Source of the DNA: Bdellovibrionales bacterium
GTDB lineage: Bacteria > Bdellovibrionota > Bdellovibrionia > Bdellovibrionales > UBA1609
Direction: 5' to 3'
Length of the DNA stretch: 64,000 nucleotides
NCBI GenBank assembly: GCA_965116175.1
Contig: OZ220490.1
Location: 888,570 to 952,569 of the forward strand
The position numbers were made by a program, and so were the translations under genes. The notes under the pieces were generated by a model. The model worked only from the letters and a program-made list of their open reading frames with translations. It had not been told where the DNA came from and ran no database searches. Below, piece after piece: positions 1 through 64,000 of this stretch (positions are counted from its first letter, which is position 1; each line of letters starts with the position of its first letter).

Positions 1-1
1 A

Positions 2-325
2 AAGCCCTTTTGCTACTTATGCTATAGGGAAGTTAAAACAAGCCACTGTCTAAAATGCGGGACAGATGAGTTCATGCGTCTTATGGAAGGTGTCGGGGTA
101 GAATATGGAACGGAATGGGTCATTGAAGAAATCCTAAGACAGCACCTTGAGCCTGTCAATCAGGAAGAAGCTTTTGAATCCATGATTGAAGACTGCTACC
201 TAATGGAGACAAAAGTCGGCTGGTTGGATCTGAATACAGCGGATGTTCTCAAAACAATGGATGAAGTGTCTTGGGGTATGGCAAAGGATGAGTATATTTC
301 TGGTCTTGAAGAGGACGAGCTTTGA
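2..325 (+). CDS. hypothetical protein, 5'-partial, with a zinc-ribbon-like CxxC...CxxC motif and an acidic C-terminus
   Basis: Track ORF 74..325 is in frame with an uninterrupted frame from nt 2 (KPFCYLCYREVKTSHCLKCGTDEF-MRLMEG...). The gene therefore probably begins upstream of the window. No family recognised. Confidence 0.45.
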   Translation, partial: KPFCYLCYREVKTSHCLKCGTDEFMRLMEGVGVEYGTEWVIEEILRQHLEPVNQEEAFESMIEDCYLMETKVGWLDLNTADVLKTMDEVSWGMAKDEYISGLEEDEL

Positions 326-470
326 CAATGGCTCAAGGTATTATTGGACAAATGACATTGAAGAGCTTTTAGAGGAAAAGCTTAAGAAAAAAGCTTCTTA
401 ACCATTTTCTTTCTAAAAAACATTTAAAGAGGCCCCTAAAAGGAGCTTCTTTAGTATGTTGGAAAAAAAT

Positions 471-502
471 TTCAGGTCAGCCCTAACAAGGACTGACCTG
501 AA
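471..502 (-). terminator. rho-independent terminator candidate between convergent genes
   Basis: Perfect 10-bp stem TTCAGGTCAG/CTGACCTGAA with a 12-nt loop. On the minus strand it is followed by a T-run (A-run 463-469 on plus). It lies about 80 nt downstream of the stop of the 581..1048 gene. Confidence 0.5.
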
Positions 503-580
503 AAGTTATAAGGGACGATAATTTAATCTATACTGTGGAGACAGCCTCTAATACACATTTTTAAATGTATAAACGAGGAT

Positions 581-1048
581 TTATTTATAATATATATAAT
601 AGCCTGTTTTTCTTAAAGGAGTATCATCAGAGCAATGGGCAACCCTATGAGTTAATTCATATTGTTTTAATCTTCCTCCCTCTGCGCCATGACGGTGTTC
701 TTTCAAACAATAGGGACAAGCAAAGATTAGCTGATTTTCCTTACCATTTTTTGCACACAAAAAAACCGGGATTTTTTTATTTTTAGCATCTTGCATTTGG
801 CGTTCAAATTTTTTTCTAGCAAAAGCTTTAGTGTTTGTAATAGTATCTCCTTGACTAAGACCTTTTTCATATTTTTTCCAAGCTTTTTCTAATAAACCAT
901 AATCACAAGGAACATAAGAGATTAATTCCTCAAATGAGGAGATATTAGGAAAACTTGTATCTTGCTGAGCATCTTTTATAAAATCTCCAAAAGGAGTATT
1001 TGAGGCACGCCGGGAATCAATCCATTCTCTAAAAGTAATATTATTCAT
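581..1048 (-). CDS. YozE/SAM-like domain protein with a C-terminal Cys/His cluster
   Basis: The N-terminus FREWIDSRRASNTPFGDFIKDAQQDTSFPNISSFEELISYV...AWKKYEK resembles the YozE_SAM_like family. The C-terminus has CPYC..HRHG...HRVAHC, a putative metal site. Function unknown; phage or mobile-element flavour. Confidence 0.5.
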   Translation of the reverse strand: MNNITFREWIDSRRASNTPFGDFIKDAQQDTSFPNISSFEELISYVPCDYGLLEKAWKKYEKGLSQGDTITNTKAFARKKFERQMQDAKNKKIPVFLCAKNGKENQLIFACPYCLKEHRHGAEGGRLKQYELTHRVAHCSDDTPLRKTGYYIYYK

Positions 1049-1290
1049 AACTTCCAGTATGCTAATTTAATATGTTAATTTTGTCAATAGATGAAAGATA
1101 TAACACATTGTCCACATTCGGTTTGATTTTTTGAAAAATTTAACCTCATCTCAATTACCCGGCTTGATAATATAATTTACAGGTTTCGACATATAAACAC
1201 TTTATTATTGGACTTTATTAAAAATATCTCTTCCAAATGAGCTATACCTCTTGAAAATCGTGTAAAATTTTCATGAAATAGGAAAAAATC

Positions 1291-1722
1291 TTGATAAAAT
1301 CAGGTTTTAGTTATTTTATGAATGAGCCTTTTTCAGAGATTTTAAGGGCATACCTTGCCGAAGAGCAAAATAAAAATCCCTCTGTCAGTGAAACAGCTAT
1401 TTCCAAGAAAATGAACATTCCCCCGACAACGCTTAACCGGCTGGCCAACGGCCATTCCAAACTGCTTGTCTTTATCCCTCAACTCAAGAAAAGCCTCCCA
1501 AAGGAAATTTCTCAAATTCTGAAAGTCGCTTTGGAAAGGGAAGAGGAGTATATAGAAGATACTTTATCAACTTTATTGTCTGATAAGCATATCTTCTTAT
1601 GCTGGTGCTTGGCTTTTTCTGAGCAGGGAGCGACAAAAAAGGAAATAGAGAAAAACTTTGGCTGGAAGGGGCTTTTAGCCCTTAAAAAACTTGTGAGTAA
1701 ATATAGGTTCAAGACAACTTAA
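1291..1722 (+). CDS. HTH (XRE-like) domain protein, 3' end probably replaced by the IS1595 end
   Basis: TTG start in the track. MNIPPTTLNRLANGHSK looks like helix-turn-helix. The last codons (RFKTT*) are read from the IS terminal repeat that begins at 1706. Confidence 0.4.
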   Translation: MIKSGFSYFMNEPFSEILRAYLAEEQNKNPSVSETAISKKMNIPPTTLNRLANGHSKLLVFIPQLKKSLPKEISQILKVALEREEEYIEDTLSTLLSDKHIFLCWCLAFSEQGATKKEIEKNFGWKGLLALKKLVSKYRFKTT

Positions 1723-2130
1723 GAGGTTTATTTCTGATGATTTTTAATAATAACAAATATAAATTATCCTGTCTATGATTAAATCTAAATTCACATTCCT
1801 TTAAGTGTAAATAAAAAGTTTTTTTATCCATACCTCTAAACTTATAAAGCCTCACTTTAGCTATACCCCAAAAGTTCTCTATACCATTTATGTGGTTCTT
1901 TATCCTCCCCTTTTTCTTAGAAAATTCATCTCTTCCATGATGAACTCTATAATGCTTTTTATAACCTAAATCTATTAAACTATCGTAGGTCTTAAATCCA
2001 TCTGTAAAGACTCTTGTTCTTTTACTAATCTTCGAAGTTATCAGAGGCAAAATCTCTTGTCTTGAACAATTTTTAATGACTTGAGTATAGACTTGACCTT
2101 TTCTTTTTTTTAAGCCAAAAATAAGCTTAA
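1706..2130 (-). mobile_element. IS1595-family (IS1016-like) insertion sequence remnant, with the 5' half of the transposase missing
   Basis: Track ORF 1709..2050 reads FTDGFKTYDSLIDLGYKKHYRVHHG...INGIENFWGIAKVRLYKFRGM...LHLKECEFRFNHR, the ISXO2-like DDE domain. The frame continues upstream without a start (GLKKRKGQVYTQVIKNCSRQEILPL). The terminal repeat GGTTCAAGACAACTTAAG is at 1706. No second end was found. Confidence 0.75.
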
Positions 2131-2301
2131 TAAATTCCCATAGACAAGCCCGCGGCTCTTACCGCTACAGATTTTTCCAAAGATGATCTGAATGCTATGG
2201 ATTCAGAAAAACTCATTCACCCACAGCTAAACCATGGCGATTTGCCTGACGACCGTATAGACTATTTGTAATTATCACAAATTTCGTTTAAACAGAACTC
2301 T

Positions 2302-2829
2302 ATGAAATCAGAGTTGAAAGTTGATTTAAAAACTCTCCCCCACAAAGGTTTGGATTTCTTTTATGATCAAAACTCAGGAGAGCTTACCAAAAAGCTTAAA
2401 CCTCTTATTGGAGAAAATGACTATAGAATTAAAGTGTATATCTTCGCTGAAGGCCGTTCCTCTTATTGCATTACAGGAAAAATTCAAACCTCTATAAATC
2501 TTTTATGCTCCAGATGCGCCTATGAATTTAAAGAACCTGTAAACAAAAAGTTTAGGGAAAAAATCATCCTGCAAAAAAAACGGATGCGAATAGACAAAGA
2601 AGTCAGGAATAATCACTTTTCAGAGCTTATGAGCAAAGAGGACTTTACTCTTATAGATAATACGGTTTTTGATATAGGTGATTTTTTATATGAGCTGATA
2701 GCCATAGAAGAGCCAATAAGGCCTCTTGGCTATAAAGACTGTGATAATGACAGCTTTCATTGCAAAAATCTGGAAAGCATGAAATTAAAAATCAAACAAA
2801 AAGGGAATGGCCAGATCTTTTTTGCCTAA
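2302..2829 (+). CDS. yceD: YceD/DUF177 family protein
   Basis: Size and the CSRC...FKE...DIGDFLYELIAIEEPIRPL pattern are typical of DUF177. Confidence 0.65.
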   Translation: MKSELKVDLKTLPHKGLDFFYDQNSGELTKKLKPLIGENDYRIKVYIFAEGRSSYCITGKIQTSINLLCSRCAYEFKEPVNKKFREKIILQKKRMRIDKEVRNNHFSELMSKEDFTLIDNTVFDIGDFLYELIAIEEPIRPLGYKDCDNDSFHCKNLESMKLKIKQKGNGQIFFA

Positions 2830-2838
2830 TATACAAAA

Positions 2839-3696
2839 TTATGTCTGTGAAAGAGGATGAAATTCATCTATAGCTTTTTTAAGTTTGTCTGAACTGACAG
2901 AGGTGTAAATTTGAGTTGTCTGAATGCTGAGATGTCCTAAAAGTTTTTGGATTGTTCTTAAATCCGCACCTTTTTCCAATAAGCCTGTAGCGCAGCCATG
3001 ACGAAAGGAATGAGGGTTTTTTACATCATCAAAACCAGCTCTTAAGGACCAGGCTTTAAGCCACCTCCATATATCCACCCTTGAGGGGCGGCGCCCTCTA
3101 TTATTAAAAAATAAAGAAGGGCTATCCTTTTTACCAATAAGGAGGCGGGATTCATTTAAATAAACAACAAGAAGATTATAGAGGTCTTTAGCTAAAGGGA
3201 GCAGCCTTTGCTTATTGCCTTTGCCTACAACACTGATCCAGGCCTCTGTTTCATTAAAATCCTGAATATCAAGGTTTACAAGCTCACTCACACGGCAACC
3301 TAAACCATATAAAAACGCTAAAATTAATTTGTTTCTAAGAGACAGGCTTGCTATCTCTTCCTCACAAGCCTTCCATAGATTTTTAAACTCCTTTAAATTA
3401 ATAGGTTTAGGAAGTTTATTTTTTAATTTTGGAAGCTTCAAATGTTTTATATCCAATACAGTATGTCCCCTCACCTGTAAAAATTTTAGATAAGTCCTGA
3501 CACAACTTATAATGCGGGCCTGAGAGCGGGGGCTTAATTTTTTTTGTGTTAAAAAATAATAAAACTGCTGGATAGGCTGGCCCGTTTTGCAAAAATCTTT
3601 GTAACAAGCAAGATCTCTTTTATAAGATGACAAGGTATTTGCAGAGTAACTTCTGTTAAAACTCAGCTCTCTTAAAAAATCTTCATATAAAAGCAT
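2839..3696 (-). CDS. xerD: site-specific tyrosine recombinase, XerD/XerC type
   Basis: N-terminal SAM-like domain (NTLSSYKRDL..F) and a C-terminal catalytic region (GCRVSELVNL, HSFRHGCATGLLEKGADLRTIQKLLGHLSIQTTQIYT). XerC and XerD cannot be separated by eye. Confidence 0.85.
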   Translation of the reverse strand: MLLYEDFLRELSFNRSYSANTLSSYKRDLACYKDFCKTGQPIQQFYYFLTQKKLSPRSQARIISCVRTYLKFLQVRGHTVLDIKHLKLPKLKNKLPKPINLKEFKNLWKACEEEIASLSLRNKLILAFLYGLGCRVSELVNLDIQDFNETEAWISVVGKGNKQRLLPLAKDLYNLLVVYLNESRLLIGKKDSPSLFFNNRGRRPSRVDIWRWLKAWSLRAGFDDVKNPHSFRHGCATGLLEKGADLRTIQKLLGHLSIQTTQIYTSVSSDKLKKAIDEFHPLSQT

Positions 3697-3740
3697 ATTA
3701 GGTCTGGGATTTTTTTTGAAAAATCAAATACCTGTAAAAG

Positions 3741-4334
3741 TTAAGGACAGGAAAAGCTAATAACACAAGAGGTCTGATAAGCTGAAGAGTTTATCATTCG
3801 GCCATAAAACTTTTGACCATTATCATAAATTTGCAACTCCCCTCCAAGAAAACGAGTCGCTCCACTGTAATGAGGTATAGCCGCCGTATGAGGGTATACC
3901 TGAGTTTGGGGAAGAGAAGTCACAGAGTTGTTAGGGCATGAGGCGCGAGGCACCTCTAAAGAAAAGCCGCCAAAAACAACAGTTCCTGATTGGCAAACAA
4001 GAGTTCTATTACCGACAAGAACCTGAGCTGAACAGCAGAAAGAAGCTGAACCTTGATAACAGGGAGAGGCATTTTTTACTGTTCCATTAATAATAACAGA
4101 TTCCCCTTCAACCAAATTCTGAGTCAATGCATTTGCCGAAGATTGTAATTTCTGCCTTGAAACATGGACAACAGCATTAGGGCATCTTTTTGACATAACG
4201 AGCTGTCTGCCATGTTCACTGCCAGTCACTGCATTATCCGAAAGCTTTTTTTTCTTACCACATGAAGAAAATAACAAAGATAAACAGACAACTAAAAGAA
4301 TTTTAGTAAAATTAAGGTTTTTCACTGCTTCCAA
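3741..4334 (-). CDS. Cys-rich lipoprotein, unknown function
   Basis: Lipobox LLFSSC at the N-terminus and about 12 cysteines. It overlaps the upstream ORF by 23 nt, which suggests an operon. Confidence 0.45.
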   Translation of the reverse strand: MEAVKNLNFTKILLVVCLSLLFSSCGKKKKLSDNAVTGSEHGRQLVMSKRCPNAVVHVSRQKLQSSANALTQNLVEGESVIINGTVKNASPCYQGSASFCCSAQVLVGNRTLVCQSGTVVFGGFSLEVPRASCPNNSVTSLPQTQVYPHTAAIPHYSGATRFLGGELQIYDNGQKFYGRMINSSAYQTSCVISFSCP

Positions 4335-5265
4335 GATTAAAAGCCCCCCTTATTTTAAGACCAAAAAATTTACCCATTAGACTGTAACAAGGCAAGCTTG
4401 CCTTCTTAATATCAATAGCTGGCGCTTTAAAACTATGTGTTCCTTCAGCAATCCCTCCCGGCAAACAGCTCCAGGGTCCTGTTCCTAACAGCCAGCATCT
4501 CGTCCTCTTTGGCGGTTTCCGAGAGATATTTCTCATATAGGCTCCACTAGAATAACATTTATCATTTTTACCGCCTGTTTCACTGTGGCGAAACATTTTA
4601 TAATACAAATCCCCATAACCCAGATGAACTGTCTCCCCATCTTTTAAATCATGCTCCTTTATCGTTTTTAATTGCAAGATAACAGCCATATCATTATTTT
4701 CAAAAATGGCATAAAACTTTCTTTTCGTCAAATCGGTGCCTGCTGTCCATTGATTATACTTATTTTCTTCTGATGTAGAGCCTGTTCTAAGAGCGCTGCT
4801 CTCTTTAACTATAATAGCTAAACCACCATCTGGATGGGCATCTTCATAACTAAAAGTAAGAGAGCCTTTATAAAGCTTTGTCCCTTGCCGGTTCATATCC
4901 AAATACATCCGGGCGCATTTTGGCCCAAGGTTTGTTCGTTTTCCAAAAAGATACTCATTAAAAGCCGAACTATCAAAATCAAAAACAGCCCTTTCTCCAA
5001 GACCTGAAGTTGCTGTTTTATATACACTCCCAGGGGCGCAGCTTTCTCTTTCAAAATCCTCTGAATCCCTATATGAAACGGGATCATCTTCACCATAGTT
5101 TGCAGGATATAAGTTATCACCCCCACCAATATTTCTATCACCGCCAGGGACAGAAATAACTCTATCGGGATCCTCTGTGACCTGTGTTGCGCACTGATAC
5201 CCCCCAAGCGCAATAATCACAAATGAAAACGACATAAAAAACGCAGTTAAAACTTTTTTAGACAT
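4312..5265 (-). CDS. secreted hypothetical protein
   Basis: N-terminal signal-like hydrophobic segment. No family recognised. Confidence 0.45.
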   Translation of the reverse strand: MSKKVLTAFFMSFSFVIIALGGYQCATQVTEDPDRVISVPGGDRNIGGGDNLYPANYGEDDPVSYRDSEDFERESCAPGSVYKTATSGLGERAVFDFDSSAFNEYLFGKRTNLGPKCARMYLDMNRQGTKLYKGSLTFSYEDAHPDGGLAIIVKESSALRTGSTSEENKYNQWTAGTDLTKRKFYAIFENNDMAVILQLKTIKEHDLKDGETVHLGYGDLYYKMFRHSETGGKNDKCYSSGAYMRNISRKPPKRTRCWLLGTGPWSCLPGGIAEGTHSFKAPAIDIKKASLPCYSLMGKFFGLKIRGAFNLGSSEKP

Positions 5266-5585
5266 AAAGCTTTCTAAAAGTTTAACAAACAGAAAAGAGG
5301 AAATCCAAATTTATTAGAAAAAACAATTAATCAAGGGATTAAAGTCTAGCTTCATACCTGTTTTTATATAAAAAACTTAAATTTTGATTTAAAGCTTTGT
5401 CTATAAAAATAGCAGTTTCTTTAAGATTTTTATTAAATTTCTTTTACAGGTTTCAAAAGAAGACTAACAATGAATCCTACTCCTGTTAATAATGATATAA
5501 CAGCAGCAACAGTACTTAAAGGCACACTAACTTCCATATACATATAATATCAAACAAAACTCAAGATTTTACTTTATAAATATAG

Positions 5586-5649
5586 TGATCCTGTTTGAAT
5601 TTTGAGGGTTTTATAAAAGTGAAACAAATTAAAATTCAAATCCAATCAG
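5586..5649. repeat. REP-like imperfect palindrome, an 'empty' member of the inverted-repeat family that flanks the hairpin modules at 8.3 kb and 53.4 kb
   Basis: The left half is GTGATCCTGTTTGAATTTTGAGGGTTTTAT. The reverse complement of the right half is CTGATTGGATTTGAATTTTAATTTG. The element lies directly downstream of the purA stop and is followed by CAGTATAAA, as at 53595. Confidence 0.55.
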
Positions 5650-5661
5650 TATAAAACATGA

Positions 5662-6963
5662 CTAAAACAAAGGTTCAAAGCAAAGTGTTTGTGATCGGGA
5701 GGGTCCAACAGAGATGGTATCAATAGGAATATTCAATTCTTTACTAATGAAATTAATGTATTCCAAAGCTGAATGAGGAAGGTCCTCTTTTGATTTTATT
5801 AAGCTTAAATCCTGATTCCAGGAGGCAAAAGACTTATAAACAGGTTGAATTTTTTTTAAGTCTTTCAAATGGGTTGGAAAACCCTCTACAGGTTTCTCAT
5901 TGATTTTATAAGCCACACAAACTTTAATTTTTTTCAAACCGCTTAAAACATCCAGTTTCATTAAAGCCAAACTGCCAGCCCCATTTAAGCGAACAGCATA
6001 TTTAAGGGCTGGTATATCCAGCCAGCCACAGCGTCTCCGCCTGCCAGTCGTGGAGCCAAACTCCCCACCCTTCCTTTGAAGATGGAGTCCTGAGGGTGAA
6101 TCACTGCACTCTGTGGGAAAAGGCCCAGGCCCCACTCTTGTTGTGTAAGCCTTTGCTACAAGGACAGTTTTTACAAAATGATTAAAACCAAGGCCAGAGC
6201 CTGTTAAGGCTCCTCCAGCCAAAGTTGAAGAGCTTGTCACATAAGGGTAAGTGCCATAAAGTCGATCCAACAAGCTGCCCTGGGCTCCTTCAAAAAGAAC
6301 ATTTTTGCCTTGGTTAAGAGAGTTATAAAGATATAAAGGCATGTCCTTGCATCTGTATATCTTTAAAGTATTACGGCATTTTTTAATCTGTTCAAAGCTA
6401 TTCTCTATTGATACAGGGGTTTTATTGTAAAGTTTTGATAAAATTATATTTGTTTCCTGAACCTGATTCTTCAACTTTTCAAGCAAAGAGGAGTCCTTCT
6501 CTTCAAAAAGGTCAGAAAATGTAAGAGCTTTACGGGCTGCCCGACATTCATAAGCAGGGCCTATCCCCCGTCCTGTAGTTCCAATTTTTTCATGTTCTGC
6601 CCGCTCTTCACGAGCTTGATCCAATTGCTTATGGTGATCCAACAATAAAGTTGCAGAATCAGAAATAAGAAGCTGATCACTGTTTTTTAACTTATCTATC
6701 TTTTGAAGCTTTTGAATCTCCTCACAAAGGGCCGAGATATCCAAAGCTACCCCTCCAGTAATGAGACATTTGACTTGAGGATGAAAAACAGCAGAGGGAA
6801 TCAAGTGGACAATCAGTTTTTCACCCTTGACTTCCAAGGTATGACCGGCATTGGCCCCACCCTGATAGCGAACAACCATATCAGCCTGTGAAGAAAAGAA
6901 ATCAATCAATTTCCCTTTTCCTTCATCCCCCCATTGGGCGCCAATTAAAACAACAGCAGGCAT
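5662..6963 (-). CDS. purA: adenylosuccinate synthetase
   Basis: GAQWGDEGKGK P-loop, GTTGRGIGPAY and the overall 433-aa architecture. Confidence 0.95.
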   Translation of the reverse strand: MPAVVLIGAQWGDEGKGKLIDFFSSQADMVVRYQGGANAGHTLEVKGEKLIVHLIPSAVFHPQVKCLITGGVALDISALCEEIQKLQKIDKLKNSDQLLISDSATLLLDHHKQLDQAREERAEHEKIGTTGRGIGPAYECRAARKALTFSDLFEEKDSSLLEKLKNQVQETNIILSKLYNKTPVSIENSFEQIKKCRNTLKIYRCKDMPLYLYNSLNQGKNVLFEGAQGSLLDRLYGTYPYVTSSSTLAGGALTGSGLGFNHFVKTVLVAKAYTTRVGPGPFPTECSDSPSGLHLQRKGGEFGSTTGRRRRCGWLDIPALKYAVRLNGAGSLALMKLDVLSGLKKIKVCVAYKINEKPVEGFPTHLKDLKKIQPVYKSFASWNQDLSLIKSKEDLPHSALEYINFISKELNIPIDTISVGPSRSQTLCFEPLF

Positions 6964-7089
6964 AATCCTCCCAGTAAGGAAATGTCTCTAAAAAAAGAAA
7001 AACTTGCAATAAAAAACTGATGTTTCTTAACAATAAAAAAAGATTGAGCTTAATATTGAAAAAAGTGAATTTTTAGATTAAGTCTATCA

Positions 7090-8022
7090 ATGAAAAAATT
7101 AAATATGACTGAAAATGTAAAAAAGATTCTCAAAAATTACAGCGGGGATAATCCTGGCACAATTTCCAACCTGGCTAGAATGATGGAGCATGGCTGCTTG
7201 GGAGGAACAGGAAAAATGGTGATTTTTCCTGTAGACCAGGGGTTTGAACATGGACCTGCAGCCAGTTTTGCTTTGAATCCTCCAGCCTATGATCCTTCTT
7301 ATCACTTTCAACTCGCTATAGAAGCTGGCTGTAATGCCTATGCCGCCCCTTTTGGTTTTTTAGATTCCTGCGCCAGAGAATTTGCAGGTCAAATTCCTCT
7401 TATACTGAAAGTTAACAATTCAGACAGCTTATACAAAGATCCAAAAAAACCTCTGCCTGCTATCACTTCAGGTGTAGAGGAGGCTTTAAGACTGGGCTGT
7501 TCTGCCATAGGTTTTACAATTTATCCAGGGAGCGAGGACAGAGTTTCAATGTATGAATCTGTCATTAAACTTGGCAGAGAAGCTAGAAAAGCAGGTTTAG
7601 CCCTTGTCATTTGGTCATACCCCAGAGGAGGAGAACTTTCTAAAAAAGGGGAAACAGCCCTTGATGTTGTAGCCTATGCCGCGCAAATTGCCTGTCAACT
7701 GGGAGCGCATATTGTAAAGGTCAAACCTCCTGAAAGTTTTTTTGAGAAACAGGAAAAAGTTTACCAATCGTCTCAAATTCCCTCTAAACAACTCAATGAA
7801 AGAGTGGCTCATGTGATTCAATCTGCCTTTAATGGAAAACGTATTGTGATTTTCAGTGGAGGGCCTTCAAAAGGGGAAAAAGAGCTTTTAAATGAAATTG
7901 AGCTTTTAGCCAAAGGGGGAGCCTTTGGCAGTATTGTGGGGCGGAATGTATTTCAGCGCCCTAAGTCTTCGGCCTTAAATCTTTTAAAGCAAATTATGGC
8001 TATTTATAAACAGTTTATCTAA
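7090..8022 (+). CDS. fbaB: class I fructose-bisphosphate aldolase, FbaB/DhnA type
   Basis: Collinear with E. coli FbaB as I recall it: GTGKMVIFPVDQGFEHGPAASFA.NP..YDP...LAIEAGCN, IGFTIYPGSE and GAHIVKVK (Schiff-base Lys region). Confidence 0.8.
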   Translation: MKKLNMTENVKKILKNYSGDNPGTISNLARMMEHGCLGGTGKMVIFPVDQGFEHGPAASFALNPPAYDPSYHFQLAIEAGCNAYAAPFGFLDSCAREFAGQIPLILKVNNSDSLYKDPKKPLPAITSGVEEALRLGCSAIGFTIYPGSEDRVSMYESVIKLGREARKAGLALVIWSYPRGGELSKKGETALDVVAYAAQIACQLGAHIVKVKPPESFFEKQEKVYQSSQIPSKQLNERVAHVIQSAFNGKRIVIFSGGPSKGEKELLNEIELLAKGGAFGSIVGRNVFQRPKSSALNLLKQIMAIYKQFI

Positions 8023-8213
8023 TTTTTCTAAAAAAGCAGCTATATATTTAATTTTACTTATTTTTTATAATTATATTTAAGCATTTATGTAGAATCTGTT
8101 TCATAATACAATCTTTGTTTACAAATAGGTTATAAAACAAGTGTAAGGCTTTGCTTCGTAATACTGGAAACAACTTCTAGTATTTGTATTTATGAAATTA
8201 CATATTCAACGGA

Positions 8214-8426
8214 CTGATTCTGTTTGAAATTTGAGGGCTTTTATTGAGCAAAGATCAAACCTCCATTAGAGTAAGAAGGTCAAAAGTGAGTTCGGCTTTG
8301 AACACAAAGCGGCTGAAAGGCGCCTTGTGGCAAAACGTATGTCTGAACTTTTGACCTTCTTACTCTAATGGAGGTAGTGATATGCTTTTTCATTTTTAAA
8401 AGTCTTCAAATTTTAAATAGAATCAA
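8214..8426 (+). repeat. composite palindromic element A: REP-like outer inverted repeats enclosing the 115-nt hairpin module
   Basis: The outer left arm is CTGATTCTGTTTGAAATTTGAGGGCTTTTAT (8214-8243). The reverse complement of the outer right arm is GATTCTATTTAAAATTTGAAGACTTTTAA (about 8396-8426). Confidence 0.6.
8260..8374 (+). ncRNA. candidate structured RNA or hairpin module, copy A (unknown family)
   Basis: A 28-bp perfect Watson-Crick stem (CCTCCATTAGAGTAAGAAGGTCAAAAGT / ACTTTTGACCTTCTTACTCTAATGGAGG) encloses a 59-nt core. The core is shared with copy B: GAGTTCGGCTTTGA, a variable helix capped by CTGAAAG, then GGCAAAACGTATGTCTGAAC. Confidence 0.45.
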
Positions 8427-8511
8427 TATAACATATCATTTATTATAACAACTGGACACTAGACTTGAATATGGATGAAGTTTTGAACAAGATAAAGTAT
8501 AAAAGCAAAAT

Positions 8512-9303
8512 ATGAAAAATAAGCCAGTATTTGATAAATACTTTTGTTATAAAAAATCTGTCCAAAGCCCAAAAGAAGATATCAGGTTTTTTAAAAAAAT
8601 TTATAAAGGCTTTTTTAAAAAATCAGCCAGGATATTTCGTGAGGATTTTTGCGGGACTTTCTATGTTGGCTATCACTGGGTTAAAGATCATCCACAAAAT
8701 AAAGCCATTGTCATTGATAAAGACAAACAGCCGATTGAATATGGAAAAAAACACCACTTTACAAAACTCACAGCTTCAGAAAAAGCCCGCATTCATATCT
8801 TTAACAAAGATGTACTCAACAAAAATCTGCCTAAAGCTGAAATTATCAGTGTAAGTAATTTTTCTTATTTTATTTTTAAACAAAGGACTATGATGTTAAA
8901 ATATTTTAAAATTATAAAAAAATCCTTATTTAAAAAAGGATTATTCATTATTGATGTCGTTGGCGGACCAGACTGCCAGGGAGTCTCTGAAGAAATAGTG
9001 GAGCATGAAGATTTTAATTACTATTGGGATCAGGACAGCTTTGATCCTATAAATAATAGAGCTCGCTTTTATATTCACTTTAAAAGAAAAGGAGAAAAAA
9101 AACATAAAAAAGCTTTCTTTTATGATTGGAGATTATGGTCTATACCAGAATTAAAAGATACTTTAAAAGAAGCGGGGTTTTCTGATATTTATGTTTATTG
9201 GGAGCAATCGGATAAAAAAGGAGAAGGCACAGGGAATTTTAAAAAAAGCCTTAAAGGGGATATTTGTGATGTGTGGATTGCCTATCTGGTTTGCAAAGCT
9301 TAA
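8512..9303 (+). CDS. class I SAM-dependent methyltransferase-like protein
   Basis: Degenerate motif I (REDFCGTF), an acidic post-I (AIVIDKD) and a LFIIDVVGG strand. This is a weak by-eye assignment. Confidence 0.45.
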   Translation: MKNKPVFDKYFCYKKSVQSPKEDIRFFKKIYKGFFKKSARIFREDFCGTFYVGYHWVKDHPQNKAIVIDKDKQPIEYGKKHHFTKLTASEKARIHIFNKDVLNKNLPKAEIISVSNFSYFIFKQRTMMLKYFKIIKKSLFKKGLFIIDVVGGPDCQGVSEEIVEHEDFNYYWDQDSFDPINNRARFYIHFKRKGEKKHKKAFFYDWRLWSIPELKDTLKEAGFSDIYVYWEQSDKKGEGTGNFKKSLKGDICDVWIAYLVCKA

Positions 9304-9369
9304 TAAGTTTCCACTCCCAATAAAAAACACTAAAAACTTTTAAAGAATAATCCGAATAATTACTAAGCT

Positions 9370-10761
9370 ATGAAAATAAAATATATTTTTACCCTTGCTG
9401 TTTGTTTTTTTCTTGCTGCCTGTGTAATTACAACAAAAAATAGGTTTGGACAGAGAGGCTATGCCAGCTCTGGAAAAAAGACTCTCCCACAAAACAGACT
9501 TTTAGAAATGGGGCAGCCTACCTTTGTTCAAAACAAAAATAAGGATCTATCTATACAAAAACACATTCAAAGACAATGGGCCTTAAAAGACATTTCCATA
9601 TTAAAGGCTTTGGAAGTGTTGGACAAAAATAAAAATCATTGCAATTCCACCACAGCCATTAAGCCCTGTATTGTTGCTGTTGTAGACACAGGCATTCATC
9701 CAAGCCATCCCTGTTTAAAAAATAATCTTTGGACAAATAAAGGAGAGATACCAGGCAATAATAAAGATGATGATGGCAATGGATTTATAGATGATATTCA
9801 TGGCTGGAATTTTGTAGACAACAACAACAACATTCAAGATAATCATGGGCATGGCACTCATATTTCAGGAATTATCGCCGCTTCAGGGGAAACCCCTCAA
9901 TCACCAAATTGCAAAGTCCGTGGGGTAGCGCCTCATGTTCAGATCATGACGCTTAAATATTTTTCAGAGGGAAATGATAATGAAAATATTGAAAACACTG
10001 TCAAGGCTATAAAATATGCAGTGGATCATGGCGCAGACATTATCAACTATTCTGGTGGCGGACCAGGGGAAAACTTAAAGGAAAAAAGCGCCATTGCAAA
10101 AGCTGCTGATAAAAATATCATTTTTGTTGCCGCTCTTGGCAATGAGGGATCACAAATTGGAGAGAGTGGTTTCAACAAAAAACCGCAATATTACTACCCT
10201 GCAAGCTATGAACTCCCTAATATCATCTCGGTTCAAGCCAAGAATAAAGACAGTATTATCACATCCAGCAACCGTATAAAAATAGAAAGTTATGAAGACA
10301 GGGATAAAAAAGTGCAAACAGCTCCAGGTTATGAGGTTATATCAACCCTTCCTCCCAGAAAATATCTTCAATCCTATAAAGAAGAGGCAAACTCAAGACA
10401 TATAGCTTCATCAATGGATTGGAACAACAGTTATGGGCGAATGACGGGAACCTCCCAATCCACAGCTTTTGCAACAGGTGTGGCTGCTCTTGTTAAAACC
10501 AATCACCCCTCATGGAATATGGAGCTTGTTATCAATCAAGTGATAAGAACCGGCTTTGGCCAGGGAACGGATAAAATAAAAAAGACCACCAATCAAGGTA
10601 AAAAACTGGATGCCTATAAAGCCTTGACCATGAGGGATCAGAATGTAAACACATTGGTTGATGAGCCCATTTCCAATCCTAATGAACTGGAAAAAGATAC
10701 ACTTTTTGAATCCTTAAAAAACATAACCAACATATTTAAAAAAAAAGGCAAAGAAAAGTAA
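9370..10761 (+). CDS. subtilisin-like serine protease (peptidase S8), lipoprotein
   Basis: Catalytic triad motifs VAVVDTGI (Asp), HGHGTHISGIIAA (His) and GTSQSTAFATGVAAL (Ser). Lipobox FLAAC. Confidence 0.9.
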   Translation: MKIKYIFTLAVCFFLAACVITTKNRFGQRGYASSGKKTLPQNRLLEMGQPTFVQNKNKDLSIQKHIQRQWALKDISILKALEVLDKNKNHCNSTTAIKPCIVAVVDTGIHPSHPCLKNNLWTNKGEIPGNNKDDDGNGFIDDIHGWNFVDNNNNIQDNHGHGTHISGIIAASGETPQSPNCKVRGVAPHVQIMTLKYFSEGNDNENIENTVKAIKYAVDHGADIINYSGGGPGENLKEKSAIAKAADKNIIFVAALGNEGSQIGESGFNKKPQYYYPASYELPNIISVQAKNKDSIITSSNRIKIESYEDRDKKVQTAPGYEVISTLPPRKYLQSYKEEANSRHIASSMDWNNSYGRMTGTSQSTAFATGVAALVKTNHPSWNMELVINQVIRTGFGQGTDKIKKTTNQGKKLDAYKALTMRDQNVNTLVDEPISNPNELEKDTLFESLKNITNIFKKKGKEK

Positions 10762-10768
10762 AAGCCGC

Positions 10769-11587
10769 TTAAAGAATACTTCTTGTTCTAAACTTTATTG
10801 TTTTTGAAAAATCTGTTACCATCTCAAAGGCTTCAGATTCATTATTGGTTGGTATTATAAAACGCCCTAACAAAGTCAACTCTACACTGTAATTAGGCAT
10901 TCTTAAACGCGTTGGATCATCTGGATTAATAGCAGGAAAACCAGATAAAAAAATAGTTAAATTTTCAAGAGGATGTCTAGAAAAACTGTCATAATTTACT
11001 TCTGTGTCAGGAGGCACAATATAAAGAAAAGGAGGGCCATCACAATCAGCGCTGGAGACAGTCCCTTGATGTTGAATAGTCCTCCCTCTATAGGAAGCTT
11101 TTGCCCTATATTCCAATGTTTGAATGATCAAATAAACATTTTTTCCCTCTCCCTTATTGCCATTGCCAATATATAGTCCAAATTTCAACCAGCCATTGCC
11201 AACACTTTTCACGACAGGTTTTAACTCCTGATTTGGCTGCTCCTGTTGCTCCGACTCCTCACCAAACAAATAATCAAGAGCTGTTTTATTTAATTTTATA
11301 TGGGTGCTTTCAGACAAATATCTTCGGGCCTCAGAATTTCTAAAAGGATAGGGGCGGCAAATCTGATTCCCTCCTGAATAATGAATAATAGGCCGTCCAT
11401 GAGAGCGGACTACATTCCCACGGCTATAAGTGAGCAAACGGACTTCAATTTCACTTTCTAAAGTGGATCTTAACCCCTGCTTACAAGAGCTTAAAATCAA
11501 AAAGCAAAATCCAAAAAACAAAGCCCGGTTTATACATAAAACAAAAAGACAGCTTCTGCTTTGTCTACAAATTTTATTATATTTCAT
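10769..11587 (-). CDS. lipoprotein, unknown function
   Basis: Lipobox LILSSC. No family recognised. Lies immediately downstream of pilQ on the same strand. Confidence 0.45.
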   Translation of the reverse strand: MKYNKICRQSRSCLFVLCINRALFFGFCFLILSSCKQGLRSTLESEIEVRLLTYSRGNVVRSHGRPIIHYSGGNQICRPYPFRNSEARRYLSESTHIKLNKTALDYLFGEESEQQEQPNQELKPVVKSVGNGWLKFGLYIGNGNKGEGKNVYLIIQTLEYRAKASYRGRTIQHQGTVSSADCDGPPFLYIVPPDTEVNYDSFSRHPLENLTIFLSGFPAINPDDPTRLRMPNYSVELTLLGRFIIPTNNESEAFEMVTDFSKTIKFRTRSIL

Positions 11588-11611
11588 AATTTTTTATATA
11601 CACTTTTAAAT

Positions 11612-14074
11612 CTATTCATGGCTGTCTAAAAGATTAGGAGTAATAAAAACCAACAGCTCTGTATTCAATCGGCTTTTTGCAGTTGTCCCAAATAACAGGT
11701 TTAATAAAGGAATATCTCTTAAAAAAGGAATCCCATCATTAGCTTCTGTTTCCACCTGTTCGTAGATACCGCCAATGACAACGGTTTGGCCATTTTTTGT
11801 CAAAATCTCCGTTTTAGCTGTTCTGCTTAGTGTTAAGGCTCCACCTGCCGCGCCTCCTGCTCCAGGACCAGGATCTGTTCTTGTCACATCCACCTGTAAA
11901 AAAACACTGCCTGTTGTTGTAACTGTAGGAGTTATACTGAGACTGATTTCCACATTCAAAGGCTCAAACTGTTGAGTTGAACTCCCTGTATCTTGATTGA
12001 CAGTCGCTGTTTTAGCAATAAGAATAGGGGCGTTTCTTGTAATAGAGGCTTGTTTTCCACTAATAACAACCATTTTTGGACTGCTTATAACTTTAACAAG
12101 ATTATCTGTCTCAGCAAGATTTAAACTGGCCCCAACATCCCCTACGAGCGGCAAACCACGAAGTGTTAAAGAGGCCACACCTTCTTGGTCTTGGTTTTCA
12201 CCTTCATTACTAGAGCTTTGCGATCTATTAAAATTAGCTCCAAAACTTACATCTTCTATATTAGGATTACTGAACTCCTCTAATAAGCCATTGAAACTTA
12301 CAGGAAGATCACCCTCTAATGACCAGTTTAAACCAAAATTTCTTCCAAAACTTTCTGTTACTTCCACAATTTTTGCCTCAACCATAACCTGTTTAGGCGG
12401 CTTATCCAGGTATTGGACAAGGGATTCAATTTTTTTAATAACCTCTGGGGTATCTATAATAACAAATGTATTGCTTTCAGGATGAACTATGATCTTGCCT
12501 CCTTTAGTGAAATCACTGGCTGGAGTTGAAAAGTCTTTTACTTTAGCTTCAATTTCACTGATTTTTCCATAATTGATAGGAATAACTTTTGTTTCATAAG
12601 GAGCAAGACTTTTTTGTCTGTCTGCAATTTCTTTAAGTTTTTTTGTCCTCTCCTCTATTTTCTCCAAAGGGAGTATAGTGACAACATTTCCATCTCTTGT
12701 ATAACCCAAAGATTTCAACTTAAAAATTGTATACAAAGCCTGATCCCAGGGAACATCCTCCAGTTTTAAAGTCACATTGCCCGCAACAGATTCATCTATG
12801 GCTGTGTTTAAACCGCTTTCCTCTGAAATAAAACGAAGCACTTGTTTTACCGGCGCATCAATGACATGAATAGAAAGAGGCATCCCGGAAAACTCAATAT
12901 TTCCAAAATAAAGATCTTCTAATGTTCTAGCAGGGAGGATAGAGCTGGTATTGGATAGGTCATCAGAATCAATCCCCTGTTTTACAATTTTAGAATCAAT
13001 CACATCTCCATAACCAATTAAAATCTGATCTCCATTTTCTGTGAGAGTGGATTTAGGAAAAGTGGCCCCCTCTTTTAATTGAACAATGATTCTCACTGTA
13101 TTTGAATCTTTTTGATCAGCTTTAATTAAACCAAAATCTGTCTTAAAATCCCTTAATACATAAGGCCAATGCAAATTATCAGCCAGTTTTGCCTGTAGAA
13201 TTTCAATAATAAACTGATTTGTTTCTTCATTTGTTTTAAATTGATAAGAACTGGGTTCCGAACAATCTATAATGATTTGATCCTTTTCAGCTAAATAACG
13301 AATATTAGTTATAAGGTTCAAAGATTCTCCAGCTATGATGGAATCAACTCCATCGTCCTCTCCTTCATCAGCTATAGAATCAAGATCAGCATCTTCCAAC
13401 TCCTCATCAGCTATGACATCATCTGTAAATTCTTGTTCTATATCTTCATCAGCTATAGAATCAAGATCAGTATCTTCCAACTCCTCATCAGCTATAGAAT
13501 CAAGATCAGCATCTTCCAACTCCTCATCAGCTATAGAATCAAGATCAGCATCTTCCAACTCCTCATCAGCTATAGAATCAAGATCAACATCTTCCAACTC
13601 CTCATCAGCTATGACATCATCTGTAAATTCTTGTTCTATATCTTCATCACTAACCACTTCATAACCCGGTTTATCACTTATAATTTCATAGTCCTCATTA
13701 TTAAAATCACCTTCAACAAGTTTATCATTATCTCCCTCTTCCTCTTCAACATCCTCAGCAAACTCAGAATCCTCATCCTCTTCCTCTTCAACATCCTCAG
13801 CAAACTCAGAATCCTCGTCCTCCTCCTCTTCAACAATTTCAAAATCTTCTTCATCAAAATTACGATTCGCTCCCTCTTCTTCAAAAGTGTCAAAGTCATC
13901 CTCTAAATCCTCATCAACATCAGAACCTTCAATATCTGCTAAATCTGAATCATCAAATAAAGGTTCACTTTGAGCTAAAAATAAACCTTTTTTTAATTCA
14001 AATTCAGGCAGAGATAAAGAGAATGAACTGAAAAAAAATAAAAAAACTGAAAGGAGTAAAGTTAAAATTTTCAT
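11612..14074 (-). CDS. pilQ: type IV pilus secretin PilQ with a long acidic repeat-rich N-terminal extension
   Basis: The C-terminal secretin domain reads VISSPKMVVISGKQASI...GGIYE...GIPFLRDIPLLNLLFG. An AMIN-like region and secretin N-domains lie upstream. Follows pilMNOP. Confidence 0.9.
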   Translation of the reverse strand: MKILTLLLSVFLFFFSSFSLSLPEFELKKGLFLAQSEPLFDDSDLADIEGSDVDEDLEDDFDTFEEEGANRNFDEEDFEIVEEEEDEDSEFAEDVEEEEDEDSEFAEDVEEEEGDNDKLVEGDFNNEDYEIISDKPGYEVVSDEDIEQEFTDDVIADEELEDVDLDSIADEELEDADLDSIADEELEDADLDSIADEELEDTDLDSIADEDIEQEFTDDVIADEELEDADLDSIADEGEDDGVDSIIAGESLNLITNIRYLAEKDQIIIDCSEPSSYQFKTNEETNQFIIEILQAKLADNLHWPYVLRDFKTDFGLIKADQKDSNTVRIIVQLKEGATFPKSTLTENGDQILIGYGDVIDSKIVKQGIDSDDLSNTSSILPARTLEDLYFGNIEFSGMPLSIHVIDAPVKQVLRFISEESGLNTAIDESVAGNVTLKLEDVPWDQALYTIFKLKSLGYTRDGNVVTILPLEKIEERTKKLKEIADRQKSLAPYETKVIPINYGKISEIEAKVKDFSTPASDFTKGGKIIVHPESNTFVIIDTPEVIKKIESLVQYLDKPPKQVMVEAKIVEVTESFGRNFGLNWSLEGDLPVSFNGLLEEFSNPNIEDVSFGANFNRSQSSSNEGENQDQEGVASLTLRGLPLVGDVGASLNLAETDNLVKVISSPKMVVISGKQASITRNAPILIAKTATVNQDTGSSTQQFEPLNVEISLSITPTVTTTGSVFLQVDVTRTDPGPGAGGAAGGALTLSRTAKTEILTKNGQTVVIGGIYEQVETEANDGIPFLRDIPLLNLLFGTTAKSRLNTELLVFITPNLLDSHE
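13365..13650 (-). repeat. in-frame 39-nt tandem repeat (IADEELEDADLDS, about 5 copies) nested in a larger duplicated unit inside pilQ
   Basis: TCATCAGCTATAGAATCAAGATCAGCATCTTCCAACTCC is repeated with single-nt variants. The unit TCATCAGCTATGACATCATCTGTAAATTCTTGTTCTATATCTTCATC occurs near both 13402 and 13602. Confidence 0.85.
13736..13835 (-). repeat. in-frame 48-nt direct duplication (SEFAEDVEEEEDED x2) inside pilQ
   Basis: CTTCCTCTTCAACATCCTCAGCAAACTCAGAATCCTC(A/G)TCCT appears twice in tandem. Confidence 0.8.
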
Positions 14075-14288
14075 AGATGCCTTATTAAGTTTGCCGTGAT
14101 AATACCTAAATTACACTAAAGTAAATTGCATTATTGATCATTAATCACTTCAGTAAACTTAAGACAAGTAAATCATAATGTAAGCAATGATTTTTAACAA
14201 GGGGCTTAACAACTCATGTCAGAATATAATGTATAACACTCTTTATTTTTAAAATATAGAAACTATATCTATCTATAACAATCATACC

Positions 14289-14343
14289 AATTGTGTTTGA
14301 AAACTTAGTTTTTATAAAAAAACTCAAATGAAAGCAGATACAG
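14289..14343. repeat. REP-like imperfect palindrome ('empty' family member) in the pilP-pilQ spacer
   Basis: The left half is TTGTGTTTGAAAACTTAGTTTTTAT. The reverse complement of the right half is CTGTATCTGCTTTCATTTGAGTTTTTTTAT. Both resemble the outer repeat consensus CTGATTCTGTTTGAAATTTGAGG. Confidence 0.45.
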
Positions 14344-14378
14344 TTCAAATATAATCAAAATATGATGCAATAAGCCAA

Positions 14379-15410
14379 CTAAATAGAAAGACCTATTCTA
14401 TTCATTTTTTTAACTTTTATAGTTCTTTCCTCTTTTCTATCTCCGTCAGAATCAAGATAATTGACTTCTACAATAAAAACTCCATCCTCTGCAATTTTAA
14501 AAATTGTTCCTTTTTTGCCAATTTTATCTCCTGCTCTAAGTGTATAATGCCCTGCATTATTAGGTAATTCAAATAGAGCTTTTGGCACTTTTGTCCTCCA
14601 AGTAATTCCCTTTAATTTGATCTCACTCAGATCATACTCTTCTGGAGGAGTTTTAGGAACAATAACCACCCCTTCGCTTTTTTCAATGGTTGGATCTTCA
14701 AAAGGATCTTTTTGTTGTATAGACTCATAAATGAAAGGAGCCATATAAGATTGAACTTCTATACTGGCTTCTGAAGAATTTTTATCACTGGTAGTCTGAC
14801 CTGTAGTTGGGCTAGGGGAAGGAAGGGTTTTACCATAAGCGTCTCCCTCAAAATTTGTAGGAGCTGAAGGTAGATTCTCTTCAGTCCCAGGAGAGGCGAG
14901 CTGATCCTCTGCCGCGCCCTCTTCAACTTCAGGAGAGGCGAGCTGATCCTCTGCCGCGCCCTCTTCAACTTCAGGAGAGGCGAGCTGATCCTCTGCCGCG
15001 CCCTCTTCAACTTCAGGAGAGGCAAGCTGATCCTCTGCCGCGCCCTCTTCAACTTCAGGAGAGGCGAGCTGATCCTCTGCCGCATCTCCAGTATTTTCCA
15101 ACTTTTGAATATCAGAAAGTTCTTCTTGTGAAGGATGAGGATCCTTTTCGCTCTCAGGGGAAGGTTCTTGTATATTTCCTGAAATTTCACTTATCATGGT
15201 TTTTAAATTTTTATATATATCCTTAAAAATCTGCTTAGCTGTAATCTTCTCTTTTTCAGACGGATTTGAAGCTTCTTCAGAAAGCGCCGGAGTTAAAAAA
15301 TTCACAACAAGAATAAAAGCAAAAAGACAAGCAATCACTCCCGTAAAAAAATAAACAGTGTAAAAAACTGATTTTTTAAAAAAAGAGCTTGAACTTCTTT
15401 TATTAAACAT
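14379..15410 (-). CDS. pilP: PilP-like pilus assembly protein with an N-terminal TM segment and acidic tandem repeats
   Basis: Sits between pilO and pilQ. The C-terminal beta-rich domain (IKLKGITWRTKVPKALFELPNNAGHYTLRAGDKIGKKGTIFKIAEDGVFI) resembles PilP. Confidence 0.6.
   Translation of the reverse strand: MFNKRSSSSFFKKSVFYTVYFFTGVIACLFAFILVVNFLTPALSEEASNPSEKEKITAKQIFKDIYKNLKTMISEISGNIQEPSPESEKDPHPSQEELSDIQKLENTGDAAEDQLASPEVEEGAAEDQLASPEVEEGAAEDQLASPEVEEGAAEDQLASPEVEEGAAEDQLASPGTEENLPSAPTNFEGDAYGKTLPSPSPTTGQTTSDKNSSEASIEVQSYMAPFIYESIQQKDPFEDPTIEKSEGVVIVPKTPPEEYDLSEIKLKGITWRTKVPKALFELPNNAGHYTLRAGDKIGKKGTIFKIAEDGVFIVEVNYLDSDGDRKEERTIKVKKMNRIGLSI
14884..15084 (-). repeat. in-frame 42-nt tandem repeat (AAEDQLASPEVEEG, about 5 copies) in the pilP-like gene
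   Basis: CTTCAGGAGAGGCGAGCTGATCCTCTGCCGCGCCCTCTTCAA is repeated almost perfectly. Confidence 0.85.
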
Positions 15411-15563
15411 ATTTTTTGCCTCTCAAGGCTATAGACCTTTTAAAAATTTTATTTCAGGCTTATCTCTCATAAAAACTATTTTTAACTTTCTTAATTGTTC
15501 CATACACATAACTATTATTCTCAAAAAACTCCATCAAAAACTGCTTAAATTTTCAAATAACAT

Positions 15564-16163
15564 CTACTCTTCTGATGCCTTTGTGTTGACTTCCTCCTGT
15601 CGTGATCTTTTTTCATAACGGTAAGTATCAATCAGTAAATCAGCTTCTCTCAAACCTGTGTCTCCATCTATTCTCATATCTATGCTCCTTACCACAAACA
15701 TTCTTTTTTGACTAGTGAGTTTGGATAAAAACAAAAGAATTTGCGCAAAAGCTCCACTGACTGTCAACCGGACTGTTAAAGTATGATAATCAGAATCTTC
15801 TTTTTCTTCAACTTTTTGATCTTTCTTAACCTCAATATTAATTCCTGATGAGGTTGCCTCATTGATAAGCAATGAAGAAACTTCAGTAAATGTCAAAGAA
15901 CTGGGAATAAAATTTAAAAACTGTTTTACAACATCCTCTTCATTTAAGATCTCTCTTTCAAAACTTTTAACATTCTCAAGCTCTTCTTTTTTTGTATTTA
16001 TTTTTTCAGAAGTTTGTTCAATATTTGTTTGGACATCTGCTATAGAACTCCTTAAGGAACTGCCGTCATCATACCAGACAAAATAGTAAACACCCAATAA
16101 AAAACTGCCAAACACCAGAATCTGAACAACCGTAAAATGAGCTAGATCAGATAAAAATCGCAA
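15564..16163 (-). CDS. pilO: type IV pilus assembly protein PilO
   Basis: One N-terminal TM segment, a coiled coil and a ferredoxin-like C-terminus. Operon position is after pilN. Confidence 0.7.
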   Translation of the reverse strand: MRFLSDLAHFTVVQILVFGSFLLGVYYFVWYDDGSSLRSSIADVQTNIEQTSEKINTKKEELENVKSFEREILNEEDVVKQFLNFIPSSLTFTEVSSLLINEATSSGINIEVKKDQKVEEKEDSDYHTLTVRLTVSGAFAQILLFLSKLTSQKRMFVVRSIDMRIDGDTGLREADLLIDTYRYEKRSRQEEVNTKASEE

Positions 16164-16172
16164 TTTCTCCTC

Positions 16173-16832
16173 CTATATCACACCTTTTAAATGAAACTTA
16201 ACTTTAATAACGCTACCACCTTCTTTTATATCCTCTGTATCCACAGTGATAGAATTTTTATCCAAAACATCATGTAAGGAATTAGCAAAAGAGTTGACAT
16301 GAGCCTCATTAAAACTTTTGCCAGATATTTCCAGCTTTTGCCCCCGCTCTTCTGATAATTTCAACTTTAAACTTTCTAACCATACTGTTTTAGGTATTTT
16401 TCCCTGTATCAGATCAATTGTCCTGGGAATTATAAGACGGGATTCTGCAAGCTGTTTCAAAAATTCTTTTTTTTCTTTAAATTCCTCAGCTCTTTCTTGC
16501 AGGTAATCATAATTTTTAAGTTCATTTTCCAAAATTGCAAGCTCTTCATTTACAGTAGCCAATACCTTTTCTTTTTGCGCTTTTTCACTTTTAAGCTTGT
16601 TTTTTTGATTAATTTCATAAGCCTTTAAACCTATTGGAAAACAAAGAACAAGAATAATATTAATCATAACTTTTACCGCTAAAGTTGTATTTAAAGACAT
16701 TCTCTGGTCTTTAATATTCGTAAGAATTGTAGATACAGCTGTGGATAAAGAAGCGGCTAAGGGACTTAACTCTGTTTTTTGAGTCCTATAAACAGTAGAG
16801 CTTCTGGTTTTATTTAAGTTGACTTTAATCAT
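16173..16832 (-). CDS. pilN: type IV pilus assembly protein PilN
   Basis: Single TM segment and coiled coil. Its start overlaps the pilM stop by 4 nt. Operon position fits. Confidence 0.7.
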   Translation of the reverse strand: MIKVNLNKTRSSTVYRTQKTELSPLAASLSTAVSTILTNIKDQRMSLNTTLAVKVMINIILVLCFPIGLKAYEINQKNKLKSEKAQKEKVLATVNEELAILENELKNYDYLQERAEEFKEKKEFLKQLAESRLIIPRTIDLIQGKIPKTVWLESLKLKLSEERGQKLEISGKSFNEAHVNSFANSLHDVLDKNSITVDTEDIKEGGSVIKVKFHLKGVI

Positions 16833-17893
16833 GAAAGAGACCTCAAAGCTAAACCGGTAGCCACTGCCAAAAAGAGTTTAAACTCCTCCTGCTTTTCCTG
16901 TAAATTAGAACTCAATTTTATTCTTTGAAAAGGGTCAAATTTATTTATAGGGAATTCCAATTTTTGTTGTAAATGTGAAGCCAATCCAAAGGTTTTACTC
17001 CCTCCTCCAGTAATATAAGCCTGATGAACATCCCGCTCAAGGAAAAAACTACGATACAGCTCATAACAAGAAAAAATCTCCTCTGAAAAGGCTTCATTAA
17101 GTTCGGAATTGATAAGAGAAACAACCTCTTGAGGAGCGGCTTCACCCTCTTTACTGGCGCTTATCTTAAGCTCCTCCGCCTCCTGATAGCCAATATTCAT
17201 TTTTTTTTGTATCTCTTGATTAAAAAAATCTCCTCCTATAGGAAGGTTTCTTGCAAAAACAACTTGATTTTTAATTACAACTACAAGATTTGTTGATACA
17301 GATCCTATATCTAGAATCATATAATTTTTATCCTTATTTAAACTTTGATTGTATTCAAAAGAGTTGAACAAAGCGGCAAAATTTGTATCCAAAATATCAC
17401 AAGCCATAAAAGCCTTATCAATAACATTATTATAATTTTTTATCATTTGCTTTAAAACAGTGACAACAAGAAGAGACTGTGCTTCTGGCTTTTTAAAATT
17501 AACTCCCTTTAATATATCATAGTCCAGCTCCATCTCTTCTTTATTATAAAAGATTTCCTGTTCAGCCTCAATCTCCACAAATTCCGGAATCATACTCTCC
17601 TCCATTTGCGGTATATCAATTTTTTTTGCAATTACACCTTTCCCAGAAATACCAGCTATAACACTTATCTCAGATTCCAAATTCAATTCAGCTATACATT
17701 GAGTTAAAAAATCAGATAAAACATCTTTATCAAGAATAGCCCCCCCCTGAAAAGCCGCAGCAGGAGTGGGCTTTATAATGGCTGTATCAATAAGAGCCTT
17801 ACCTGTCTCAAATACTACAATTTTTGTATTCTGGCTTCCAATATCCAAAGCTATATATTGTTTTTTAGGTTTCCGGCCAAATAAAGCAGCCAT
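16829..17893 (-). CDS. pilM: type IV pilus assembly ATPase-like protein PilM
   Basis: Actin-like fold motifs (YIALDIGSQNTKIV, ILDIGSVSTNLVV, YITGGGSK). I prefer the MAALFGRKPKK start at 17893, which has GGAGG about 11 nt upstream, over the track start at 17959. Confidence 0.85.
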   Translation of the reverse strand: MAALFGRKPKKQYIALDIGSQNTKIVVFETGKALIDTAIIKPTPAAAFQGGAILDKDVLSDFLTQCIAELNLESEISVIAGISGKGVIAKKIDIPQMEESMIPEFVEIEAEQEIFYNKEEMELDYDILKGVNFKKPEAQSLLVVTVLKQMIKNYNNVIDKAFMACDILDTNFAALFNSFEYNQSLNKDKNYMILDIGSVSTNLVVVIKNQVVFARNLPIGGDFFNQEIQKKMNIGYQEAEELKISASKEGEAAPQEVVSLINSELNEAFSEEIFSCYELYRSFFLERDVHQAYITGGGSKTFGLASHLQQKLEFPINKFDPFQRIKLSSNLQEKQEEFKLFLAVATGLALRSLS

Positions 17894-18066
17894 ATATTTT
17901 GCCCCTCCTGCTGTATTATCATTAAATATGAAATACAGCTTTATTGTCAATTTTATCAAATAACTTACTTAATCCATTCAAATTTATATAATAAACACAC
18001 CCATTCCCTGAAAGCCTTAATCCTCTAAAAGAATTCTACAATCAATAGATTATAAAACAGAATTCA

Positions 18067-18879
18067 TTAAAAAAAAGAAAAAGGAATAAAAAAATTGATA
18101 TAATTTTTGCCCCAGACATTTAAAAAAATATAAAATACAGAACTCACAGCCAGGTAGGGGCCAAAAGGAAAGGCTGTTTGTAAATCTTTCTTATTGCTGT
18201 GCAATATCATTCCAAAGCCTGCTAAACTGCCAAGAAGACAGGATATAAAAATAATAAAAAACAGGGATTCCCAAGATAAAACTGCGCCAATCCAGGCCAT
18301 CAGTTTTATATCCCCTCCTCCCATGCCTTCTTTTCCACGCGCCAAATAATAGATCCAGCTAATTGCCAACAAACTGCCTCCCCCCAATAACATTCCAAAT
18401 AAAGCATCCATAAAAACTCTGTCTGGATTAAGCCAGGCTCCCAGAAGTCCAATACAAATGCCTGATAAAGTGAAAGAATCCGGCAGGATCATCTGATCCC
18501 AATCAATAAAACTGGCACACAGCAAGCCAAAAACAAAAATAAAAGCCTCCAAAAGAAACCATTTCCAACCTATAGCCAAAAAAAGAGCTGAAAAAAGGAC
18601 AGACATTAAAAACTCAACAAGAGGATAACGAAAAGAAAGAGAGTTTCCACAGTTACGACACCTCCCCCACAGAATAAACCAGGATAAGATAGGAATGTTC
18701 AAGTAAAAAGGGATATTGTAAAAACAGTGGGGGCAATAGCTCCTTTTTAAGAGATAAAGGGCCTTATTTCTTTGAATCCTATAAATAAGCACATTTGCAA
18801 AGCTGCCGAAAAATGAGCCATATATGAAAAAGAAAATAGCCATAAACCATCTTGGAATTAAAAAAATGTCTTCAAACAT
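18067..18879 (-). CDS. pilD: prepilin peptidase / N-methyltransferase (A24 family)
   Basis: CPHC...CRNCG zinc motif, polytopic membrane profile and a GGGDIKL active-site region. The preferred start is the ATG at 18879, which forms TAATG with the rlmB-like stop and has AGGAG 6 nt upstream. The track start is 18903. Confidence 0.88.
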   Translation of the reverse strand: MFEDIFLIPRWFMAIFFFIYGSFFGSFANVLIYRIQRNKALYLLKRSYCPHCFYNIPFYLNIPILSWFILWGRCRNCGNSLSFRYPLVEFLMSVLFSALFLAIGWKWFLLEAFIFVFGLLCASFIDWDQMILPDSFTLSGICIGLLGAWLNPDRVFMDALFGMLLGGGSLLAISWIYYLARGKEGMGGGDIKLMAWIGAVLSWESLFFIIFISCLLGSLAGFGMILHSNKKDLQTAFPFGPYLAVSSVFYIFLNVWGKNYINFFIPFSFF

Positions 18880-19598
18880 TAAAAACTCCTTTGCCGAAAA
18901 CACTCCCCTAAAACCATTCCAGCAGCCACAGAGACATTGTAACTGGCCGGCCTATATTTTTGAGGAACAGATAAAATCTTATCACAAAGGCTCTTTAAGC
19001 CTTTTCTTAGGCCAGAATGCTCTCCTCCCAATAAAAAAGCCACACGGCCTTCAAATTTTTCATGCCAAAACAAATTTTTAGAATGAGAATCCAGGGCATA
19101 AATAAAAAACTGATCTTTTTTCAATTCCCTTATACACTGAGATAAACTGTTTCTCTCTTCAATAGGAACATATTCCACCCCCCCACTAGCTGCCTTCATT
19201 ACAAAGGGACTCAATACAGCGCTTCGTCTGGAGGAACAAAAAATACAATCCACACCCATAAGCCAGGCTGTTCTGATTATAGCGCCAAAATTCCTAGTGT
19301 CCTGAACATTTTCCAAAATCAAAACTACAGAGTTATTTTTTGATGATTTTATATCAAAATGAGGCTGACCTGAAACAACAACACAAACCCCCTGATGTGA
19401 CTCTCCTATTTGATTCAATTTTTTTAATGACATAATTTCTATATTTAATTTTTTTGCTTTAGCCAAATCAGCCAATTCAATAAGAGCAGAATTATTGGCC
19501 CAGTCTGATTTAAAATAAATTTTTTGCAGTTCCTTGGAGGAACGGGCTTTTAAAGCCTCTCTACAAGAGTGAACACCTATGACTTTACGAAGGGACAT
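18879..19598 (-). CDS. rlmB: TrmH/SpoU-family RNA 2'-O-methyltransferase (RlmB-like)
   Basis: An N-terminal substrate-binding domain (GVHSCREALK) and a SpoU MTase domain (LENVQDTRNFGAIIRTAWLMGVD, LGGEHSGL, SYNVSVAAG). Confidence 0.8.
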   Translation of the reverse strand: MSLRKVIGVHSCREALKARSSKELQKIYFKSDWANNSALIELADLAKAKKLNIEIMSLKKLNQIGESHQGVCVVVSGQPHFDIKSSKNNSVVLILENVQDTRNFGAIIRTAWLMGVDCIFCSSRRSAVLSPFVMKAASGGVEYVPIEERNSLSQCIRELKKDQFFIYALDSHSKNLFWHEKFEGRVAFLLGGEHSGLRKGLKSLCDKILSVPQKYRPASYNVSVAAGMVLGECFRQRSF

Positions 19599-19603
19599 AT
19601 TTT

Positions 19604-20278
19604 TTATTCCAAGGATTTATAAATTTCTTCCAACTTCTCTATGATATTCTTTGCCCTTATAAGACTACGCCCCATAACTAAAGCTGAACTCCCAGACTGA
19701 AAGGCCTGCTTAGGACTCATAACCCTTTTTTGATCATCCAGACTGTCTCCTTCTAAACGAATTCCCGGGGTTACCAAAAAAGCGTCTTCATACTTCTCTC
19801 TTAAAGCTTTAACCTCACAGGGGGAACAAACTAACCCCCTAAGACCAGACTGATAAACCTGATCTGCCAATGACAACACTTGACTTTGATTCTCCATGGA
19901 ATCCCGAACACTGGACAAAACAGTAACACAAAGAACTTGAAAGAAGTTTTTCAGCCTGGCTTCTTTTTCAAATTGAGATAAAAGAGAAAGCGTTTTTTTA
20001 CCCACAATGGCATGAACAGTTACAAAATCCACACCCAGTTTAAAAGCGGATTGAACAGCCTCCAGAGTAGAAGAAGGAATATCATAAAATTTAAAATCTA
20101 AAAAAATCTGAGAAGAGCTGTATTTTTTGATCTCTTTAACAAGCTCCAATCCATAGGATAAAAAAAGCCGTGGTCCAATTTTATAACCTTGAACATAATT
20201 TTTTGTTTGGCTTACCAGCTCCCAGGCCTGATCCCTGGTTTCAACATCAAGAGCAAGAAATAAAGAAAGCTTTTTCAT
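19604..20278 (-). CDS. pyrF: orotidine 5'-phosphate decarboxylase
   Basis: LALDV, DFKFYDIPSS, VTVHA and the C-terminal GR motif region. Confidence 0.85.
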   Translation of the reverse strand: MKKLSLFLALDVETRDQAWELVSQTKNYVQGYKIGPRLFLSYGLELVKEIKKYSSSQIFLDFKFYDIPSSTLEAVQSAFKLGVDFVTVHAIVGKKTLSLLSQFEKEARLKNFFQVLCVTVLSSVRDSMENQSQVLSLADQVYQSGLRGLVCSPCEVKALREKYEDAFLVTPGIRLEGDSLDDQKRVMSPKQAFQSGSSALVMGRSLIRAKNIIEKLEEIYKSLE

Positions 20279-20377
20279 AAAATGCTTATAAATTCCTTAA
20301 TCATTTTGAAAAATCAATCCTTATTTTTCTCCCTCTGCTAGAAAAGGGGTTTGCCTCTTTCATAACAAATCAAAAGT

Positions 20378-21343
20378 TTAAACCTTGTCTTTTGACCACT
20401 CCACTTTAACAGGCTCTTTAATATGCAGATCTCTTTGAATAAATGGAATGGTGATATTTTCCTCTTTAAACACTCTGTTAATTGCAAATCTTAAATCACT
20501 AGCTACTCTTTTAAGATCAATAGGCCGGCTGACAGCAATCCAATAGTTAAGTTCAAAAATCAATCCACTATCTCCAAAATCATCAAAAAACACAATAGGA
20601 CTTTGGTTTTTATTATAAGTTAAAACACTTTCATGATCATTAGCCACCTTTAAAATGAGGTCTTTAACCTTTTCAACAGGAGAACCATATTTAACCCCAA
20701 CTTTGATTTTTGATCGAATGACTGTATCAGATAAGGTCCAATTTAAAATGCTATGTTCTAAAATAATACTGTTAGGGACAAGAATATGTGTGTTGTCCAA
20801 AGAGCGTATAGATGTAGCCCGAAAGCCTATATGTTCCACCAAACCTGTAAGATTATTGACTTCAATCAAATCCCCTACACGAATAGGATGTTCGGTGACA
20901 ATAACAATACCACAAATTAAATTATTCATAATATTTCTGGCGCCAAAACCAATACCAATAGCTAATGCGCCGCCTAGGAAGGTAAAAACTGTGAGAGGAA
21001 CCTTTACAAAATACAAGGTAAATAAAAATAAAATAGAAATTAAGAAATAGAATAGAAAAATTTTAATAGTGTAACGATGAGGAATATCAATATCAAAACG
21101 GGCAAGTATTCGTTTTTCAAATTGTGAAACAAAAAGACGAATGCCCATATATCCACCAATTACAAAAATAATGCCAGAAATAAGGCTCCCCACTGTGATA
21201 GCATTTTCATCCACATTGAATAAAACATAGCCCCAAAAAGTTGGAATTTGTTCCAGAAGGGTATCAAGAAGAATACGAGCTTGTTGAAAAAACTGCTCTT
21301 TATCCCAAGAAAGATTGCCAATAAAAAGATTTATTTTATTCAT
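20378..21343 (-). CDS. mechanosensitive ion channel (MscS family)
   Basis: Three TM helices followed by the MscS beta-domain (PIRVGDLIEVNNLTGLVEHIGFRATSIRSLDNTHILVPNS). Confidence 0.85.
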   Translation of the reverse strand: MNKINLFIGNLSWDKEQFFQQARILLDTLLEQIPTFWGYVLFNVDENAITVGSLISGIIFVIGGYMGIRLFVSQFEKRILARFDIDIPHRYTIKIFLFYFLISILFLFTLYFVKVPLTVFTFLGGALAIGIGFGARNIMNNLICGIVIVTEHPIRVGDLIEVNNLTGLVEHIGFRATSIRSLDNTHILVPNSIILEHSILNWTLSDTVIRSKIKVGVKYGSPVEKVKDLILKVANDHESVLTYNKNQSPIVFFDDFGDSGLIFELNYWIAVSRPIDLKRVASDLRFAINRVFKEENITIPFIQRDLHIKEPVKVEWSKDKV

Positions 21344-21521
21344 TTGTTTATTCCTATTCTCCTATCACTGAGACTTATATAAACAAGATCAGGACTGTCC
21401 TGACCCTCATTTCAAATTTCCCATTTAAAAACTCTATTTGCTATTGCAAATTCCACAACTCTATTTGCTATTGTCTTCCAAATTTTATTAAAAATAACTC
21501 TGTATAGAATTTTCAACAAGG

Positions 21522-22091
21522 TTAAACAGCTACAACCTCTTTGACTTCTGGCACAAATTGCTTAAGCCTAGTCTCTATCCCCTGTTTAAGGGTCAAACTT
21601 GAGCTGGGGCAGCCAGAACAAGCCCCTTGAAGATCCAAATAAACTATGCCATTTTCATAAGACACAAGATTTATATAACCTCCATCCATAGCTACTGCTG
21701 GCTGTATATCTTTTTCCAAAATCTCCTTTATTTTTTTAAGTTCCTCCGAGTCTTCTTGAGCCTGAACTTGATCCAGTGATTTTTTTTGGACAGGAGATTT
21801 TTTAGGCAAAAGAATCGGCTCCCCTCGCTCTAAATGCTCTCTGATAAGTTCAGAAAGTGGATCAGACACCATATCCCAATCCAGCCAATCCTCTTTTGTA
21901 ACAGTAATAAAGTTTTCCCCTAAAAAAACACTTTTTGCCCAAGGAAAACCTAAAATTTTTTGCGCTAAAGGGGAACGGCTGGCCTGAGTTCTGTCACTAA
22001 TTTCCAGTCCTTCATTTGAAATTTGTGAATTAACAACAAATTTTAAAGAGTTTGGATTAGGTGTAGCTTCATAATTGAGCTTAAATGACAT
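21522..22091 (-). CDS. nfuA: NifU/Nfu-type Fe-S cluster carrier
   Basis: Nfu_N-like N-domain (ATPNPNSLKFVV) and a NifU C-domain with CSGCPSSSLTLKQGIE. Confidence 0.8.
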   Translation of the reverse strand: MSFKLNYEATPNPNSLKFVVNSQISNEGLEISDRTQASRSPLAQKILGFPWAKSVFLGENFITVTKEDWLDWDMVSDPLSELIREHLERGEPILLPKKSPVQKKSLDQVQAQEDSEELKKIKEILEKDIQPAVAMDGGYINLVSYENGIVYLDLQGACSGCPSSSLTLKQGIETRLKQFVPEVKEVVAV

Positions 22092-22229
22092 AATTGTCTT
22101 ATTGTAACATATAAAAGAGCTTTGTCTAGTAAGCGTACTGATTTTAAAAGACTCAAAATCTTGATATAAATAAGAACTATTCTGCCTTCTGTCTCTTATA
22201 AGCTAGAATAATTTTTAGCTTTTGTGTCT

Positions 22230-23504
22230 TTAGGGCGTTACAGTAACAGCATCAGGAGCCTGTCCAGCGCTTGAACCCGCTTCAGTTTCAGCAGCAGGCT
22301 CCTCATCAGCATTTGGGGCGGGTGCTTCTATAGGCGTTACAGTAACAGCATCAGGAGCCTGTCCAGCACTTGAATCCGCTTCAGGTTCACCAGCAGGCTC
22401 CTCATCAGCATTTGGGGCGGGCGCTTCTATAGGTGTTACAGTAACAGCATCAGGAGCCTGTCCAGCACTTGAATCCGCTTCAGGTTCACCAGCAGGTTCC
22501 TCATCAGCATTTGGGGCGGGCGTTTCTATAGGCGTTACAGTAACAGCATCAGGAGCCTGTCCAGCACTTGAATCCGCTTCAGGTTCACCAGCAGGTTCCT
22601 CATCAGCATTTGGGGCGGGCGTTTCTATAGGCGTTACAGTAACAGCATCAGGAGCCTGTCCAGCACTTGAACCCGCTTCAGCTTCAGCAGCAGGTTCCTC
22701 ATCAGCATTTGGGGCGGGTGCTTCTATAGGCGTTACAGTAACAGCATCAGGAGCCTGTCCAGCGCTTGAATCCGCTCCAGGTTCACCAGCAGCAGGTTCC
22801 TCATCAGCATTTGGGGCGGGTGCTTCTATAGGCGTTACAGTAACAGCATCAGGAGCCTGTCCAGCGCTTGAATCCGCTTCAGTTTCAGCAGCAGGTTCCT
22901 CATCAGCATTTGGGGCGGGCGTTTCTATAGGCGTTACAGTAACAGCATCAGGAGCCTGTCCAGCACTTGAATCCGCTTCAGTTTCAGCAGCAGGTTCCTC
23001 ATCAGCATTTGGGGCGGGTGCTTCTATAGGCGTTACAGTAACAGCATCAGGAGCCTGTCCAGCACTTGAATCCGCTTCAGTTTCAGCAGCAGGTTCCTCA
23101 TCTGAAGGCTCATTATCAACTCGTGCTACTAAAGCTTCATCAATTCTTACTGACAACTCTTCACAAACTCTTGTCAGTTTGTCAGTAGCCTCTTTTGACA
23201 AATCCATTTCATGAATAACTTCAATTAAAGCGTCAACTAAAACCTTTAACTCCTTAAGAGTTTTGAAACTAACCTTGTCTTTTTTAACTATGTCTATATA
23301 ACGGATTTGAATTTCATAATACATTCGTGAAATCTCTTCATGCCTGCCTTGCTCTTCTACCCTTAAAACCATAATATTCCGAAGCTGTTTAAGGCTTTCT
23401 TTAATATTTCTATCCTCATTATACCTACTATATCTATTTGAAGGCGAACAGGATACAAAAATGCACAAACAAACAAAGCCAATTAAAATTCTAGAAAATG
23501 TCAT
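22230..23504 (-). CDS. lipoprotein with a helical N-domain and about 9 near-identical 34-aa Pro/Ala/acidic repeats
   Basis: Lipobox IFVSC. The repeat DEEPAAETEADSSAGQAPDAVTVTPIE(A/T)PAPNA runs to the stop codon. Confidence 0.6.
   Translation of the reverse strand: MTFSRILIGFVCLCIFVSCSPSNRYSRYNEDRNIKESLKQLRNIMVLRVEEQGRHEEISRMYYEIQIRYIDIVKKDKVSFKTLKELKVLVDALIEVIHEMDLSKEATDKLTRVCEELSVRIDEALVARVDNEPSDEEPAAETEADSSAGQAPDAVTVTPIEAPAPNADEEPAAETEADSSAGQAPDAVTVTPIETPAPNADEEPAAETEADSSAGQAPDAVTVTPIEAPAPNADEEPAAGEPGADSSAGQAPDAVTVTPIEAPAPNADEEPAAEAEAGSSAGQAPDAVTVTPIETPAPNADEEPAGEPEADSSAGQAPDAVTVTPIETPAPNADEEPAGEPEADSSAGQAPDAVTVTPIEAPAPNADEEPAGEPEADSSAGQAPDAVTVTPIEAPAPNADEEPAAETEAGSSAGQAPDAVTVTP
22233..23100 (-). 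repeat. 102-bp in-frame tandem repeat, about 8.5 copies
   Basis: Units are near-identical with a few phased substitutions (GCTTCTATAGG/GTTTCTATAGG; CAGTTTCAGCAGC/CAGGTTCACCAGC). Confidence 0.9.
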
Positions 23505-23648
23505 TGCAACCTCCTTAAATTCAATTTGTATTATTGTGTTTGAATTTTAAAGACATTTCAAGTTAAAAATATTTTTTTAGCACTTTTTTTTACAAACACA
23601 AAAAAATGTTGCACTTTGGCCTTAAGGCCAGATTTTAGTTGAGAGGGA

Positions 23649-24908
23649 TTAGGACGCATAGAGAGGAAATTTAGAACAAAGCCTCTCAACCTTCTGTTTC
23701 ATTTTACCAACAAGAGATTCATTTTTATGACTCTTAATAATTTGAGCTATCCATTTTCCAATTTGCTCCATTTCTTCTTCTTTCATACCTCGTGTTGTAA
23801 GAGCTGCTGTCCCAACTCTTATACCACTTGTTACAAAAGGAGAGCGTCTTTCTCCGGGAACTGTATTTTTATTGACAGTGATTCCTGCCTTTTCTAAAAC
23901 AGCTTCAGCCTCTTTTCCCGTAACATCTCTGTCAGACAAATCAATTAAAAGCAGGTGATTGTCTGTTCCACCAGTAACCATTTTTAAGCCTTCCCTATTA
24001 AAAACTCTCTCCAACACCTTGGCATTTTGAACAATTTGTTTTGTATAAACTCTAAATTCAGGCCGTAAGGCCTCAGCAAAAGCAACAGCTTTGGCAGAAA
24101 TAACATGCTCCAAAGGGCCGCCTTGTATACCAGGAAAAATACGAGAGTTGATTTTTTTAGCTTTATCCTCATCCCGGCAAAGAATAATTCCCCCTCTGGG
24201 GCCTCTTAAAGTTTTATGGGTTGTGGAGCTTATATAATCAGCATAAGGCACAGGAGAGTTATGCACTCCCCCTGCAATTAAGCCCGCAATATGAGCCATA
24301 TCCACAAAAAGAACAGCTCCCACACGGTCTGCAAGCTCTCTAAAGGCCTTAAAATCAATTTCACGGGGATAGGCGCTATAACCGGCGATAATGATCTTTG
24401 GCTTTTCTTTTTTAGCCTGATCCTCAATGAGGTTAAAATCCAGTCTCTCTGTTTTTATATTCAAATGATAAAAAACAGGCTGAAATAAAAGCCCAGAAAA
24501 ATTAACAGCAGATCCATGTGTTAAGTGACCACCATGTGAAAGATCAAGACCCATAATTTTATCTCCAGCCTTTAGTTCAGCCAAAAAAACCGCCATATTG
24601 GCCTGGGATCCAGAATGAGCCTGAACATTGGCAAAAGGGGCTTTAAAAAGTTTTTTTAACCTTTCAATAGCCAATGTTTCACATTGGTCAATATACTTAC
24701 AGCCTCCATAATAGCGGCGTCCAGGATAACCCTCTGCATATTTATTGGTAAGAACAGAGCCTTGAGCTTCCATAACTGAGGGGGAAACATAGTTTTCTGA
24801 AGCAATCATCTCCAAACCCTGCTTCTGCCTTTCAATTTCTTTTTTTATCCAATGAAAAAGCTCAGGGTCTGTTTGCTCTAAACAGCTTTGTTGTTTTACC
24901 TGTTCCAT
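23649..24908 (-). CDS. glyA: serine hydroxymethyltransferase
   Basis: [34 protein letters not shown] and [12 protein letters not shown] (PLP Lys). Confidence 0.95.
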
Positions 24909-25080
24909 AAATTCTTTTGATTTTTATATATATGGAGTTTTAAAAGACTTTGAAAAAAAGTCAATGCCAATAATCAAGTGTCAATTTAAGTCCTTCTAAA
25001 AGGATTGTGTTCTTGAGCCTTATTTGCAAAAATCTCAAACGAACAAGAATTTTAGAAACAGACTCTATTTGGATTTTAAC

Positions 25081-26826
25081 TTAAAGCTCCAATATAATAT
25101 CATCCAGTTTTGTTTTCAATTCTTTGAGAGAAAGTTTTTCTCTAAAACCAGTTTTACGGATGCAAATTTCAATTTGTGATTTTTTTAAATCCCTTTCCCC
25201 AAGATTGAATCTAAGAGGCAGGCCCAATAAATCAGCATCCTGAAATTTAACCCCAGGGCGCTCCTTTCTATCATCAATAAAGTAATCCAGGGAATGTTCC
25301 TTTAAAATAGAAAGCAATTCTTCCATTGTTTTTAAAACCTCAAAGCTTTCTGGATCAATCAAACAAATATAGACAGAAAAAGGCGCCACACAAAGGGGCC
25401 ATATAATTCCTTTATCATCATGGCTTTGTTCTACAACAGCCTGTAAAGTTCGAGTAACACCTAAACCATAACAGCCCATCTCCACAAACTTTTGTCGACC
25501 CTTTTTGTCAAGATAAGTCAGATTCATCATTTTAGAGTAAGTGTCTGAAAGATAAAAAAGATGCCCTACCTCAATCCCTCTATATTTTTTTAAAAAAGAA
25601 CCACCCGCTGGACTGAGATCATTCTCTCTGGCAAAACAAAAATCTCCATAAGCTTTTACTTTAAAGTCCCTATCAGGGTTTATATTCTTAACATGAAATC
25701 CATCCTTATTCGCTCCTGTAATAAAGTTTCCCCGGCTTTTTAATCTGTTATCAAGATAAATGGGAACAGGTTTTTTTAAATTCCAAGGGCCGCAACTTCC
25801 TGGATCAGCGCCTGTAATCTCTTTTACCACTTCAGCAGAAGTCAAGACAGGGTTTTCTTTAAGTCCTAAATCCTTTTTAAGCTTAAAAGGATTGATTTCA
25901 TCATCTCCCGAACATAAAACGGCAAAGCTCTCCTTTTGAGACTGATTTTCTTCTTCTCTATCTCTTTGACAGGTGAAAAATAAAATTTTAACCAAATCAC
26001 TGGCCTGAAGTTTTAAAAAATCAGCCAGAGCCTCTATACTTGTGATTCCGGGTGTTGCAAACTCTTCAATAGCTCTCTGCTCCCCCTTAAAATCTTCCAT
26101 AGGACTAATATTACGAGGGCACATCTCCGCATTGGCAGAAAAATCCCCTTTTTCAGAAACCAAAAGCTCATCCTCTCCTTTTTCTGCAAGAATATGAAAC
26201 TCCTCTGAATGGCTGCCTCCAATAGCTCCGGTATCCGCCTGAACCACAACAAATTGAACATTCAATCGGTTAAAAATGTTATGGTAGGCTTGTGACATAT
26301 CCTGGTAGCTTTCAAGCGCTCTTTCAGAGTTCACATCAAAACTGTAAGCATCCTTCATAATAAATTCTCTAGCCCTCATTAAACCAAAGCGAGGGCGAAT
26401 TTCATCACGATATTTAGTTTGTATCTGATATAAATTAAAAGGCATATCCCTATAGCTTGTAAGACCTGACTTCACAAAATCTATAATGATTTCCTCATGG
26501 GTGGGGCCAAGACAAAGCTCCTGACCGGCTCTCCCCTTCATCTTTAACAAAAGCCCTTCAAATTTATTCCACCGGCCTGATTGCTCCCAAAGCTCCTTTG
26601 TTTGAACCATAGGCATAAGGATTTCTCTGGCCCCATGATTGTTCATTTCCTCCCGGACAACTTTCTCAAATTTCTGTATAGCCTTCAAAAAAAGTGTGTT
26701 GTACAAATAAATGCCCTGACTTGTATTGTAAATACAACCCGATCTTAAAAGAAGAATATGACTGGGAATACTAGCCTCTGCCGGTTTTTCCTTTAAAGTT
26801 TTTAAATGAATTTCAGACCATTTCAT
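25081..26826 (-). CDS. proS: prolyl-tRNA synthetase (bacterial type with an editing insertion)
   Basis: Class II motifs (YQIQTKYRDEIRPRFGLMRAREFIMKDAYSF; GCYGLGVTR), an INS domain and a C-terminal anticodon-binding domain. Confidence 0.95.
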   Translation of the reverse strand: MKWSEIHLKTLKEKPAEASIPSHILLLRSGCIYNTSQGIYLYNTLFLKAIQKFEKVVREEMNNHGAREILMPMVQTKELWEQSGRWNKFEGLLLKMKGRAGQELCLGPTHEEIIIDFVKSGLTSYRDMPFNLYQIQTKYRDEIRPRFGLMRAREFIMKDAYSFDVNSERALESYQDMSQAYHNIFNRLNVQFVVVQADTGAIGGSHSEEFHILAEKGEDELLVSEKGDFSANAEMCPRNISPMEDFKGEQRAIEEFATPGITSIEALADFLKLQASDLVKILFFTCQRDREEENQSQKESFAVLCSGDDEINPFKLKKDLGLKENPVLTSAEVVKEITGADPGSCGPWNLKKPVPIYLDNRLKSRGNFITGANKDGFHVKNINPDRDFKVKAYGDFCFARENDLSPAGGSFLKKYRGIEVGHLFYLSDTYSKMMNLTYLDKKGRQKFVEMGCYGLGVTRTLQAVVEQSHDDKGIIWPLCVAPFSVYICLIDPESFEVLKTMEELLSILKEHSLDYFIDDRKERPGVKFQDADLLGLPLRFNLGERDLKKSQIEICIRKTGFREKLSLKELKTKLDDIILEL

Positions 26827-26838
26827 GATCTCTCCAAT

Positions 26839-27414
26839 TTACTCATTTTTTATACAATACTCCAGTTCCATCATCTGAAGAAGGCTTCTCATACCCTCAG
26901 CTCCCCGATTACTTTTTATTCGATCCTCAGCCTGCTCTCTGTTTTCCACCATAAGGATAGAAAAAACAATGGGCAGGGAATATGTTTTTTGCAAATCCCA
27001 TAAGGCGTTTTTCAGGAGATTACACAGAAAATCATAATGGCTTGTTTCCCCTCTGATAATCACCCCTAAAGATAACACGGCCCTCGCTTTTTTATTTTCA
27101 ACAGCCCATTTGACAGCAAGAGGGATCTCCCCGGCGCCTGGAACCCAAAAAGGCTCCAAATCCAAAATCATCATTCTTTCAAATGACTTTAAAAACCGAT
27201 CCTCTTGCTTGTCTGCATTTTTATCAATGAGACTCATAAACTCAGAAGTTTGTAAGTCTTTAAGCTTATTCACTTTATCAAAAACTTTGGAATCTTCAGA
27301 AAAAACCTCTCTAACATGGCTTCTATATTTAGTAAATTCCTTGTGAGCTTGAGAATACAATTCAGCCACCAGCTCTTTATTGAATTGAGAGGAAATAACA
27401 GCAATTTTATTCAT
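26839..27414 (-). CDS. ribH: 6,7-dimethyl-8-ribityllumazine synthase with a large internal insertion
   Basis: VPGAGEIPLAVK, LGVIIRGETSHYDFLC and PIVFSILMVENREQAEDR match RibH blocks. About 55 extra residues lie between the first helix and VPGAGEIP. Confidence 0.7.
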   Translation of the reverse strand: MNKIAVISSQFNKELVAELYSQAHKEFTKYRSHVREVFSEDSKVFDKVNKLKDLQTSEFMSLIDKNADKQEDRFLKSFERMMILDLEPFWVPGAGEIPLAVKWAVENKKARAVLSLGVIIRGETSHYDFLCNLLKNALWDLQKTYSLPIVFSILMVENREQAEDRIKSNRGAEGMRSLLQMMELEYCIKNE

Positions 27415-27609
27415 AAAAAATACTTTTTAATTTTAAAGTTGATAATTTTTACACTTTATGAAGTGTTGGATTTTCCTGTAGAGAGTCATCTACAGCTATT
27501 TCCACAAAAATTGAATGGCAGCAAATAATCAAAAAAAGCAGCCCTGTTTTTGACATCCAAACTATTTTTTTACTCTCCTGCTTTAAGTTACCCTAATATA
27601 CAGCCAAAT

Positions 27610-29286
27610 CTACAAACCAGCAGGAATGGCATCAATAAGTTTTTGAGTGTAGGGGTTTTGCGGATTTTTGTAAATTTCGTCAGATTCATTATACTCCACA
27701 ATCTTACCCTGATTCATCACAGCAATTTTATCTGAAATAAATTTAACCACTGTGAGATCATGAGATATAAAAATATAAGTTAAGTTTAACTTCTCCTGAA
27801 GATCTTTTAAAAGGTTTAAAATTTGAGCCTGTATGGATACATCCAAAGAGGATACTGACTCATCACAGACAATAAACTCCGGCTCTATGGCAATGGCGCG
27901 GGCAATACAAATCCTCTGCCTTTGTCCGCCGGAAAATTCATGGGGGTAACGACTTTTCATGGCTTTGTCCAAACCCACCTGTTCCATAAGGGATTCCACT
28001 TTGGCAATCCTTTCCTCTCTGTTAGAATAAAGCTTATGAATAATCATAGGCTCCATAATGGAAGCTCCTATAGTCATTCTGGGATTTAAAGAGGCATAAG
28101 GGTCTTGAAAAATAATCTGCATTTTTCTCCTAATAGCTTTCATCTCTTTTTTATCCAAAGTGGAAATGTCTGTTTGATTATAAAAAACACTTCCAGAAGA
28201 GGGCTTTGTAAGATGCAGGATAGCCCTGCCTAAAGTTGTTTTTCCACAGCCTGACTCCCCTACAAGCCCCAATGTGCTTCCTTTTTCCAGCGTAAAGGAA
28301 ATATCATCAACAGCTTTCACATAAGATTGAGCTTTTCCAAAAAAAGACTTTTGTAAAGGGAAATATTTTTTTAAACCCTTAACTTCCAATAAAATCTCTC
28401 CTCCTGAAGGTTTTTTTTGTTTTAAGGGAAGATTTTCTAAAGCCTCCTCTTTTCCCTCTAAAAAGTCACTGACTGTGGGAAGTCTCGCGGTTTTAATATT
28501 CAACCTTGGCCTACAGGCAATCAAACCTTTTGTATAAGGTTGTTTTGGATTTTTAAAAATATCTGAAGCCAGCCCTTTCTCTACAATTTCCCCCTGGCGC
28601 ATAACCAAAACCTTTTGGGCAATTTCATTAACAACCCCTAAATCATGTGAAATAAACATGACTGCCATTTTCATTTTTTCCTGAAGGTTTTGCAAAAGCT
28701 CTATAATTTGCTTTTGAATGGTGACATCCAAGGCTGTTGTAGGCTCATCAGCAATAAGGAGATCAGGCTGGCAGGCAATAGCCATGGCAATCATCACTCT
28801 TTGTCTTTGGCCGCCACTCATTTCATGAGGATAGGAATTGACCCGACCGGAAGGATTTACAATACCCACCTGATCCAAAAGGTCAATGGTCTGCTCCCTG
28901 GCCTCTTTTTTATTCATTTTTTGATGTAAGATAAGAGCTTCATCAATCTGGTAACCCACTGTAAATACAGGGTTTAAACTGGTCATAGGCTCCTGAAAAA
29001 TCATGGAAATATGATTGCCGCGAACATTACGCATTTCTTTTTCAGAGTATTTAAGCAGGTCTTCTGACCCGAGGAAAATCTGACCACCTGTAATTTCACC
29101 AGGGGGCTGGGGGATAAGTCTCATAATACTAAGAGCCATCACACTTTTGCCAGAGCCTGATTCCCCAACCACTCCAAGAGACTCTCCTGTTTTAATATCA
29201 AAAGAAACCCCTCTAAGAGCTTGAACATAAAGATCTTTGGTCTTAAATTCTGTTTGAAGATTTTTAACTGAAAGAGAAAAAGGCAT
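27610..29286 (-). CDS. ABC transporter ATP-binding protein, duplicated ATPase (Opp/Dpp D-F fused, YejF/GsiA-like)
   Basis: Two Walker A motifs ([16 protein letters not shown]), two LSGGQRQR signatures, two Walker B motifs and oligopeptide-type C-terminal tails ([20 protein letters not shown]). There is no permease gene in the vicinity. Confidence 0.9.
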
Positions 29287-29751
29287 ATTCCATTCCTGTA
29301 TAATTTAAAAGTAACATTTATCCTATTTTAAAACTTATTGAAATAAATATTTGCAATGGCTTTTCTTTTTTACCTTAAGTTATTTTAAATTTCTGGTATT
29401 TTAATCCATTATCTGACTAAAGTTAATGGTTAAATCCTATTCTGACAAGTCATTTTTTTGTCAAACTGCTGCATTAAATTTTGAATCGCTTTAGGAGGTT
29501 ATTTTCAATGGCTTGATAAAAGGATTTTATTTCAAGTGGCAGAGTTTTTAAATTATTGAAATTTATAGGCTGCAATTTAAAGTTTTTCATGTCTTATAAT
29601 AATTGTAATTTTCCATTAGAGTTTAAACTCATTTTGTTTGAATCTAAAGTTTCTTCTAAAAAAGAACATTCATAAGCTCCATTGAGAGTAAGAAAAAGAA
29701 AAGGAAGTTTAGTTTAAATACAAAGAAATTTTATTCAATAAAATATAAAGT

Positions 29752-30408
29752 TTATAACTTTACACCCACACTAAGACCCTCATCTGTGGGAATTAAAGCC
29801 CCCTTCCAATACTTGGAATTTGTAATTCTTTTATTAAACTCTTTCATTACTTCTGTGGTTTTTGGATTAGAGGGACGATCAGATTCTCCATAAACAGCTC
29901 CAAATAAAAAAGTGTTGTCTGCAACAGCCAGGCCTCCTTGTCTTAAGTTCTGCTCCGCCCAAAATAAATATTTCATATAAGACTCTTTATCTGCATCAAT
30001 AAAAATCATATCAAAAGGGGCAAATACTTCTATGGATTTCAAACCCTCTAAAGCTGAAAGCCCGGAAACCCATTGTATTTTTTTAGCCTCTTTTGAATCT
30101 TTCAAAATCTCTTGTGATTTTTTATGTCTTTCAACAGATAGGTCTAAGGTCCAGAGCTGGCCTTTTTCAGGCAAAGCACTGGCGATATGTAAACTGGAGT
30201 AGGCATAAAGAGTTCCTAGCTCTACAACTTTTTTAGCTTTTGCCATTTGAACTAAAAACTGAAGAATTCTTCCCTCATGGGCTGAAATCTGCATTTTTTC
30301 AACCCCTTCTTTTCTTGTGGTTTTTTGAATCTCTTCTAAAAACTTGTCTTTTTTGTCAAACAAAGTATTTAAGTAGATATTTTTTTTGTTTACCCAGCTT
30401 CTAGGCAT
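29752..30408 (-). CDS. class I SAM-dependent O-methyltransferase (caffeoyl-CoA OMT-like, COG4122)
   Basis: VVELGTLYAYSSL (motif I), FDMIFIDADKESY and GGLAVADNTFLFG. Confidence 0.8.
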   Translation of the reverse strand: MPRSWVNKKNIYLNTLFDKKDKFLEEIQKTTRKEGVEKMQISAHEGRILQFLVQMAKAKKVVELGTLYAYSSLHIASALPEKGQLWTLDLSVERHKKSQEILKDSKEAKKIQWVSGLSALEGLKSIEVFAPFDMIFIDADKESYMKYLFWAEQNLRQGGLAVADNTFLFGAVYGESDRPSNPKTTEVMKEFNKRITNSKYWKGALIPTDEGLSVGVKL

Positions 30409-30574
30409 ATAATATACTCTTTACTTACGAAAACCTCTTAAAGTATTATCTTCAGACAAGTAAATTCAGAAATCAAGACCTTTAGCTGTTTTCTCTTAAT
30501 TATGGATAAAAAATCTTAATTTCAAACTTTGGATCACCGATAATTTTAACGAGAGTCATTAGGAACACAATCTT

Positions 30575-31243
30575 ATGAATAAATACTCAAAGCTTTTTTT
30601 TCTCTTTTTTCTGCTTTTTAATTTAAGCCATTGCAATCCTTTTGTTGTGGGTGATAAGCGCGGAGATCCTAGGGATAAATTGGGAGAGGATGAGTTTGAT
30701 TTACCCCCCCTTCAGCCTCTTGATTATAATGAAATAAAAAGTAAAGCTCTTTCTGGAGCATGCACAGATTACAATAAAGGTCTTGTCACTAGTTTTTTGC
30801 CGCCAGTACAAGCTCTTCAAAGATGTCTCCACTATATAATTGATGTAGGTATAAAACCTATTTGCAAACGGCGAAAAGACTTAAGGGAGCTTATAAGTTA
30901 TTATAAAAAACAAGGAGATGATGAAGCTGTTGCTATTCTTGAAGAAGAGCTTTATGAAAATGAAGCCAGTGAATATGATATGGCCGATCATATGATTGAC
31001 ATAGCAGACACTTTATATGATGCAGAAAAGAATGCTCTGGAGGAAATAAATAATCTTAGTGATAATTGGATAGATGATGATGATAAATTTGGCAAAAAAT
31101 TACTTAAAAGTGTAGGTATAACCACTCTCAGGATAGGTACAAAAAATGAGATTGGAGGCACCGGTAAAATCTTGGATTCAAAAGCCCGAAACCCTTGCAG
31201 TTCAGTTGATTTATACCAAAAAAACAGAGACGAGGATCAGTAA
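30575..31243 (+). CDS. secreted or lipoprotein, unknown function
   Basis: Signal peptide ending LSHC and an acidic helical body. No family recognised. Confidence 0.4.
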   Translation: MNKYSKLFFLFFLLFNLSHCNPFVVGDKRGDPRDKLGEDEFDLPPLQPLDYNEIKSKALSGACTDYNKGLVTSFLPPVQALQRCLHYIIDVGIKPICKRRKDLRELISYYKKQGDDEAVAILEEELYENEASEYDMADHMIDIADTLYDAEKNALEEINNLSDNWIDDDDKFGKKLLKSVGITTLRIGTKNEIGGTGKILDSKARNPCSSVDLYQKNRDEDQ

Positions 31244-31326
31244 ATTTCAAGGCCAGTCTAATTTTGGTCTCTATTCAGTTTGGATTCAAAACTTTTTGTT
31301 TAGGATAAGTTCTTTGACTAGCAGAA

Positions 31327-32061
31327 TCAATCTGATTTCAACTCAGAAACCCTCTCTACAGAAGGTTTGCTCATTCCTGATTCATGAGGATGAGTTTTAG
31401 GATCTTTTTCTTGTGAACTTGGGGATTGTTCAGCAATATCCGGTTTTGATTGATCAGACTGAGCTTTGAGATTTTCTTTTTTAAGAGAGGCTTTGGATTT
31501 TTTTGCAGCTGTATGAGGCGCTAAAATGGTGTAAAGCACCCGCTTTTCCATCTTTGCAGGCTCTTCAGAATAGGCTAAATCAGAAAGGCGCTCCTCCATC
31601 TGTTTTAAAAGTTTAAAGCCAAGCTCCTTATGGGCCATCTCCCGTCCAAAAAATCTTAAGTTGATTTTAACTTTGTTACCCTGATTTAAAAATTCTTTGG
31701 CTTTTTGAAGTTTGATTTTTATATCCCCCTCATCTGTACGGGGTCTAAACTGGATTTCCTTAATTAAAACTTTTGTTTGATTTCTTTTATTTTGTTTTTC
31801 TCTTTTTTTAGTTTCAAATCTCCACTTTCCATAATCCATAATTTTACAGACGGGAGGGTTTGACTTATCATGGACTTCCACCAAATCCAACCCCTTGCTT
31901 CTGGCCTGATTTAAAGCAGAAAGAGAGGACATAAGGCCTACAAGCTTACCCTCCTCATCAATGAGGCGGACTTCAGGAGCTCTCACCCTCTCGTTGATAC
32001 GATGCCTATCCTCCCGTTTAAAACGGCCTCTGAAATTTCTTCTTGGCTTAATGGCTGGCAC
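31327..32061 (-). CDS. infC: translation initiation factor IF-3 with a C-terminal low-complexity extension of about 65 aa
   Basis: INERVRAPEVRLIDEEGKLVG, VCKIMDYGKWRFE and the KEIQFRP..DEGD core. The track start is GTG at 32061. An in-frame ATT at 32050-32052 overlaps the thrS stop and is an alternative start. Confidence 0.9.
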   Translation of the reverse strand: MPAIKPRRNFRGRFKREDRHRINERVRAPEVRLIDEEGKLVGLMSSLSALNQARSKGLDLVEVHDKSNPPVCKIMDYGKWRFETKKREKQNKRNQTKVLIKEIQFRPRTDEGDIKIKLQKAKEFLNQGNKVKINLRFFGREMAHKELGFKLLKQMEERLSDLAYSEEPAKMEKRVLYTILAPHTAAKKSKASLKKENLKAQSDQSKPDIAEQSPSSQEKDPKTHPHESGMSKPSVERVSELKSD

Positions 32062-34060
32062 CTTTTTGATTTTTGAGAAAAAAAGATTGAAGAGATCGGG
32101 TCTTTATCTCTTCAGAAAGCTGATCTGAAAACTCCTGCAAATTCAAATCAGAAAACAATTCACCTGTTCTTAAACGAACAGATACAAGTTTTGATTGAAC
32201 TTCTTTTTTGCCGACAATTAGCATATAGGGGATTTGTTGATTTTGAGATTCTCTGATTTTATAGGAAAGTTTTTCATTTCTATTATCTATTTTGCAGACT
32301 ACGCCTTTTTTTTCAAGTGTTTTTTGAATTTCAAGCGAAAAATCTCCTTCTTTATCTGTAATTTGAAGAATTACCACCTGAACAGGACAGAGCCATGCAG
32401 GCAGCCTTCCCCTTGAATGCTCCAAATATACAGCTATAAAACGCTCCAGAGAGCCTAAGATAGCCCTATGAATTATAACGGGCCGCTCCTCCTCATCCTT
32501 TTCATTGATATAACTTAAATCAAAAGCTTTTGGCAGGTTAAAATCACATTGAAAAGTGCCTAATTGCCATGAACGGTCAAAAAAATCCTGAACACAAATA
32601 TCCAACTTAGGGCCATAAAAAGCGCCGTCTCCAGGGTTTAATTGATAGGGTATTTGCAAAGCTTCAAGAGCTTGGCTTAAAGCCTCTTCAGCCTTATCCC
32701 AAAGCCTGTTCTCCCCCATCCTATCTTCTGGCCTTGTGGAAAGCTCAATTTTATAGTTTTCAAGGCCAAAAATTTTATAAACATCTTTTAACATTTTAAT
32801 CCCTGATTGTATCTCCTCAGAGAGCTGATCCAAACGGCAAAAGATATGAGCATCATCCTGACAAAAACTTTTTACTCTTGTAAGTCCCTGCAAAGCGCCT
32901 GCAGGCTCTTTGCGGTGCAGACGACCAAAATCCGCCACCCGCCAAGGCAGATTCCTATAAGACCATCTGTCCTTTTTATAAAGAAGACAATGCCCCGGAC
33001 AGTTCATGGGTTTTAAAAACAGTTCTCTGTTTTCAGTTGACAGATCTTTCTCCTCAAAATGTTTTGTCTTTTGATTTTCTTTTTTTTCCTCATTTAAAAT
33101 GGCATACATATTTTCCGCATAATGCTCTGTGTGCCCGGATCGATCAAACAGCTCGCCATTAAACACTTGAGGGGTTACAACCTCTTCATAATCGTATTCC
33201 TTATATTTTTCTCTTAAAAAAGCCTGCATGCGGTTATAAAGCTCTGTGCCTAAAGGAGTAAAAAAAGGGCTTCCTGCAGACAACTCGCTAAACCAAAATA
33301 AATTAAGCTGTTTGCCAATTTTGCGATGATCATTTTTTTGCGCCTCTTCCTGCTTTTTTAAAAAAGCCTTAAGCTGTTTTTCTGTATGAAAAGCTGTCCC
33401 GTAAATTCTTTTTAGCTGTTTATTTTTGGAATCCCCCCGCCAATAAGCTCCTGATTGGGATAAAATTTTAACAGCGCCAATTTGCCCCAAATGCTGAACA
33501 TGGGGGCCTCTGCATAAATCAAGCCAAGGGCCTTGCTTGTAGATGCTGACTTCCCCCTCCTCGAGACTCTCTATAATTTCTTTTTTTAAAAGCTCCCCTT
33601 TTTCTTCAAAATACTTGCAGGCTTTCTCTTTGCTCCAAACCTCTTTTACCAATTCATATTTTTTGCTCAAAATAGATTTCATTTCCTGCTCAATTTGATC
33701 CAAATCTTCAGGGGTGAAACTTTTTTCTGTATCAAAATCATAGTAAAAACCGTTACCTATAACCGGGCCAATCGTGACTCTTGTTTCAGGCCAAAGGTTT
33801 TGCACAGCCTGAGCCAAAACATGAGCAGAAGAATGCCTAACCACCTCCAAAGCCTTTTCGGAGGGAATTGTGACGATTTCCACCCTGTCCCCATTCTGTA
33901 AAACAGAACGCAAGTCCCGCACTTCAGGATTTTTGTTAACTAAAGCGCCAACAGCAGATTTAGCCAGCCCCTCACCGATACTTTTTGCAAGCTCTAAAGC
34001 ATTGGGACAGAAGGAAAACTCTTTAAAGCTCCCGTCAGGAAGCTGAATACGGCAGCTCAT
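32048..34060 (-). CDS. thrS: threonyl-tRNA synthetase
   Basis: TGS domain, second additional domain (HSSAHVLAQAV), class II core (FGRLHRKEPAGALQGLTRVKSFCQDDAHIF) and anticodon-binding domain. Confidence 0.95.
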   Translation of the reverse strand: MSCRIQLPDGSFKEFSFCPNALELAKSIGEGLAKSAVGALVNKNPEVRDLRSVLQNGDRVEIVTIPSEKALEVVRHSSAHVLAQAVQNLWPETRVTIGPVIGNGFYYDFDTEKSFTPEDLDQIEQEMKSILSKKYELVKEVWSKEKACKYFEEKGELLKKEIIESLEEGEVSIYKQGPWLDLCRGPHVQHLGQIGAVKILSQSGAYWRGDSKNKQLKRIYGTAFHTEKQLKAFLKKQEEAQKNDHRKIGKQLNLFWFSELSAGSPFFTPLGTELYNRMQAFLREKYKEYDYEEVVTPQVFNGELFDRSGHTEHYAENMYAILNEEKKENQKTKHFEEKDLSTENRELFLKPMNCPGHCLLYKKDRWSYRNLPWRVADFGRLHRKEPAGALQGLTRVKSFCQDDAHIFCRLDQLSEEIQSGIKMLKDVYKIFGLENYKIELSTRPEDRMGENRLWDKAEEALSQALEALQIPYQLNPGDGAFYGPKLDICVQDFFDRSWQLGTFQCDFNLPKAFDLSYINEKDEEERPVIIHRAILGSLERFIAVYLEHSRGRLPAWLCPVQVVILQITDKEGDFSLEIQKTLEKKGVVCKIDNRNEKLSYKIRESQNQQIPYMLIVGKKEVQSKLVSVRLRTGELFSDLNLQEFSDQLSEEIKTRSLQSFFLKNQKGASH

Positions 34061-34213
34061 AGAAACATATCCTAAAAAAAGAATGTTTAAAAAGCAACCT
34101 CTGGTTCATGATGCCCTATTGACTGATTTAAGCCACTGGCCAACAGATCAAGGCTTTCCAGTTCATGATTCCTTTATGACTAATCATCAATATGATGTAA
34201 AATGGTCATATAG

Positions 34214-34654
34214 ATGAAAAACCGTTATTTATCTGCAGCTATATCTGAAGACGCTTTAAAAGACAAAAAAATTGCTTTTATCAGCGGCCCTAGACAAGTT
34301 GGAAAAACAACAATGGGAAAATCTTTATTAAAAAGCAAAAACAATGATTTTAACTGGGATCAGTCCTCTTTTAAAAGAATTTGGACAAAGTCACCGGAGA
34401 AAACTTTAAAAAATATAGATTCAAGCCCTGTTCTCTTTGATGAAATACACAAAGATAAGAAATGGAAATCAAAAATTAAGGGCATTTATGATAGTTTTTC
34501 TGATAAACTTGAAATTTTAGTTGTTCATTATTCAAAATTGTTAAAAACAAAGTTAAATTTTCAATTAGTTGATACAAAAAACTATGATAAAAAACATATT
34601 TTATATAATGTACGAGTGATGTCTTATGAAAAGTTTTTTTCGGGTTTGGTGTAG
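34214..34654 (+). pseudogene. truncated AAA_14/DUF4143-type ATPase fragment
   Basis: The N-terminal about 100 aa (ISGPRQVGKTTMGKSLL...VLFDEIHKDKKW...LEILV) match the common AAA+DUF4143 family of about 400 aa. The sequence then diverges and stops at 146 aa. Confidence 0.5.
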
Positions 34655-34676
34655 TGTGGATTTTGCATTTTATAGA

Positions 34677-35849
34677 TTAACTTTTACCAAGCAAAAACTG
34701 TGCTCCTAATTGTTTTGAGGGAATTTGTTTTTCAATAGGCAGATAAATACAGCTTTGTATATCCATTTGCTTAAGGTATTTGCACATTAAAGGACCAACA
34801 TCTTTCCAATCCAAGCCTCCTAAACCGCAGCCTAATGAAGGGAGGGCTATAGACTCTATGCCTAGCTCCTTATAATTATCCAATAACCACTTAAGCCCTT
34901 TTTCAATTCCATCTATAGGAGAGTTTGTCTTCCAATGATTTTTTGTGGCAAACAGCAAAAACCAGCGGTTTCCATTTTCTGTAACAGTGAATTGAGTGTC
35001 TTCCAAAAGAGTCCTTATAAAATTTTCTTCTCTTTTATAAAGAAAAGGCAAACCCATTTTTAATTTTCTCTGACGGCATATATCCTGATATTTTACATAC
35101 ACATCAGGAAATTGATATTTTGCTCTTGAGGCCAAACCCTTTCCCATAACTCCGACTGTGTTTACACTTATTGTAAATGTATGCATCTTTGAAAAAAACA
35201 TATCTCCTTTTGTCAAAGTGATTTTATTTGAAATAGGGGTTTGATATTCAGGCAAAAAGAACATATTTCTGTCCGGCATGATATTTAAAGGGCCTGCAAC
35301 CTCTTTTCTAATTTGGTTGGCAATTTCTTCAGTTGCTGTGTAAATCCCAATGATTTTTTCTCTTGGTATATGATCATAAACCAATAACTCGGCCATGAAT
35401 TTCCTTTTATCAGATTCATTCCAATAGTCTTTTTTAAATTGTTCCGAATCCAAAGCCTTTAAACCCGTATTTATATCATCAAAAAATTGTGTGATAGATA
35501 CAGCAGCATTGCCATCAGTTACCCCAACATTACTGCTATTGATAACATCTGAATTGATTTGCAATACTATGATATTCTCTGTCCCAAATTTTTTAATAAC
35601 TCGATAGAGCATAGGGTTTCTGACATGAAAATACAGATTAGCATAATCCCATAAAGAACAGCCTTTAAATGTTTTATTTTTTCTTATTTTGATAATGTCT
35701 TCAGCATGAATGGATTTTACCCCCCTGCCTGTAAGTTTAGCCCATATATTTTTTTTATTAAGCCTATTACGGGATAATATGCCATTTTTTAAAATAGACT
35801 TTAAATTGTCTCTATGGGTTATATAATAAAAATATCTTGGTATTTGCAT
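34677..35849 (-). CDS. DarT (DUF4433) DNA ADP-ribosyltransferase fused to a DarG-type macrodomain
   Basis: The N-half has YYITHRDNLKSILKNGILS, LWDYANLYFHVRNPMLYRV, TDGNAA and KFMAELLVYDHIPREKIIGI, which are DarT blocks including the AE(L/F)LV Glu. The C-half has SVNTVGVMGKGLA, LFATKNHWKTNS and ALPSLGCGLGGLDW, which are DarG macrodomain blocks. Confidence 0.8.
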   Translation of the reverse strand: MQIPRYFYYITHRDNLKSILKNGILSRNRLNKKNIWAKLTGRGVKSIHAEDIIKIRKNKTFKGCSLWDYANLYFHVRNPMLYRVIKKFGTENIIVLQINSDVINSSNVGVTDGNAAVSITQFFDDINTGLKALDSEQFKKDYWNESDKRKFMAELLVYDHIPREKIIGIYTATEEIANQIRKEVAGPLNIMPDRNMFFLPEYQTPISNKITLTKGDMFFSKMHTFTISVNTVGVMGKGLASRAKYQFPDVYVKYQDICRQRKLKMGLPFLYKREENFIRTLLEDTQFTVTENGNRWFLLFATKNHWKTNSPIDGIEKGLKWLLDNYKELGIESIALPSLGCGLGGLDWKDVGPLMCKYLKQMDIQSCIYLPIEKQIPSKQLGAQFLLGKS

Positions 35850-35872
35850 AAAATAATTAACTCCTTTTAAAG
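35770..35872. repeat. 103-bp direct repeat, copy 1 (5' end and leader of the DarT-macro gene)
   Basis: By my reading it is identical to 36848..36950: CGGGATAATATGCCATTTTTTAAAATAGAC...GGTATTTGCATAAAATAATTAACTCCTTTTAAAG. Confidence 0.85.
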
Positions 35873-36109
35873 CTTTAAAACTTGAGGCATCTAAAATTAA
35901 TGGCCATCCTTTTTATATCCTTTGCTTCTTAAAGCGTCTTCACGACTAAAATAAGCTTGTTTCTCAGCTCCTATATAAACCCCTAATTCATAAATTACTG
36001 TATCACAATTACACTGATATTCTATATAATAGCCATTTTCTATTTCTTCAATAGAACATTTACATATTTCACATCTTATAAAACATTCACAATAAAATAT
36101 CTTCTTTCG

Positions 36110-36415
36110 TTAAGCTAGCTTAACTACATAATTCAAATCATACTGGCGGAGATAATCTTGAACCGCCACTTGTACCCAATAAGGTTCAATCTCACCAAGA
36201 GCTCCCGCTATTTCAGCAGCTTTGGCTGGAGAAGGAATACGACGACCATTTTCATAATCACAAATTATTCCTCGACTTAAACCGCCGATCTTTTTTCCAA
36301 GTTCACTCTGAGTTAACTCTAAAGTTACACGGTAAGTGTGCAAAAGCTTGGCAAAAGTAATAGCACCATAATCTTTTTCCAATTCTTTTGTTCCATATCT
36401 TTTTTTAGTAGTCAT
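36110..36415 (-). CDS. higA: XRE-family HTH antitoxin (HigA-like)
   Basis: LTQSELGKKIGGLSRGIICDYENGRRIPS helix-turn-helix. It overlaps the upstream toxin gene by 11 nt. Confidence 0.8.
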   Translation of the reverse strand: MTTKKRYGTKELEKDYGAITFAKLLHTYRVTLELTQSELGKKIGGLSRGIICDYENGRRIPSPAKAAEIAGALGEIEPYWVQVAVQDYLRQYDLNYVVKLA

Positions 36416-36680
36416 GGGATATAACCTCCTTTACTATTATTACACTGATTTGACCTTCTTTACTAACTGTATAAATTAGCCTCCATTTTTTATTTAAATA
36501 TACAGATCTCTGTCCTTTTCGGTTGCCTTTTAATATATGGTCTCTAAACCCCCTTGCTTTTTGAACAGCTGGTAATCCTTCTTTTTCAACCATATCTGCC
36601 CAAACTTGTATTTTATCACGAATGAAATACGGTACTTTCCTAAGAGACTTTTTTACTGAGGACAAATCAACTGCATACAT
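36405..36680 (-). CDS. higB: RelE/HigB-family type II toxin
   Basis: 91 aa. LKGNRKGQRSVYLNKKWRLIY...VKEVISHDY is typical of RelE/HigB mRNA interferases. The toxin-first gene order matches HigBA. Confidence 0.78.
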   Translation of the reverse strand: MYAVDLSSVKKSLRKVPYFIRDKIQVWADMVEKEGLPAVQKARGFRDHILKGNRKGQRSVYLNKKWRLIYTVSKEGQISVIIVKEVISHDY

Positions 36681-36687
36681 TTAACTA

Positions 36688-36710
36688 TTGTACTCTTATT
36701 TCGAGTACAA
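36688..36710. promoter_or_regulatory. perfect 8-bp inverted repeat, candidate HigA operator
   Basis: TTGTACTC-N7-GAGTACAA begins 8 nt upstream of the higB-like start codon. Confidence 0.4.
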
Positions 36711-36774
36711 ATCAAGAAGAGATTAAAGAATTAAGTCATGCAGTAATTTTTTTGTCGCGGTGACCATTTAGATC

Positions 36775-36927
36775 CTATTTTTTATGTTCTGCTCCCTTTT
36801 TTTCAATATACCCCACCCTAACCATTAATTCGGCAATTAAATGACTGCGGGATAATATGCCATTTTTTAAAATAGACTTTAAATTGTCTCTATGGGTTAT
36901 ATAATAAAAATATCTTGGTATTTGCAT
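36775..36927 (-). pseudogene. orphan duplicate of the DarT N-terminus (about 27 codons) running into unrelated sequence
   Basis: Repeat copy 2 re-encodes MQIPRYFYYITHRDNLKSILKNGILSR. The frame then continues SHLIAELMVRVGYIEKKGAEHKK* outside the repeat. Confidence 0.5.
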
Positions 36928-36950
36928 AAAATAATTAACTCCTTTTAAAG
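36848..36950. repeat. 103-bp direct repeat, copy 2 (includes the stop codon of the cysteine desulfurase gene)
   Basis: Same sequence as 35770..35872. The TAA stop at 36945-36947 lies inside the repeat. Confidence 0.85.
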
Positions 36951-38204
36951 TCTTACAACAGATTCAGTAGACTGATAATTTATAGAGTAAAACTCTTTTA
37001 AAGAGTTTACTAAAAAATCCACTTCCTGTTTTGTGTTTGAAGGGGATAAAGATATACGAATACATGATCTGGCATAATCTTTTGGATTACCCAAATCGTC
37101 AAGATCGGCTATAGCAGTAAGAACATGGGAAGGTTCAAGCGATCCGGCATTACAAGCTGAACCTGCAGAAGCACACATACCTTTTTGGGCAAGATGCAGT
37201 AAAACAGCTTGATTGCTAATACCACCACAATAAATACTAGATGTATTTGACAAACGGTTGGCTTTCCTACAATTAATTTTGAAAGGACCTAGTGGTCCAT
37301 ATATTTTTATTTTTTGAAAATCTTCTGAATTTAGATTTGATAAACTTTCTTTAAATGGATTTAGCAAACTGTCCTCAAAATAATCTCTTAATTGTTTTAC
37401 ATATTCCTGTTTACTTAAATCAATATCCTCCACAGCTAACTTAAAAGATTGAATAGCAGGGTAATTATGGGTTCCCGGTCTTAAACCTCTTTCCTGTCCC
37501 CCACCATACATAAGAGGAGCAAATGGTTTTCTAGCATACAATAAGCCAATTCCTTTCATAGCTCCAATTTTATGGCCAGAAAAGCTTGCAAAATCCACAT
37601 CCCATTTTTCTAAATCAACAGGCACTTTTCCTAAAGATTGAACAGCGTCCACATGAACAAGGCAATGGTATTTTCTAGCAATTTCAATTATATATTGTAT
37701 ATCTGTAATGACTCCTGTTTCATTATTAGCGCTTAAAAACGATATAAGAGAGTGAGGACGCTTTGAGCAGGTTTCTTCTAATTTATCTAAACATAATTCC
37801 CCTTGTTTGGTATGGGATATTAAATGCCAAACTCGGTCGTTTTGTCTGTTATCCAAAATAGGATGGATATTTGAATAGTCCGACAAAAATCCAATCCTTT
37901 TGAGGCTGGCTTGATGCTCTAACATAGAACTGATAACAGCAAGTAATTGATTCAACCTCAAAGTCTCTGGCGATAAAATAGTGTTAATGGATTCTGTCCC
38001 TCCACTTGTAAAAAATAAATGTTTTGGAGAGCAGTTTAAACACTCTGAAATAACTTTGCGGCACTCTTTAATTTTTTGAGCTAATACTTGAGAATGTGAA
38101 TATACAGAAGAAGGATTATGCCAATCCTCTAAAATACCCTTTTCAAGATATTTTCTCACAGACGGAGAGTAAGGGGCTGTAGAATTATAGTCAAAGTAAA
38201 TCAT
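36945..38204 (-). CDS. sspA: cysteine desulfurase (class V aminotransferase; SspA/DndA-like)
   Basis: FTSGGTESIN, HVDAVQSLGKVPVD, SFSGHKIGAMKGIGLLY (PLP Lys) and SAGSACNAGSLEPSHVL (active-site Cys). It is the last gene of the operon, 4 nt after the upstream stop. Confidence 0.75.
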   Translation of the reverse strand: MIYFDYNSTAPYSPSVRKYLEKGILEDWHNPSSVYSHSQVLAQKIKECRKVISECLNCSPKHLFFTSGGTESINTILSPETLRLNQLLAVISSMLEHQASLKRIGFLSDYSNIHPILDNRQNDRVWHLISHTKQGELCLDKLEETCSKRPHSLISFLSANNETGVITDIQYIIEIARKYHCLVHVDAVQSLGKVPVDLEKWDVDFASFSGHKIGAMKGIGLLYARKPFAPLMYGGGQERGLRPGTHNYPAIQSFKLAVEDIDLSKQEYVKQLRDYFEDSLLNPFKESLSNLNSEDFQKIKIYGPLGPFKINCRKANRLSNTSSIYCGGISNQAVLLHLAQKGMCASAGSACNAGSLEPSHVLTAIADLDDLGNPKDYARSCIRISLSPSNTKQEVDFLVNSLKEFYSINYQSTESVVRL

Positions 38205-38207
38205 TCT

Positions 38208-40250
38208 TTACCACTTTTCGTTTAATTTTTTTAAATAACTTTTAATTTTTTCTTCAAATAGCTTAAATCTACTTTCTAAAAACTGTGATTTGATTATTTT
38301 ATCTTCAGTATTAAACTCTTCTTTTCTGTAATTCAGTTGTGTATCAATACATAGTACCTCCATACCGCTTTTTTCTATTTCTTCATCAATAGAATTAGTT
38401 AACCGTTTTTGATTTCTTTCGCTAGGAGAGTAAAATTTATTTAATATACTATGAACTGGACTGTTTTTTTTATCAGGATTTATCCAACTATCTGGAATAA
38501 TATGATCTTTATGTAAATCCTTAAAGTGTTTTATCTTTATGGTTTTTTCTTCGCCATGTTTAAATATATCAATAGCCTTTTTATATGAGTAAGATAATAT
38601 AAACTGTAAAAAATATTCTCCAATATTGTTATTATAACTATAGCCATTATCTTCATAAAAAGCTTTAAATCCCTCTAAGTCTGAATACCCTCTTTTATTA
38701 CACAGGTCATCTTCATATTTCTTAAATTGATTATCCTGTGATTTTTTTATGAATTTGATTAAATGATTTAGATGTTCTATTGAGAAAGCATTTTGCCCTT
38801 TTTCATATTTTCCAGAAAATAAACTCATCCAGTATGAATATTCTATTTTTTCTTTCGCCTCTATTTTTTCTTTATTTTTATATAAATTATAAGCTATGGG
38901 TAAAACTGTTAATTTATATTTTATATCTTTTATAGAAGGAACACCACATTTTTTAATTAGGAATTGAAAAGCTAATATAAGAGATTCTACAGCCTTCTCG
39001 GAACTATCTTCTATTTGTGTAGCCTCTATTTTTAGTAGAGATTTTTGCTTGATACAATCTACTTTAAACTCATTGCCGTCAGATTCTTTTATGAAGAGGG
39101 CTAACATATTCAAATACATATCAGAAAAATTTTTTGTAATTAAGTTTTTACTATCTTTCACAAATTTTTCTTCAATCAATTCTGCTACAGACTCGTCTTC
39201 TTCAGATTCACCTTCTAAATTTCTTATAAATGATTCTGCATAATCAAGAAGTGCTTTAGAAAGCCGCCCCATCTGTAGCTTGGAATACTTTGCGGATACA
39301 ATATCAAATACTCCAAGAGAGATGCCTCCTGTGTTCATTGTATTAAAAGCAACAATAGCTTTATTTAGTTGTGATTTTTCATATTCAACTCCATAAATTT
39401 CTTTGTAAATGATATGATTATTAAAGAATTGTAATATGTTAGTCTTTATTTTGTTGATTGTTTCTGATTTCTTCTCTTTATTTTCTATTATTACTCCATG
39501 ATCTTTTTTTATATTATTAATATGTTTTTGAACAGTACTGTTGTTTTTATTTTTTATAAGAAAATCTATATATTGTTCAGAGATTTTTTCTATTATAGGT
39601 GTTAGGTTTGAAAGATCTGACAAAATAAGAAATAAAGGCAAAAGATTTTCCTCCGTACAATAGTTTTTAATCTTTTCCATTTCTTGAGAAGGATGCCATC
39701 TGTCACCTTCATTTGTTTTCAGAACTTTTTTATTTATTATCACAGATTCAATATCTTCTATGTCGTAATCTTCAAATTTTCCAGTCCAATAAAAATCATA
39801 TAGTAAATTTAGTTTCTGTTGTAAATCGTTATTATTCTCAGCTAAAGATAAGTTTAAAAACCACCTATACCTTAAGTTATTATGTAGAGAATTATTTGTC
39901 TCTTTCCAATTATTATTTATATATAAATTATTAAAAATAGATTTTATAGTAGATATTCTTTGTTGTCCGTCCATAAGTAATTTAGAACGCTCTGGGTTTA
40001 ATCCATTTCTTTGTTCTTTATAACATAATTCACGAAGACCTATATTATCTAATTTATCTAAGACTAATATGCTCCCGATAGGAATATCTAAAAACAGAGA
40101 ACAAGCCAGTTTTGACTGCTGATCTTGAGGCTTCCACACAAAATCTCTTTGAAAGTCCGGTAGCAATAGATTCTCCTCAAGAATTAAATCTCTTATTTTG
40201 TGTCTGTATTCCTTAGCTTTCATATCTCTTCCTATTGTTATAAATCGCAA
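38208..40250 (-). CDS. sspE: DUF262 (ParB-like, DGQQR) + DUF1524 (HNH-like) protein; SspE/GmrSD-type PT-sensing or type IV restriction component
   Basis: The N-terminus has LLPDFQRDFVW...IGSILV...LMDGQQRISTI. The C-terminus has HKDHIIPDSW...NKFYSPSERNQKRLTNS (His-Me finger). Its start overlaps the SspD-like stop by 13 nt. Confidence 0.7.
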   Translation of the reverse strand: MRFITIGRDMKAKEYRHKIRDLILEENLLLPDFQRDFVWKPQDQQSKLACSLFLDIPIGSILVLDKLDNIGLRELCYKEQRNGLNPERSKLLMDGQQRISTIKSIFNNLYINNNWKETNNSLHNNLRYRWFLNLSLAENNNDLQQKLNLLYDFYWTGKFEDYDIEDIESVIINKKVLKTNEGDRWHPSQEMEKIKNYCTEENLLPLFLILSDLSNLTPIIEKISEQYIDFLIKNKNNSTVQKHINNIKKDHGVIIENKEKKSETINKIKTNILQFFNNHIIYKEIYGVEYEKSQLNKAIVAFNTMNTGGISLGVFDIVSAKYSKLQMGRLSKALLDYAESFIRNLEGESEEDESVAELIEEKFVKDSKNLITKNFSDMYLNMLALFIKESDGNEFKVDCIKQKSLLKIEATQIEDSSEKAVESLILAFQFLIKKCGVPSIKDIKYKLTVLPIAYNLYKNKEKIEAKEKIEYSYWMSLFSGKYEKGQNAFSIEHLNHLIKFIKKSQDNQFKKYEDDLCNKRGYSDLEGFKAFYEDNGYSYNNNIGEYFLQFILSYSYKKAIDIFKHGEEKTIKIKHFKDLHKDHIIPDSWINPDKKNSPVHSILNKFYSPSERNQKRLTNSIDEEIEKSGMEVLCIDTQLNYRKEEFNTEDKIIKSQFLESRFKLFEEKIKSYLKKLNEKW

Positions 40251-41056
40251 ATTAGGCAGGCATCTTCTTGGTCGTCATCATTGACTACATCTTTAAAAAC
40301 ATCTGTTATGTTTTTTCCTTTTTGTTTTGATAAGGCTTTTTCCATTCTTTGTTTATAATCTTGTTTTATTTTTTCTCTATTTTTTTCTACATCTTCCAAA
40401 GGCATTCCTTCCACCCAAGTAAAAGCAACATGATCCCCTTTGTAATTTTGTTTTTCATATTGTTTTGCTTTTTCAAACAGTTCTGGGTGTTTTTCCAAAA
40501 GTCCAACCCACTCAATTTTTCTTTGGAAGAAGCAAAAGTAACAACCAGATCGGGCCCGCCAATCATAATATTTTGGTAAGCCAATGCCTGATTCTTCCAG
40601 AATTTTATTAACTCCGTCAAGGTCGATTCCTTCTTCTTTAAAAGGATAGCGGGGCAGTATTGTATTTTTCTGTGAAATATAACCCTGTCGGTGCTCGTCA
40701 GCTCTAATACCAATATAACTTTCTATTAAGTCCTGTCTAATATACCTCTCAAAAGATTTAATTTTCATTTCCATAGTACACCACCTAGCCCTTGGAGAAG
40801 GTAAATAGTCCGAATGCTGTTTTAATAAATAATCAAAGTTTTTCTCACTATTTAAACGAACAATTTTTTTACTTAAAAAAGCTTCTAATTTATCTAGGTA
40901 TTCATAAGTTTCTGGCAATTCACTTCCCGTATCACAAAAAACATATTCTAAGTTAGGTATTTTATCTTTAAGAAAAATAGCCATAGCCGTGGAATCTTTG
41001 CCGCCAGATAGAGGACAGACCTGCCTTCTTTTTTTGTCATATTTAAAGCTAGGCAT
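40238..41056 (-). CDS. sspD: PAPS-reductase-family PP-loop ATP pyrophosphatase (SspD/DndC-like)
   Basis: CPLSGGKDSTAM (SGGxDS PP-loop), a RARWCT motif, SGCYFCFF and a C-terminal CLIC. The preferred start MPSFKYDKK at 41056 forms ATGCCTAG with the upstream stop. The track start is 41125. Confidence 0.78.
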   Translation of the reverse strand: MPSFKYDKKRRQVCPLSGGKDSTAMAIFLKDKIPNLEYVFCDTGSELPETYEYLDKLEAFLSKKIVRLNSEKNFDYLLKQHSDYLPSPRARWCTMEMKIKSFERYIRQDLIESYIGIRADEHRQGYISQKNTILPRYPFKEEGIDLDGVNKILEESGIGLPKYYDWRARSGCYFCFFQRKIEWVGLLEKHPELFEKAKQYEKQNYKGDHVAFTWVEGMPLEDVEKNREKIKQDYKQRMEKALSKQKGKNITDVFKDVVNDDDQEDACLICDL

Positions 41057-44000
41057 TGATTTCCGTATCCCCAACATATACATCCGCAGGTTCTTCTGTT
41101 TGTTCTTTAGAAGTCTTTTCATCAACGGATTTCAAAATGGCCAAAATGACTTTTCTTTTATCTATTTCATCAAAAGAATCCAAAATGAGCTTTATTTTTT
41201 CTATAGAAGAAGAAAGATGTTTATTAGTATCAAAATGAGTTCCTAATTTCACAAAAGTTTTTTTGTTTTTTCCCTTATCAATAAAAGCTAATACAGATTG
41301 TCCTTTAAAATTAGGATTAGCTATCTCACAAGCCAGTTCAATTTCTGTTTTGACTCTTTTTAAAGCAAACTCAAACTTAAAGTATCCTTTTTTATCCCAA
41401 TACCTTGGAGAAGAACCAGTCAATACATCAGCAATTGTTTCTAAAAAATACTGGTTATAATTAGAAGGATCAAAATTTAACACCCGTCCTATAAAGCGAC
41501 TGGTGTTAGAGCTGAATGGATAATCTTTAACTTGTGAAAGAGTATCCTTAAAACTTTCAATAAGTTTATTTTTTGTTATGGGTTTAAGAGTATTATTTAA
41601 GCATTGTTTATCTATAAATTTAATGAAAGTTATGAGATCAGATTTGATTTTTAAGAGCAGGTTTTTATAGACTTCATCAATCTCTTGTTTTATATCATTC
41701 AGTTTAAGTAATATATCTTCTATTTCATTAGTACTAGTTTTAGAATGAATACTTTGTTTATTAAAACAGTCTGATATTCTGTTAAAAAGGAGTTTATCAG
41801 GCTCTTTAGAGGAATCAATTTGAATAAGAAGTTTTCGCCCCCTCTGTGACAATACTGAAGATAGTTTTGTAGATTCCGGGATGCTTTTTCTCCACTTAAT
41901 TAGAGCTTCTATAACTGAACGAATAGATACATCTTTGGCTTTAAAAGTTTCAGCTAAGCCATTTAAAAAATTTTGTTGTTTAGTATTTATTGGAGTGTAA
42001 TGAATAATTGTTTTTTTAGGGTATTTCATCAAAAGATCATAATGATCTCCATCTAAATCCTTAACATAAGCTTCATCAAAATAATGACTGACAGGCTGTT
42101 TGAAACACAAATCAGCTAAAGCAATAAAAACAGGAATCACACCAAGACGAAAGCCATAAGGAGGAGAAACCAGTATATCTAAAAGTGTATTTCCATAAAT
42201 GCCTTGAGGATGTTCAGACAAAATTTGCTCGTATTCTTTAAAAAATTTATAATAAGCTGATAATTTGGAAATTTGGTAAATGTTTATTTCAGAAGAATAC
42301 TTAAATTTAGAAAGCCTGAACATAGTATCAAAAATCACATAGTCTGGCCCATGACCCTCTATACAGCTGATTATATTTTTTATAGGTTTATTTCTGTTTT
42401 GTTTTAAAAGGTTAATAAATTTTTTACGCCCTAAAGTAATGCTTCCCGAAACACTGTGGCGGTTCATATACTCTAAATTAAATTTTATATATTTATTATA
42501 TTCTTTTTCAAAGAGATTGCCTAAATACCTTTGCAGTTCTTTAAAATGAGAAACTTTTTTTAATGACACCTCTTTGCCTTTTATAAAATCAAGCATAGGG
42601 TAAACAACATAAGCTGAAAGATTCATATAGCCAATAAAAGGTTTTAACAGAGAATTTATAGAAAAAAGCAAAATTTCTTTATGGCGATCCAGTTCTTTTT
42701 TTACTAAAGGGCTGGCTAATAAAATTTCCCTGTTATTGTATAAACAATCAACAGCGTTTAGTTCCTCAATATCTTTTCTACACTCTATAAACTGTGTAGG
42801 TAGAATAAAGACAGTGAGTGGAGATGATATTTTTTGAATTTCTGATTTTGCATAAACAAATTCATCATGACTGAAAGGAATTACATAAAAAACACAACCG
42901 TCCTCTCTATAAAAATCAACATTTTGTTGTGTTCTAAGGTTTTTTAACTCCTCAACAGAAATAATTTTTGTTCCGTAAAAACGATTTATAGCATTATCAA
43001 AATTATATTTTTTAGGAATAATAAAATCTGTCTTAAAATATCTTCTTAAAACTTGAACAAGGCTTTTACTGGTTAATGTTGTGTCTTTTAATTTGGAAAT
43101 TTCCTCATCAATATCAATAGGGGCACCTTCCTGCAAAAGATACTGTTTTATATTTTTATTATAAAAAATAATTTTTTTATCTTTTAAAAACTTTAAGGAT
43201 TTTTTAATATCCCCTCTTGAAAATAATTGGTTAAAACAATCTACAATAAAATCTTCTGTTAGAGGCGAAAAATGAGTGTCTTTAACAACAGAGCAAAGGG
43301 CTATAAGGCTTATAATTTGTTTTGAAGCTTCATCTTTTTTTTCAATTTTTTTAAAGGCTTCCTCCGCCATAAGCTGAACCTTATAAGCACCTCCAATGCC
43401 AATATCTTTTCCAATAAGAATTTTAAAATATTGATATAAATTATAAGGCAGCAGCAAAGTGGTTTGATCTTTAAATCTTTCATCTAAAAATCTTTTAAGA
43501 GAGTGATTTTCATTACGGGTTAAAAAAGTGTAAAGGGTTCTTTCATTTTGAGCCACTTTTTTTGATAAATGAGGGAGAAGGGCTAAAACAACAGGATGCA
43601 AAGGAAAGCAGTTAAGTAAAATTGGTTCTATATTTTTTAAATCAATAAAATCTTCAAAAGTGTCTGTTTGCCATTCTGACACATATTTTTTAATGTAGGT
43701 TTTATATTTCTTAGCCATAGAAATTTGACTTTTTAAAATATTTTTTTCAAAAACAGCAGAAATCATTTTGTAATAATCAGCGCTTTTATCGTAAAAAGCG
43801 GATTCTTGAAAACGACCTTCAATTTTTGCCCATTCCTGTTGGACATTGATAGGAAGCTGGCTGGCATATTGAGAAATAGACAAATGAGTGATAAGCATTA
43901 AATGACACTGTTTTTCTCCTGAGCGATTGCAAAACTCCGCAAAGTTTTGTAAAAATTGAATGTTTAAATCTGTTGGATTGTGCACTCCTTTTTCTAAATA

Positions 44001-44585
44001 TTTTCCAAATTCATCATAAATGACAAAGATTCCACCATAGCCTTTTGCTTTTAAACTATTCAAAGAATCCTTGTAAAATTGCAAAGCTTTTTTTGATTGA
44101 CTTTTAGCAGGGATTCCTACTTGTGACAAAGATTCTTTAAGCTTGTTTTTAAAGATTTGTTCAATCTCTCCTTCATACCCATTAATGAATACAGGCAATA
44201 GCTTTGTTTGTCCTGATTTTTGAAATGAGTTAAAACTTGCTTTTAAATTTTTATTTGCTTTATTGATTAAAACATTGATGATTTTAGAATATTTTTTTGC
44301 AATGATTTGAGCCGTTAACAAAGCAAAAGTAGATTTGCCAAGCCCTGGAGAACCGCTTAGGACTCTTACTCTATGTTTTGAGTTTTTTTCTAAAATGGAA
44401 TTAAAAATTTCTTTTAACCCCTCTTGAAATTTAGAGGAAAGATAAATATTTTTTAATCTTGAAATATCTTTATAATCCAGTTCTAAATTTGTAGATCTGT
44501 TATAGCTATCAGATAACTGAATAAGATTTTGTATTGAAAAACTTTTTTTCTTTTTTACTGATTGATTTTTTATATTGTGTTTCAT
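41049..44585 (-). CDS. sspC: large P-loop NTPase (SspC-like; DUF499/BrxC-like ATPase architecture)
   Basis: Walker A is LSGSPGLGKST (near residue 80) and Walker B is GGIFVIYDEFGKY. The long helical remainder (1178 aa) is unrecognised. The call rests mainly on its position between the DUF4007 and PAPS-reductase genes. Confidence 0.6.
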   Translation of the reverse strand: MKHNIKNQSVKKKKSFSIQNLIQLSDSYNRSTNLELDYKDISRLKNIYLSSKFQEGLKEIFNSILEKNSKHRVRVLSGSPGLGKSTFALLTAQIIAKKYSKIINVLINKANKNLKASFNSFQKSGQTKLLPVFINGYEGEIEQIFKNKLKESLSQVGIPAKSQSKKALQFYKDSLNSLKAKGYGGIFVIYDEFGKYLEKGVHNPTDLNIQFLQNFAEFCNRSGEKQCHLMLITHLSISQYASQLPINVQQEWAKIEGRFQESAFYDKSADYYKMISAVFEKNILKSQISMAKKYKTYIKKYVSEWQTDTFEDFIDLKNIEPILLNCFPLHPVVLALLPHLSKKVAQNERTLYTFLTRNENHSLKRFLDERFKDQTTLLLPYNLYQYFKILIGKDIGIGGAYKVQLMAEEAFKKIEKKDEASKQIISLIALCSVVKDTHFSPLTEDFIVDCFNQLFSRGDIKKSLKFLKDKKIIFYNKNIKQYLLQEGAPIDIDEEISKLKDTTLTSKSLVQVLRRYFKTDFIIPKKYNFDNAINRFYGTKIISVEELKNLRTQQNVDFYREDGCVFYVIPFSHDEFVYAKSEIQKISSPLTVFILPTQFIECRKDIEELNAVDCLYNNREILLASPLVKKELDRHKEILLFSINSLLKPFIGYMNLSAYVVYPMLDFIKGKEVSLKKVSHFKELQRYLGNLFEKEYNKYIKFNLEYMNRHSVSGSITLGRKKFINLLKQNRNKPIKNIISCIEGHGPDYVIFDTMFRLSKFKYSSEINIYQISKLSAYYKFFKEYEQILSEHPQGIYGNTLLDILVSPPYGFRLGVIPVFIALADLCFKQPVSHYFDEAYVKDLDGDHYDLLMKYPKKTIIHYTPINTKQQNFLNGLAETFKAKDVSIRSVIEALIKWRKSIPESTKLSSVLSQRGRKLLIQIDSSKEPDKLLFNRISDCFNKQSIHSKTSTNEIEDILLKLNDIKQEIDEVYKNLLLKIKSDLITFIKFIDKQCLNNTLKPITKNKLIESFKDTLSQVKDYPFSSNTSRFIGRVLNFDPSNYNQYFLETIADVLTGSSPRYWDKKGYFKFEFALKRVKTEIELACEIANPNFKGQSVLAFIDKGKNKKTFVKLGTHFDTNKHLSSSIEKIKLILDSFDEIDKRKVILAILKSVDEKTSKEQTEEPADVYVGDTEINA

Positions 44586-44640
44586 TTTGTTTCTCTATTG
44601 AGTTAAATAACAAGCAACATTCATAGTAAAACATAAATGT

Positions 44641-45531
44641 TTAAACAGAATTAGCGTGAACGCCCATCTCTTTATAGTAATTATCTAAAGCTTTTTTCAA
44701 ATAAGCTGAATCAGGCTGGACAATAAAGTATCCTCCTGTTCTTGAATAATTCAGATAATTTATTTTTGAACAATTCTCTATTAGATCGTTCATTTTCTCT
44801 AAAGAAAAATGAAAAATACGGCCCGGAGAGTTTTTCTTAAGCGATAAATCCTCAAGATTAACAGATTCTGGACAACTCAGATGATTTTGCCAGAATAAGA
44901 AAAGAATATAAGCAAAAACATGGATGTTAAAATCATTGATATTTAGTTTGTTTCTAATAAACTTTTCCCCTCTTTTTTCAATCCAGCCATATTTTGTAAA
45001 GGGGGAGGGAGTTTCTGTTTCAGGATTTCTTTTTCCTGCCCATTCCACAGCCTGATACATTCTTAAAAGACAATTTAAGTCTTTGTATAAAGTTGCATCT
45101 TTTATTTTTTTGCCTGTTTTAATTTGAATATAAGCAAAAAAAGCATTTTCAAGAGATTCCTTTTCAAATTCATCAGCAGAAAAATAGTTAAAAAACCAAT
45201 ACCATGTTGTTGCTTCCTCTTTGTTTGTTACAAGCAGGTAATGAATTAAAAAAAGTGTTCCATCTAATTCAAAGTAAGGGTCTTTTTCTAAAATTTTTCT
45301 GGCTGTATCTGTAAGGGTAAAACCTACTGGATGGGATTTGATAAGATTTGCCGCCTTAAGCCAGTATCTTATAGAGTCCACCATATTTTTGCCGACCCCC
45401 ATTTTCTGCATGGCCATTTCAGTATTTTTTTTGTTATTTAAGAGAATCTGAGAGGTTTGATTTGTCCAGTAAATTCCTTTGTAAAGCCATTGATCCCTTA
45501 AATGAAAGCTTTGATGTCCGCCGAATTTCAT
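44641..45531 (-). CDS. sspB: DUF4007 family protein (SspB-like nickase component)
   Basis: The N-terminus FGGHQSFHLRDQWLYKG matches the DUF4007 opening motif as I recall it (F.GHE.F.LR.GWL.K). It is the first gene of the operon. Confidence 0.65.
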   Translation of the reverse strand: MKFGGHQSFHLRDQWLYKGIYWTNQTSQILLNNKKNTEMAMQKMGVGKNMVDSIRYWLKAANLIKSHPVGFTLTDTARKILEKDPYFELDGTLFLIHYLLVTNKEEATTWYWFFNYFSADEFEKESLENAFFAYIQIKTGKKIKDATLYKDLNCLLRMYQAVEWAGKRNPETETPSPFTKYGWIEKRGEKFIRNKLNINDFNIHVFAYILFLFWQNHLSCPESVNLEDLSLKKNSPGRIFHFSLEKMNDLIENCSKINYLNYSRTGGYFIVQPDSAYLKKALDNYYKEMGVHANSV

Positions 45532-45544
45532 TATGCCTCAATCC

Positions 45545-45575
45545 TTTTGGGAAAAGCCTAACCTAATTCCCAAAA
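45545..45575. promoter_or_regulatory. 9-bp perfect inverted repeat in the sspB leader
   Basis: TTTTGGGAA-N13-TTCCCAAAA ends 14 nt upstream of the sspB ATG, directly 5' of the GAGG Shine-Dalgarno on the minus-strand mRNA. Confidence 0.3.
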
Positions 45576-45767
45576 AGAGACAATCTTTATTATTTTCTAA
45601 ATTGCTTAAAATATATGCTTTAGCAAAAAAAACAGGACTCTAGGGCAAGTTTTTTGAAATGAAAATTTCTTAATTTTTAAAGTTTTTGTCCTGATTTTTA
45701 AATCTGTCAAATAACAATCTTACAAAAGTAAATTTCTACTGTAAAATTGACACTTTGTCTTAAATTA

Positions 45768-45895
45768 GGTTCATGACAACTTAAGCCTGATTTTATAGGT
45801 TTTAAGTTTTTGAAATGAATGGGAAAAACAAGTATTTTATCCGCTCCCGCCTTTCTGAGAAGAAATTTAGGGAGATTATCAAGTTACTCTACGAA
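45768..45895 (+). mobile_element. IS1595-family remnant: terminal repeat plus the first about 26 transposase codons
   Basis: GGTTCATGACAACTTAAG is at 45768. MNGKNKYFIRSRLSEKKFREIIKL matches the N-terminus of the 57.8-kb copy (MKNKYFIRSRISEAKFREIIKL), and similarity is then lost. Confidence 0.7.
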
Positions 45896-45911
45896 AATAA
45901 AAAACTTAAAA

Positions 45912-46703
45912 TCACTCCAAAGCTCTTTTCGCTTTCAATTTTGTCATCCCAGGTCTTATTCTATTATCGTATAGGATTTGAATCACTTCTTCATCAATAT
46001 CTGCAAATCTTGTAGGTGAGGATTCTTGGTGAAAAATACTATCAGGATAAGAGTAGGAATCTTTTGCAATTCCTAAAGATTGTGTTATTTCCTCCCTTAA
46101 AACACTTTTCCTTTCTTCCCCTTTCAATTTTTGATCAATAAAAACCATAGCTTTATAAATAACATAATCACTATCTTTAAATGGCATAAATAAACCAACA
46201 GGGACAGGTTTAGGTATAAAACGGTATATTAGGGGAAAATCTCTTTTAATTTTGTCAGGATCAACAAAATAAATTTTTAAATTAGGTCTTGAATCGTTAA
46301 TTTCTATATTTAAACCTGTTAAATCAGAAAGTTCCTCTGCAATTTTTTCAACCTCTCTTTTGTCTTCAGAGTTATACCCTTCATACAATTTGATTCGTAC
46401 ATCCCCTTGCCATTTCTGAACATTAAAGCCTGAGAGCCAACTTAAATACTCTGATCCAAAGGCTATCTCCATAAAATAATCAATAGCTTCATCGGAATAT
46501 CTTTTTCTGGAATGAGATTGGCCTTTTCTTTCATAGTTTTTATAACCTCTATAATAAGGATCTTCATATTCATAATTACAGTCAGGATCTTTAGAATACT
46601 CACAACCTTGAGGGGGAAAATCAGGATAACAGCCATTTATTCCCACAAAACAACAAAGCAAAAAAACGAGTTGGAAAAATCTAATACAAAAAATGTTTTT
46701 CAT
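45912..46703 (-). CDS. lipoprotein, unknown function (possibly DUF2927-like)
   Basis: Lipobox GINGC. LREEITQSLGIAKDS is reminiscent of DUF2927, but this is weak. Confidence 0.4.
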   Translation of the reverse strand: MKNIFCIRFFQLVFLLCCFVGINGCYPDFPPQGCEYSKDPDCNYEYEDPYYRGYKNYERKGQSHSRKRYSDEAIDYFMEIAFGSEYLSWLSGFNVQKWQGDVRIKLYEGYNSEDKREVEKIAEELSDLTGLNIEINDSRPNLKIYFVDPDKIKRDFPLIYRFIPKPVPVGLFMPFKDSDYVIYKAMVFIDQKLKGEERKSVLREEITQSLGIAKDSYSYPDSIFHQESSPTRFADIDEEVIQILYDNRIRPGMTKLKAKRALE

Positions 46704-47051
46704 TTGATTTGTTTTCTTAAGTATTTATATCTCTATAACTCAAACTGTAAACGCAAAGCATGGCTAAGATGTAATCGTCTCAATGAATCCTATTCTTAAG
46801 CTCCAGCTATGATAATTGATTATTATAAGGCCATTAACTAAAAAATCAAGACAAAGGGCTGGTTTGCTTTTCATGGCTTACTGTAAAAAGAGCTATTATC
46901 AGGAATGCTTTTCATTTGCAAAAAACTGTTAAAATGCTAAAAAAGTCTTAACACTTAAAGGAGTTAAATAGTGTCTTAAAAAAATACGGCTTTATGCTGA
47001 CAGTTGTATACAAGACTGATACATTTATCCAATGTCTAAAAAACCTGTGAT

Positions 47052-48518
47052 TCAAATAGAGTGAGTGTTAAATTCATTTTCAAGTTTTTGTAAGAGGCCG
47101 CCAAAATTTCCACTGCTCATAAACATAACAGCATCACTTTTATTGATCGTTTTTAATAAGGAGTTTTCCATATCTTCAAAGTTATTATAGTAATAAGCCT
47201 GCTTGCCTTCTTGTTTTAAATCCATGACAAGTTTTCTTGAGGAAAATCTTTTTTCCCCTGGTATTTTTGAAGTGTCATAGGGTTTAGCTATAAAGATAAT
47301 ATCAGCTTTCATAAAAGCCCCTATATAGCTTTTTTGGAAAACATTGGTGCGTGAAGTGTAAGATCGCGGCTCAAAAAGAGCAATGAGTCTTTTATCAGGT
47401 TTTTTCTCCTTGAGGGCTGACAGGCAGGCCTCCACAGCTGTAGGATGATGGGCAAAGTCTTCATAGACCTCAGCCTCCTTCCACTGGCCTTTAAACTCCA
47501 ATCTTCTTTTTACACCTTTAAAAGTTTTTAATCCATACAATATTTTTTCTACAGGCCAGCCTAATGTGTGTGACAAGGCAAAAACCCCTAAAGCATTAAG
47601 GGCATTATGCTCTCCAAATAGAGGGATAGAACAGGTCAACATTTCTTGCTTATAATGAATATCAAAAACTTGCTCATTGTTCCTAATGCGCCTGTTTTTT
47701 ATTGTGTAATCCCCTTCATCTATTCCATAAGTGACTACAAAAGCTTGAGAGTATTTTATAACCTTATCCAGCTGCTTGTTATGAGCGCAGGCAACAAGAA
47801 AGCTTTCTTTGGGAATTCTCCGAACAAGTTTACAAAAGGAATCTGTAATTTCATCAAGATTATTGTAAATATCTCCATGATCAAACTCAATGCTTGTTAA
47901 GAGAACGGCAAAAGGATTGTAATAAAAAAATTTAGGATACTTTGCAAAAAAACAAGTGTCATACTCATCCCCTTCAATGACAAACCAGGAGGATTTATTT
48001 GCAGAAAAAGAGCTGTTAAAATTTTTAGCTATAGCTCCGATGAAATAACCAGGCTTTTCTTTTACACATTGACCGACATAAGACATTAAAGCGGTGCTTG
48101 TGCTTTTACCATGTGTCCCCGTAATAACAATATTTTTTGTTTGAGAAAGCACAGTCTGCTGAAAAAGCTCTGGAAGGCTTATACAAGGTATCCCAAGGTT
48201 TTGAACAGCTTTCATTTCTTTATGGTTTTTACTTATAACATTTCCCACAACAACAAGTTTAATAACATTCTTGATGTTGTTTTCATCATAATTAAAAACA
48301 GGAATTTTTGCCTGTTTTAGTATTTCTGACATAGGTGGATAAATATTCTGATCACTTCCAAAAACCTTAAATCCCTGTTGTTTTAAGTAAACAGCAAAAC
48401 CGGCCATAGCTGCCCCACAAATGCCCATAAAATAAATGGCATCAGGTGGCTGAATTTTTAAACTTGTGAATTGATTAAGGTTTTGAGCTGTTCTAGCTTT
48501 TAAAATAAGAGATTTCAT
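47052..48518 (-). CDS. mpl: UDP-N-acetylmuramate:L-alanyl-gamma-D-glutamyl-meso-DAP ligase (murein peptide ligase)
   Basis: GICGAAMAGFA...GSDQNIYPPMS (Mpl-specific), GTHGKSTSTAL and the Mur ligase middle and C domains. Confidence 0.85.
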   Translation of the reverse strand: MKSLILKARTAQNLNQFTSLKIQPPDAIYFMGICGAAMAGFAVYLKQQGFKVFGSDQNIYPPMSEILKQAKIPVFNYDENNIKNVIKLVVVGNVISKNHKEMKAVQNLGIPCISLPELFQQTVLSQTKNIVITGTHGKSTSTALMSYVGQCVKEKPGYFIGAIAKNFNSSFSANKSSWFVIEGDEYDTCFFAKYPKFFYYNPFAVLLTSIEFDHGDIYNNLDEITDSFCKLVRRIPKESFLVACAHNKQLDKVIKYSQAFVVTYGIDEGDYTIKNRRIRNNEQVFDIHYKQEMLTCSIPLFGEHNALNALGVFALSHTLGWPVEKILYGLKTFKGVKRRLEFKGQWKEAEVYEDFAHHPTAVEACLSALKEKKPDKRLIALFEPRSYTSRTNVFQKSYIGAFMKADIIFIAKPYDTSKIPGEKRFSSRKLVMDLKQEGKQAYYYNNFEDMENSLLKTINKSDAVMFMSSGNFGGLLQKLENEFNTHSI

Positions 48519-48727
48519 TTTTAGTTTTCGCTTTATTTGGCTTATTGTGTGAGGATTATAAACTTATTTCAAGCTTATGAACAGCGCATACTTCAAGTTA
48601 TTGCTTTAATAATCTTGTTTAAAAGTTTTATATTCATGATATGAGTTTTTTAATTGTCAGTTAATAACTGCATACAAATTGATTTTTAAATTAAGAGTAT
48701 TTATGTAAAATTATTAATTTATTCTTC

Positions 48728-50353
48728 TTATCTAAGATTAATGTCCCAACCTAGATCTGTAAAAGCCTTTCGACTCCCCAATAATAATTCCCTAAAGGCA
48801 GAAACATTTTCATAAGCTCTCTTAACATTATCTTTAAAAATTTTTTTGGCCACTCTTTTCTGTCCTCCAGGACCTTTAAGCTCCTCTCTGTTATATATAG
48901 ATAGGTGTCTTTCAAACATTTCAACAAGGGCCTGGTATTCATCCACATTTCCCCGAAAAGCCAACCATTCCAAACCTAATTTGTTCATATATACAATGCC
49001 CCCCAAAGCTCCAGATACATTTTGAAAAGCCTTAGACATATTACCTTCGTAATAGGTTTTTGCATAGAGAACCAGCCCCTTAATACCAATATACTCACTT
49101 TTTGCCTGTCCCTCTTTATTTAAGATTCTTTTTCTTTCACGCCGAAATTCCCAGCTAAAACCATGATAGACTCTCCATTTTAACTTTTTAAACACCTCCT
49201 TATCTAAAAAAACCACAGATACATTTTTATAAGTCTTAATCATATCACCTTCATAATATTCCTCCGCATAATTAGCATAGCCTTCAATTCCCATATAATT
49301 CTCTCTCAGCCCTCCCCCATTCTCATCTAAAATTTGAGCTTTTTCCTTTTCAAACTCATCAGCAGAACCACAGTATTTCTGCCACTGTAATTTTTTAAAT
49401 ACCTCCTTATCCAAGACTGCTGATACATTACTATAAGCCTTTTCTATATGTGCCTCTCCTTTATCATTTATGTAATAGGTTTTTGCATAGAGAACCAGCC
49501 CCTCAATACCAATATACTCACTTTTTAGTTCTCCATTCTCATTTAAAATTTGAGCTTTTTCCTTTTTAAACTCATCAGCAGAACCTCTGTATTCCTGCCA
49601 CTGTAACTTTTTAAACACCTCCTTATCTAAAACCGCAGATACACTTTTATAAGTCTTAATCATATCACCTTCATAATATTCCTCCGCATAACGCGCATAG
49701 TTCTCGCCCCCTATATAAAACATTTTTATCTCTTTATTTGAATATAAAATTCTATCTATTTCCCTGCGAAATTCCTTAGTGGAACCATTATATCCTCTCC
49801 ATCTCAATTTTACAAATAATCTTTTTTCTAAAACTGATGAGACATTAATGTAAGCTTTAAACATATTAGCCTTTCCCTTATCATTCTTATAATATTTTTC
49901 TGTATAATTAACATAACCCCAAGGGCCAACATACTCCTCTTTCACCATGCCATTCTCATCTAAAATTCTGCCTTTCTCTACTTGAAAAGTTGTAATATAT
50001 CCACGATACACGCGCCATCCTAATTTTTTAAAATTTTTACCTAGAGCCCTAGAAACAATTATAAAAATATAATCCATGCTTTTTGTGTTTTTTGTCCTTT
50101 TAGCAAAAAGCAAATAACCTTTCTGGCCTTTATAGATTGTATAACTTTTTGAAGCAGAAAAAATTTCTTGAACTTTAGAATCGCTTATTTCAAAAGAAAA
50201 AGCTGTTTCACAATTTTTAGAACCTATATCAATTCTTGATTCTTCATCAGCTTTAGCACTTTGTTCAAAACAAACAAGCAAGCAAAAGATGCAATAAACA
50301 AATGCAGTTTTAAATCTAGTAATTTTTATTTTCTTATTCAGGCACATATTCAT
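48728..50353 (-). CDS. secreted protein built from about 7 modules of about 70 aa, unknown family
   Basis: Signal peptide ending in AKA. The recurrent module is YA(E/K).YY....K.Y.NVSAVLDKEVFKKLQW..Y.GS.DEF..EKAQIL.ENG. Two subtypes alternate, giving a DNA super-repeat of about 420 nt. Confidence 0.55.
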   Translation of the reverse strand: MNMCLNKKIKITRFKTAFVYCIFCLLVCFEQSAKADEESRIDIGSKNCETAFSFEISDSKVQEIFSASKSYTIYKGQKGYLLFAKRTKNTKSMDYIFIIVSRALGKNFKKLGWRVYRGYITTFQVEKGRILDENGMVKEEYVGPWGYVNYTEKYYKNDKGKANMFKAYINVSSVLEKRLFVKLRWRGYNGSTKEFRREIDRILYSNKEIKMFYIGGENYARYAEEYYEGDMIKTYKSVSAVLDKEVFKKLQWQEYRGSADEFKKEKAQILNENGELKSEYIGIEGLVLYAKTYYINDKGEAHIEKAYSNVSAVLDKEVFKKLQWQKYCGSADEFEKEKAQILDENGGGLRENYMGIEGYANYAEEYYEGDMIKTYKNVSVVFLDKEVFKKLKWRVYHGFSWEFRRERKRILNKEGQAKSEYIGIKGLVLYAKTYYEGNMSKAFQNVSGALGGIVYMNKLGLEWLAFRGNVDEYQALVEMFERHLSIYNREELKGPGGQKRVAKKIFKDNVKRAYENVSAFRELLLGSRKAFTDLGWDINLR

Positions 50354-50499
50354 CTTGCAACACCAAATCTTTTGTTTATTAAGATATTTATTGAAATTTG
50401 ACAGAAATATAAAAAATCAGATAAAAAGTCAATGTAAAATTACAAATAAAAGCATGAAAAGTTGAAAAAATAAAGAAGAGAGTTTTGCTTTTCCAATAA

Positions 50500-50670
50500 A
50501 GTTTTTCTATTGTTTTTGCGGATCAACCTGTGGGATTAACGGAAGTGGATGATGGGATATGGAAGGTCACTTTTATGGATTATGATATAGGTTGTTTTGG
50601 TGAGGAAAGTTATAATTTTGCTCCTTTGGACAATACTTTGGAGAAACTGTCAAGGATGTCTTTGGTATAA
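50500..50670 (+). pseudogene. C-terminal fossil of an IS481/IS3-type (rve) transposase
   Basis: A start-less frame reads SFSIVFADQPVGLTEVDDGIWKVTFMDYDIGCFGEESYNFAPLDNTLEKLSRMSLV*. It resembles the conserved ...VGL.EVDDGIW.V.FM.YDLG.F.....L.PL.NPFG.K..PMS tail of this transposase family. Confidence 0.55.
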
Positions 50671-50793
50671 AGTGTCAACGATGTCTCAGGTTGCATAGAT
50701 TTATAAGTCTTTGGTGAGGATGGATGAGATTTAGGATTTAATTGATGATTATCAAACATTTTTTGTGTAAAGCAAAGCTCTAAGGCGGGGGTT

Positions 50794-51729
50794 TTAATCA
50801 AATAAAAAACTCACAGAACTTTTATTGGAAATTCTTTTTATGGCCTCTGCTACCAGAGGAGCCAGACTTACAGTGCGAATCTTTTTGCACTCCATAGCTT
50901 TGTTACTGAGAGGAATTGTATTTGTTACTAAAACTTCTTTTAGACAGCTTTTTTCAATTCTCTCAACAGCAGGTCCAGAAAACAAAGGATGAGTGGCCAT
51001 GGCCATGATCTCTTTTGCTCCTGATTCCATCAGTTTAACAGAGGCTTCACATAGGGTGCCGGCTGTGTCAATCATATCATCTAAAATAAGAGCTGTCTTG
51101 CCCTCAACCTCACCTATAAGGTGCAGGGCTTTAGCTTTATTGTGCTCCTGCCTTCGCTTATCAATCATAGCCACACTGGCGCCGCTTATTTTTTTAGCCA
51201 AGGCTCTGGCTCTTTCCGCGCCTCCCGCATCAGGACTAACCACAACTAAGTTTTCACTGGAGTGAAGGGATTGCCAGGAAGGAGCTAAAATAGGAGAGGC
51301 AAAAAGGTTATCTACAGGAATATCAAAAAACCCTTGTATTTCAGGAGAATGCAAATCCACAACAAGCAGTCGGTCAGCCCCTCCAGAAGAACACATATCC
51401 GCCATACATTTTGCAGAGATGGGAACGCGGGGAGCCGATTTTCTATCCTGTCGGGAGTAGCCATAATAAGGCATAACCAAAGTGATTTCCTGGGCAGAGG
51501 CTCTCTTAAGAGCATCCAGTATTAAAAACAATTCCATATAATTTTCATTAACAGGCGGACAAGTGCTTTGTATGAGAAAAACATGAAGGCCACGGACATT
51601 TTCTTTAACTTGAACAAAAATCTCACCATCAGAAAAGTGGGAAATTTCAATGGCCCCCAATTTTATATCCAGACAACTGGCCACAGAGTCAGCAAAAAGA
51701 GGATTTGAACTGCCAGAAAATACTTTCAC
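50794..51729 (-). CDS. prs: ribose-phosphate pyrophosphokinase
   Basis: VMPYYGYSRQDRK, the VVSPDAGG loop and the ILDDMIDTAGT PRPP-binding motif. Confidence 0.95.
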   Translation of the reverse strand: MKVFSGSSNPLFADSVASCLDIKLGAIEISHFSDGEIFVQVKENVRGLHVFLIQSTCPPVNENYMELFLILDALKRASAQEITLVMPYYGYSRQDRKSAPRVPISAKCMADMCSSGGADRLLVVDLHSPEIQGFFDIPVDNLFASPILAPSWQSLHSSENLVVVSPDAGGAERARALAKKISGASVAMIDKRRQEHNKAKALHLIGEVEGKTALILDDMIDTAGTLCEASVKLMESGAKEIMAMATHPLFSGPAVERIEKSCLKEVLVTNTIPLSNKAMECKKIRTVSLAPLVAEAIKRISNKSSVSFLFD

Positions 51730-51923
51730 CAGTTATTGAATTACACTATTTTTTGAGATCATTGCAACTTTTTTTAATCAATAGAGATAAAATTTGACAT
51801 TTCAAGGCTTTGTTTTGTAAAAAGAGTTTTGCTCTTATTTGAGTTTTTTGCTTAATTTATATCTTTTTTGGAAAAAACTCAAAACAACACCAACAGGACT
51901 TTAAAAATTATAAGGAGAGAAAA

Positions 51924-52580
51924 ATGTCTGAATTATTGATTAAAGTTTCCCCTAGAACTGAAAGAGGGAAACAAAATAAAAAAATCCGCAAAAACAAATG
52001 GATTCCAGCTGTTGTTTACGGTAATGGTCAAAAAAATATCTCTCTTTCTCTGGACATTCGTTTGGCGGAAAAGTATTCCAAAAAAGAATATGAAAACAAA
52101 ATTTTTACCTTTGAATCTGAGGATAAGAATTTACAGGGTATGAAAGTCATAAAGAAAGCGATATCACATCATAAGGTAAGCCATCAGCCCATTCACATGG
52201 ATTTTCTTTCTTTGGATATGAAAAAGCCTATTCGCGTTAATGTAGATATAAAATTTAATGGTGTCCCAAAGGGTGTTAAAGAAGAAGGCGGTGTTTTTAA
52301 TGTGATCCTCCGAAGTGTTGAGATTGAGTGTCTGCCTGATAAAATTCCTCCCTCTATTGAAATGGATGTTTCTGACTTAAGTTTAAACCAAAGCGTCCAT
52401 GTCTCTGATCTTAAAATCTCTGAAAATATAAAACTTATTACTAAATCTGAAAGAACTCTATGCACGGTTGTAGAGGCTGAAAAAGAAGAAGAAAAAACAG
52501 AGACACCTGCCACAGTGGAAGCTGAAGCAAAACAAACCACTGAAGAGCCAAAAAATACTGACAAAGCCAATAACAAGTAA
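51924..52580 (+). CDS. rplY: 50S ribosomal protein L25 / general stress protein Ctc
   Basis: R..GK...R..G.IPAVVYG opening, two-domain Ctc length and an acidic/Lys tail. Confidence 0.9.
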   Translation: MSELLIKVSPRTERGKQNKKIRKNKWIPAVVYGNGQKNISLSLDIRLAEKYSKKEYENKIFTFESEDKNLQGMKVIKKAISHHKVSHQPIHMDFLSLDMKKPIRVNVDIKFNGVPKGVKEEGGVFNVILRSVEIECLPDKIPPSIEMDVSDLSLNQSVHVSDLKISENIKLITKSERTLCTVVEAEKEEEKTETPATVEAEAKQTTEEPKNTDKANNK

Positions 52581-52628
52581 ACTTCTTTACTTGTGAGCTT
52601 TTAATTTTTGCCTTATGCTTTCCTTATT

Positions 52629-53348
52629 ATGAAGCTTATTGTTGGTTTAGGGAATCCCGGTTCAAAATACCTTTTTACCAGACATAATTTAGGCTTTATG
52701 CTTATTGATGCTTTAGCAGAAGATGGCTCCTTTCAAAAAAAACATAACAGTTTTATTCAAAAAAAACAAATCAAGGAGCAAACAGCTTTTTTAGTAAAAC
52801 CTCAAACCTTTATGAATTTATCCGGCAGGGCTGTAAAAGAGATCATGAAATTTTATAAAATTTCATTGGAAAATTTGCTGGTCATTCATGATGACAAGGA
52901 TCAGGCTTTTGGAAATATGAAATTTCAAAAATCACGAGGTCATGGAGGCCATAACGGCATTAAAAATATTCATGAAGAGCTAAATACGAATGATTACACA
53001 AGGCTGAAATTAGGTGTTGGGCCTAATCAACAAACAGAAAAAAAGGATAACTCTTCTTTAACAGATAGCTCTTCAGAACAAAACACCAAGTCTCAGGTTT
53101 TTTTTTCCTCTTATAAAAAAAAGAAATACAGCCTACAGAATTATGACACACTTTTCATTCATTGGAAGATCCCATCATTCCTTAAAGGTCTTTCACATAA
53201 AGATACAGTGGATTATGTTCTCTCCCCTTTTAATAAAGAGGAAAAAAAAAAGGTGCCTGATTTTTTGAATAAAGCTTTAAAAGCTGTTCATTGCTTTATT
53301 CAAAACGGCTATGAAAAATCAGCCAACCAATTTAACACCAACAAATGA
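52629..53348 (+). CDS. pth: peptidyl-tRNA hydrolase with an internal insertion of about 55 aa
   Basis: MKLIVGLGNPGSKYLFTRHNLGF, PQTFMNLSG, GHGGHNGIKNI and DYVLSPF. I prefer the canonical start at 52629 over the track TTG at 52608. Confidence 0.85.
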   Translation: MKLIVGLGNPGSKYLFTRHNLGFMLIDALAEDGSFQKKHNSFIQKKQIKEQTAFLVKPQTFMNLSGRAVKEIMKFYKISLENLLVIHDDKDQAFGNMKFQKSRGHGGHNGIKNIHEELNTNDYTRLKLGVGPNQQTEKKDNSSLTDSSSEQNTKSQVFFSSYKKKKYSLQNYDTLFIHWKIPSFLKGLSHKDTVDYVLSPFNKEEKKKVPDFLNKALKAVHCFIQNGYEKSANQFNTNK

Positions 53349-53366
53349 AGCTTATATTTTTCTCTG

Positions 53367-53595
53367 CTGATTTTATTTAGAAATTGAAACCCTTGTATTT
53401 TTTTATGTTTAATTGATAGATAATATCTCTCAAGTCAAAATCGGTTCAAAAGGAGTTCGGCTTTGAGTGCTGAGCGTCTGAAAGCCCGCTCTGCGGCAAA
53501 ACGTATGTCTGAACTTTTGAGCTGATTTTGACTTGAGAGATAAATATTTATCTGTTTAACAAAATATAAAAACCTCAAATTTTTAATAAAATCAG
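53367..53595 (+). repeat. composite palindromic element B: REP-like outer inverted repeats enclosing hairpin module B
   Basis: The outer left arm is CTGATTTTATTTAGAAATTGAAACCC. The reverse complement of the outer right arm is CTGATTTTATTAAAAATTTGAGGTTTTTAT. The element is followed by CAGTATAAA, as at 5649. Confidence 0.6.
53426..53540 (+). ncRNA. candidate structured RNA or hairpin module, copy B (unknown family)
   Basis: A 27-bp stem (TCTCTCAAGTCAAAATCGGTTCAAAAG / CTTTTGAGCTGATTTTGACTTGAGAGA) contains two G:T pairs that are wobble-compatible only on the plus strand. It has the same conserved core and the same 115-nt length as copy A. Confidence 0.45.
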
Positions 53596-53653
53596 TATAA
53601 ACTAAGGTTTAAAACAACTTGTAAAACTATTCATTCACAAGTAAAAACCAGCT

Positions 53654-54751
53654 ATGAGTTTAAAGTGCGGTATTGTTGGTCTGCCTAATGCAGGCAAAAG
53701 TACTATTTTTAACGCTCTCACCAATTCCGCCAAGGCAGAAACAGGCAATTATCCTTTTTGCACAATAGAGGCTAATAAGGGACTGGTTTTTGTTCCTGAT
53801 GACCGTTTAAAAAAAATCAGTGAAATCATCAAACCTAAACAAACTGTGCCAACCTCTTTTGAATTTATAGATATTGCAGGTCTGGTTAAGGGAGCCAGCA
53901 AAGGGGAGGGATTGGGCAATCAATTTTTATCAAATATAAGAAATGTTCATTCTCTGCTTCATGTTGTCCGCGCCTTTAAAGACAGCCAAATCACCCATGT
54001 TTATGGAGAGCCTGAACCTATAAGGGATATAGAGCTTATAAACACAGAGCTGCTATTGTCTGATTTGGAAATTGCTGAAAAGCGATTTCATAAAATACAA
54101 AAAACAGCTCAATCCACTGGAGATAAAAAATTAAAGCAGGAGTGCGAGCTTTTAAAAAAAGTCTTGAGTCTTTTAGCTGAAAACAAAAACTTAAGGGAAG
54201 TTGACTGGTCTAAGGGGGAAATGATTTATTTAAAGTCCCTCAATTTTATTTCCTTAAAGCCTGTTCTTTATATTTGCAACCTTAAAGAAGAGGAATGGAA
54301 AAAAGAGCAAACAAGCATTGATAAGGTAAAAAAAAGCCTTGGAAAAAAAGAAGAGCTGATTTGTATCTCCTGTGCTTTAGAGGCAGATATGACAGGCTGG
54401 ACAGATAAGGAAAAAACAGAGTTTTTAAAACCTCTTGGTTTGAATGAGCCAGTCCTGCACACTGTAATAAAAAAAGTTTATGAACAGCTGAATCTTATTT
54501 CTTTTTTTACAGCCGGTGAAAAAGAGGCCAGAGCCTGGACTGTGCCTAAGGGAGCTTTAGCTCCTGAAGCTGGAGGAGTGATTCACTCTGATTTTGAAAA
54601 AGGCTTTATACGCGCTGAGGTTTATTCCTATAGAGAGCTTTTTGAACACAGGTCAGAAAAAATGCTAAAACAAAAAGGACTGGTAAAAATTGCCGGCAAA
54701 GATTATCAAATTCAAGATGGCGATATCATGCATTTTCTATTTAATGTTTGA
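53654..54751 (+). CDS. ychF: redox-regulated ribosome-binding ATPase YchF
   Basis: GIVGLPNAGKSTIFNALT, DIAGLVKGAS.GEGLGN.FL and the C-terminal TGS/YchF domain (FFTAGEKEARAWT...FIRAEV). Confidence 0.95.
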   Translation: MSLKCGIVGLPNAGKSTIFNALTNSAKAETGNYPFCTIEANKGLVFVPDDRLKKISEIIKPKQTVPTSFEFIDIAGLVKGASKGEGLGNQFLSNIRNVHSLLHVVRAFKDSQITHVYGEPEPIRDIELINTELLLSDLEIAEKRFHKIQKTAQSTGDKKLKQECELLKKVLSLLAENKNLREVDWSKGEMIYLKSLNFISLKPVLYICNLKEEEWKKEQTSIDKVKKSLGKKEELICISCALEADMTGWTDKEKTEFLKPLGLNEPVLHTVIKKVYEQLNLISFFTAGEKEARAWTVPKGALAPEAGGVIHSDFEKGFIRAEVYSYRELFEHRSEKMLKQKGLVKIAGKDYQIQDGDIMHFLFNV

Positions 54752-54773
54752 TTTCACATTTTAAACACAAAAA

Positions 54774-55673
54774 TCAAAGATTTGATGGTTGATTTAAATT
54801 AAAACTGCATAATACCGCATTGATTTGTTTGACGGTTAAAACACCAATTTGATTTTGATTGATAGGATACATTATGTTTTCTGGATGATTGGCTGTGTGA
54901 GCATAACCTAAAGCATGACCTAATTCATGAAGCATTGTTAATAAAGTGTTGTAATAAATATAATTTTTAAGTCTTTTATTATCCCTTCTATCCCACCTGT
55001 CCTCATCCTCAAGATATGCCACATATCTTTCTTGTCTCTCTTCAAGCAGATCATACTCCTCCTGGCTACAGATTTCTATTTGAAGGCACCTTTTCTTGTA
55101 TTCTGCTATTTTCTCTAAAAACTCTTTTTCTCCCTCTAAAATTTCATTGTTTTGCCTTATAACTTTTCTATTTTTTTTATATAAATCTCTAAGGCTATTG
55201 TATAAAACAGGGTTAAATATAATATCTGACTCATAAATTTCTCCTGTTTCCTTATTAAAATTGTCACCAATAGAGCAATAAGCCAGGTAGGAATGAGGCT
55301 CCTTTCTTCTTTTTTCTTTTTCATAATGGGCTTTATCTGAGGATATATATATATCTGTTCTCCCTTCTCCTGTATTTTCAGAGGGTTTGATTTCAAAAAG
55401 AGGAATGCCTATAATTTCCTCTAACACATAAACAGCTTCTTCTGTAATGTCCATCAACTCCTCCTGGACAAATAAAACAGGTTTTTGCCTTCTGTGGAGC
55501 TTTAGGCGGCTGCCTTTTACGGAGAGAAGAGGACTATAATCACATTGCACTTTACCGCAAGAACACAGGAATAATACAAAAGATAAAAAAAGACAGCATA
55601 CAAAATATTGTTTTTTATAGAAGGTTTTTTTTCTGAAAGAATATTTCATTAAAATATAAAAACAAACTCTCAA
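54774..55673 (-). CDS. metzincin-type zinc metalloprotease lipoprotein
   Basis: HELGHALGYAH (HExxHxxGxxH) and lipobox FLCSC. The start may be the internal MKYSF at 55649. Confidence 0.7.
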   Translation of the reverse strand: MRVCFYILMKYSFRKKTFYKKQYFVCCLFLSFVLFLCSCGKVQCDYSPLLSVKGSRLKLHRRQKPVLFVQEELMDITEEAVYVLEEIIGIPLFEIKPSENTGEGRTDIYISSDKAHYEKEKRRKEPHSYLAYCSIGDNFNKETGEIYESDIIFNPVLYNSLRDLYKKNRKVIRQNNEILEGEKEFLEKIAEYKKRCLQIEICSQEEYDLLEERQERYVAYLEDEDRWDRRDNKRLKNYIYYNTLLTMLHELGHALGYAHTANHPENIMYPINQNQIGVLTVKQINAVLCSFNLNQPSNL

Positions 55674-55860
55674 TCAGCCAAATACACTTAAAATTCCGTA
55701 TTTAAAATAATAATCTCAATTTTCCTTGTATTTTTCAAGTTTTGAAAGCGGTCTTGTGAACATCATTCCTGTTTATATTCCTCCTGGGCGCTCATGGGGG
55801 CGCGAGACCTAAAGAATCTTTTAAAATGAGATATATAGTTTCTCCCATTTTTTGCCTAAT

Positions 55861-56910
55861 TTATTCAATTTCACATATAGTTTTTAAAATCCTTGCAGAA
55901 ACCTCATAAGGATCAGCATTGGCTCCAGGTCTTCTGTCTTCCAAATAACCATATCCTTTTTTAGATACATGAAGAGGGATTCTTATAGAAGCCCCTCTAT
56001 CAGCCACTCCATGTCTAAATTCATCAATATGGCAGGTTTCATGTCTTCCTGTCAGTCTTTCTGAAAGCCGGTGGCCATAAACAGCAATATGCTCCTTATG
56101 CTTTTCAGATAAAAGTTTTATGGATTTTTTAATTGTTTGTTCCCCTGTTTTTCGATCTCTCATGGACTTTGTAGAAAAATTGGTATGTTGTCCAGCTCCA
56201 TTCCAATCCCCCCTGACAGGCTTTGGATCTAAAGTTGCCGCAATATCAAAATCTTCCCCTAGACGGTAAAGAAGCCATCTGGCCAGCCATGTGTGATCCC
56301 CTACACTTAAAGGATCAGGTTTATCTTCATCAAAACCACGATAGCCAATTTGAAATTCCCACTGTCCAGGCATAACCTCAGCGTTGATTCCAAAAATCAT
56401 GATACCTGCATAAATACAAGCCTGACTATGCTCTTCAACAAGCTCCCGACCAAAAACCTCATCAGCTCCCACTCCACAGTAAAAAGGACCTTGAGGGGCA
56501 GGATAACCCTTAACCGGCCAGCCCAAAGGAACACGATTTTTAAATAAAGTGTATTCCTGCTCAACACCAAACCAAGGCTCCTCCTTATCAGCCCCGGCAG
56601 ATAAAACTCTTCTTAATTCAGCCCTTGTATTTGTTATATGAGGTCTTCTATCGGAGTTTAAAACCTCACACATAATTAAAAAATGCTTTTCCCCACGCAA
56701 AGGGTCTCTGACAAAATTCACTGGTTTTAAAATTAAATCAGAATCACTGCCTTTTGCCTGATAAGTGGAAGAGCCATCAAATCCCCATTCTGGAAAATCA
56801 GTTAAAACAACATCCTCATCCTTTTTATCCAGATAAACAGCCCTGGCTTTTGAACGAAGTTTTCGTGTTGGGGAAGCTCCATCTATCCATATATATTCAC
56901 AAAGACTCAT
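55861..56910 (-). CDS. glnII: glutamine synthetase type II (eukaryote-like GSII)
   Basis: About 350 aa. MSLCEYIWIDG, FDGSSTYQA, GPFYCGVGA, NAEVMPGQWEFQIG and NGAG.HTNFS. The preferred start at 56910 has AGGAG 7 nt upstream. The track start is 56937. Confidence 0.9.
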   Translation of the reverse strand: MSLCEYIWIDGASPTRKLRSKARAVYLDKKDEDVVLTDFPEWGFDGSSTYQAKGSDSDLILKPVNFVRDPLRGEKHFLIMCEVLNSDRRPHITNTRAELRRVLSAGADKEEPWFGVEQEYTLFKNRVPLGWPVKGYPAPQGPFYCGVGADEVFGRELVEEHSQACIYAGIMIFGINAEVMPGQWEFQIGYRGFDEDKPDPLSVGDHTWLARWLLYRLGEDFDIAATLDPKPVRGDWNGAGQHTNFSTKSMRDRKTGEQTIKKSIKLLSEKHKEHIAVYGHRLSERLTGRHETCHIDEFRHGVADRGASIRIPLHVSKKGYGYLEDRRPGANADPYEVSARILKTICEIE

Positions 56911-57113
56911 ATTCTGTCTCCTTTTTTTTAATTTCAATTAAACGCTGACCTTATAAAAGGCGCGATTATTTTTACATGAGAATACAGATTCACCTCTGTC
57001 TGTCAAATATTCACTCATTTTATCAAAGGTTTTTAGAAAAAGGCTCCTTGTATTTTAAAAAAAGTGTTTCAAAAACCGCTCCTTGATACCAAAAAGTTCA
57101 TAAAACATGAAAG

Positions 57114-57162
57114 GTTCATGCTAGTAAAGCAGTCTATTTCTAAAGGTTTTTAATAATAACAA
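57114..57162. mobile_element. orphan IS1595-type end abutting the next IS copy
   Basis: GGTTCATGCTAGTAAAGCAGTCTATTTCTAAAGGTTTTTAATAATAACAA parallels the end at 1706 (GGTTCAAGACAACTTAAGAGGTTTATTTCTGATGATTTTTAATAATAACAA). Confidence 0.55.
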
Positions 57163-57163
57163 A

Positions 57164-57936
57164 GGTTCATGATATTTTAAGAGGCTTATTTTTTACCAAT
57201 TTTAATATCAATTTATATAAGTTTCTTTTCTGTGGTTAAATCTAAACTCACATTCTTTAAGATGCAAGTAAAAAGTATCTTTATTCATACCTCTAAACTT
57301 TGATAATCTGACTTTAGCTATTTCCCAAAAGCCTTCAATTCCGTTGATGTGATTTCTAATCTTCTTTTTTTCCTTTTTAGCAAATTCATTCTTTCCATGA
57401 TGAACACGATAATGTTTCTTATACCCCATATTCACCAAACCATCATTAAGTCTTAAATCCATCTGTATAAACAATAGCTGACCTAAATATTCTTTGATTT
57501 ATAAGGGAAATAATGGCTTTTTGAGAGCAATTTTTTAAAACTTAACCCCATTAAGTTTTATTAAGTATAAACTTTACCTTTTCTTTGCTTGAGTCCAAGG
57601 ACAACGGTTTTCCCATAAGACCCTCTTCCTCTTCTTCCACGAATACGACAAGTTCTAAAATAACTCTCATCCATTTCCACTTCTCCTGCTTCAAAAATAC
57701 TTTCCTGTTCACAAAATTCAGTGATCCTTATTCTCACTTGTTTTAAAATCCTATTCACACATATTCTGCTGACACCAGAAAATAAAGCTATCTGACAAGC
57801 TGTTAAATCTCCCGAAAATAACTTGATAATTTCTCTAAATTTAGCCTCCGAAATCCTTGAACGAATAAAATACTTATTTTTCATGTAAATACAATAGGTT
57901 AACCAATTTTTAAGTCAACTTAAAGTATCATGAACC
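57164..57936 (-). mobile_element. IS1595-family (IS1016-like) insertion sequence, both ends present, transposase frameshifted
   Basis: The terminal inverted repeats are GGTTCATGATATTTTAAG (57164) and the reverse complement GGTTCATGATACTTTAAG (57936). Transposase pieces lie at 57561..57884 (N-terminus) and 57208..57474 (C-terminus). A third frame in between reads VLKNCSQKAIISLINQRIFRSAIVYTDGFKT, so there are at least 2 frame disruptions. Confidence 0.8.
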
Positions 57937-58215
57937 TTTTAGAATTTTATGGATTGTGTCTCTACTTGTTTGTGTCAAAAAAGCTAATTTGAGAAACTTT
58001 TAGATCCGCTGAAAATAGCTTAAGTCATCTTGAACCTTGTTTTTTTATAGTCATTTTAACCATTTAACTCCTATCATAATAGGCTTAACCAGTCATGAGC
58101 CAAATGATACTGAAAAAAATAACTGGAAGTTTTAAAAGCTTTCAAATATAATGATTTCTACCTAAAATTACGAGAAAACTTAATAAACAGCATAAAGGTT
58201 AAAAAAGGAAGCTCT

Positions 58216-59136
58216 ATGTCTTATGCAGATATAACCAAACGAACCCAGCCCCGATTTTCAGGTGTAAAAACCTTTTTTCGTTTTCCCTATGAAAAAGCGG
58301 AGGAAACCAAAAAAAATGTGATTTTATGTGGAATTCCCTTTGACGGAGGAACAACCTATCGCTCAGGGGCCAGAATGGCTCCAAGCCGAATACGAGAAAT
58401 CTCCTCCTTGGGAAGAGGCTATCACTTCCAGAGAAAACAGGATTCCTTTAAAACCATAAAACCTGTTGATGGAGGGGATTTACCCACAAATCCTATTTCT
58501 CTTAATAAAACTTATGAACTAGTGGAAAAAGCCATCTTTAATCTGGCAAAAAAAGGAAAAAGAATGTTATCTGTGGGAGGAGATCACTCCCTCACATTGC
58601 CTATTTTAAGGGCTCTCTCCAAAGTTCACGGTCCTTTGAATTTAATTCACTTTGACGCTCATTTTGACACTTATCCTCCAGCTTATGGCGAGGAATACCA
58701 TCATGGGACCTTTGTTCGCCACGGGATTTTGGAAAATCATCTCAAACAGGTTTGGCAGTTTGGTATTCGCGGTCCCTTTGTGGTTAAAGAAGATCAGGAC
58801 TTTGCCAAGGAAAATAATATCCTCTTTTTTACAGTGGATAATATTAAGAAAAAAGAAAGCCTCATCTTTTTTGAAATTCCTCAACCTATTAAAGGCCCTA
58901 CTTATTTAAGCTTTGATGTGGATTGTCTGGATCCTGCTTATGCTCCTGGAACAGGGACTCCTGTCATTGGCGGTTTAACCACCTATGAAGTCCAGCAAAT
59001 TCTTAGAAATTTAAAGATAGAGAATCTCATAGGAGCTGATGTTATGGAAGTGAATCCTGCCTATGATCATGGGGATATTACCAGTCTGGCTGCTGTAGAT
59101 GTTCTTTTTGAATGTATTAATATAATGGGAGATTAA
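58216..59136 (+). CDS. speB: agmatinase (ureohydrolase family)
   Basis: Mn-binding motifs GGDHS, HFDAHFD and SFDVDCLDPAYAPGTGTP. Confidence 0.88.
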   Translation: MSYADITKRTQPRFSGVKTFFRFPYEKAEETKKNVILCGIPFDGGTTYRSGARMAPSRIREISSLGRGYHFQRKQDSFKTIKPVDGGDLPTNPISLNKTYELVEKAIFNLAKKGKRMLSVGGDHSLTLPILRALSKVHGPLNLIHFDAHFDTYPPAYGEEYHHGTFVRHGILENHLKQVWQFGIRGPFVVKEDQDFAKENNILFFTVDNIKKKESLIFFEIPQPIKGPTYLSFDVDCLDPAYAPGTGTPVIGGLTTYEVQQILRNLKIENLIGADVMEVNPAYDHGDITSLAAVDVLFECINIMGD

Positions 59137-60372
59137 TTATACAGATGGAAAAAGCCGGGCTTCAGCCAGATTTTCTCTTTGAGAAAGAACCAAAAATAAA
59201 CGATCTAAACCCATTGCAATTCCACAGGATGGAGGCATCCCTCCTTTCATAAGTGAAATCAACTCTTTGTCAAAAAGCACAGAGTCTTTTCTTTGTTTAA
59301 TATGATTTTTAAACAAAGACAGCTGCTCTTTACTGTCTGTCACCTCATAAAAAGCGTTAGCCAACTCAAACCCCCTCCAATAGAGTTCAAAACGATCCGC
59401 CCATCCCTCCTTATTCAATTTAGCAAAGGCTCTTAGCCTTGGAGGATAATTACAAACAAAAACAGGATTTGATTTATGAAATTTTGGCTCTATTAAATTT
59501 AAAAAAAGGTTGAAAAAGAGGTCTTCAAAACTTTCCTTTGATTTATATATAAGTTTATGTTTTTTTAACAAGGGGATGAGATCTTTTTTGGAAGTTTTTG
59601 GAGTTAGATGAAAGCCAATATACTTTTCAAAAAGCTCCTGCACAGTGTAAATTTTTGCTTGAGGCAATGAAACTTTACAAAATTTCTTTTTTTGCAAAAA
59701 GGATAAAAGTTTGCAGCTTTCCTTTATAAGCTCTTGTGTGGAATAAAAGGCGCGATACCACTCCAACACAGTAAATTCTGGTTGATGTAACTGGCTTAAC
59801 TCTCCGTTGCGATAACATTTTTTTATTTCAAAAAAATCTGTCCAATCCTGACATAAAAGTTTTTTAAGGTGGAGCTCCGGGCTGCTAGGCAAATATACTG
59901 TTCTGGATTTGTTATCCACAGAAAAGCAGGTCTTAAAAAATTGAAGCTGTGGTTCAGTCCCCGGGCAGCAGACAAGTCCAGGGGTTTCAGCATAAGCCAG
60001 TCCTTCCGAATAAAAAAATTCCTTAACAGCAGTTAAAAAACTGGCCCACTCTTGTATAAGATGCCCCTTATTGCTATAAGAAAAATCAAGTTTTTTAATT
60101 TTTTTGGATGCTGAAACTAAAATTTTATATTCAGAAATCTGATATTTATTTTTCTTTTTTGATAACAATTTAACAGCAAGCCAGCTTCCTGTTTTCAGTG
60201 GGATAGGCTTTTTTCCTTGTTTTTCACAATCAATAGACAAGTTTTGAGACCGCAGCTGAAAGTAACGGCCTTTAGGATAAAAGCGGCCAGCCAGCCAACA
60301 TGGCAGTTTTTTTTCTTTTCCATGAAAAAAACGATTTAATGAAAAAACAAGGTTTTTAGATATGTTCTTCAT
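59137..60372 (-). CDS. epmA: EF-P lysyl-transferase EpmA/GenX-like class II aaRS paralog with an N-terminal extension
   Basis: Motif 2 is CYRNGELSQLHQPEFTVLEWYRAF and motif 3 is CGIAMGLDRLFLVL. There is no tRNA-synthetase-length anticodon domain, but about 100 extra N-terminal residues are present. Confidence 0.7.
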   Translation of the reverse strand: MKNISKNLVFSLNRFFHGKEKKLPCWLAGRFYPKGRYFQLRSQNLSIDCEKQGKKPIPLKTGSWLAVKLLSKKKNKYQISEYKILVSASKKIKKLDFSYSNKGHLIQEWASFLTAVKEFFYSEGLAYAETPGLVCCPGTEPQLQFFKTCFSVDNKSRTVYLPSSPELHLKKLLCQDWTDFFEIKKCYRNGELSQLHQPEFTVLEWYRAFYSTQELIKESCKLLSFLQKKKFCKVSLPQAKIYTVQELFEKYIGFHLTPKTSKKDLIPLLKKHKLIYKSKESFEDLFFNLFLNLIEPKFHKSNPVFVCNYPPRLRAFAKLNKEGWADRFELYWRGFELANAFYEVTDSKEQLSLFKNHIKQRKDSVLFDKELISLMKGGMPPSCGIAMGLDRLFLVLSQRENLAEARLFPSV

Positions 60373-60404
60373 TGTTTTTGTTGTTTTTTCTTAAAGAATA
60401 ATTA

Positions 60405-60458
60405 GGTTCATGGTGACTTAAGAGGATTATTTCTAACAATTTTTAACAATAATATATC
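60405..60458. mobile_element. solo IS1595-type end remnant
   Basis: GGTTCATGGTGACTTAAGAGGATTATTTCTAACAATTTTTAACAATAATATATCC parallels the transposase-distal end of the copy at 1706. Confidence 0.5.
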
Positions 60459-60470
60459 CAATTCATCTTA

Positions 60471-62369
60471 TTAAATAATTTTTTTGGAAAAAACAGCTTT
60501 ATCAAGCAGAAGATAAGAATTATCTAAAGTCTCTTGCGAAATAAATAACAGATTTTCCTCTTTGTTATGGCAGTCAGTCAACCGGAAATGTCCGGAGCGA
60601 AGCCCGCCCAGATACCATCGCCCGTCACCTACATAAATAATATCTGAAACTTCAGACTTCATTTTTTGAGCTACCTCCTTAGCTACAGAGATTTGCCCTT
60701 TGGGAAGATTATTATCTATTTCCAGTTTTAAGTTTTTAGCCCTCTTCCCCCACTTAAGATTGGGCTTTCCCCCCTTAAAAAAGAACATAGCTTTGTCAAG
60801 GCTGTCCAATGTGAAACCCTGTATTTTTTCTTTATCCGCCGGCTTTGTGAAAAGGCAAACCACAATACCCACAGCCCCTGACACCAGAATCCCAAACAAA
60901 GCGCGAAATAAAAAAGGATCGCCAGAGGGAGAGCCGTAAAAGAAATCTCTTAAAGGATAAATCCATTCCGGAAATTTAAGCGTCATAAAAGTCAGAGAGA
61001 CTCCAGCCACTAAAGCGCAGGAGGCGGATATAGAATTAAATCTATTCCACAACATACCCAAAAGAAGAGTGGTCACTATAGAGGGAATAATCACCATAAT
61101 CCCTTTGTAATGAATAGACATCAATGTTCCCTTTTGAAAAAAGAACCATGAGGCCAGCAATAGACCTAATACAGTAACAGCTATGGATGTAAACCTTGCC
61201 GACCTAAGATAATGTTTATCATCAGCCTTTGGACGAATAACAGGTTTGTAAATATCATAAATAAAAATAGCGCTGGCAGCGTTGATTAAAGTGTCTATAG
61301 TGGACATAAGAGCGGCCAGTAAAGCTGATAAGATTATACCTAAAATCACAGGATTGCTTTGGACAACATAGCCCACCACAGTGACAAAAGTATGGTAGCT
61401 GTTTTCAATAGCAAGTGTACCTGAAGAAGCCAAAGCTCCATTTAAGACGGCCTGCTTTTGCAAAATGGATTTGCCAATCCATCCAATGGATCCCACAACA
61501 AGAGCGGAAAGAGGCAGAGTGATCAGTATATTAGCCATTCCCGCAAAGCGGGCTTCATTCACACTCCTTATACTTAAAAATCTCATTAAAAAACCCTGAT
61601 TTAAAAATAAAAAGGCAATGCTTCCCGCAAGAGCATCTCCCCAAAACATACCCACAGAGTTAAATTTAGGATTGTCTCTTAAGGGAGCAAAAGGTATTCG
61701 ATGCTCCAAAGGCAGATAAGAAAAAAACTCGCCAAAGCCACCCAAAACATATAAGCCGCAGCCAAAAGCCAAAAAACCAGCTGTATAAAGAATCACACCC
61801 TGAACAAGATCAGTAAAGATAACCGCTGTCTGTCCTCCCAAACTAACATAAGTCCCTAAAATGAATGTGATAAGAGGCAAAGTCCAAATAGGGGAAAAAC
61901 CAAAAATGCCTTCAAAGGCCAAACCAATTGTAAAAAGGTTATAACCTATATAATAAAAAATATAAGCCAGTAAAATACAGACTGTGATATAGCGGGTGGC
62001 GCGGTTAAAGCGCTTTTCAAAATACTGCGGTATGGATTTTGTCCTTGTCCAATACATGATGGGGAGCCAGCCAAAAAAGAATAAAGGGATAATAAACCAT
62101 TCATTCATATAACCCATAGCGCTGTTCATTCCTGTATTTAAACCCTGCTCTGAATATTTTAAATAGCTGTAAGAGCCAATCCCTGTGGCCATCATGCTTA
62201 CAAAAGGGAGCCACCAGGCAAATCTTTGGCCGCTAAAAAAGAAATCATGTATACTGGAGCTGAATTTTGAAAAATAAGTCCCAAAAAATGTCACCATTGC
62301 AAAGTAGGAGACAATAATGCCAATAATGATGGATAAGGTGATGCCTGACAGCTCAATTCCAAAATTCAT
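60471..62369 (-). CDS. sodium:solute symporter family transporter with a cytoplasmic C-terminal domain
   Basis: About 13 TM segments with an SSF-like pattern (GG.T.V.FTD..QG). The C-terminal about 120 aa are soluble. Confidence 0.8.
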   Translation of the reverse strand: MNFGIELSGITLSIIIGIIVSYFAMVTFFGTYFSKFSSSIHDFFFSGQRFAWWLPFVSMMATGIGSYSYLKYSEQGLNTGMNSAMGYMNEWFIIPLFFFGWLPIMYWTRTKSIPQYFEKRFNRATRYITVCILLAYIFYYIGYNLFTIGLAFEGIFGFSPIWTLPLITFILGTYVSLGGQTAVIFTDLVQGVILYTAGFLAFGCGLYVLGGFGEFFSYLPLEHRIPFAPLRDNPKFNSVGMFWGDALAGSIAFLFLNQGFLMRFLSIRSVNEARFAGMANILITLPLSALVVGSIGWIGKSILQKQAVLNGALASSGTLAIENSYHTFVTVVGYVVQSNPVILGIILSALLAALMSTIDTLINAASAIFIYDIYKPVIRPKADDKHYLRSARFTSIAVTVLGLLLASWFFFQKGTLMSIHYKGIMVIIPSIVTTLLLGMLWNRFNSISASCALVAGVSLTFMTLKFPEWIYPLRDFFYGSPSGDPFLFRALFGILVSGAVGIVVCLFTKPADKEKIQGFTLDSLDKAMFFFKGGKPNLKWGKRAKNLKLEIDNNLPKGQISVAKEVAQKMKSEVSDIIYVGDGRWYLGGLRSGHFRLTDCHNKEENLLFISQETLDNSYLLLDKAVFSKKII

Positions 62370-62410
62370 ACCTTTTCCCTTTTCATTTTATAGAAACATA
62401 TTTCACAAAA

Positions 62411-62734
62411 TTAATTTTTAAGAGGAAGATTTTCAGCAAGAAAAATCCATAACGCATGGCATGAAAACATAAAAGTAAAACCACAACAGATAGCAATAAG
62501 CCAAAACAATTCCTCTCTCCTCCTCATAGGATTAATACCCTGTCTTGTAAAAATCCAAAGAATACTCAAACTAAAAAATACAAATCCCATTCCATAAGTA
62601 TAAAAAAAGCTTATCCAAAGGCTTTTTTCCCCTAGAAGATCAGCTAAAGATCTGGGATACCAGTAAGCAAAACAAAAAATACAAACTAAAATTGAAAAAG
62701 ACGAAAGAAAATTTCTTATAACCGAAGTTTTCAT
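62411..62734 (-). CDS. small integral membrane protein, possible symporter accessory subunit
   Basis: 107 aa with about 3 TM segments, lying directly upstream of the symporter gene on the same strand. The accessory role is inferred from context only. Confidence 0.4.
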   Translation of the reverse strand: MKTSVIRNFLSSFSILVCIFCFAYWYPRSLADLLGEKSLWISFFYTYGMGFVFFSLSILWIFTRQGINPMRRREELFWLIAICCGFTFMFSCHALWIFLAENLPLKN

Positions 62735-62958
62735 TGGTTTAACCTTTAATTATGAAAATTACATTTAATTGAGTTTATTTTTCAAGGCTTAACACCTGAA
62801 AAATCTTTATACAAGCCATTTTCCAAAATAGACTTGTTGAACTCTGCTTTTCAAGGATCAATTTACCACAAAGAGAAAAGCCTCTTAAATATGTAATTTT
62901 TAAAAACCTCTTGATTAAATAAGAAACAAACTATATATAGAAAATCAGGTTTAGAAAT

Positions 62959-63717
62959 ATGGCGGGAAAAAAGAAAAAAACAAATCCAAAAAAAACAACA
63001 GCAAAATCTGTTAAAAAAACTGCTGCCAAAAAAGCAACGGCAAAAAAAAGCAGTGTTAAAAACACAACTTCTACAAAAACAAGCAAAAGTAAAAAAACGG
63101 CAGCAGCAAAAACCAGCGCTGATAAAAAGTCAGCCGGCAAAATAAAGAATAAATCAGAAAAGACAAAAAAATCATCCACAATAATTAAAGAAAAAAGAAC
63201 TAAACCTTCAATGGCAAAAAAAACCAGCGCCGATAAAAAAACAATAAAGGAAAAAGCTTTAAAATCTAAAAAAACTGAGGTTAAAAAAGAAAAAAATGAA
63301 AAAACTTTAAAGGATAAAAAAATAAAATCCAGCGCTCCTAAAAAAACAACAGCAAGTAAACAGCCTGTGGACGCTAAAAAACCTATAGAAGGAAAAAAAG
63401 CAGCTTCAGCTAAAAAAATAACAGATGACAATACTAAGGCAAAAAAAACAAAAAGAAAAAAAGCAACTCAAAAGAAATCCACAGAAAAAAGCTTAGAACT
63501 CACTACTGAAGAAAACAAAATATGGCATAATCTTAAAGAAAAGCATAAAGAGGAGAAAGCCGCTCCATACAATATGAAAAAATCCTTTGAATCTAAAGTA
63601 GCCATTGACCACAAGGTGTTTGGCTTGGGATTTATAGTTTCTCAATACAACAACCGCCTTAAGGTTTTGTTTAAGGACGGAACAAAAACCCTCATTTCTA
63701 ATTACCACAATAACTAA
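62959..63717 (+). CDS. lysine-rich histone H1-like protein with a small globular C-terminal domain
   Basis: About 175 aa of KKTAAKK / AKKxS repeats, then VAIDHKVFGLGFIVSQYNNRLKVLFKDGTKTLISNY (DUF3553-like SH3/KOW-type motif). Confidence 0.6.
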   Translation: MAGKKKKTNPKKTTAKSVKKTAAKKATAKKSSVKNTTSTKTSKSKKTAAAKTSADKKSAGKIKNKSEKTKKSSTIIKEKRTKPSMAKKTSADKKTIKEKALKSKKTEVKKEKNEKTLKDKKIKSSAPKKTTASKQPVDAKKPIEGKKAASAKKITDDNTKAKKTKRKKATQKKSTEKSLELTTEENKIWHNLKEKHKEEKAAPYNMKKSFESKVAIDHKVFGLGFIVSQYNNRLKVLFKDGTKTLISNYHNN

Positions 63718-63733
63718 ACTAAGGTTTCTAATT

Positions 63734-63955
63734 ATGGCAAAAAGTGATCTGGCTCAATTTGACGGTCAAATAACAAACATAGGTGCTGGTGGTGTCTATA
63801 AAGTTAAACTGGAAAAAAACAATGCTGAGGTTTCTGCCAAGTTATGTGGGAAAATGAGGCGCTACAATATTCAAGTTGTTTTAGGGGATCGCGTGACTGT
63901 GGGTTTCTCCCCCCAGGATTTGAATACAGGTTTAATCATATACCGCTACCGGTAA
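63734..63955 (+). CDS. infA: translation initiation factor IF-1
   Basis: 73-aa S1-like OB fold: GGVYKVKLEKNNAEVSAKLCGKMRRYNIQVVLGDRVTVGFSPQDLNTGLIIYRY. Confidence 0.9.
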   Translation: MAKSDLAQFDGQITNIGAGGVYKVKLEKNNAEVSAKLCGKMRRYNIQVVLGDRVTVGFSPQDLNTGLIIYRYR

Positions 63956-64000
63956 GTGATCCTGTTTAATGCTTTTCAAAATTTGTTCTGCCCTCTTATC

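Follow-up and report, generated by a model that had tools for sequence, protein, structure and literature searches.

Bacterial MITEs derived from the IS630/Tc1-mariner group are exemplified by Nezha of cyanobacteria, and duplication of a TA target is typical of the group as a whole. The Correia repeats of Neisseria (CREE/nemis) begin with TATA, target TA and exist in full-length and internally deleted forms; they carry a central IHF site and, to our knowledge, have no known transposase partner. In the BIMEs (RIP/RIB) of enterobacteria, inverted REPs, which are linked to the RAYT transposase, flank a conserved central motif that binds IHF. Structured RNAs of the kind collected in Rfam offer a different term of comparison, with long helices, many double substitutions and conserved internal-loop sequences; in functional RNAs, G:U pairs are far more frequent than A:C.

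The repeat analyzed here, two copies of which (A and B) lie in a stretch of 64,000 nucleotides (the window), resembles the IS630/Tc1-mariner MITEs in being short, non-coding, multi-copy and intergenic, in its presence or absence at orthologous sites, in having ends compatible with TA target duplication, and in having at its ends the same terminal inverted repeats as an IS630-family IS in a relative (L029). It departs from them in that its long form is a continuous hairpin with 110-bp arms and a strongly conserved asymmetric centre, and in its host, which belongs, as judged from the FbaB and YchF homologues, to an uncultured lineage of Oligoflexia/Bdellovibrionota. With the Correia repeats it has in common the initial TATA, an apparent preference for TA, the coexistence of complete and internally deleted forms, a putative functional site at the centre, and transcripts that would fold as long hairpins. 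The Correia sequence appears to be unrelated, however, its terminal repeats differing after TATA; the centre of the present element has neither the IHF consensus nor a promoter signal above chance, and a plausible transposase partner has been identified for it. Like the BIMEs, the repeat has self-complementary arms around a conserved asymmetric central motif and is intergenic and multi-copy, but it is much longer, its IS630-type terminal inverted repeats stand in place of RAYT-linked REPs, and no REP head of the GTAG type was noticed in the sequences read. Its long helices, numerous double substitutions and conserved internal-loop sequences recall Rfam structured RNAs; unlike those, it has a strand-symmetric spectrum of mismatches, an orientation that is not tied to transcription, and no family match. 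We found no description of this MITE family in the literature, and it was set apart from the described families by recognition rather than by alignment. The element is a new family of a known kind, an ordinary selfish repeat of the MITE type, with a tip that is unusually well conserved and able to flip.

Each window copy was originally predicted to be a 115-nt hairpin module located between co-directional genes, and re-reading of both sequences bore out the coordinates (A, 8260-8374; B, 53426-53540). The surroundings were also as described: a class I FBA gene (fbaB, 7090-8022) precedes A, B is flanked by the pth-ychF pair in synteny with L024 and L026, and both copies are co-directional with their flanking genes. 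(L-numbers denote loci of relatives or metagenome contigs; winA and winB denote window copies A and B.) In the 64 kb there are exactly two occurrences of the 26-mer GGCAAAACGTATGTCTGAACTTTTGA and exactly two of the 14-mer GAGTTCGGCTTTGA, compared with expectations of about 0 and 0.5, respectively, and the folding energies of A and B, -62.6 and -59.6 kcal/mol, correspond to z = -11.2 and -9.0 relative to shuffled sequences. The sequence blocks reported as shared are present in both copies, although the first contains a 1-nt indel (GTGAG in A, GGAG in B) rather than a T/G substitution. The outer stems, said to be unrelated and yet perfectly paired, are indeed unrelated, with only about 6 of the outer 20 positions in common; pairing is complete in A, but in B there are two exceptions to Watson-Crick complementarity, both G:T. 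As for the identical length of the two modules, the coordinates agree with it, but the limit of 115 nt is arbitrary: on both sides, pairing extends outward for another 50-60 nt or so, as far as the terminal repeats.

Each of these two modules is most probably the tip of one copy of a MITE, a non-autonomous fold-back transposon some 220-240 bp long, which moved as a whole (Table 1). The original prediction held that the module was not a plain repeat; it is the centre of a multi-copy element, and both A and B end in terminal inverted repeats of the TATACYGATCNNGTTTGAAATTTCC type. In the copies found in relatives, these repeats are about 30 bp long and read TATAC(T/C)GATCNNGTTTGAAATTTCC ... GGAAATTTCAAACNNGATC(A/G)GTATA. 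From the ends inward, the element consists of the terminal inverted repeats (about 30 bp, TATAC(T/C)GATC..GTTTGAAATTT), fast-evolving mid-arms, an apical stem of 20-28 bp, and an asymmetric centre of 60 nt that corresponds to the core originally recognized. The flanks of the module are conserved in the relatives' copies out to the terminal inverted repeats, a profile of which gives inverted pairs of matches around every long-form copy in these relatives, and each of the complete elements of 237-263 bp folds as one hairpin, at -90 to -130 kcal/mol. In the window, the terminal repeats are degenerate yet still paired in the fold, and because of this degeneracy A and B are probably immobile now. 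Copy A (8210-8430) contains no ORF of 50 aa or more, and copy B none of 110 aa or more. Intact copies all begin with TATAC and finish with GTATA, as expected for TA/TAC...GTA/TA, so that the ends are consistent with target duplication at TA.

Table 1. Coordinates and properties of the elements, their parts and related repeats in the window and in relatives
Feature	Sequence	Coordinates	Strand	Properties
Full element, copy A (probable fold-back MITE)	window	8210-8430	.	221 bp; 115-nt module at centre; single long hairpin, -106 kcal/mol
Copy A, left terminal inverted repeat	window	8210-8243	+	degenerate cggACTGATTCTGTTTGAAATTTGAGGG...; nhmmer match of terminal-repeat profile at 8213-8234; pairs with 8397-8425
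Copy A, right terminal inverted repeat	window	8397-8430	-	...CTTCAAATTTTAAATAGAATCAATATA; pairs with left terminal repeat in fold
Copy A, apical stem, left arm	window	8259-8287	+	29 nt; variable outer 20 nt + P1 TCAAAAGT
Copy A, apical stem, right arm	window	8347-8375	+	100% complementary to 8259-8287
Copy A, conserved core	window	8280-8354	+	75 nt; core profile match E = 1e-23; covariance-model score 123.8 bits
Core A, P1	window	8280-8287 / 8347-8354		helix
Core A, J1	window	8288-8301		asymmetric block GAGTTCGGCTTTGA
Core A, P2	window	8303-8329		variable hairpin
Core A, J2	window	8330-8347		asymmetric block GCAAAACGTATGTCTGAA
Full element, copy B (probable fold-back MITE)	window	53363-53599	.	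237 bp; pth-ychF spacer; long hairpin, -93 kcal/mol
Copy B, left terminal inverted repeat	window	53363-53392	+	degenerate tctgCTGATTTTATTTAGAAATTGAAA; pairs with right end; aligns to L024 terminal repeat
Copy B, right terminal inverted repeat	window	53570-53599	-	...CCTCAAATTTTTAATAAAATCAGTATA; from fold and alignment to L024
Copy B, apical stem, left arm	window	53424-53452	+	29 nt; 93% complementary to 53514-53542
Copy B, apical stem, right arm	window	53514-53542	+	pairs with 53424-53452
Copy B, conserved core	window	53446-53520	+	75 nt; inverted relative to orthologous L024 copy and to commoner arm/core arrangement
Short MITE without core	window	5581-5653	.	73 bp; TATAGTGATCCTGTTTGAATTTTGAGGG...AAAATTCAAATCCAATCAGTATA; paired terminal-repeat profile matches weak (E = 0.059, 2.1)
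Superfamily, 56-74 bp				terminal repeats alone; includes window 5581-5653
Superfamily, 95-103 bp				small GC-rich hairpin module at centre
Superfamily, 154 bp	L029	11811-11964		terminal repeat + stem + core
Superfamily, 237-263 bp				long form, core present
Superfamily, 1135 bp	L029	1526-2660		ends TACTGATCGTGTTTGAGATTTCC / GGAAATTTCAAATACGATCAGTATA; transposase ORF
Second MITE type	L003	9249-9343, 18400-18502		
Second MITE type	L028	24-117, 13234-13328, 15819-15914, 19573-19665		

Inverted pairs of matches to the terminal-repeat profile bound elements of several sizes (Table 1), including one in L029 that contains an ORF of 336 aa. This ORF scores 232 bits against the NCBIfam model of the IS630 family transposase (NF033545, cutoff 100) and also matches the Pfam DDE_3 and HTH domains. 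A TATAC start and a GTATA end are common to the intact elements of the 56-74, 95-103, 154 and 237-263 bp classes. The terminal repeats of the core-bearing MITE are those that flank this transposase gene in L029; no IS630 transposase is present within the 64-kb window. An IS630 transposase of the L029 type may be what moves the MITE in trans, by cut-and-paste into TA, a route suggested by the common terminal sequences. The short MITE of the window was assigned to the family from its TATAG...CAGTATA ends and from reading of the sequence; it stops 8 nt short of the stop codon of a purA-like gene (5662-6963, minus strand). We also observed a second MITE type that has the same terminal repeats, is 93-103 bp long and has a different centre, a GC-rich hairpin such as GGATTCCCGC..GCGGGAATGAC; some copies show nesting or a tandem arrangement (L003 9219-9343, L028 19439-19665).

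The element occurs in multiple copies, lies in intergenic DNA, and occupies a given orthologous site in some relatives but not in others. In roughly 240 kb from relatives and from metagenome contigs, there are 15 complete modules in addition to partial or decayed ones, and near-identical arms and core occur together at unrelated loci in L003, L024 and L026. In the one sequencing run that holds the window (X1), the core region is matched by 62 contig pieces, and contig depth, about 19 in the flanks, climbs to about 2600 over the core; with its 378 Mb of contigs the run must be a metagenome, so this depth is not a per-genome copy number, and an estimate of copy number from it was dropped. A metagenome scan with a gapped pattern returned 19 loci, of which 6 are true copies and the remainder chance matches in coding sequence, and the exact 20-mer GGCAAAACGTATGTCTGAAC gave just two matches in genome contigs, both by chance and both within coding sequences. 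Neither a scan of viral contigs nor a blastn search of plasmid and phage collections produced a match to the element. The spacer between pth and ychF is occupied in the window and in L024 (YchF 82% identical), retains a remnant of only 31 nt, TATACTGATC-ttcaagccaaaaca-CAGTATA, in L026, and is element-free in L028, where pth overlaps ychF, in L029 (70 nt) and in L030 (32 nt). Besides the remnant (9924-10000), L026 has a full copy at 11099-11335, directly after ychF and 1.2 kb away, with a stem near-identical to that of copy B; the pair might have arisen by a hop over this short distance, or by an internal deletion and an independent insertion. The spacer downstream of fbaB measures 489 nt in the window compared with 107 nt, free of the element, in the closest relative, L031, in which FbaB is 91% identical and the downstream gene is the same. 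L031 also lacks 173 nt that adjoin copy A, so this is not a precise empty site, and the loci compared yielded no exact pair of empty and filled sites; the 173 nt form an AT-rich stretch between fbaB and copy A (8037-8209) and show no similarity to anything among the sequences compared. In L013, a contig of higher GC content, the short form (1129-1338) begins within the 3' CCA end of a tRNA-Leu(TAA) gene and consists of an arm of about 24 nt, the core and the matching arm, some 123 bp in total.

The complementarity of the stems was examined using a covariance model that was built on 14 copies and with which 15 were realigned. Across the 28-bp helix (outer stem and P1), 95.7% of the cells are paired and 27 of the 28 pairs have changed on both sides, a level of pairing that was reached by none of 500 shuffles, while slid controls gave 30-50%. 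The hairpin and the compensated changes taken in the original prediction as the signature of a selected RNA or single-stranded DNA structure are thus real and far beyond chance. An arm matches its own partner at 0.91 and the partners of other copies at 0.58. The arms are not random palindromes, nor are they specific to a copy, as the contrast between A and B had suggested; they form two groups that recur elsewhere, an A type (winA, L007, L009, L015, L017, L020a) and a B type (winB, L003a/b, L024a-c, L026a/b, L029). What is not borne out is selection acting on RNA. Among the 417 helix cells of the 15 copies, there are 390 Watson-Crick pairs, 10 transversion mismatches, and G:T and A:C in nearly equal numbers (9 and 8). 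Neither strand is consistently the more stable, for the full element or for the inner hairpin P2, and where the genes on either side are co-directional, 6 copies have the core in sense and 3 in antisense orientation, with no clear bias relative to the flanking genes. Massive covariation combined with equally rare G:T and A:C and with like folding of both strands indicates that the stem complementarity is that of a DNA-level inverted repeat, the arms of which are kept alike, and not the product of strand-specific selection on RNA. The two arms would then be one DNA inverted repeat, in which "compensatory" changes may arise through intra-element recombination or template switching, possibly aided by selection for a hairpin during transposition. 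Near-perfect "compensatory covariation" can thus arise from a DNA inverted repeat inside a transposon, and since such a repeat can mimic it, covariation alone is no evidence of a functional RNA. A symmetric G:T/A:C spectrum and a flipped centre provide simple means of discriminating a DNA repeat from an RNA.

Evidence for flipping comes from the pth-ychF site, where the cores of the window and L024 elements are 85% identical once one of them is reverse-complemented and 59% as they stand. The right arm, by contrast, is 80% identical in the same orientation versus 65% when flipped, and the right mid-arm 82% versus 54%; the left arm (64% versus 66%) is uninformative on orientation, and a profile of left-type arms matches the same side and strand at both loci. 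That the centre was inverted in situ rests on the right arm and the left-arm profile matches. By the latter, 6 of 8 B-type copies have the commoner arrangement of arm and core and 2 (winB and L026a) the flipped one. Flips are claimed for B-type copies alone, as the mid-arms of the A-type copies winA and L020a are too short and too palindromic to reveal arm orientation. Recombination between the 28-bp arms would invert the centre, which would account for the opposite core orientations at the orthologous locus. Inversion is also reported for Correia MITEs, in a review (PMC10969869, after Elbeyioglu 2017). In run X1, a contig over window positions 8160-8480, at a genome-like depth of 17.9, links A-like sequence at 8271 with position 8351 of the opposite strand, and is probably a paralogous A-type copy with its core in the other orientation.

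Within the core, J1 and J2 hardly vary among 14-15 copies. The asymmetric blocks GAGTTCGGCTTTGA and GGCAAAACG(C/T)ATGTCTGAA are near-invariant even in L013, next to the tRNA-Leu gene of a higher-GC host, and in the window copies they are intact while the terminal repeats have decayed. In the orthologous pair, J1 and J2 are identical at 31 of 33 positions compared with 118 of 167 in the arms (Fisher p = 0.004). Cut-and-paste transposition requires terminal repeats only, which implies that another constraint acts on the centre, and the blocks GAGTTCGGCTTTGA and GGCAAAACGYATGTCTGAA appear to be under purifying selection. By analogy with Correia and BIME repeats, which carry an IHF site in the middle, the centre may be a site for a protein, either the transposase or a DNA-bending protein of the host, that helps the element; this is the weakest step of the proposed mechanism. 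The IHF consensus WATCAANNNNTTR matches the window 13 times and never inside A or B, and promoter and terminator scans of the element gave no signal above shuffles. One could go further and regard the 60-nt centre, GAGTTCGGCTTTGA ... GGCAAAACGYATGTCTGAA, as itself the functional module, kept in old immobile copies, across hosts and in either orientation; it might act as an enhancer of transposition or as an internal site bound by the transposase, or it might be a protein-binding or RNA element recruited by the host and spread by the MITE, a proposal that we consider rather unlikely. The idea that the core is an internal copy of the terminal repeat was set aside: the 3' block of the core and the inner part of the terminal repeat share a weak likeness of only 11 nt (GTCTGAAATTT versus GTTTGAAATTT), with p of about 0.005-0.03 before correction for multiple tests, which is a lead only. 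The core copy at L003 1860-1956 has a GC-rich hairpin of about 20 nt (CCCCCGCTTTTGCGGGG) inside a conserved block, between GAGTTCGG and CTTTGA, that looks like a small insertion within the core.

If the 115-nt module were an RNA under selection for its structure (cis-regulatory, targeted by RNase III or encoded as a small RNA), with the transposon only as its vehicle, the very strong covariation and very stable folds would be natural, as would core blocks that are better conserved than the arms in the orthologous pair and persist across hosts differing in GC, such as that of L013. It would likewise fit that both window copies are co-directional with the flanking genes and that the two stem mismatches of copy B are G:U on the plus strand, and transcripts of Neisseria MITEs are known RNase III substrates (PMC10969869). 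Against this stand the equal rarity of G:T and A:C in the stems, the lack of a consistently better-folding strand, the occurrence of the core in both orientations between co-directional genes, its inversion at the orthologous site, promoter and terminator signals that do not exceed those of shuffles, and the absence of the region from RNA runs. Rfam, in keeping with the original failure to recognize a family, yields no match at gathering score in the 64 kb and, with the threshold relaxed to E <= 10 on copy A, only spurious hits to miRNA hairpins and snoRNAs. The mismatch comparison is weaker against RNA than it seems, because frequent flipping of the core would erase strand-specific wobble; taken together, these data make a structured RNA improbable.

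The other alternative raised originally, that a mobile core of 75 nt with its own 7-bp ends, TCAAAAG/CTTTTGA, enters palindromes already in place, at their loops or centres (here including the palindromes of older MITEs), is right in that a mobile element is involved, but the mobile unit is the whole element of 220-240 bp. It would explain how one core comes to lie within arms of at least two subfamilies, between which no alignment is possible, and in backbones both long and short (154 bp in L029, about 123 bp in L013), and core-less elements with the same terminal repeats are common. However, the proposed termini are replaced by compensated variants, with pairing kept (TCGGGATT/AATCCCGG in L003b, TAAAAATT/AATTTTTA in L029, GCAAAAG/CTTTTGT in L007), the core is not flanked by a target duplication, and arms and core recur jointly at different loci. 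Empty sites, with the outer palindrome and no core, were sought; the loci examined include no intact arms-only element, and only internal-deletion derivatives were seen (the L026 spacer, L017 752-852, L003 18219-18290). The short form in L029 is also a deletion derivative and not a separate host palindrome, since its arms are homologous to the B-type arms, and we regard independent movement of the core as very improbable. A programmed DNA switch, in which a recombinase acting on the stem arms inverts the core and so regulates neighbouring genes, would accommodate the opposite core orientation at the orthologous locus, the flipped state of 2 of 8 B-type copies, and the X1 contig joining A-like sequence on opposite strands. 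The invertible segment is merely about 60 nt, however, with a promoter-like signal not above chance; there is no adjacent recombinase gene, the copies are scattered over many unrelated loci, and passive recombination between perfect 28-bp inverted repeats suffices for inversion, which leaves a switch extremely improbable.

With A and B read as tips of a fold-back MITE, the window and its relatives reveal a previously undescribed MITE superfamily together with its likely IS630-type parent in uncultured Oligoflexia/Bdellovibrionota genomes, and this superfamily helps to account for assembly breaks in intergenic DNA. That an asymmetric tip outlasts the terminal repeats in decaying copies would, if it reflects an enhancer or a site recruited by the host, be of interest to transposon biologists. 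Two further observations concern the surrounding sequences. A combination of genes that is unusual for a bacterium with a small genome occupies positions 15031-20407 of L025; the products are a DarT-Macro fusion, ankyrin-repeat proteins and a topoisomerase VI-like A/B pair. In the window, the region 36000-48000 has a GC content of 0.30-0.32, compared with about 0.35-0.38 elsewhere, and contains large minus-strand ORFs, one of 1178 aa (41049-44585); the region may have been acquired horizontally or may encode surface proteins.

Follow-up and report, generated by a model that had tools for sequence, protein, structure and literature searches.

A contig of a Bdellovibrionales bacterium (OZ220490.1), of which a stretch of 64,000 nucleotides was analyzed (the window), carries a single gene whose 390-residue product joins a DarT ADP-ribosyltransferase domain to a DarG/TARG1-type macrodomain. 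This gene is an ordinary further member of the already known one-gene form of DarTG, represented by PDB entry 7OMU. On the basis of sequence comparison we propose, at a probability of roughly 0.6, that the product is a self-contained writer and eraser of ADP-ribosylation on single-stranded DNA that acts as a toxin-antitoxin or phage-defence unit. The features on which this analysis rests are collected in Table 1.

Table 1. Features of the single-chain DarTG locus and the neighbouring Ssp operon (positions in the window)
Feature	Position	Strand	Evidence or remark
Fused darT-macro (single-chain DarTG) gene	34677-35849	-	One unbroken ORF, 390 aa, ATG start, intact
DarT ADP-ribosyltransferase domain, residues 8-197	35259-35828	-	Pfam PF14487
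Inter-domain segment, residues 186-209, with Phe197-Phe198 (MFFLP)	35223-35294	-	Conservation and predicted structure
DarG/TARG1-type macrodomain, residues 210-375	34725-35222	-	PADLOC DarG and 5M31/5M3I matches
Catalytic Glu154 codon, GAG	35388-35390	-	Aligns with Taq E160 (PMC5179494)
Catalytic Lys303 codon, AAA	34941-34943	-	Aligns with Taq DarG K80
112-nt repeat, copy at intact gene	35770-35881	-	Native upstream spacer, ribosome-binding site, codons 1-27
Small Cys-rich ORF remnant, without start codon	35900-36109	-	tblastn/blastn to closest relatives
HTH_3 (XRE-type) antitoxin gene, 101 aa	36110-36415	-	Pfam HTH_3, E = 7e-10; 11-nt overlap with toxin gene
RelE/YafQ-like toxin gene, 91 aa	36405-36680	-	NCBIfam RelE_StbE, 35.3 bits (cut-off 27.9)
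50-codon remnant ORF	36775-36927	-	Codons 1-27 exactly those of the darT-macro gene, then 23 unrelated codons and a stop
112-nt repeat, copy adjoining sspA stop codon	36848-36959	-	Repeat search and alignment
Ssp phosphorothioation operon, upstream of fused gene	36945-45531	-	PADLOC; Pfam
sspA	36945-38204	-	PADLOC SspA, E = 1.8e-84
DUF262 protein gene (680 aa)	38208-40250	-	Pfam GmrSD_N match
sspD	40238-41125	-	PADLOC SspD, E = 1e-107
sspC	41049-44585	-	PADLOC SspC, E = 1.5e-130
sspB	44641-45531	-	PADLOC SspB, E = 1e-63

A sequence-only reading of the window had proposed that DarT and the DarG macrodomain occupy one polypeptide, and Pfam, PADLOC and Foldseek searches all bear this out. The Pfam DarT family (PF14487, DUF4433) aligns with residues 8-197 through positions 1-200 of its 201-position model (E = 9.6e-41; 140.2 bits, cut-off 22.5 bits), and Pfam Macro (PF01661) is also matched (E = 2.5e-9; 37.6 bits, cut-off 22). 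The PADLOC DarT model is recognized with an E-value of 6.9e-40 and the PADLOC DarG model with 3.8e-46, the latter over positions 2-149 of 329 only. The macrodomain matches the DarG macrodomain structures 5M31 and 5M3I at E-values of about 1e-21 and TARG1 at about 1e-6. The NCBIfam models for the canonical proteins are stricter in outcome: DarG (NF048014) scores 144.2 bits against a cut-off of 250 and aligns over positions 1-154 of 338 only, and the DarT equivalog (NF048013) scores 104.4 bits, below its cut-off of 150. With both cut-offs missed, the protein is, as judged by profile score, an equivalog of neither canonical DarT nor canonical DarG. Because the DarG matches are confined to the N-terminal part of both models, the C-terminal domain of canonical DarG is absent, as had been noted for the DarT-binding region, and a tblastn search with 18 canonical DarG C-termini found none elsewhere in the 64-kb window (best E = 0.056). 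The protein thus has a PF14487 domain with the key DarT residues and a DarG/TARG1-type macrodomain, and is a single-chain DarTG of the 7OMU type; it is not a canonical DarT by the NCBIfam equivalog, nor a canonical two-domain DarG, nor a component of the Ssp system, none of whose PADLOC models matches it. An exact-sequence look-up returned no record of an identical copy in public assemblies. An internal start yielding a free macrodomain is unlikely, as the candidate ribosome-binding sequence AAAGGAG lies just 2 nt from the ATG of Met217; it forms codons of a conserved Lys-Gly-Asp, and a product starting at Met217 would lack the first beta-strand.

All of the motifs quoted in the sequence-only reading occur in the translation (YITHRDNLKSIL, DYANLYFHVRNPMLY, TDGNA, MAELLV, NTVGVMGKG, FATKNHW and LPSLGCGLGGLDW), and its view that both active sites are intact agrees with comparison to characterized enzymes and to 132 full-length homologues. 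In the DarT half, Glu154, Arg56, Met80 and Asn114 align with E152, R52, M71 and N104 of DarT1, residues that serve, respectively, as the catalytic glutamate, in proton abstraction, in stabilization of the intermediate, and in coordination of the base; Asn114 corresponds to H119 of DarT2. These residues are kept in 132 (Glu154), 131 (Arg56), 127 (Met80) and 130 (Asn114) of the 132 homologues, and Glu154 aligns with the engineered alanine both in 7OMU and in the Thermus DarT chains. In the macrodomain, N230, K237, K303, H305, W306 and G342 are the counterparts of N22, K29, K80, H82, W83 and G119 of Taq DarG; Lys303 is invariant (132/132), as are N230 and G342. The Taq DarG substitutions K80A, N22A, K29E and G119E markedly reduce activity, and the DarG macrodomain on its own is enough to act as antitoxin (PMC5179494). 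By alignment, the residues that mutagenesis has shown to be important in DarT and in DarG are all present in the 390-residue protein.

Conservation is uneven between the two halves (mean column conservation 0.77 for the macrodomain half versus 0.60 for the DarT half; identity to 7OMU 57% versus 37%), and stand-alone DarG-like macrodomains are found on about 150 viral contigs. Both observations would suit a protein whose functional part is the macrodomain, directed against the ADP-ribosylation of others (phage or competitor ADP-ribosyltransferases), with a DarT half that is attenuated or serves in DNA targeting only. The full retention of Glu154 and the near-invariance of Arg56, Met80 and Asn114 would be unexpected in a degenerate domain, and we regard this explanation as very improbable.

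The fused architecture is already represented by a crystal structure. PDB entry 7OMU, released on 2021-06-23, is titled 'Thermosipho africanus DarTG in complex with ADP-ribose', and in a phmmer comparison residues 5-387 of the window protein align colinearly with residues 24-404 of that chain (E = 1.2e-106; 47% identity). At the position of the catalytic glutamate, which is present in each of the 132 natural homologues, the 7OMU chain has alanine; this indicates that an inactivating mutation had been used. An AlphaFold model of the 390-residue protein (pLDDT 83, pTM 0.83) superposes on 7OMU over its whole length in Foldseek (TM 0.86/0.89, 390 columns), followed by the DarT proteins of Thermus and M. 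tuberculosis, the macrodomains of Taq and Mtb DarG, and TARG1, so that both folds assigned from sequence are recovered. Between the domains, Phe197-Phe198 is invariant in the 132 homologues, and in the model the linker forms beta-strands at residues 189-192 and 202-205 with a pLDDT of about 87-93.

The locus is rearranged: it contains a 112-nt duplication, a DarT remnant, an ORF without a start codon and a truncated AAA_14 gene, as might be expected if the fused gene were an artefact, namely a frameshift or assembly merger of a conventional darT-darG pair, or a decaying pseudogene. The 120 best database homologues all contain both Pfam domains and are 383-430 residues long, save three of 323-350 residues, and the linker is conserved in 132 of 132 sequences, which bears out the earlier view of a single ORF in place of a split pair. 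With more than 130 independent homologues of the same length and with the same linker, a crystal structure of the fused form, and a full-length ORF in the window with all key residues, the chance of an artefact is negligible.

The fused protein has relatives in many bacterial phyla and in two archaeal lineages, with at least 535 species-representative genomes coding for one; those nearest to the window protein are in Bdellovibrionales metagenome-assembled genomes (61-73% identity). The novelty that the sequence-only reading had implied for the fusion therefore does not hold, since the architecture is common and has been characterized structurally. No mention of a fused DarT-macro form was found in full-text searches of open papers, the DarTG phage-defence literature that was searched treats two-gene systems only, and the searchable literature yielded no activity, toxicity or phage assay of any fused member. 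A phage origin of the fused gene was rejected, as a full-length fused homologue occurs on just 3 of 2.9 million viral contigs.

In the window the fused gene shares a low-GC island with an Ssp operon, the GC minimum lying over the ssp genes. The gene had been placed at the 3' end of a phosphorothioation operon; it does lie within this Ssp defence island, but it no longer directly follows sspA, from which it is separated by about 1.08 kb. The intervening DNA holds a RelE-like/HTH gene pair and a duplicated 112-nt segment whose two copies (repeat family D1) are 97% identical and spaced 1078 nt apart, with an unbroken identical core that extends from CTTTAAAAGGAG to TATCCCG. Upstream sequence resembling that of the window gene is present in relatives L001, L083 and L085. 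In the copy that adjoins sspA, a ribosome-binding site and start codon directly follow the sspA stop codon, from which we infer that the fused gene was once translationally adjacent to sspA. The 50-codon remnant that begins there matches Pfam DarT over its residues 8-32 and is 93% identical over 30 residues by tblastn. The RelE/YafQ-like toxin gene has, besides its NCBIfam match, weak matches to Pfam YafQ and HigB, and a promoter-like site is located at 36715-36687. The Cys-rich remnant has no Pfam match; it is 68-74% identical by tblastn to ORFs of 61-62 residues in L082 and L084 and to a frameshifted copy in L083, and blastn gave an identity of 81-82%. A small Cys-rich ORF precedes the fused gene in the closest clade only, that is, in L082-L084 and as a remnant in the window. 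A truncated AAA_14 gene neighbours the locus; insertion of the island into this gene was considered and rejected, there being no matching remnant at the other border of the island.

The recording of genomic neighbourhoods, suggested at the outset, was carried out for about 85 related loci and revealed no conserved partner. When ORFs of at least 70 residues within 4 kb and small ORFs of 35-160 residues within 0.9 kb were clustered, no neighbour family was found in more than six of these loci, and neighbours differ even between relatives that are 73-77% identical. In a tblastn search with the window SspA-D and DUF262 proteins, Ssp genes were found near the fused gene in one of 85 related loci (L001), 7 kb away and in a different order, and a conserved linkage to Ssp was rejected. 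Other associations with DNA modification recur: in L004 and L007 the fused gene has hsdR on one side and hsdM/S on the other, in L008 and L009 it ends type I restriction-modification operons, and in six loci it is flanked by Eco57I-like methyltransferases. Two-gene DarTG is likewise found inside type I restriction-modification operons, and a possible crosstalk between the two systems has been raised (PMC5179494). Together with the ribosome-binding site and start codon placed right behind sspA in the duplicated copy, these arrangements would fit a fused protein coupled to the adjacent modification system (Ssp here, type I restriction-modification in relatives), as an effector or back-up that senses unmodified DNA or as a stabilizer of the operon. 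Such coupling is made distinctly improbable by the single Ssp-linked locus among 85 and by the ceiling of six in 80 loci for any neighbour family; moreover, classical post-segregational stabilization depends on an antitoxin that decays faster than its toxin, a difference that a fused protein lacks.

The closest relatives adjoin transposases, an integrase, Abi genes and toxin-antitoxin genes, and we propose that the fused gene forms a mobile module, complete in a single gene, that settles in defence islands. Many of the 85 loci present another picture, with the fused gene among housekeeping (metabolic or ribosomal) genes and without obvious defence genes. This setting would be compatible with a regulatory writer-eraser that puts ADP-ribose on the single-stranded DNA of its own cell and takes it off again, for example at replication origins or forks, and slows growth or controls replication under stress without an immune role. 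A fixed 1:1 fusion fits a buffered, reversible mark, and growth control and persistence have been discussed as possible roles of DarTG (PMC5179494, PMC7050489). The patchy and seemingly horizontal spread of the family across many phyla and two archaeal lineages with varied neighbours, its recurrent proximity to restriction-modification, Ssp, Abi and toxin-antitoxin genes, transposases and an integrase, and the shared low-GC island in the window argue against a housekeeping function, which we consider unlikely.

Comparison with known systems places the window protein closest to Thermosipho africanus DarTG, with which it shares a DarT domain, the MFFLP linker and a DarG-type macrodomain in one chain as well as the lack of a DarG C-terminal domain. 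The two proteins come from different lineages and are only 37% identical in the DarT half; the crystallized chain differs in its alanine at the catalytic glutamate, and the position behind an Ssp operon is particular to the window genome. Canonical two-gene DarTG2 (Thermus aquaticus/Thermus sp. 2.9, M. tuberculosis, EPEC) has the same DarT fold with its essential residues, a DarG macrodomain with the catalytic lysine and ADP-ribose-binding loops, and a tendency toward type I restriction-modification operons, but it is encoded by two genes, and its DarG possesses a helical C-terminal domain, absent here, that binds and inhibits DarT. Relative to Taq DarG, the window macrodomain further contains about 15 inserted residues (about 274-295). 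DarTG1, a guanosine-specific DarT1-NADAR pair, also contains a DarT-family transferase with asparagine at the base-coordinating position (N104), but its antitoxin is a NADAR domain rather than a macrodomain, and the guanine-contacting M-F-Y-K-Y of DarT1 reads M-L-Y-R-V in the window protein. The presence of Asn114 in place of the Thermus DarT2 His119 was rejected as a signature of guanine specificity, as the thymidine-specific M. tuberculosis DarT has SDGNAA where the window protein has TDGNAA. The fused-family profile scores 54 bits against DarT1, in two pieces only, versus 82 bits against Thermus DarT2.

In CapRel-like fused toxin-antitoxin defence proteins, the toxin and its neutralizing module share one polypeptide. 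The window protein resembles these in concept, in that activation must be conformational or direct and not via antitoxin decay; the folds and chemistry are unrelated, and here the neutralizing module is an enzyme that reverses the product of the toxin. Fused toxin-antitoxin defence proteins are alluded to in PMC11481870.

As a writer and eraser, the protein is predicted to work as follows. With NAD+ as its substrate, the DarT domain would attach a single ADP-ribose to a base in single-stranded DNA, most likely thymidine by analogy with the macrodomain-partnered DarT2 enzymes, and the macrodomain would take the adduct off via Lys303. Since the eraser is tethered 1:1 to the writer and the DarT-binding domain is missing, differential antitoxin stability and stoichiometric sequestration would not be available as means of control. 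Putative control would instead lie in the balance of the two activities or in an inter-domain conformational gate: in the unstressed cell the eraser would hold net modification of the chromosome low, and upon phage infection the balance would tip, such that replicating DNA would become ADP-ribosylated and blocked. The balance might be tipped by a burst of single-stranded DNA substrate, by a change in NAD+, or by a phage factor that targets the macrodomain or the interface. The sequence-only reading had envisaged regulation in cis, such as autoinhibition that a phage cue or proteolysis would lift. The idea is reasonable; the conserved, structured linker speaks somewhat against simple proteolytic separation.

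For annotation, the gene is best described as a single-chain DarTG of the 7OMU type, neither a novel fusion nor an Ssp component, and the window member brings no feature beyond those of the crystallized homologue. Detection rules built for two genes may overlook the fused form, in which one gene matches both the DarT and the DarG models. More tentatively, fused DarT-macro proteins might as a class be widespread one-gene immune or abortive-infection enzymes in at least 500 bacterial and archaeal species, a suggestion to which we attach limited confidence; they would be switched by a balance of activities or a gate between the domains in place of antitoxin decay, triggered possibly by the supply of single-stranded DNA substrate or by a phage factor that inactivates the tethered eraser. 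Even for two-gene DarTG, the cue that activates the system is described as unknown (PMC11481870). Because the fused family excludes a labile-antitoxin explanation by construction, it would provide a clean test system for activity-based or conformational triggering.

Pfam recognises a complete DarT domain in the 390-residue fused protein (residues 8-197, covering model positions 1-200 of 201 with E 9.6e-41), followed in the C-terminal half by a Macro domain; the PADLOC models for DarT and DarG both match as well, with E-values of 6.9e-40 and 3.8e-46. The PADLOC DarG match is confined to model positions 2-149 of 329, the NCBIfam DarG equivalog is covered only at positions 1-154 of 338, and the protein misses the equivalog cut-offs of both families (DarT 104 versus 150; DarG 144 versus 250). 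The DarG matches end before the C-termini of the models, so the protein comprises DarT and the DarG macrodomain, with the C-terminal DarT-binding domain of DarG missing; a tblastn search of the whole 64-kb window, using the C-terminal halves from 18 canonical DarG proteins as queries, came up empty, its best E-value being 0.056. The sequence-only reading, which had proposed this fusion in a single frame and the loss of that domain, is borne out on both points, and all the motifs that it quoted occur in the translation.

The top PDB sequence match is 7omu_A (406 residues), which is colinear with query residues 5-387 (E 1.2e-106). Identity between the two chains is 47% overall and is higher for the macro half (57%) than for the DarT half (37%). 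This entry, entitled 'Thermosipho africanus DarTG in complex with ADP-ribose' (release 2021-06-23) and presumably the structure from Schuller et al. 2021 (Nature 596:597), has the same fusion as the window protein, including both domains and the linker. An AlphaFold2 model built with 17 homologues (mean pLDDT 83, pTM 0.83) returned 7OMU as its first Foldseek match in the PDB and superposes on it over both domains (TM 0.86/0.89 over 390 columns), so that the relative domain placement agrees too. Ranked behind it are DarT from M. tuberculosis and Thermus sp. 2.9, the macrodomains of T. aquaticus and M. tuberculosis DarG, DarT1 of E. coli C7 and human TARG1. Profiles, model and Foldseek support the domain assigned to each half.

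Among 5.8 billion clustered proteins, the best 120 matches contain both Pfam DarT and Macro without exception (120/120), at lengths of 383-430 aa save for three of 323-350 aa. A 50%-identity library gave 73 clusters at E < 1e-30, roughly 25-30 of them full-length fusions. These comparisons indicate that the fusion is real and not a split darT-darG pair merged by error; an artefact is extremely improbable. In a species-level scan of one genome per species, at least 535 genomes held a relative, and the best 80 loci all span about residues 5-388. The closest of these 80 are Bdellovibrionales (61-73% identity), and the others are labelled Chloroflexota/Anaerolineae, Acidobacteriota, Planctomycetota, Latescibacterota, KSB1, Ignavibacteria/Bacteroidota, Elusimicrobiota, Poribacteria, Cyanobacteria, Aquificaceae, WOR-3, Desulfobacteraceae and Alphaproteobacteria, with Nitrosopumilus and Halobacteria among the archaea. 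One Nitrosopumilus MAG has two copies on different contigs (CATOSM010000005 and CATOSM010000001; loci L058 and L066). The fused gene belongs to a common DarTG subtype with a solved structure, and the novelty implied by the earlier reading therefore falls away. Only three IMG/VR viral contigs (L086, L104 and L144) encode the full-length fusion, and about 150 encode a DarG-like macrodomain without the DarT half. Those in the set L087-L165 are 31-41% identical to residues ~210-371, and such stand-alone macrodomains are consistent with the published phage 'antitoxin mimic' counter-defence.

Across an alignment of 132 full-length homologues, Glu154 of the DarT half is invariant and aligns with E160 of Taq DarT, whose E160A mutant is non-toxic (PMC5179494). 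R56 (131/132), M80 (127/132) and N114 (130/132) are conserved with it, and the four corresponding residues are essential in DarT1 and DarT2 (PMC11543638). At the position of Glu154, the chain crystallised for 7OMU carries Ala; this is an engineered inactivation, as every natural homologue has Glu there. In the macro half, Lys303, N230 and G342 are invariant and align with K80, N22 and G119 of Taq DarG, of which K80 is the catalytic lysine (PMC5179494); K237, H305 and W306 are nearly invariant. Conservation of this kind indicates that both active sites are under selection, and a macrodomain-centred role for the protein seems very improbable. Phe197 and Phe198, also invariant, lie in the segment linking the domains, and that segment is predicted to be ordered, which suggests that the two domains are rigidly coupled rather than floppily tethered.

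For a profile built from the DarT halves, Thermus DarT (DarT2) scored 82 bits, E. coli C7 DarT1 54 bits split over two pieces, and M. tuberculosis DarT 46 bits. Asn114 holds the base-coordinating position and corresponds to His119 in Thermus DarT2 and Asn104 in DarT1. Asn114 was dropped as a sign of guanine specificity, since M. tuberculosis DarT, which is thymidine-specific, shares the SDGNAA motif; the presence of a DarG-type macrodomain favours thymidine as the candidate target base.

Features of the fused gene and its surroundings
Feature	Position	Strand	Remarks
thrS	32048-34060		island lies between thrS and a DUF2927 gene
Truncated AAA_14 ATPase gene, 146 aa	34214-34654	+	convergent with 3' end of fused gene
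Fused DarT-macro gene	34677-35849	-	one unbroken ORF, 390 aa
112-nt direct repeat, copy by intact gene	35770-35881	-	97% identity, identical uninterrupted core
70-codon frame without start codon (no ATG, GTG, TTG)	35900-36109	-	Cys-rich ORF remnant
HTH_3 antitoxin gene, 101 aa	36110-36415	-	
RelE/YafQ-like toxin gene, 91 aa	36405-36680	-	
Promoter-like site	36715-36687	-	before toxin gene
50-aa DarT N-terminal remnant ORF	36775-36927	-	directly behind sspA
112-nt direct repeat, sspA-proximal copy	36848-36959	-	spacing 1078 nt
sspA	36945-38204	-	5' of fused gene
DUF262/GmrSD_N protein gene, 680 aa	38208-40250	-	between sspD and sspA
sspD	40238-41125	-	5' of fused gene
sspC	41049-44585	-	5' of fused gene
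sspB	44641-45531	-	5' of fused gene
Cys-rich ORF in closest relatives	L082 7759-7944; L084 8735-8923; L083 8776-8959		L083 frameshifted

Together, sspB, sspC, sspD, the DUF262 gene and sspA form an Ssp-type phosphorothioation operon. GC content over the operon (38001-46000) is 0.27-0.31 versus about 0.33-0.42 in the flanks, which fits horizontal acquisition of a defence island flanked by thrS and the DUF2927 gene; no tRNA gene was found in the 64-kb window. The DUF262/GmrSD_N protein occupies the slot where an SspE-like restriction component is expected. It matched no PADLOC SspE model, DUF1524/HNH domain or solved SspE structure, its sole PDB match was weak (DUF262 entry 7P9K, E 0.0035), and it may be a divergent phosphorothioation-sensing effector. 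The AAA_14 gene matches PADLOC candidate system PDC-S01 and is probably a gene fragment that sits at the border of the island; full-length relatives are much larger, one in L081 reaching 1728 aa and including a DUF4143 domain.

The fused gene had been placed at the 3' end of the phosphorothioation operon; the operon does lie upstream, but the gene is not directly behind sspA. Between them lie, in order, the remnant ORF, the promoter-like site, toxin, antitoxin and the startless frame, after which come the second repeat copy and the intact gene. The 112-nt repeat spans the stop region of sspA, the ribosome-binding site and fused-gene codons 1-27, and its sspA-proximal copy runs on into 23 unrelated codons and a stop, yielding the remnant ORF. 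The inserted toxin-antitoxin pair, toxin first with an 11-nt overlap, has no counterpart in the related loci searched (L001-L165). The startless frame is 68-74% identical to a 61-62-aa Cys-rich ORF (CxxC...CxC motifs, no Pfam match) located 5' of the fused gene in L082, L084 and L083, and has lost its first codons. The interval is thus the scar of a recent rearrangement, possibly left by a small circle that shared the 112 nt and integrated in Campbell fashion or, alternatively, by partial duplication as the toxin-antitoxin pair inserted; assembly error is another possible source of the repeat.

Of 85 related loci, just one (L001) has Ssp genes in the vicinity of the fused gene; there sspB and sspC are located 7 kb downstream, in an order unlike that of the window. 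Restriction-modification genes are adjacent in some relatives: in two Bdellovibrionales loci (L004, 7416-13514; L007, 7431-13706) the fused gene is flanked by hsdR on one side and an hsdM/S-like gene on the other, separated from them by 9-50 nt, in the Bdellovibrionales loci L008 and L009 it is the last gene of a type I operon, and in six Chloroflexota-type loci an Eco57I-like methyltransferase abuts it. The type I placements mirror those reported for two-gene DarTG by Jankevicius et al. (PMC5179494). Across 80 loci, every neighbouring gene family is limited to 6 or fewer, small conserved ORFs are shared only within the closest clade, and around the closest relatives (73-77% identity) the neighbourhoods are unrelated to one another, with many transposases, an integrase, Abi and toxin-antitoxin genes. 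With such scattered contexts, no steady partner and mobile elements nearby, the fused gene behaves as a self-contained, mobile one-gene module; coupling of its product to an adjacent DNA-modification system is improbable.

DarT mono-ADP-ribosylates a base in single-stranded DNA, and the DarG macrodomain, which in isolation suffices as antitoxin, removes the modification, the C-terminal part of DarG adding inhibition through binding (PMC5179494). The activation trigger of two-gene DarTG is still described as unknown (PMC11481870). With the binding layer missing and stoichiometry fixed, a labile-antitoxin mechanism would be unavailable unless the protein were cleaved, and the conserved, predictedly ordered linker argues against simple cleavage. 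Most likely, the fused DarTG would act as a writer-eraser in which relative activity or an inter-domain gate sets the net output, a balance that would be tipped during infection. We predict, at a probability of about 0.6, that this single-chain DarTG is active and works as a toxin-antitoxin or defence unit; that the same two activities serve a housekeeping reversible mark is unlikely. The window adds nothing beyond 7OMU as to how fused DarTGs switch on, and it is in this question that the remaining interest lies.
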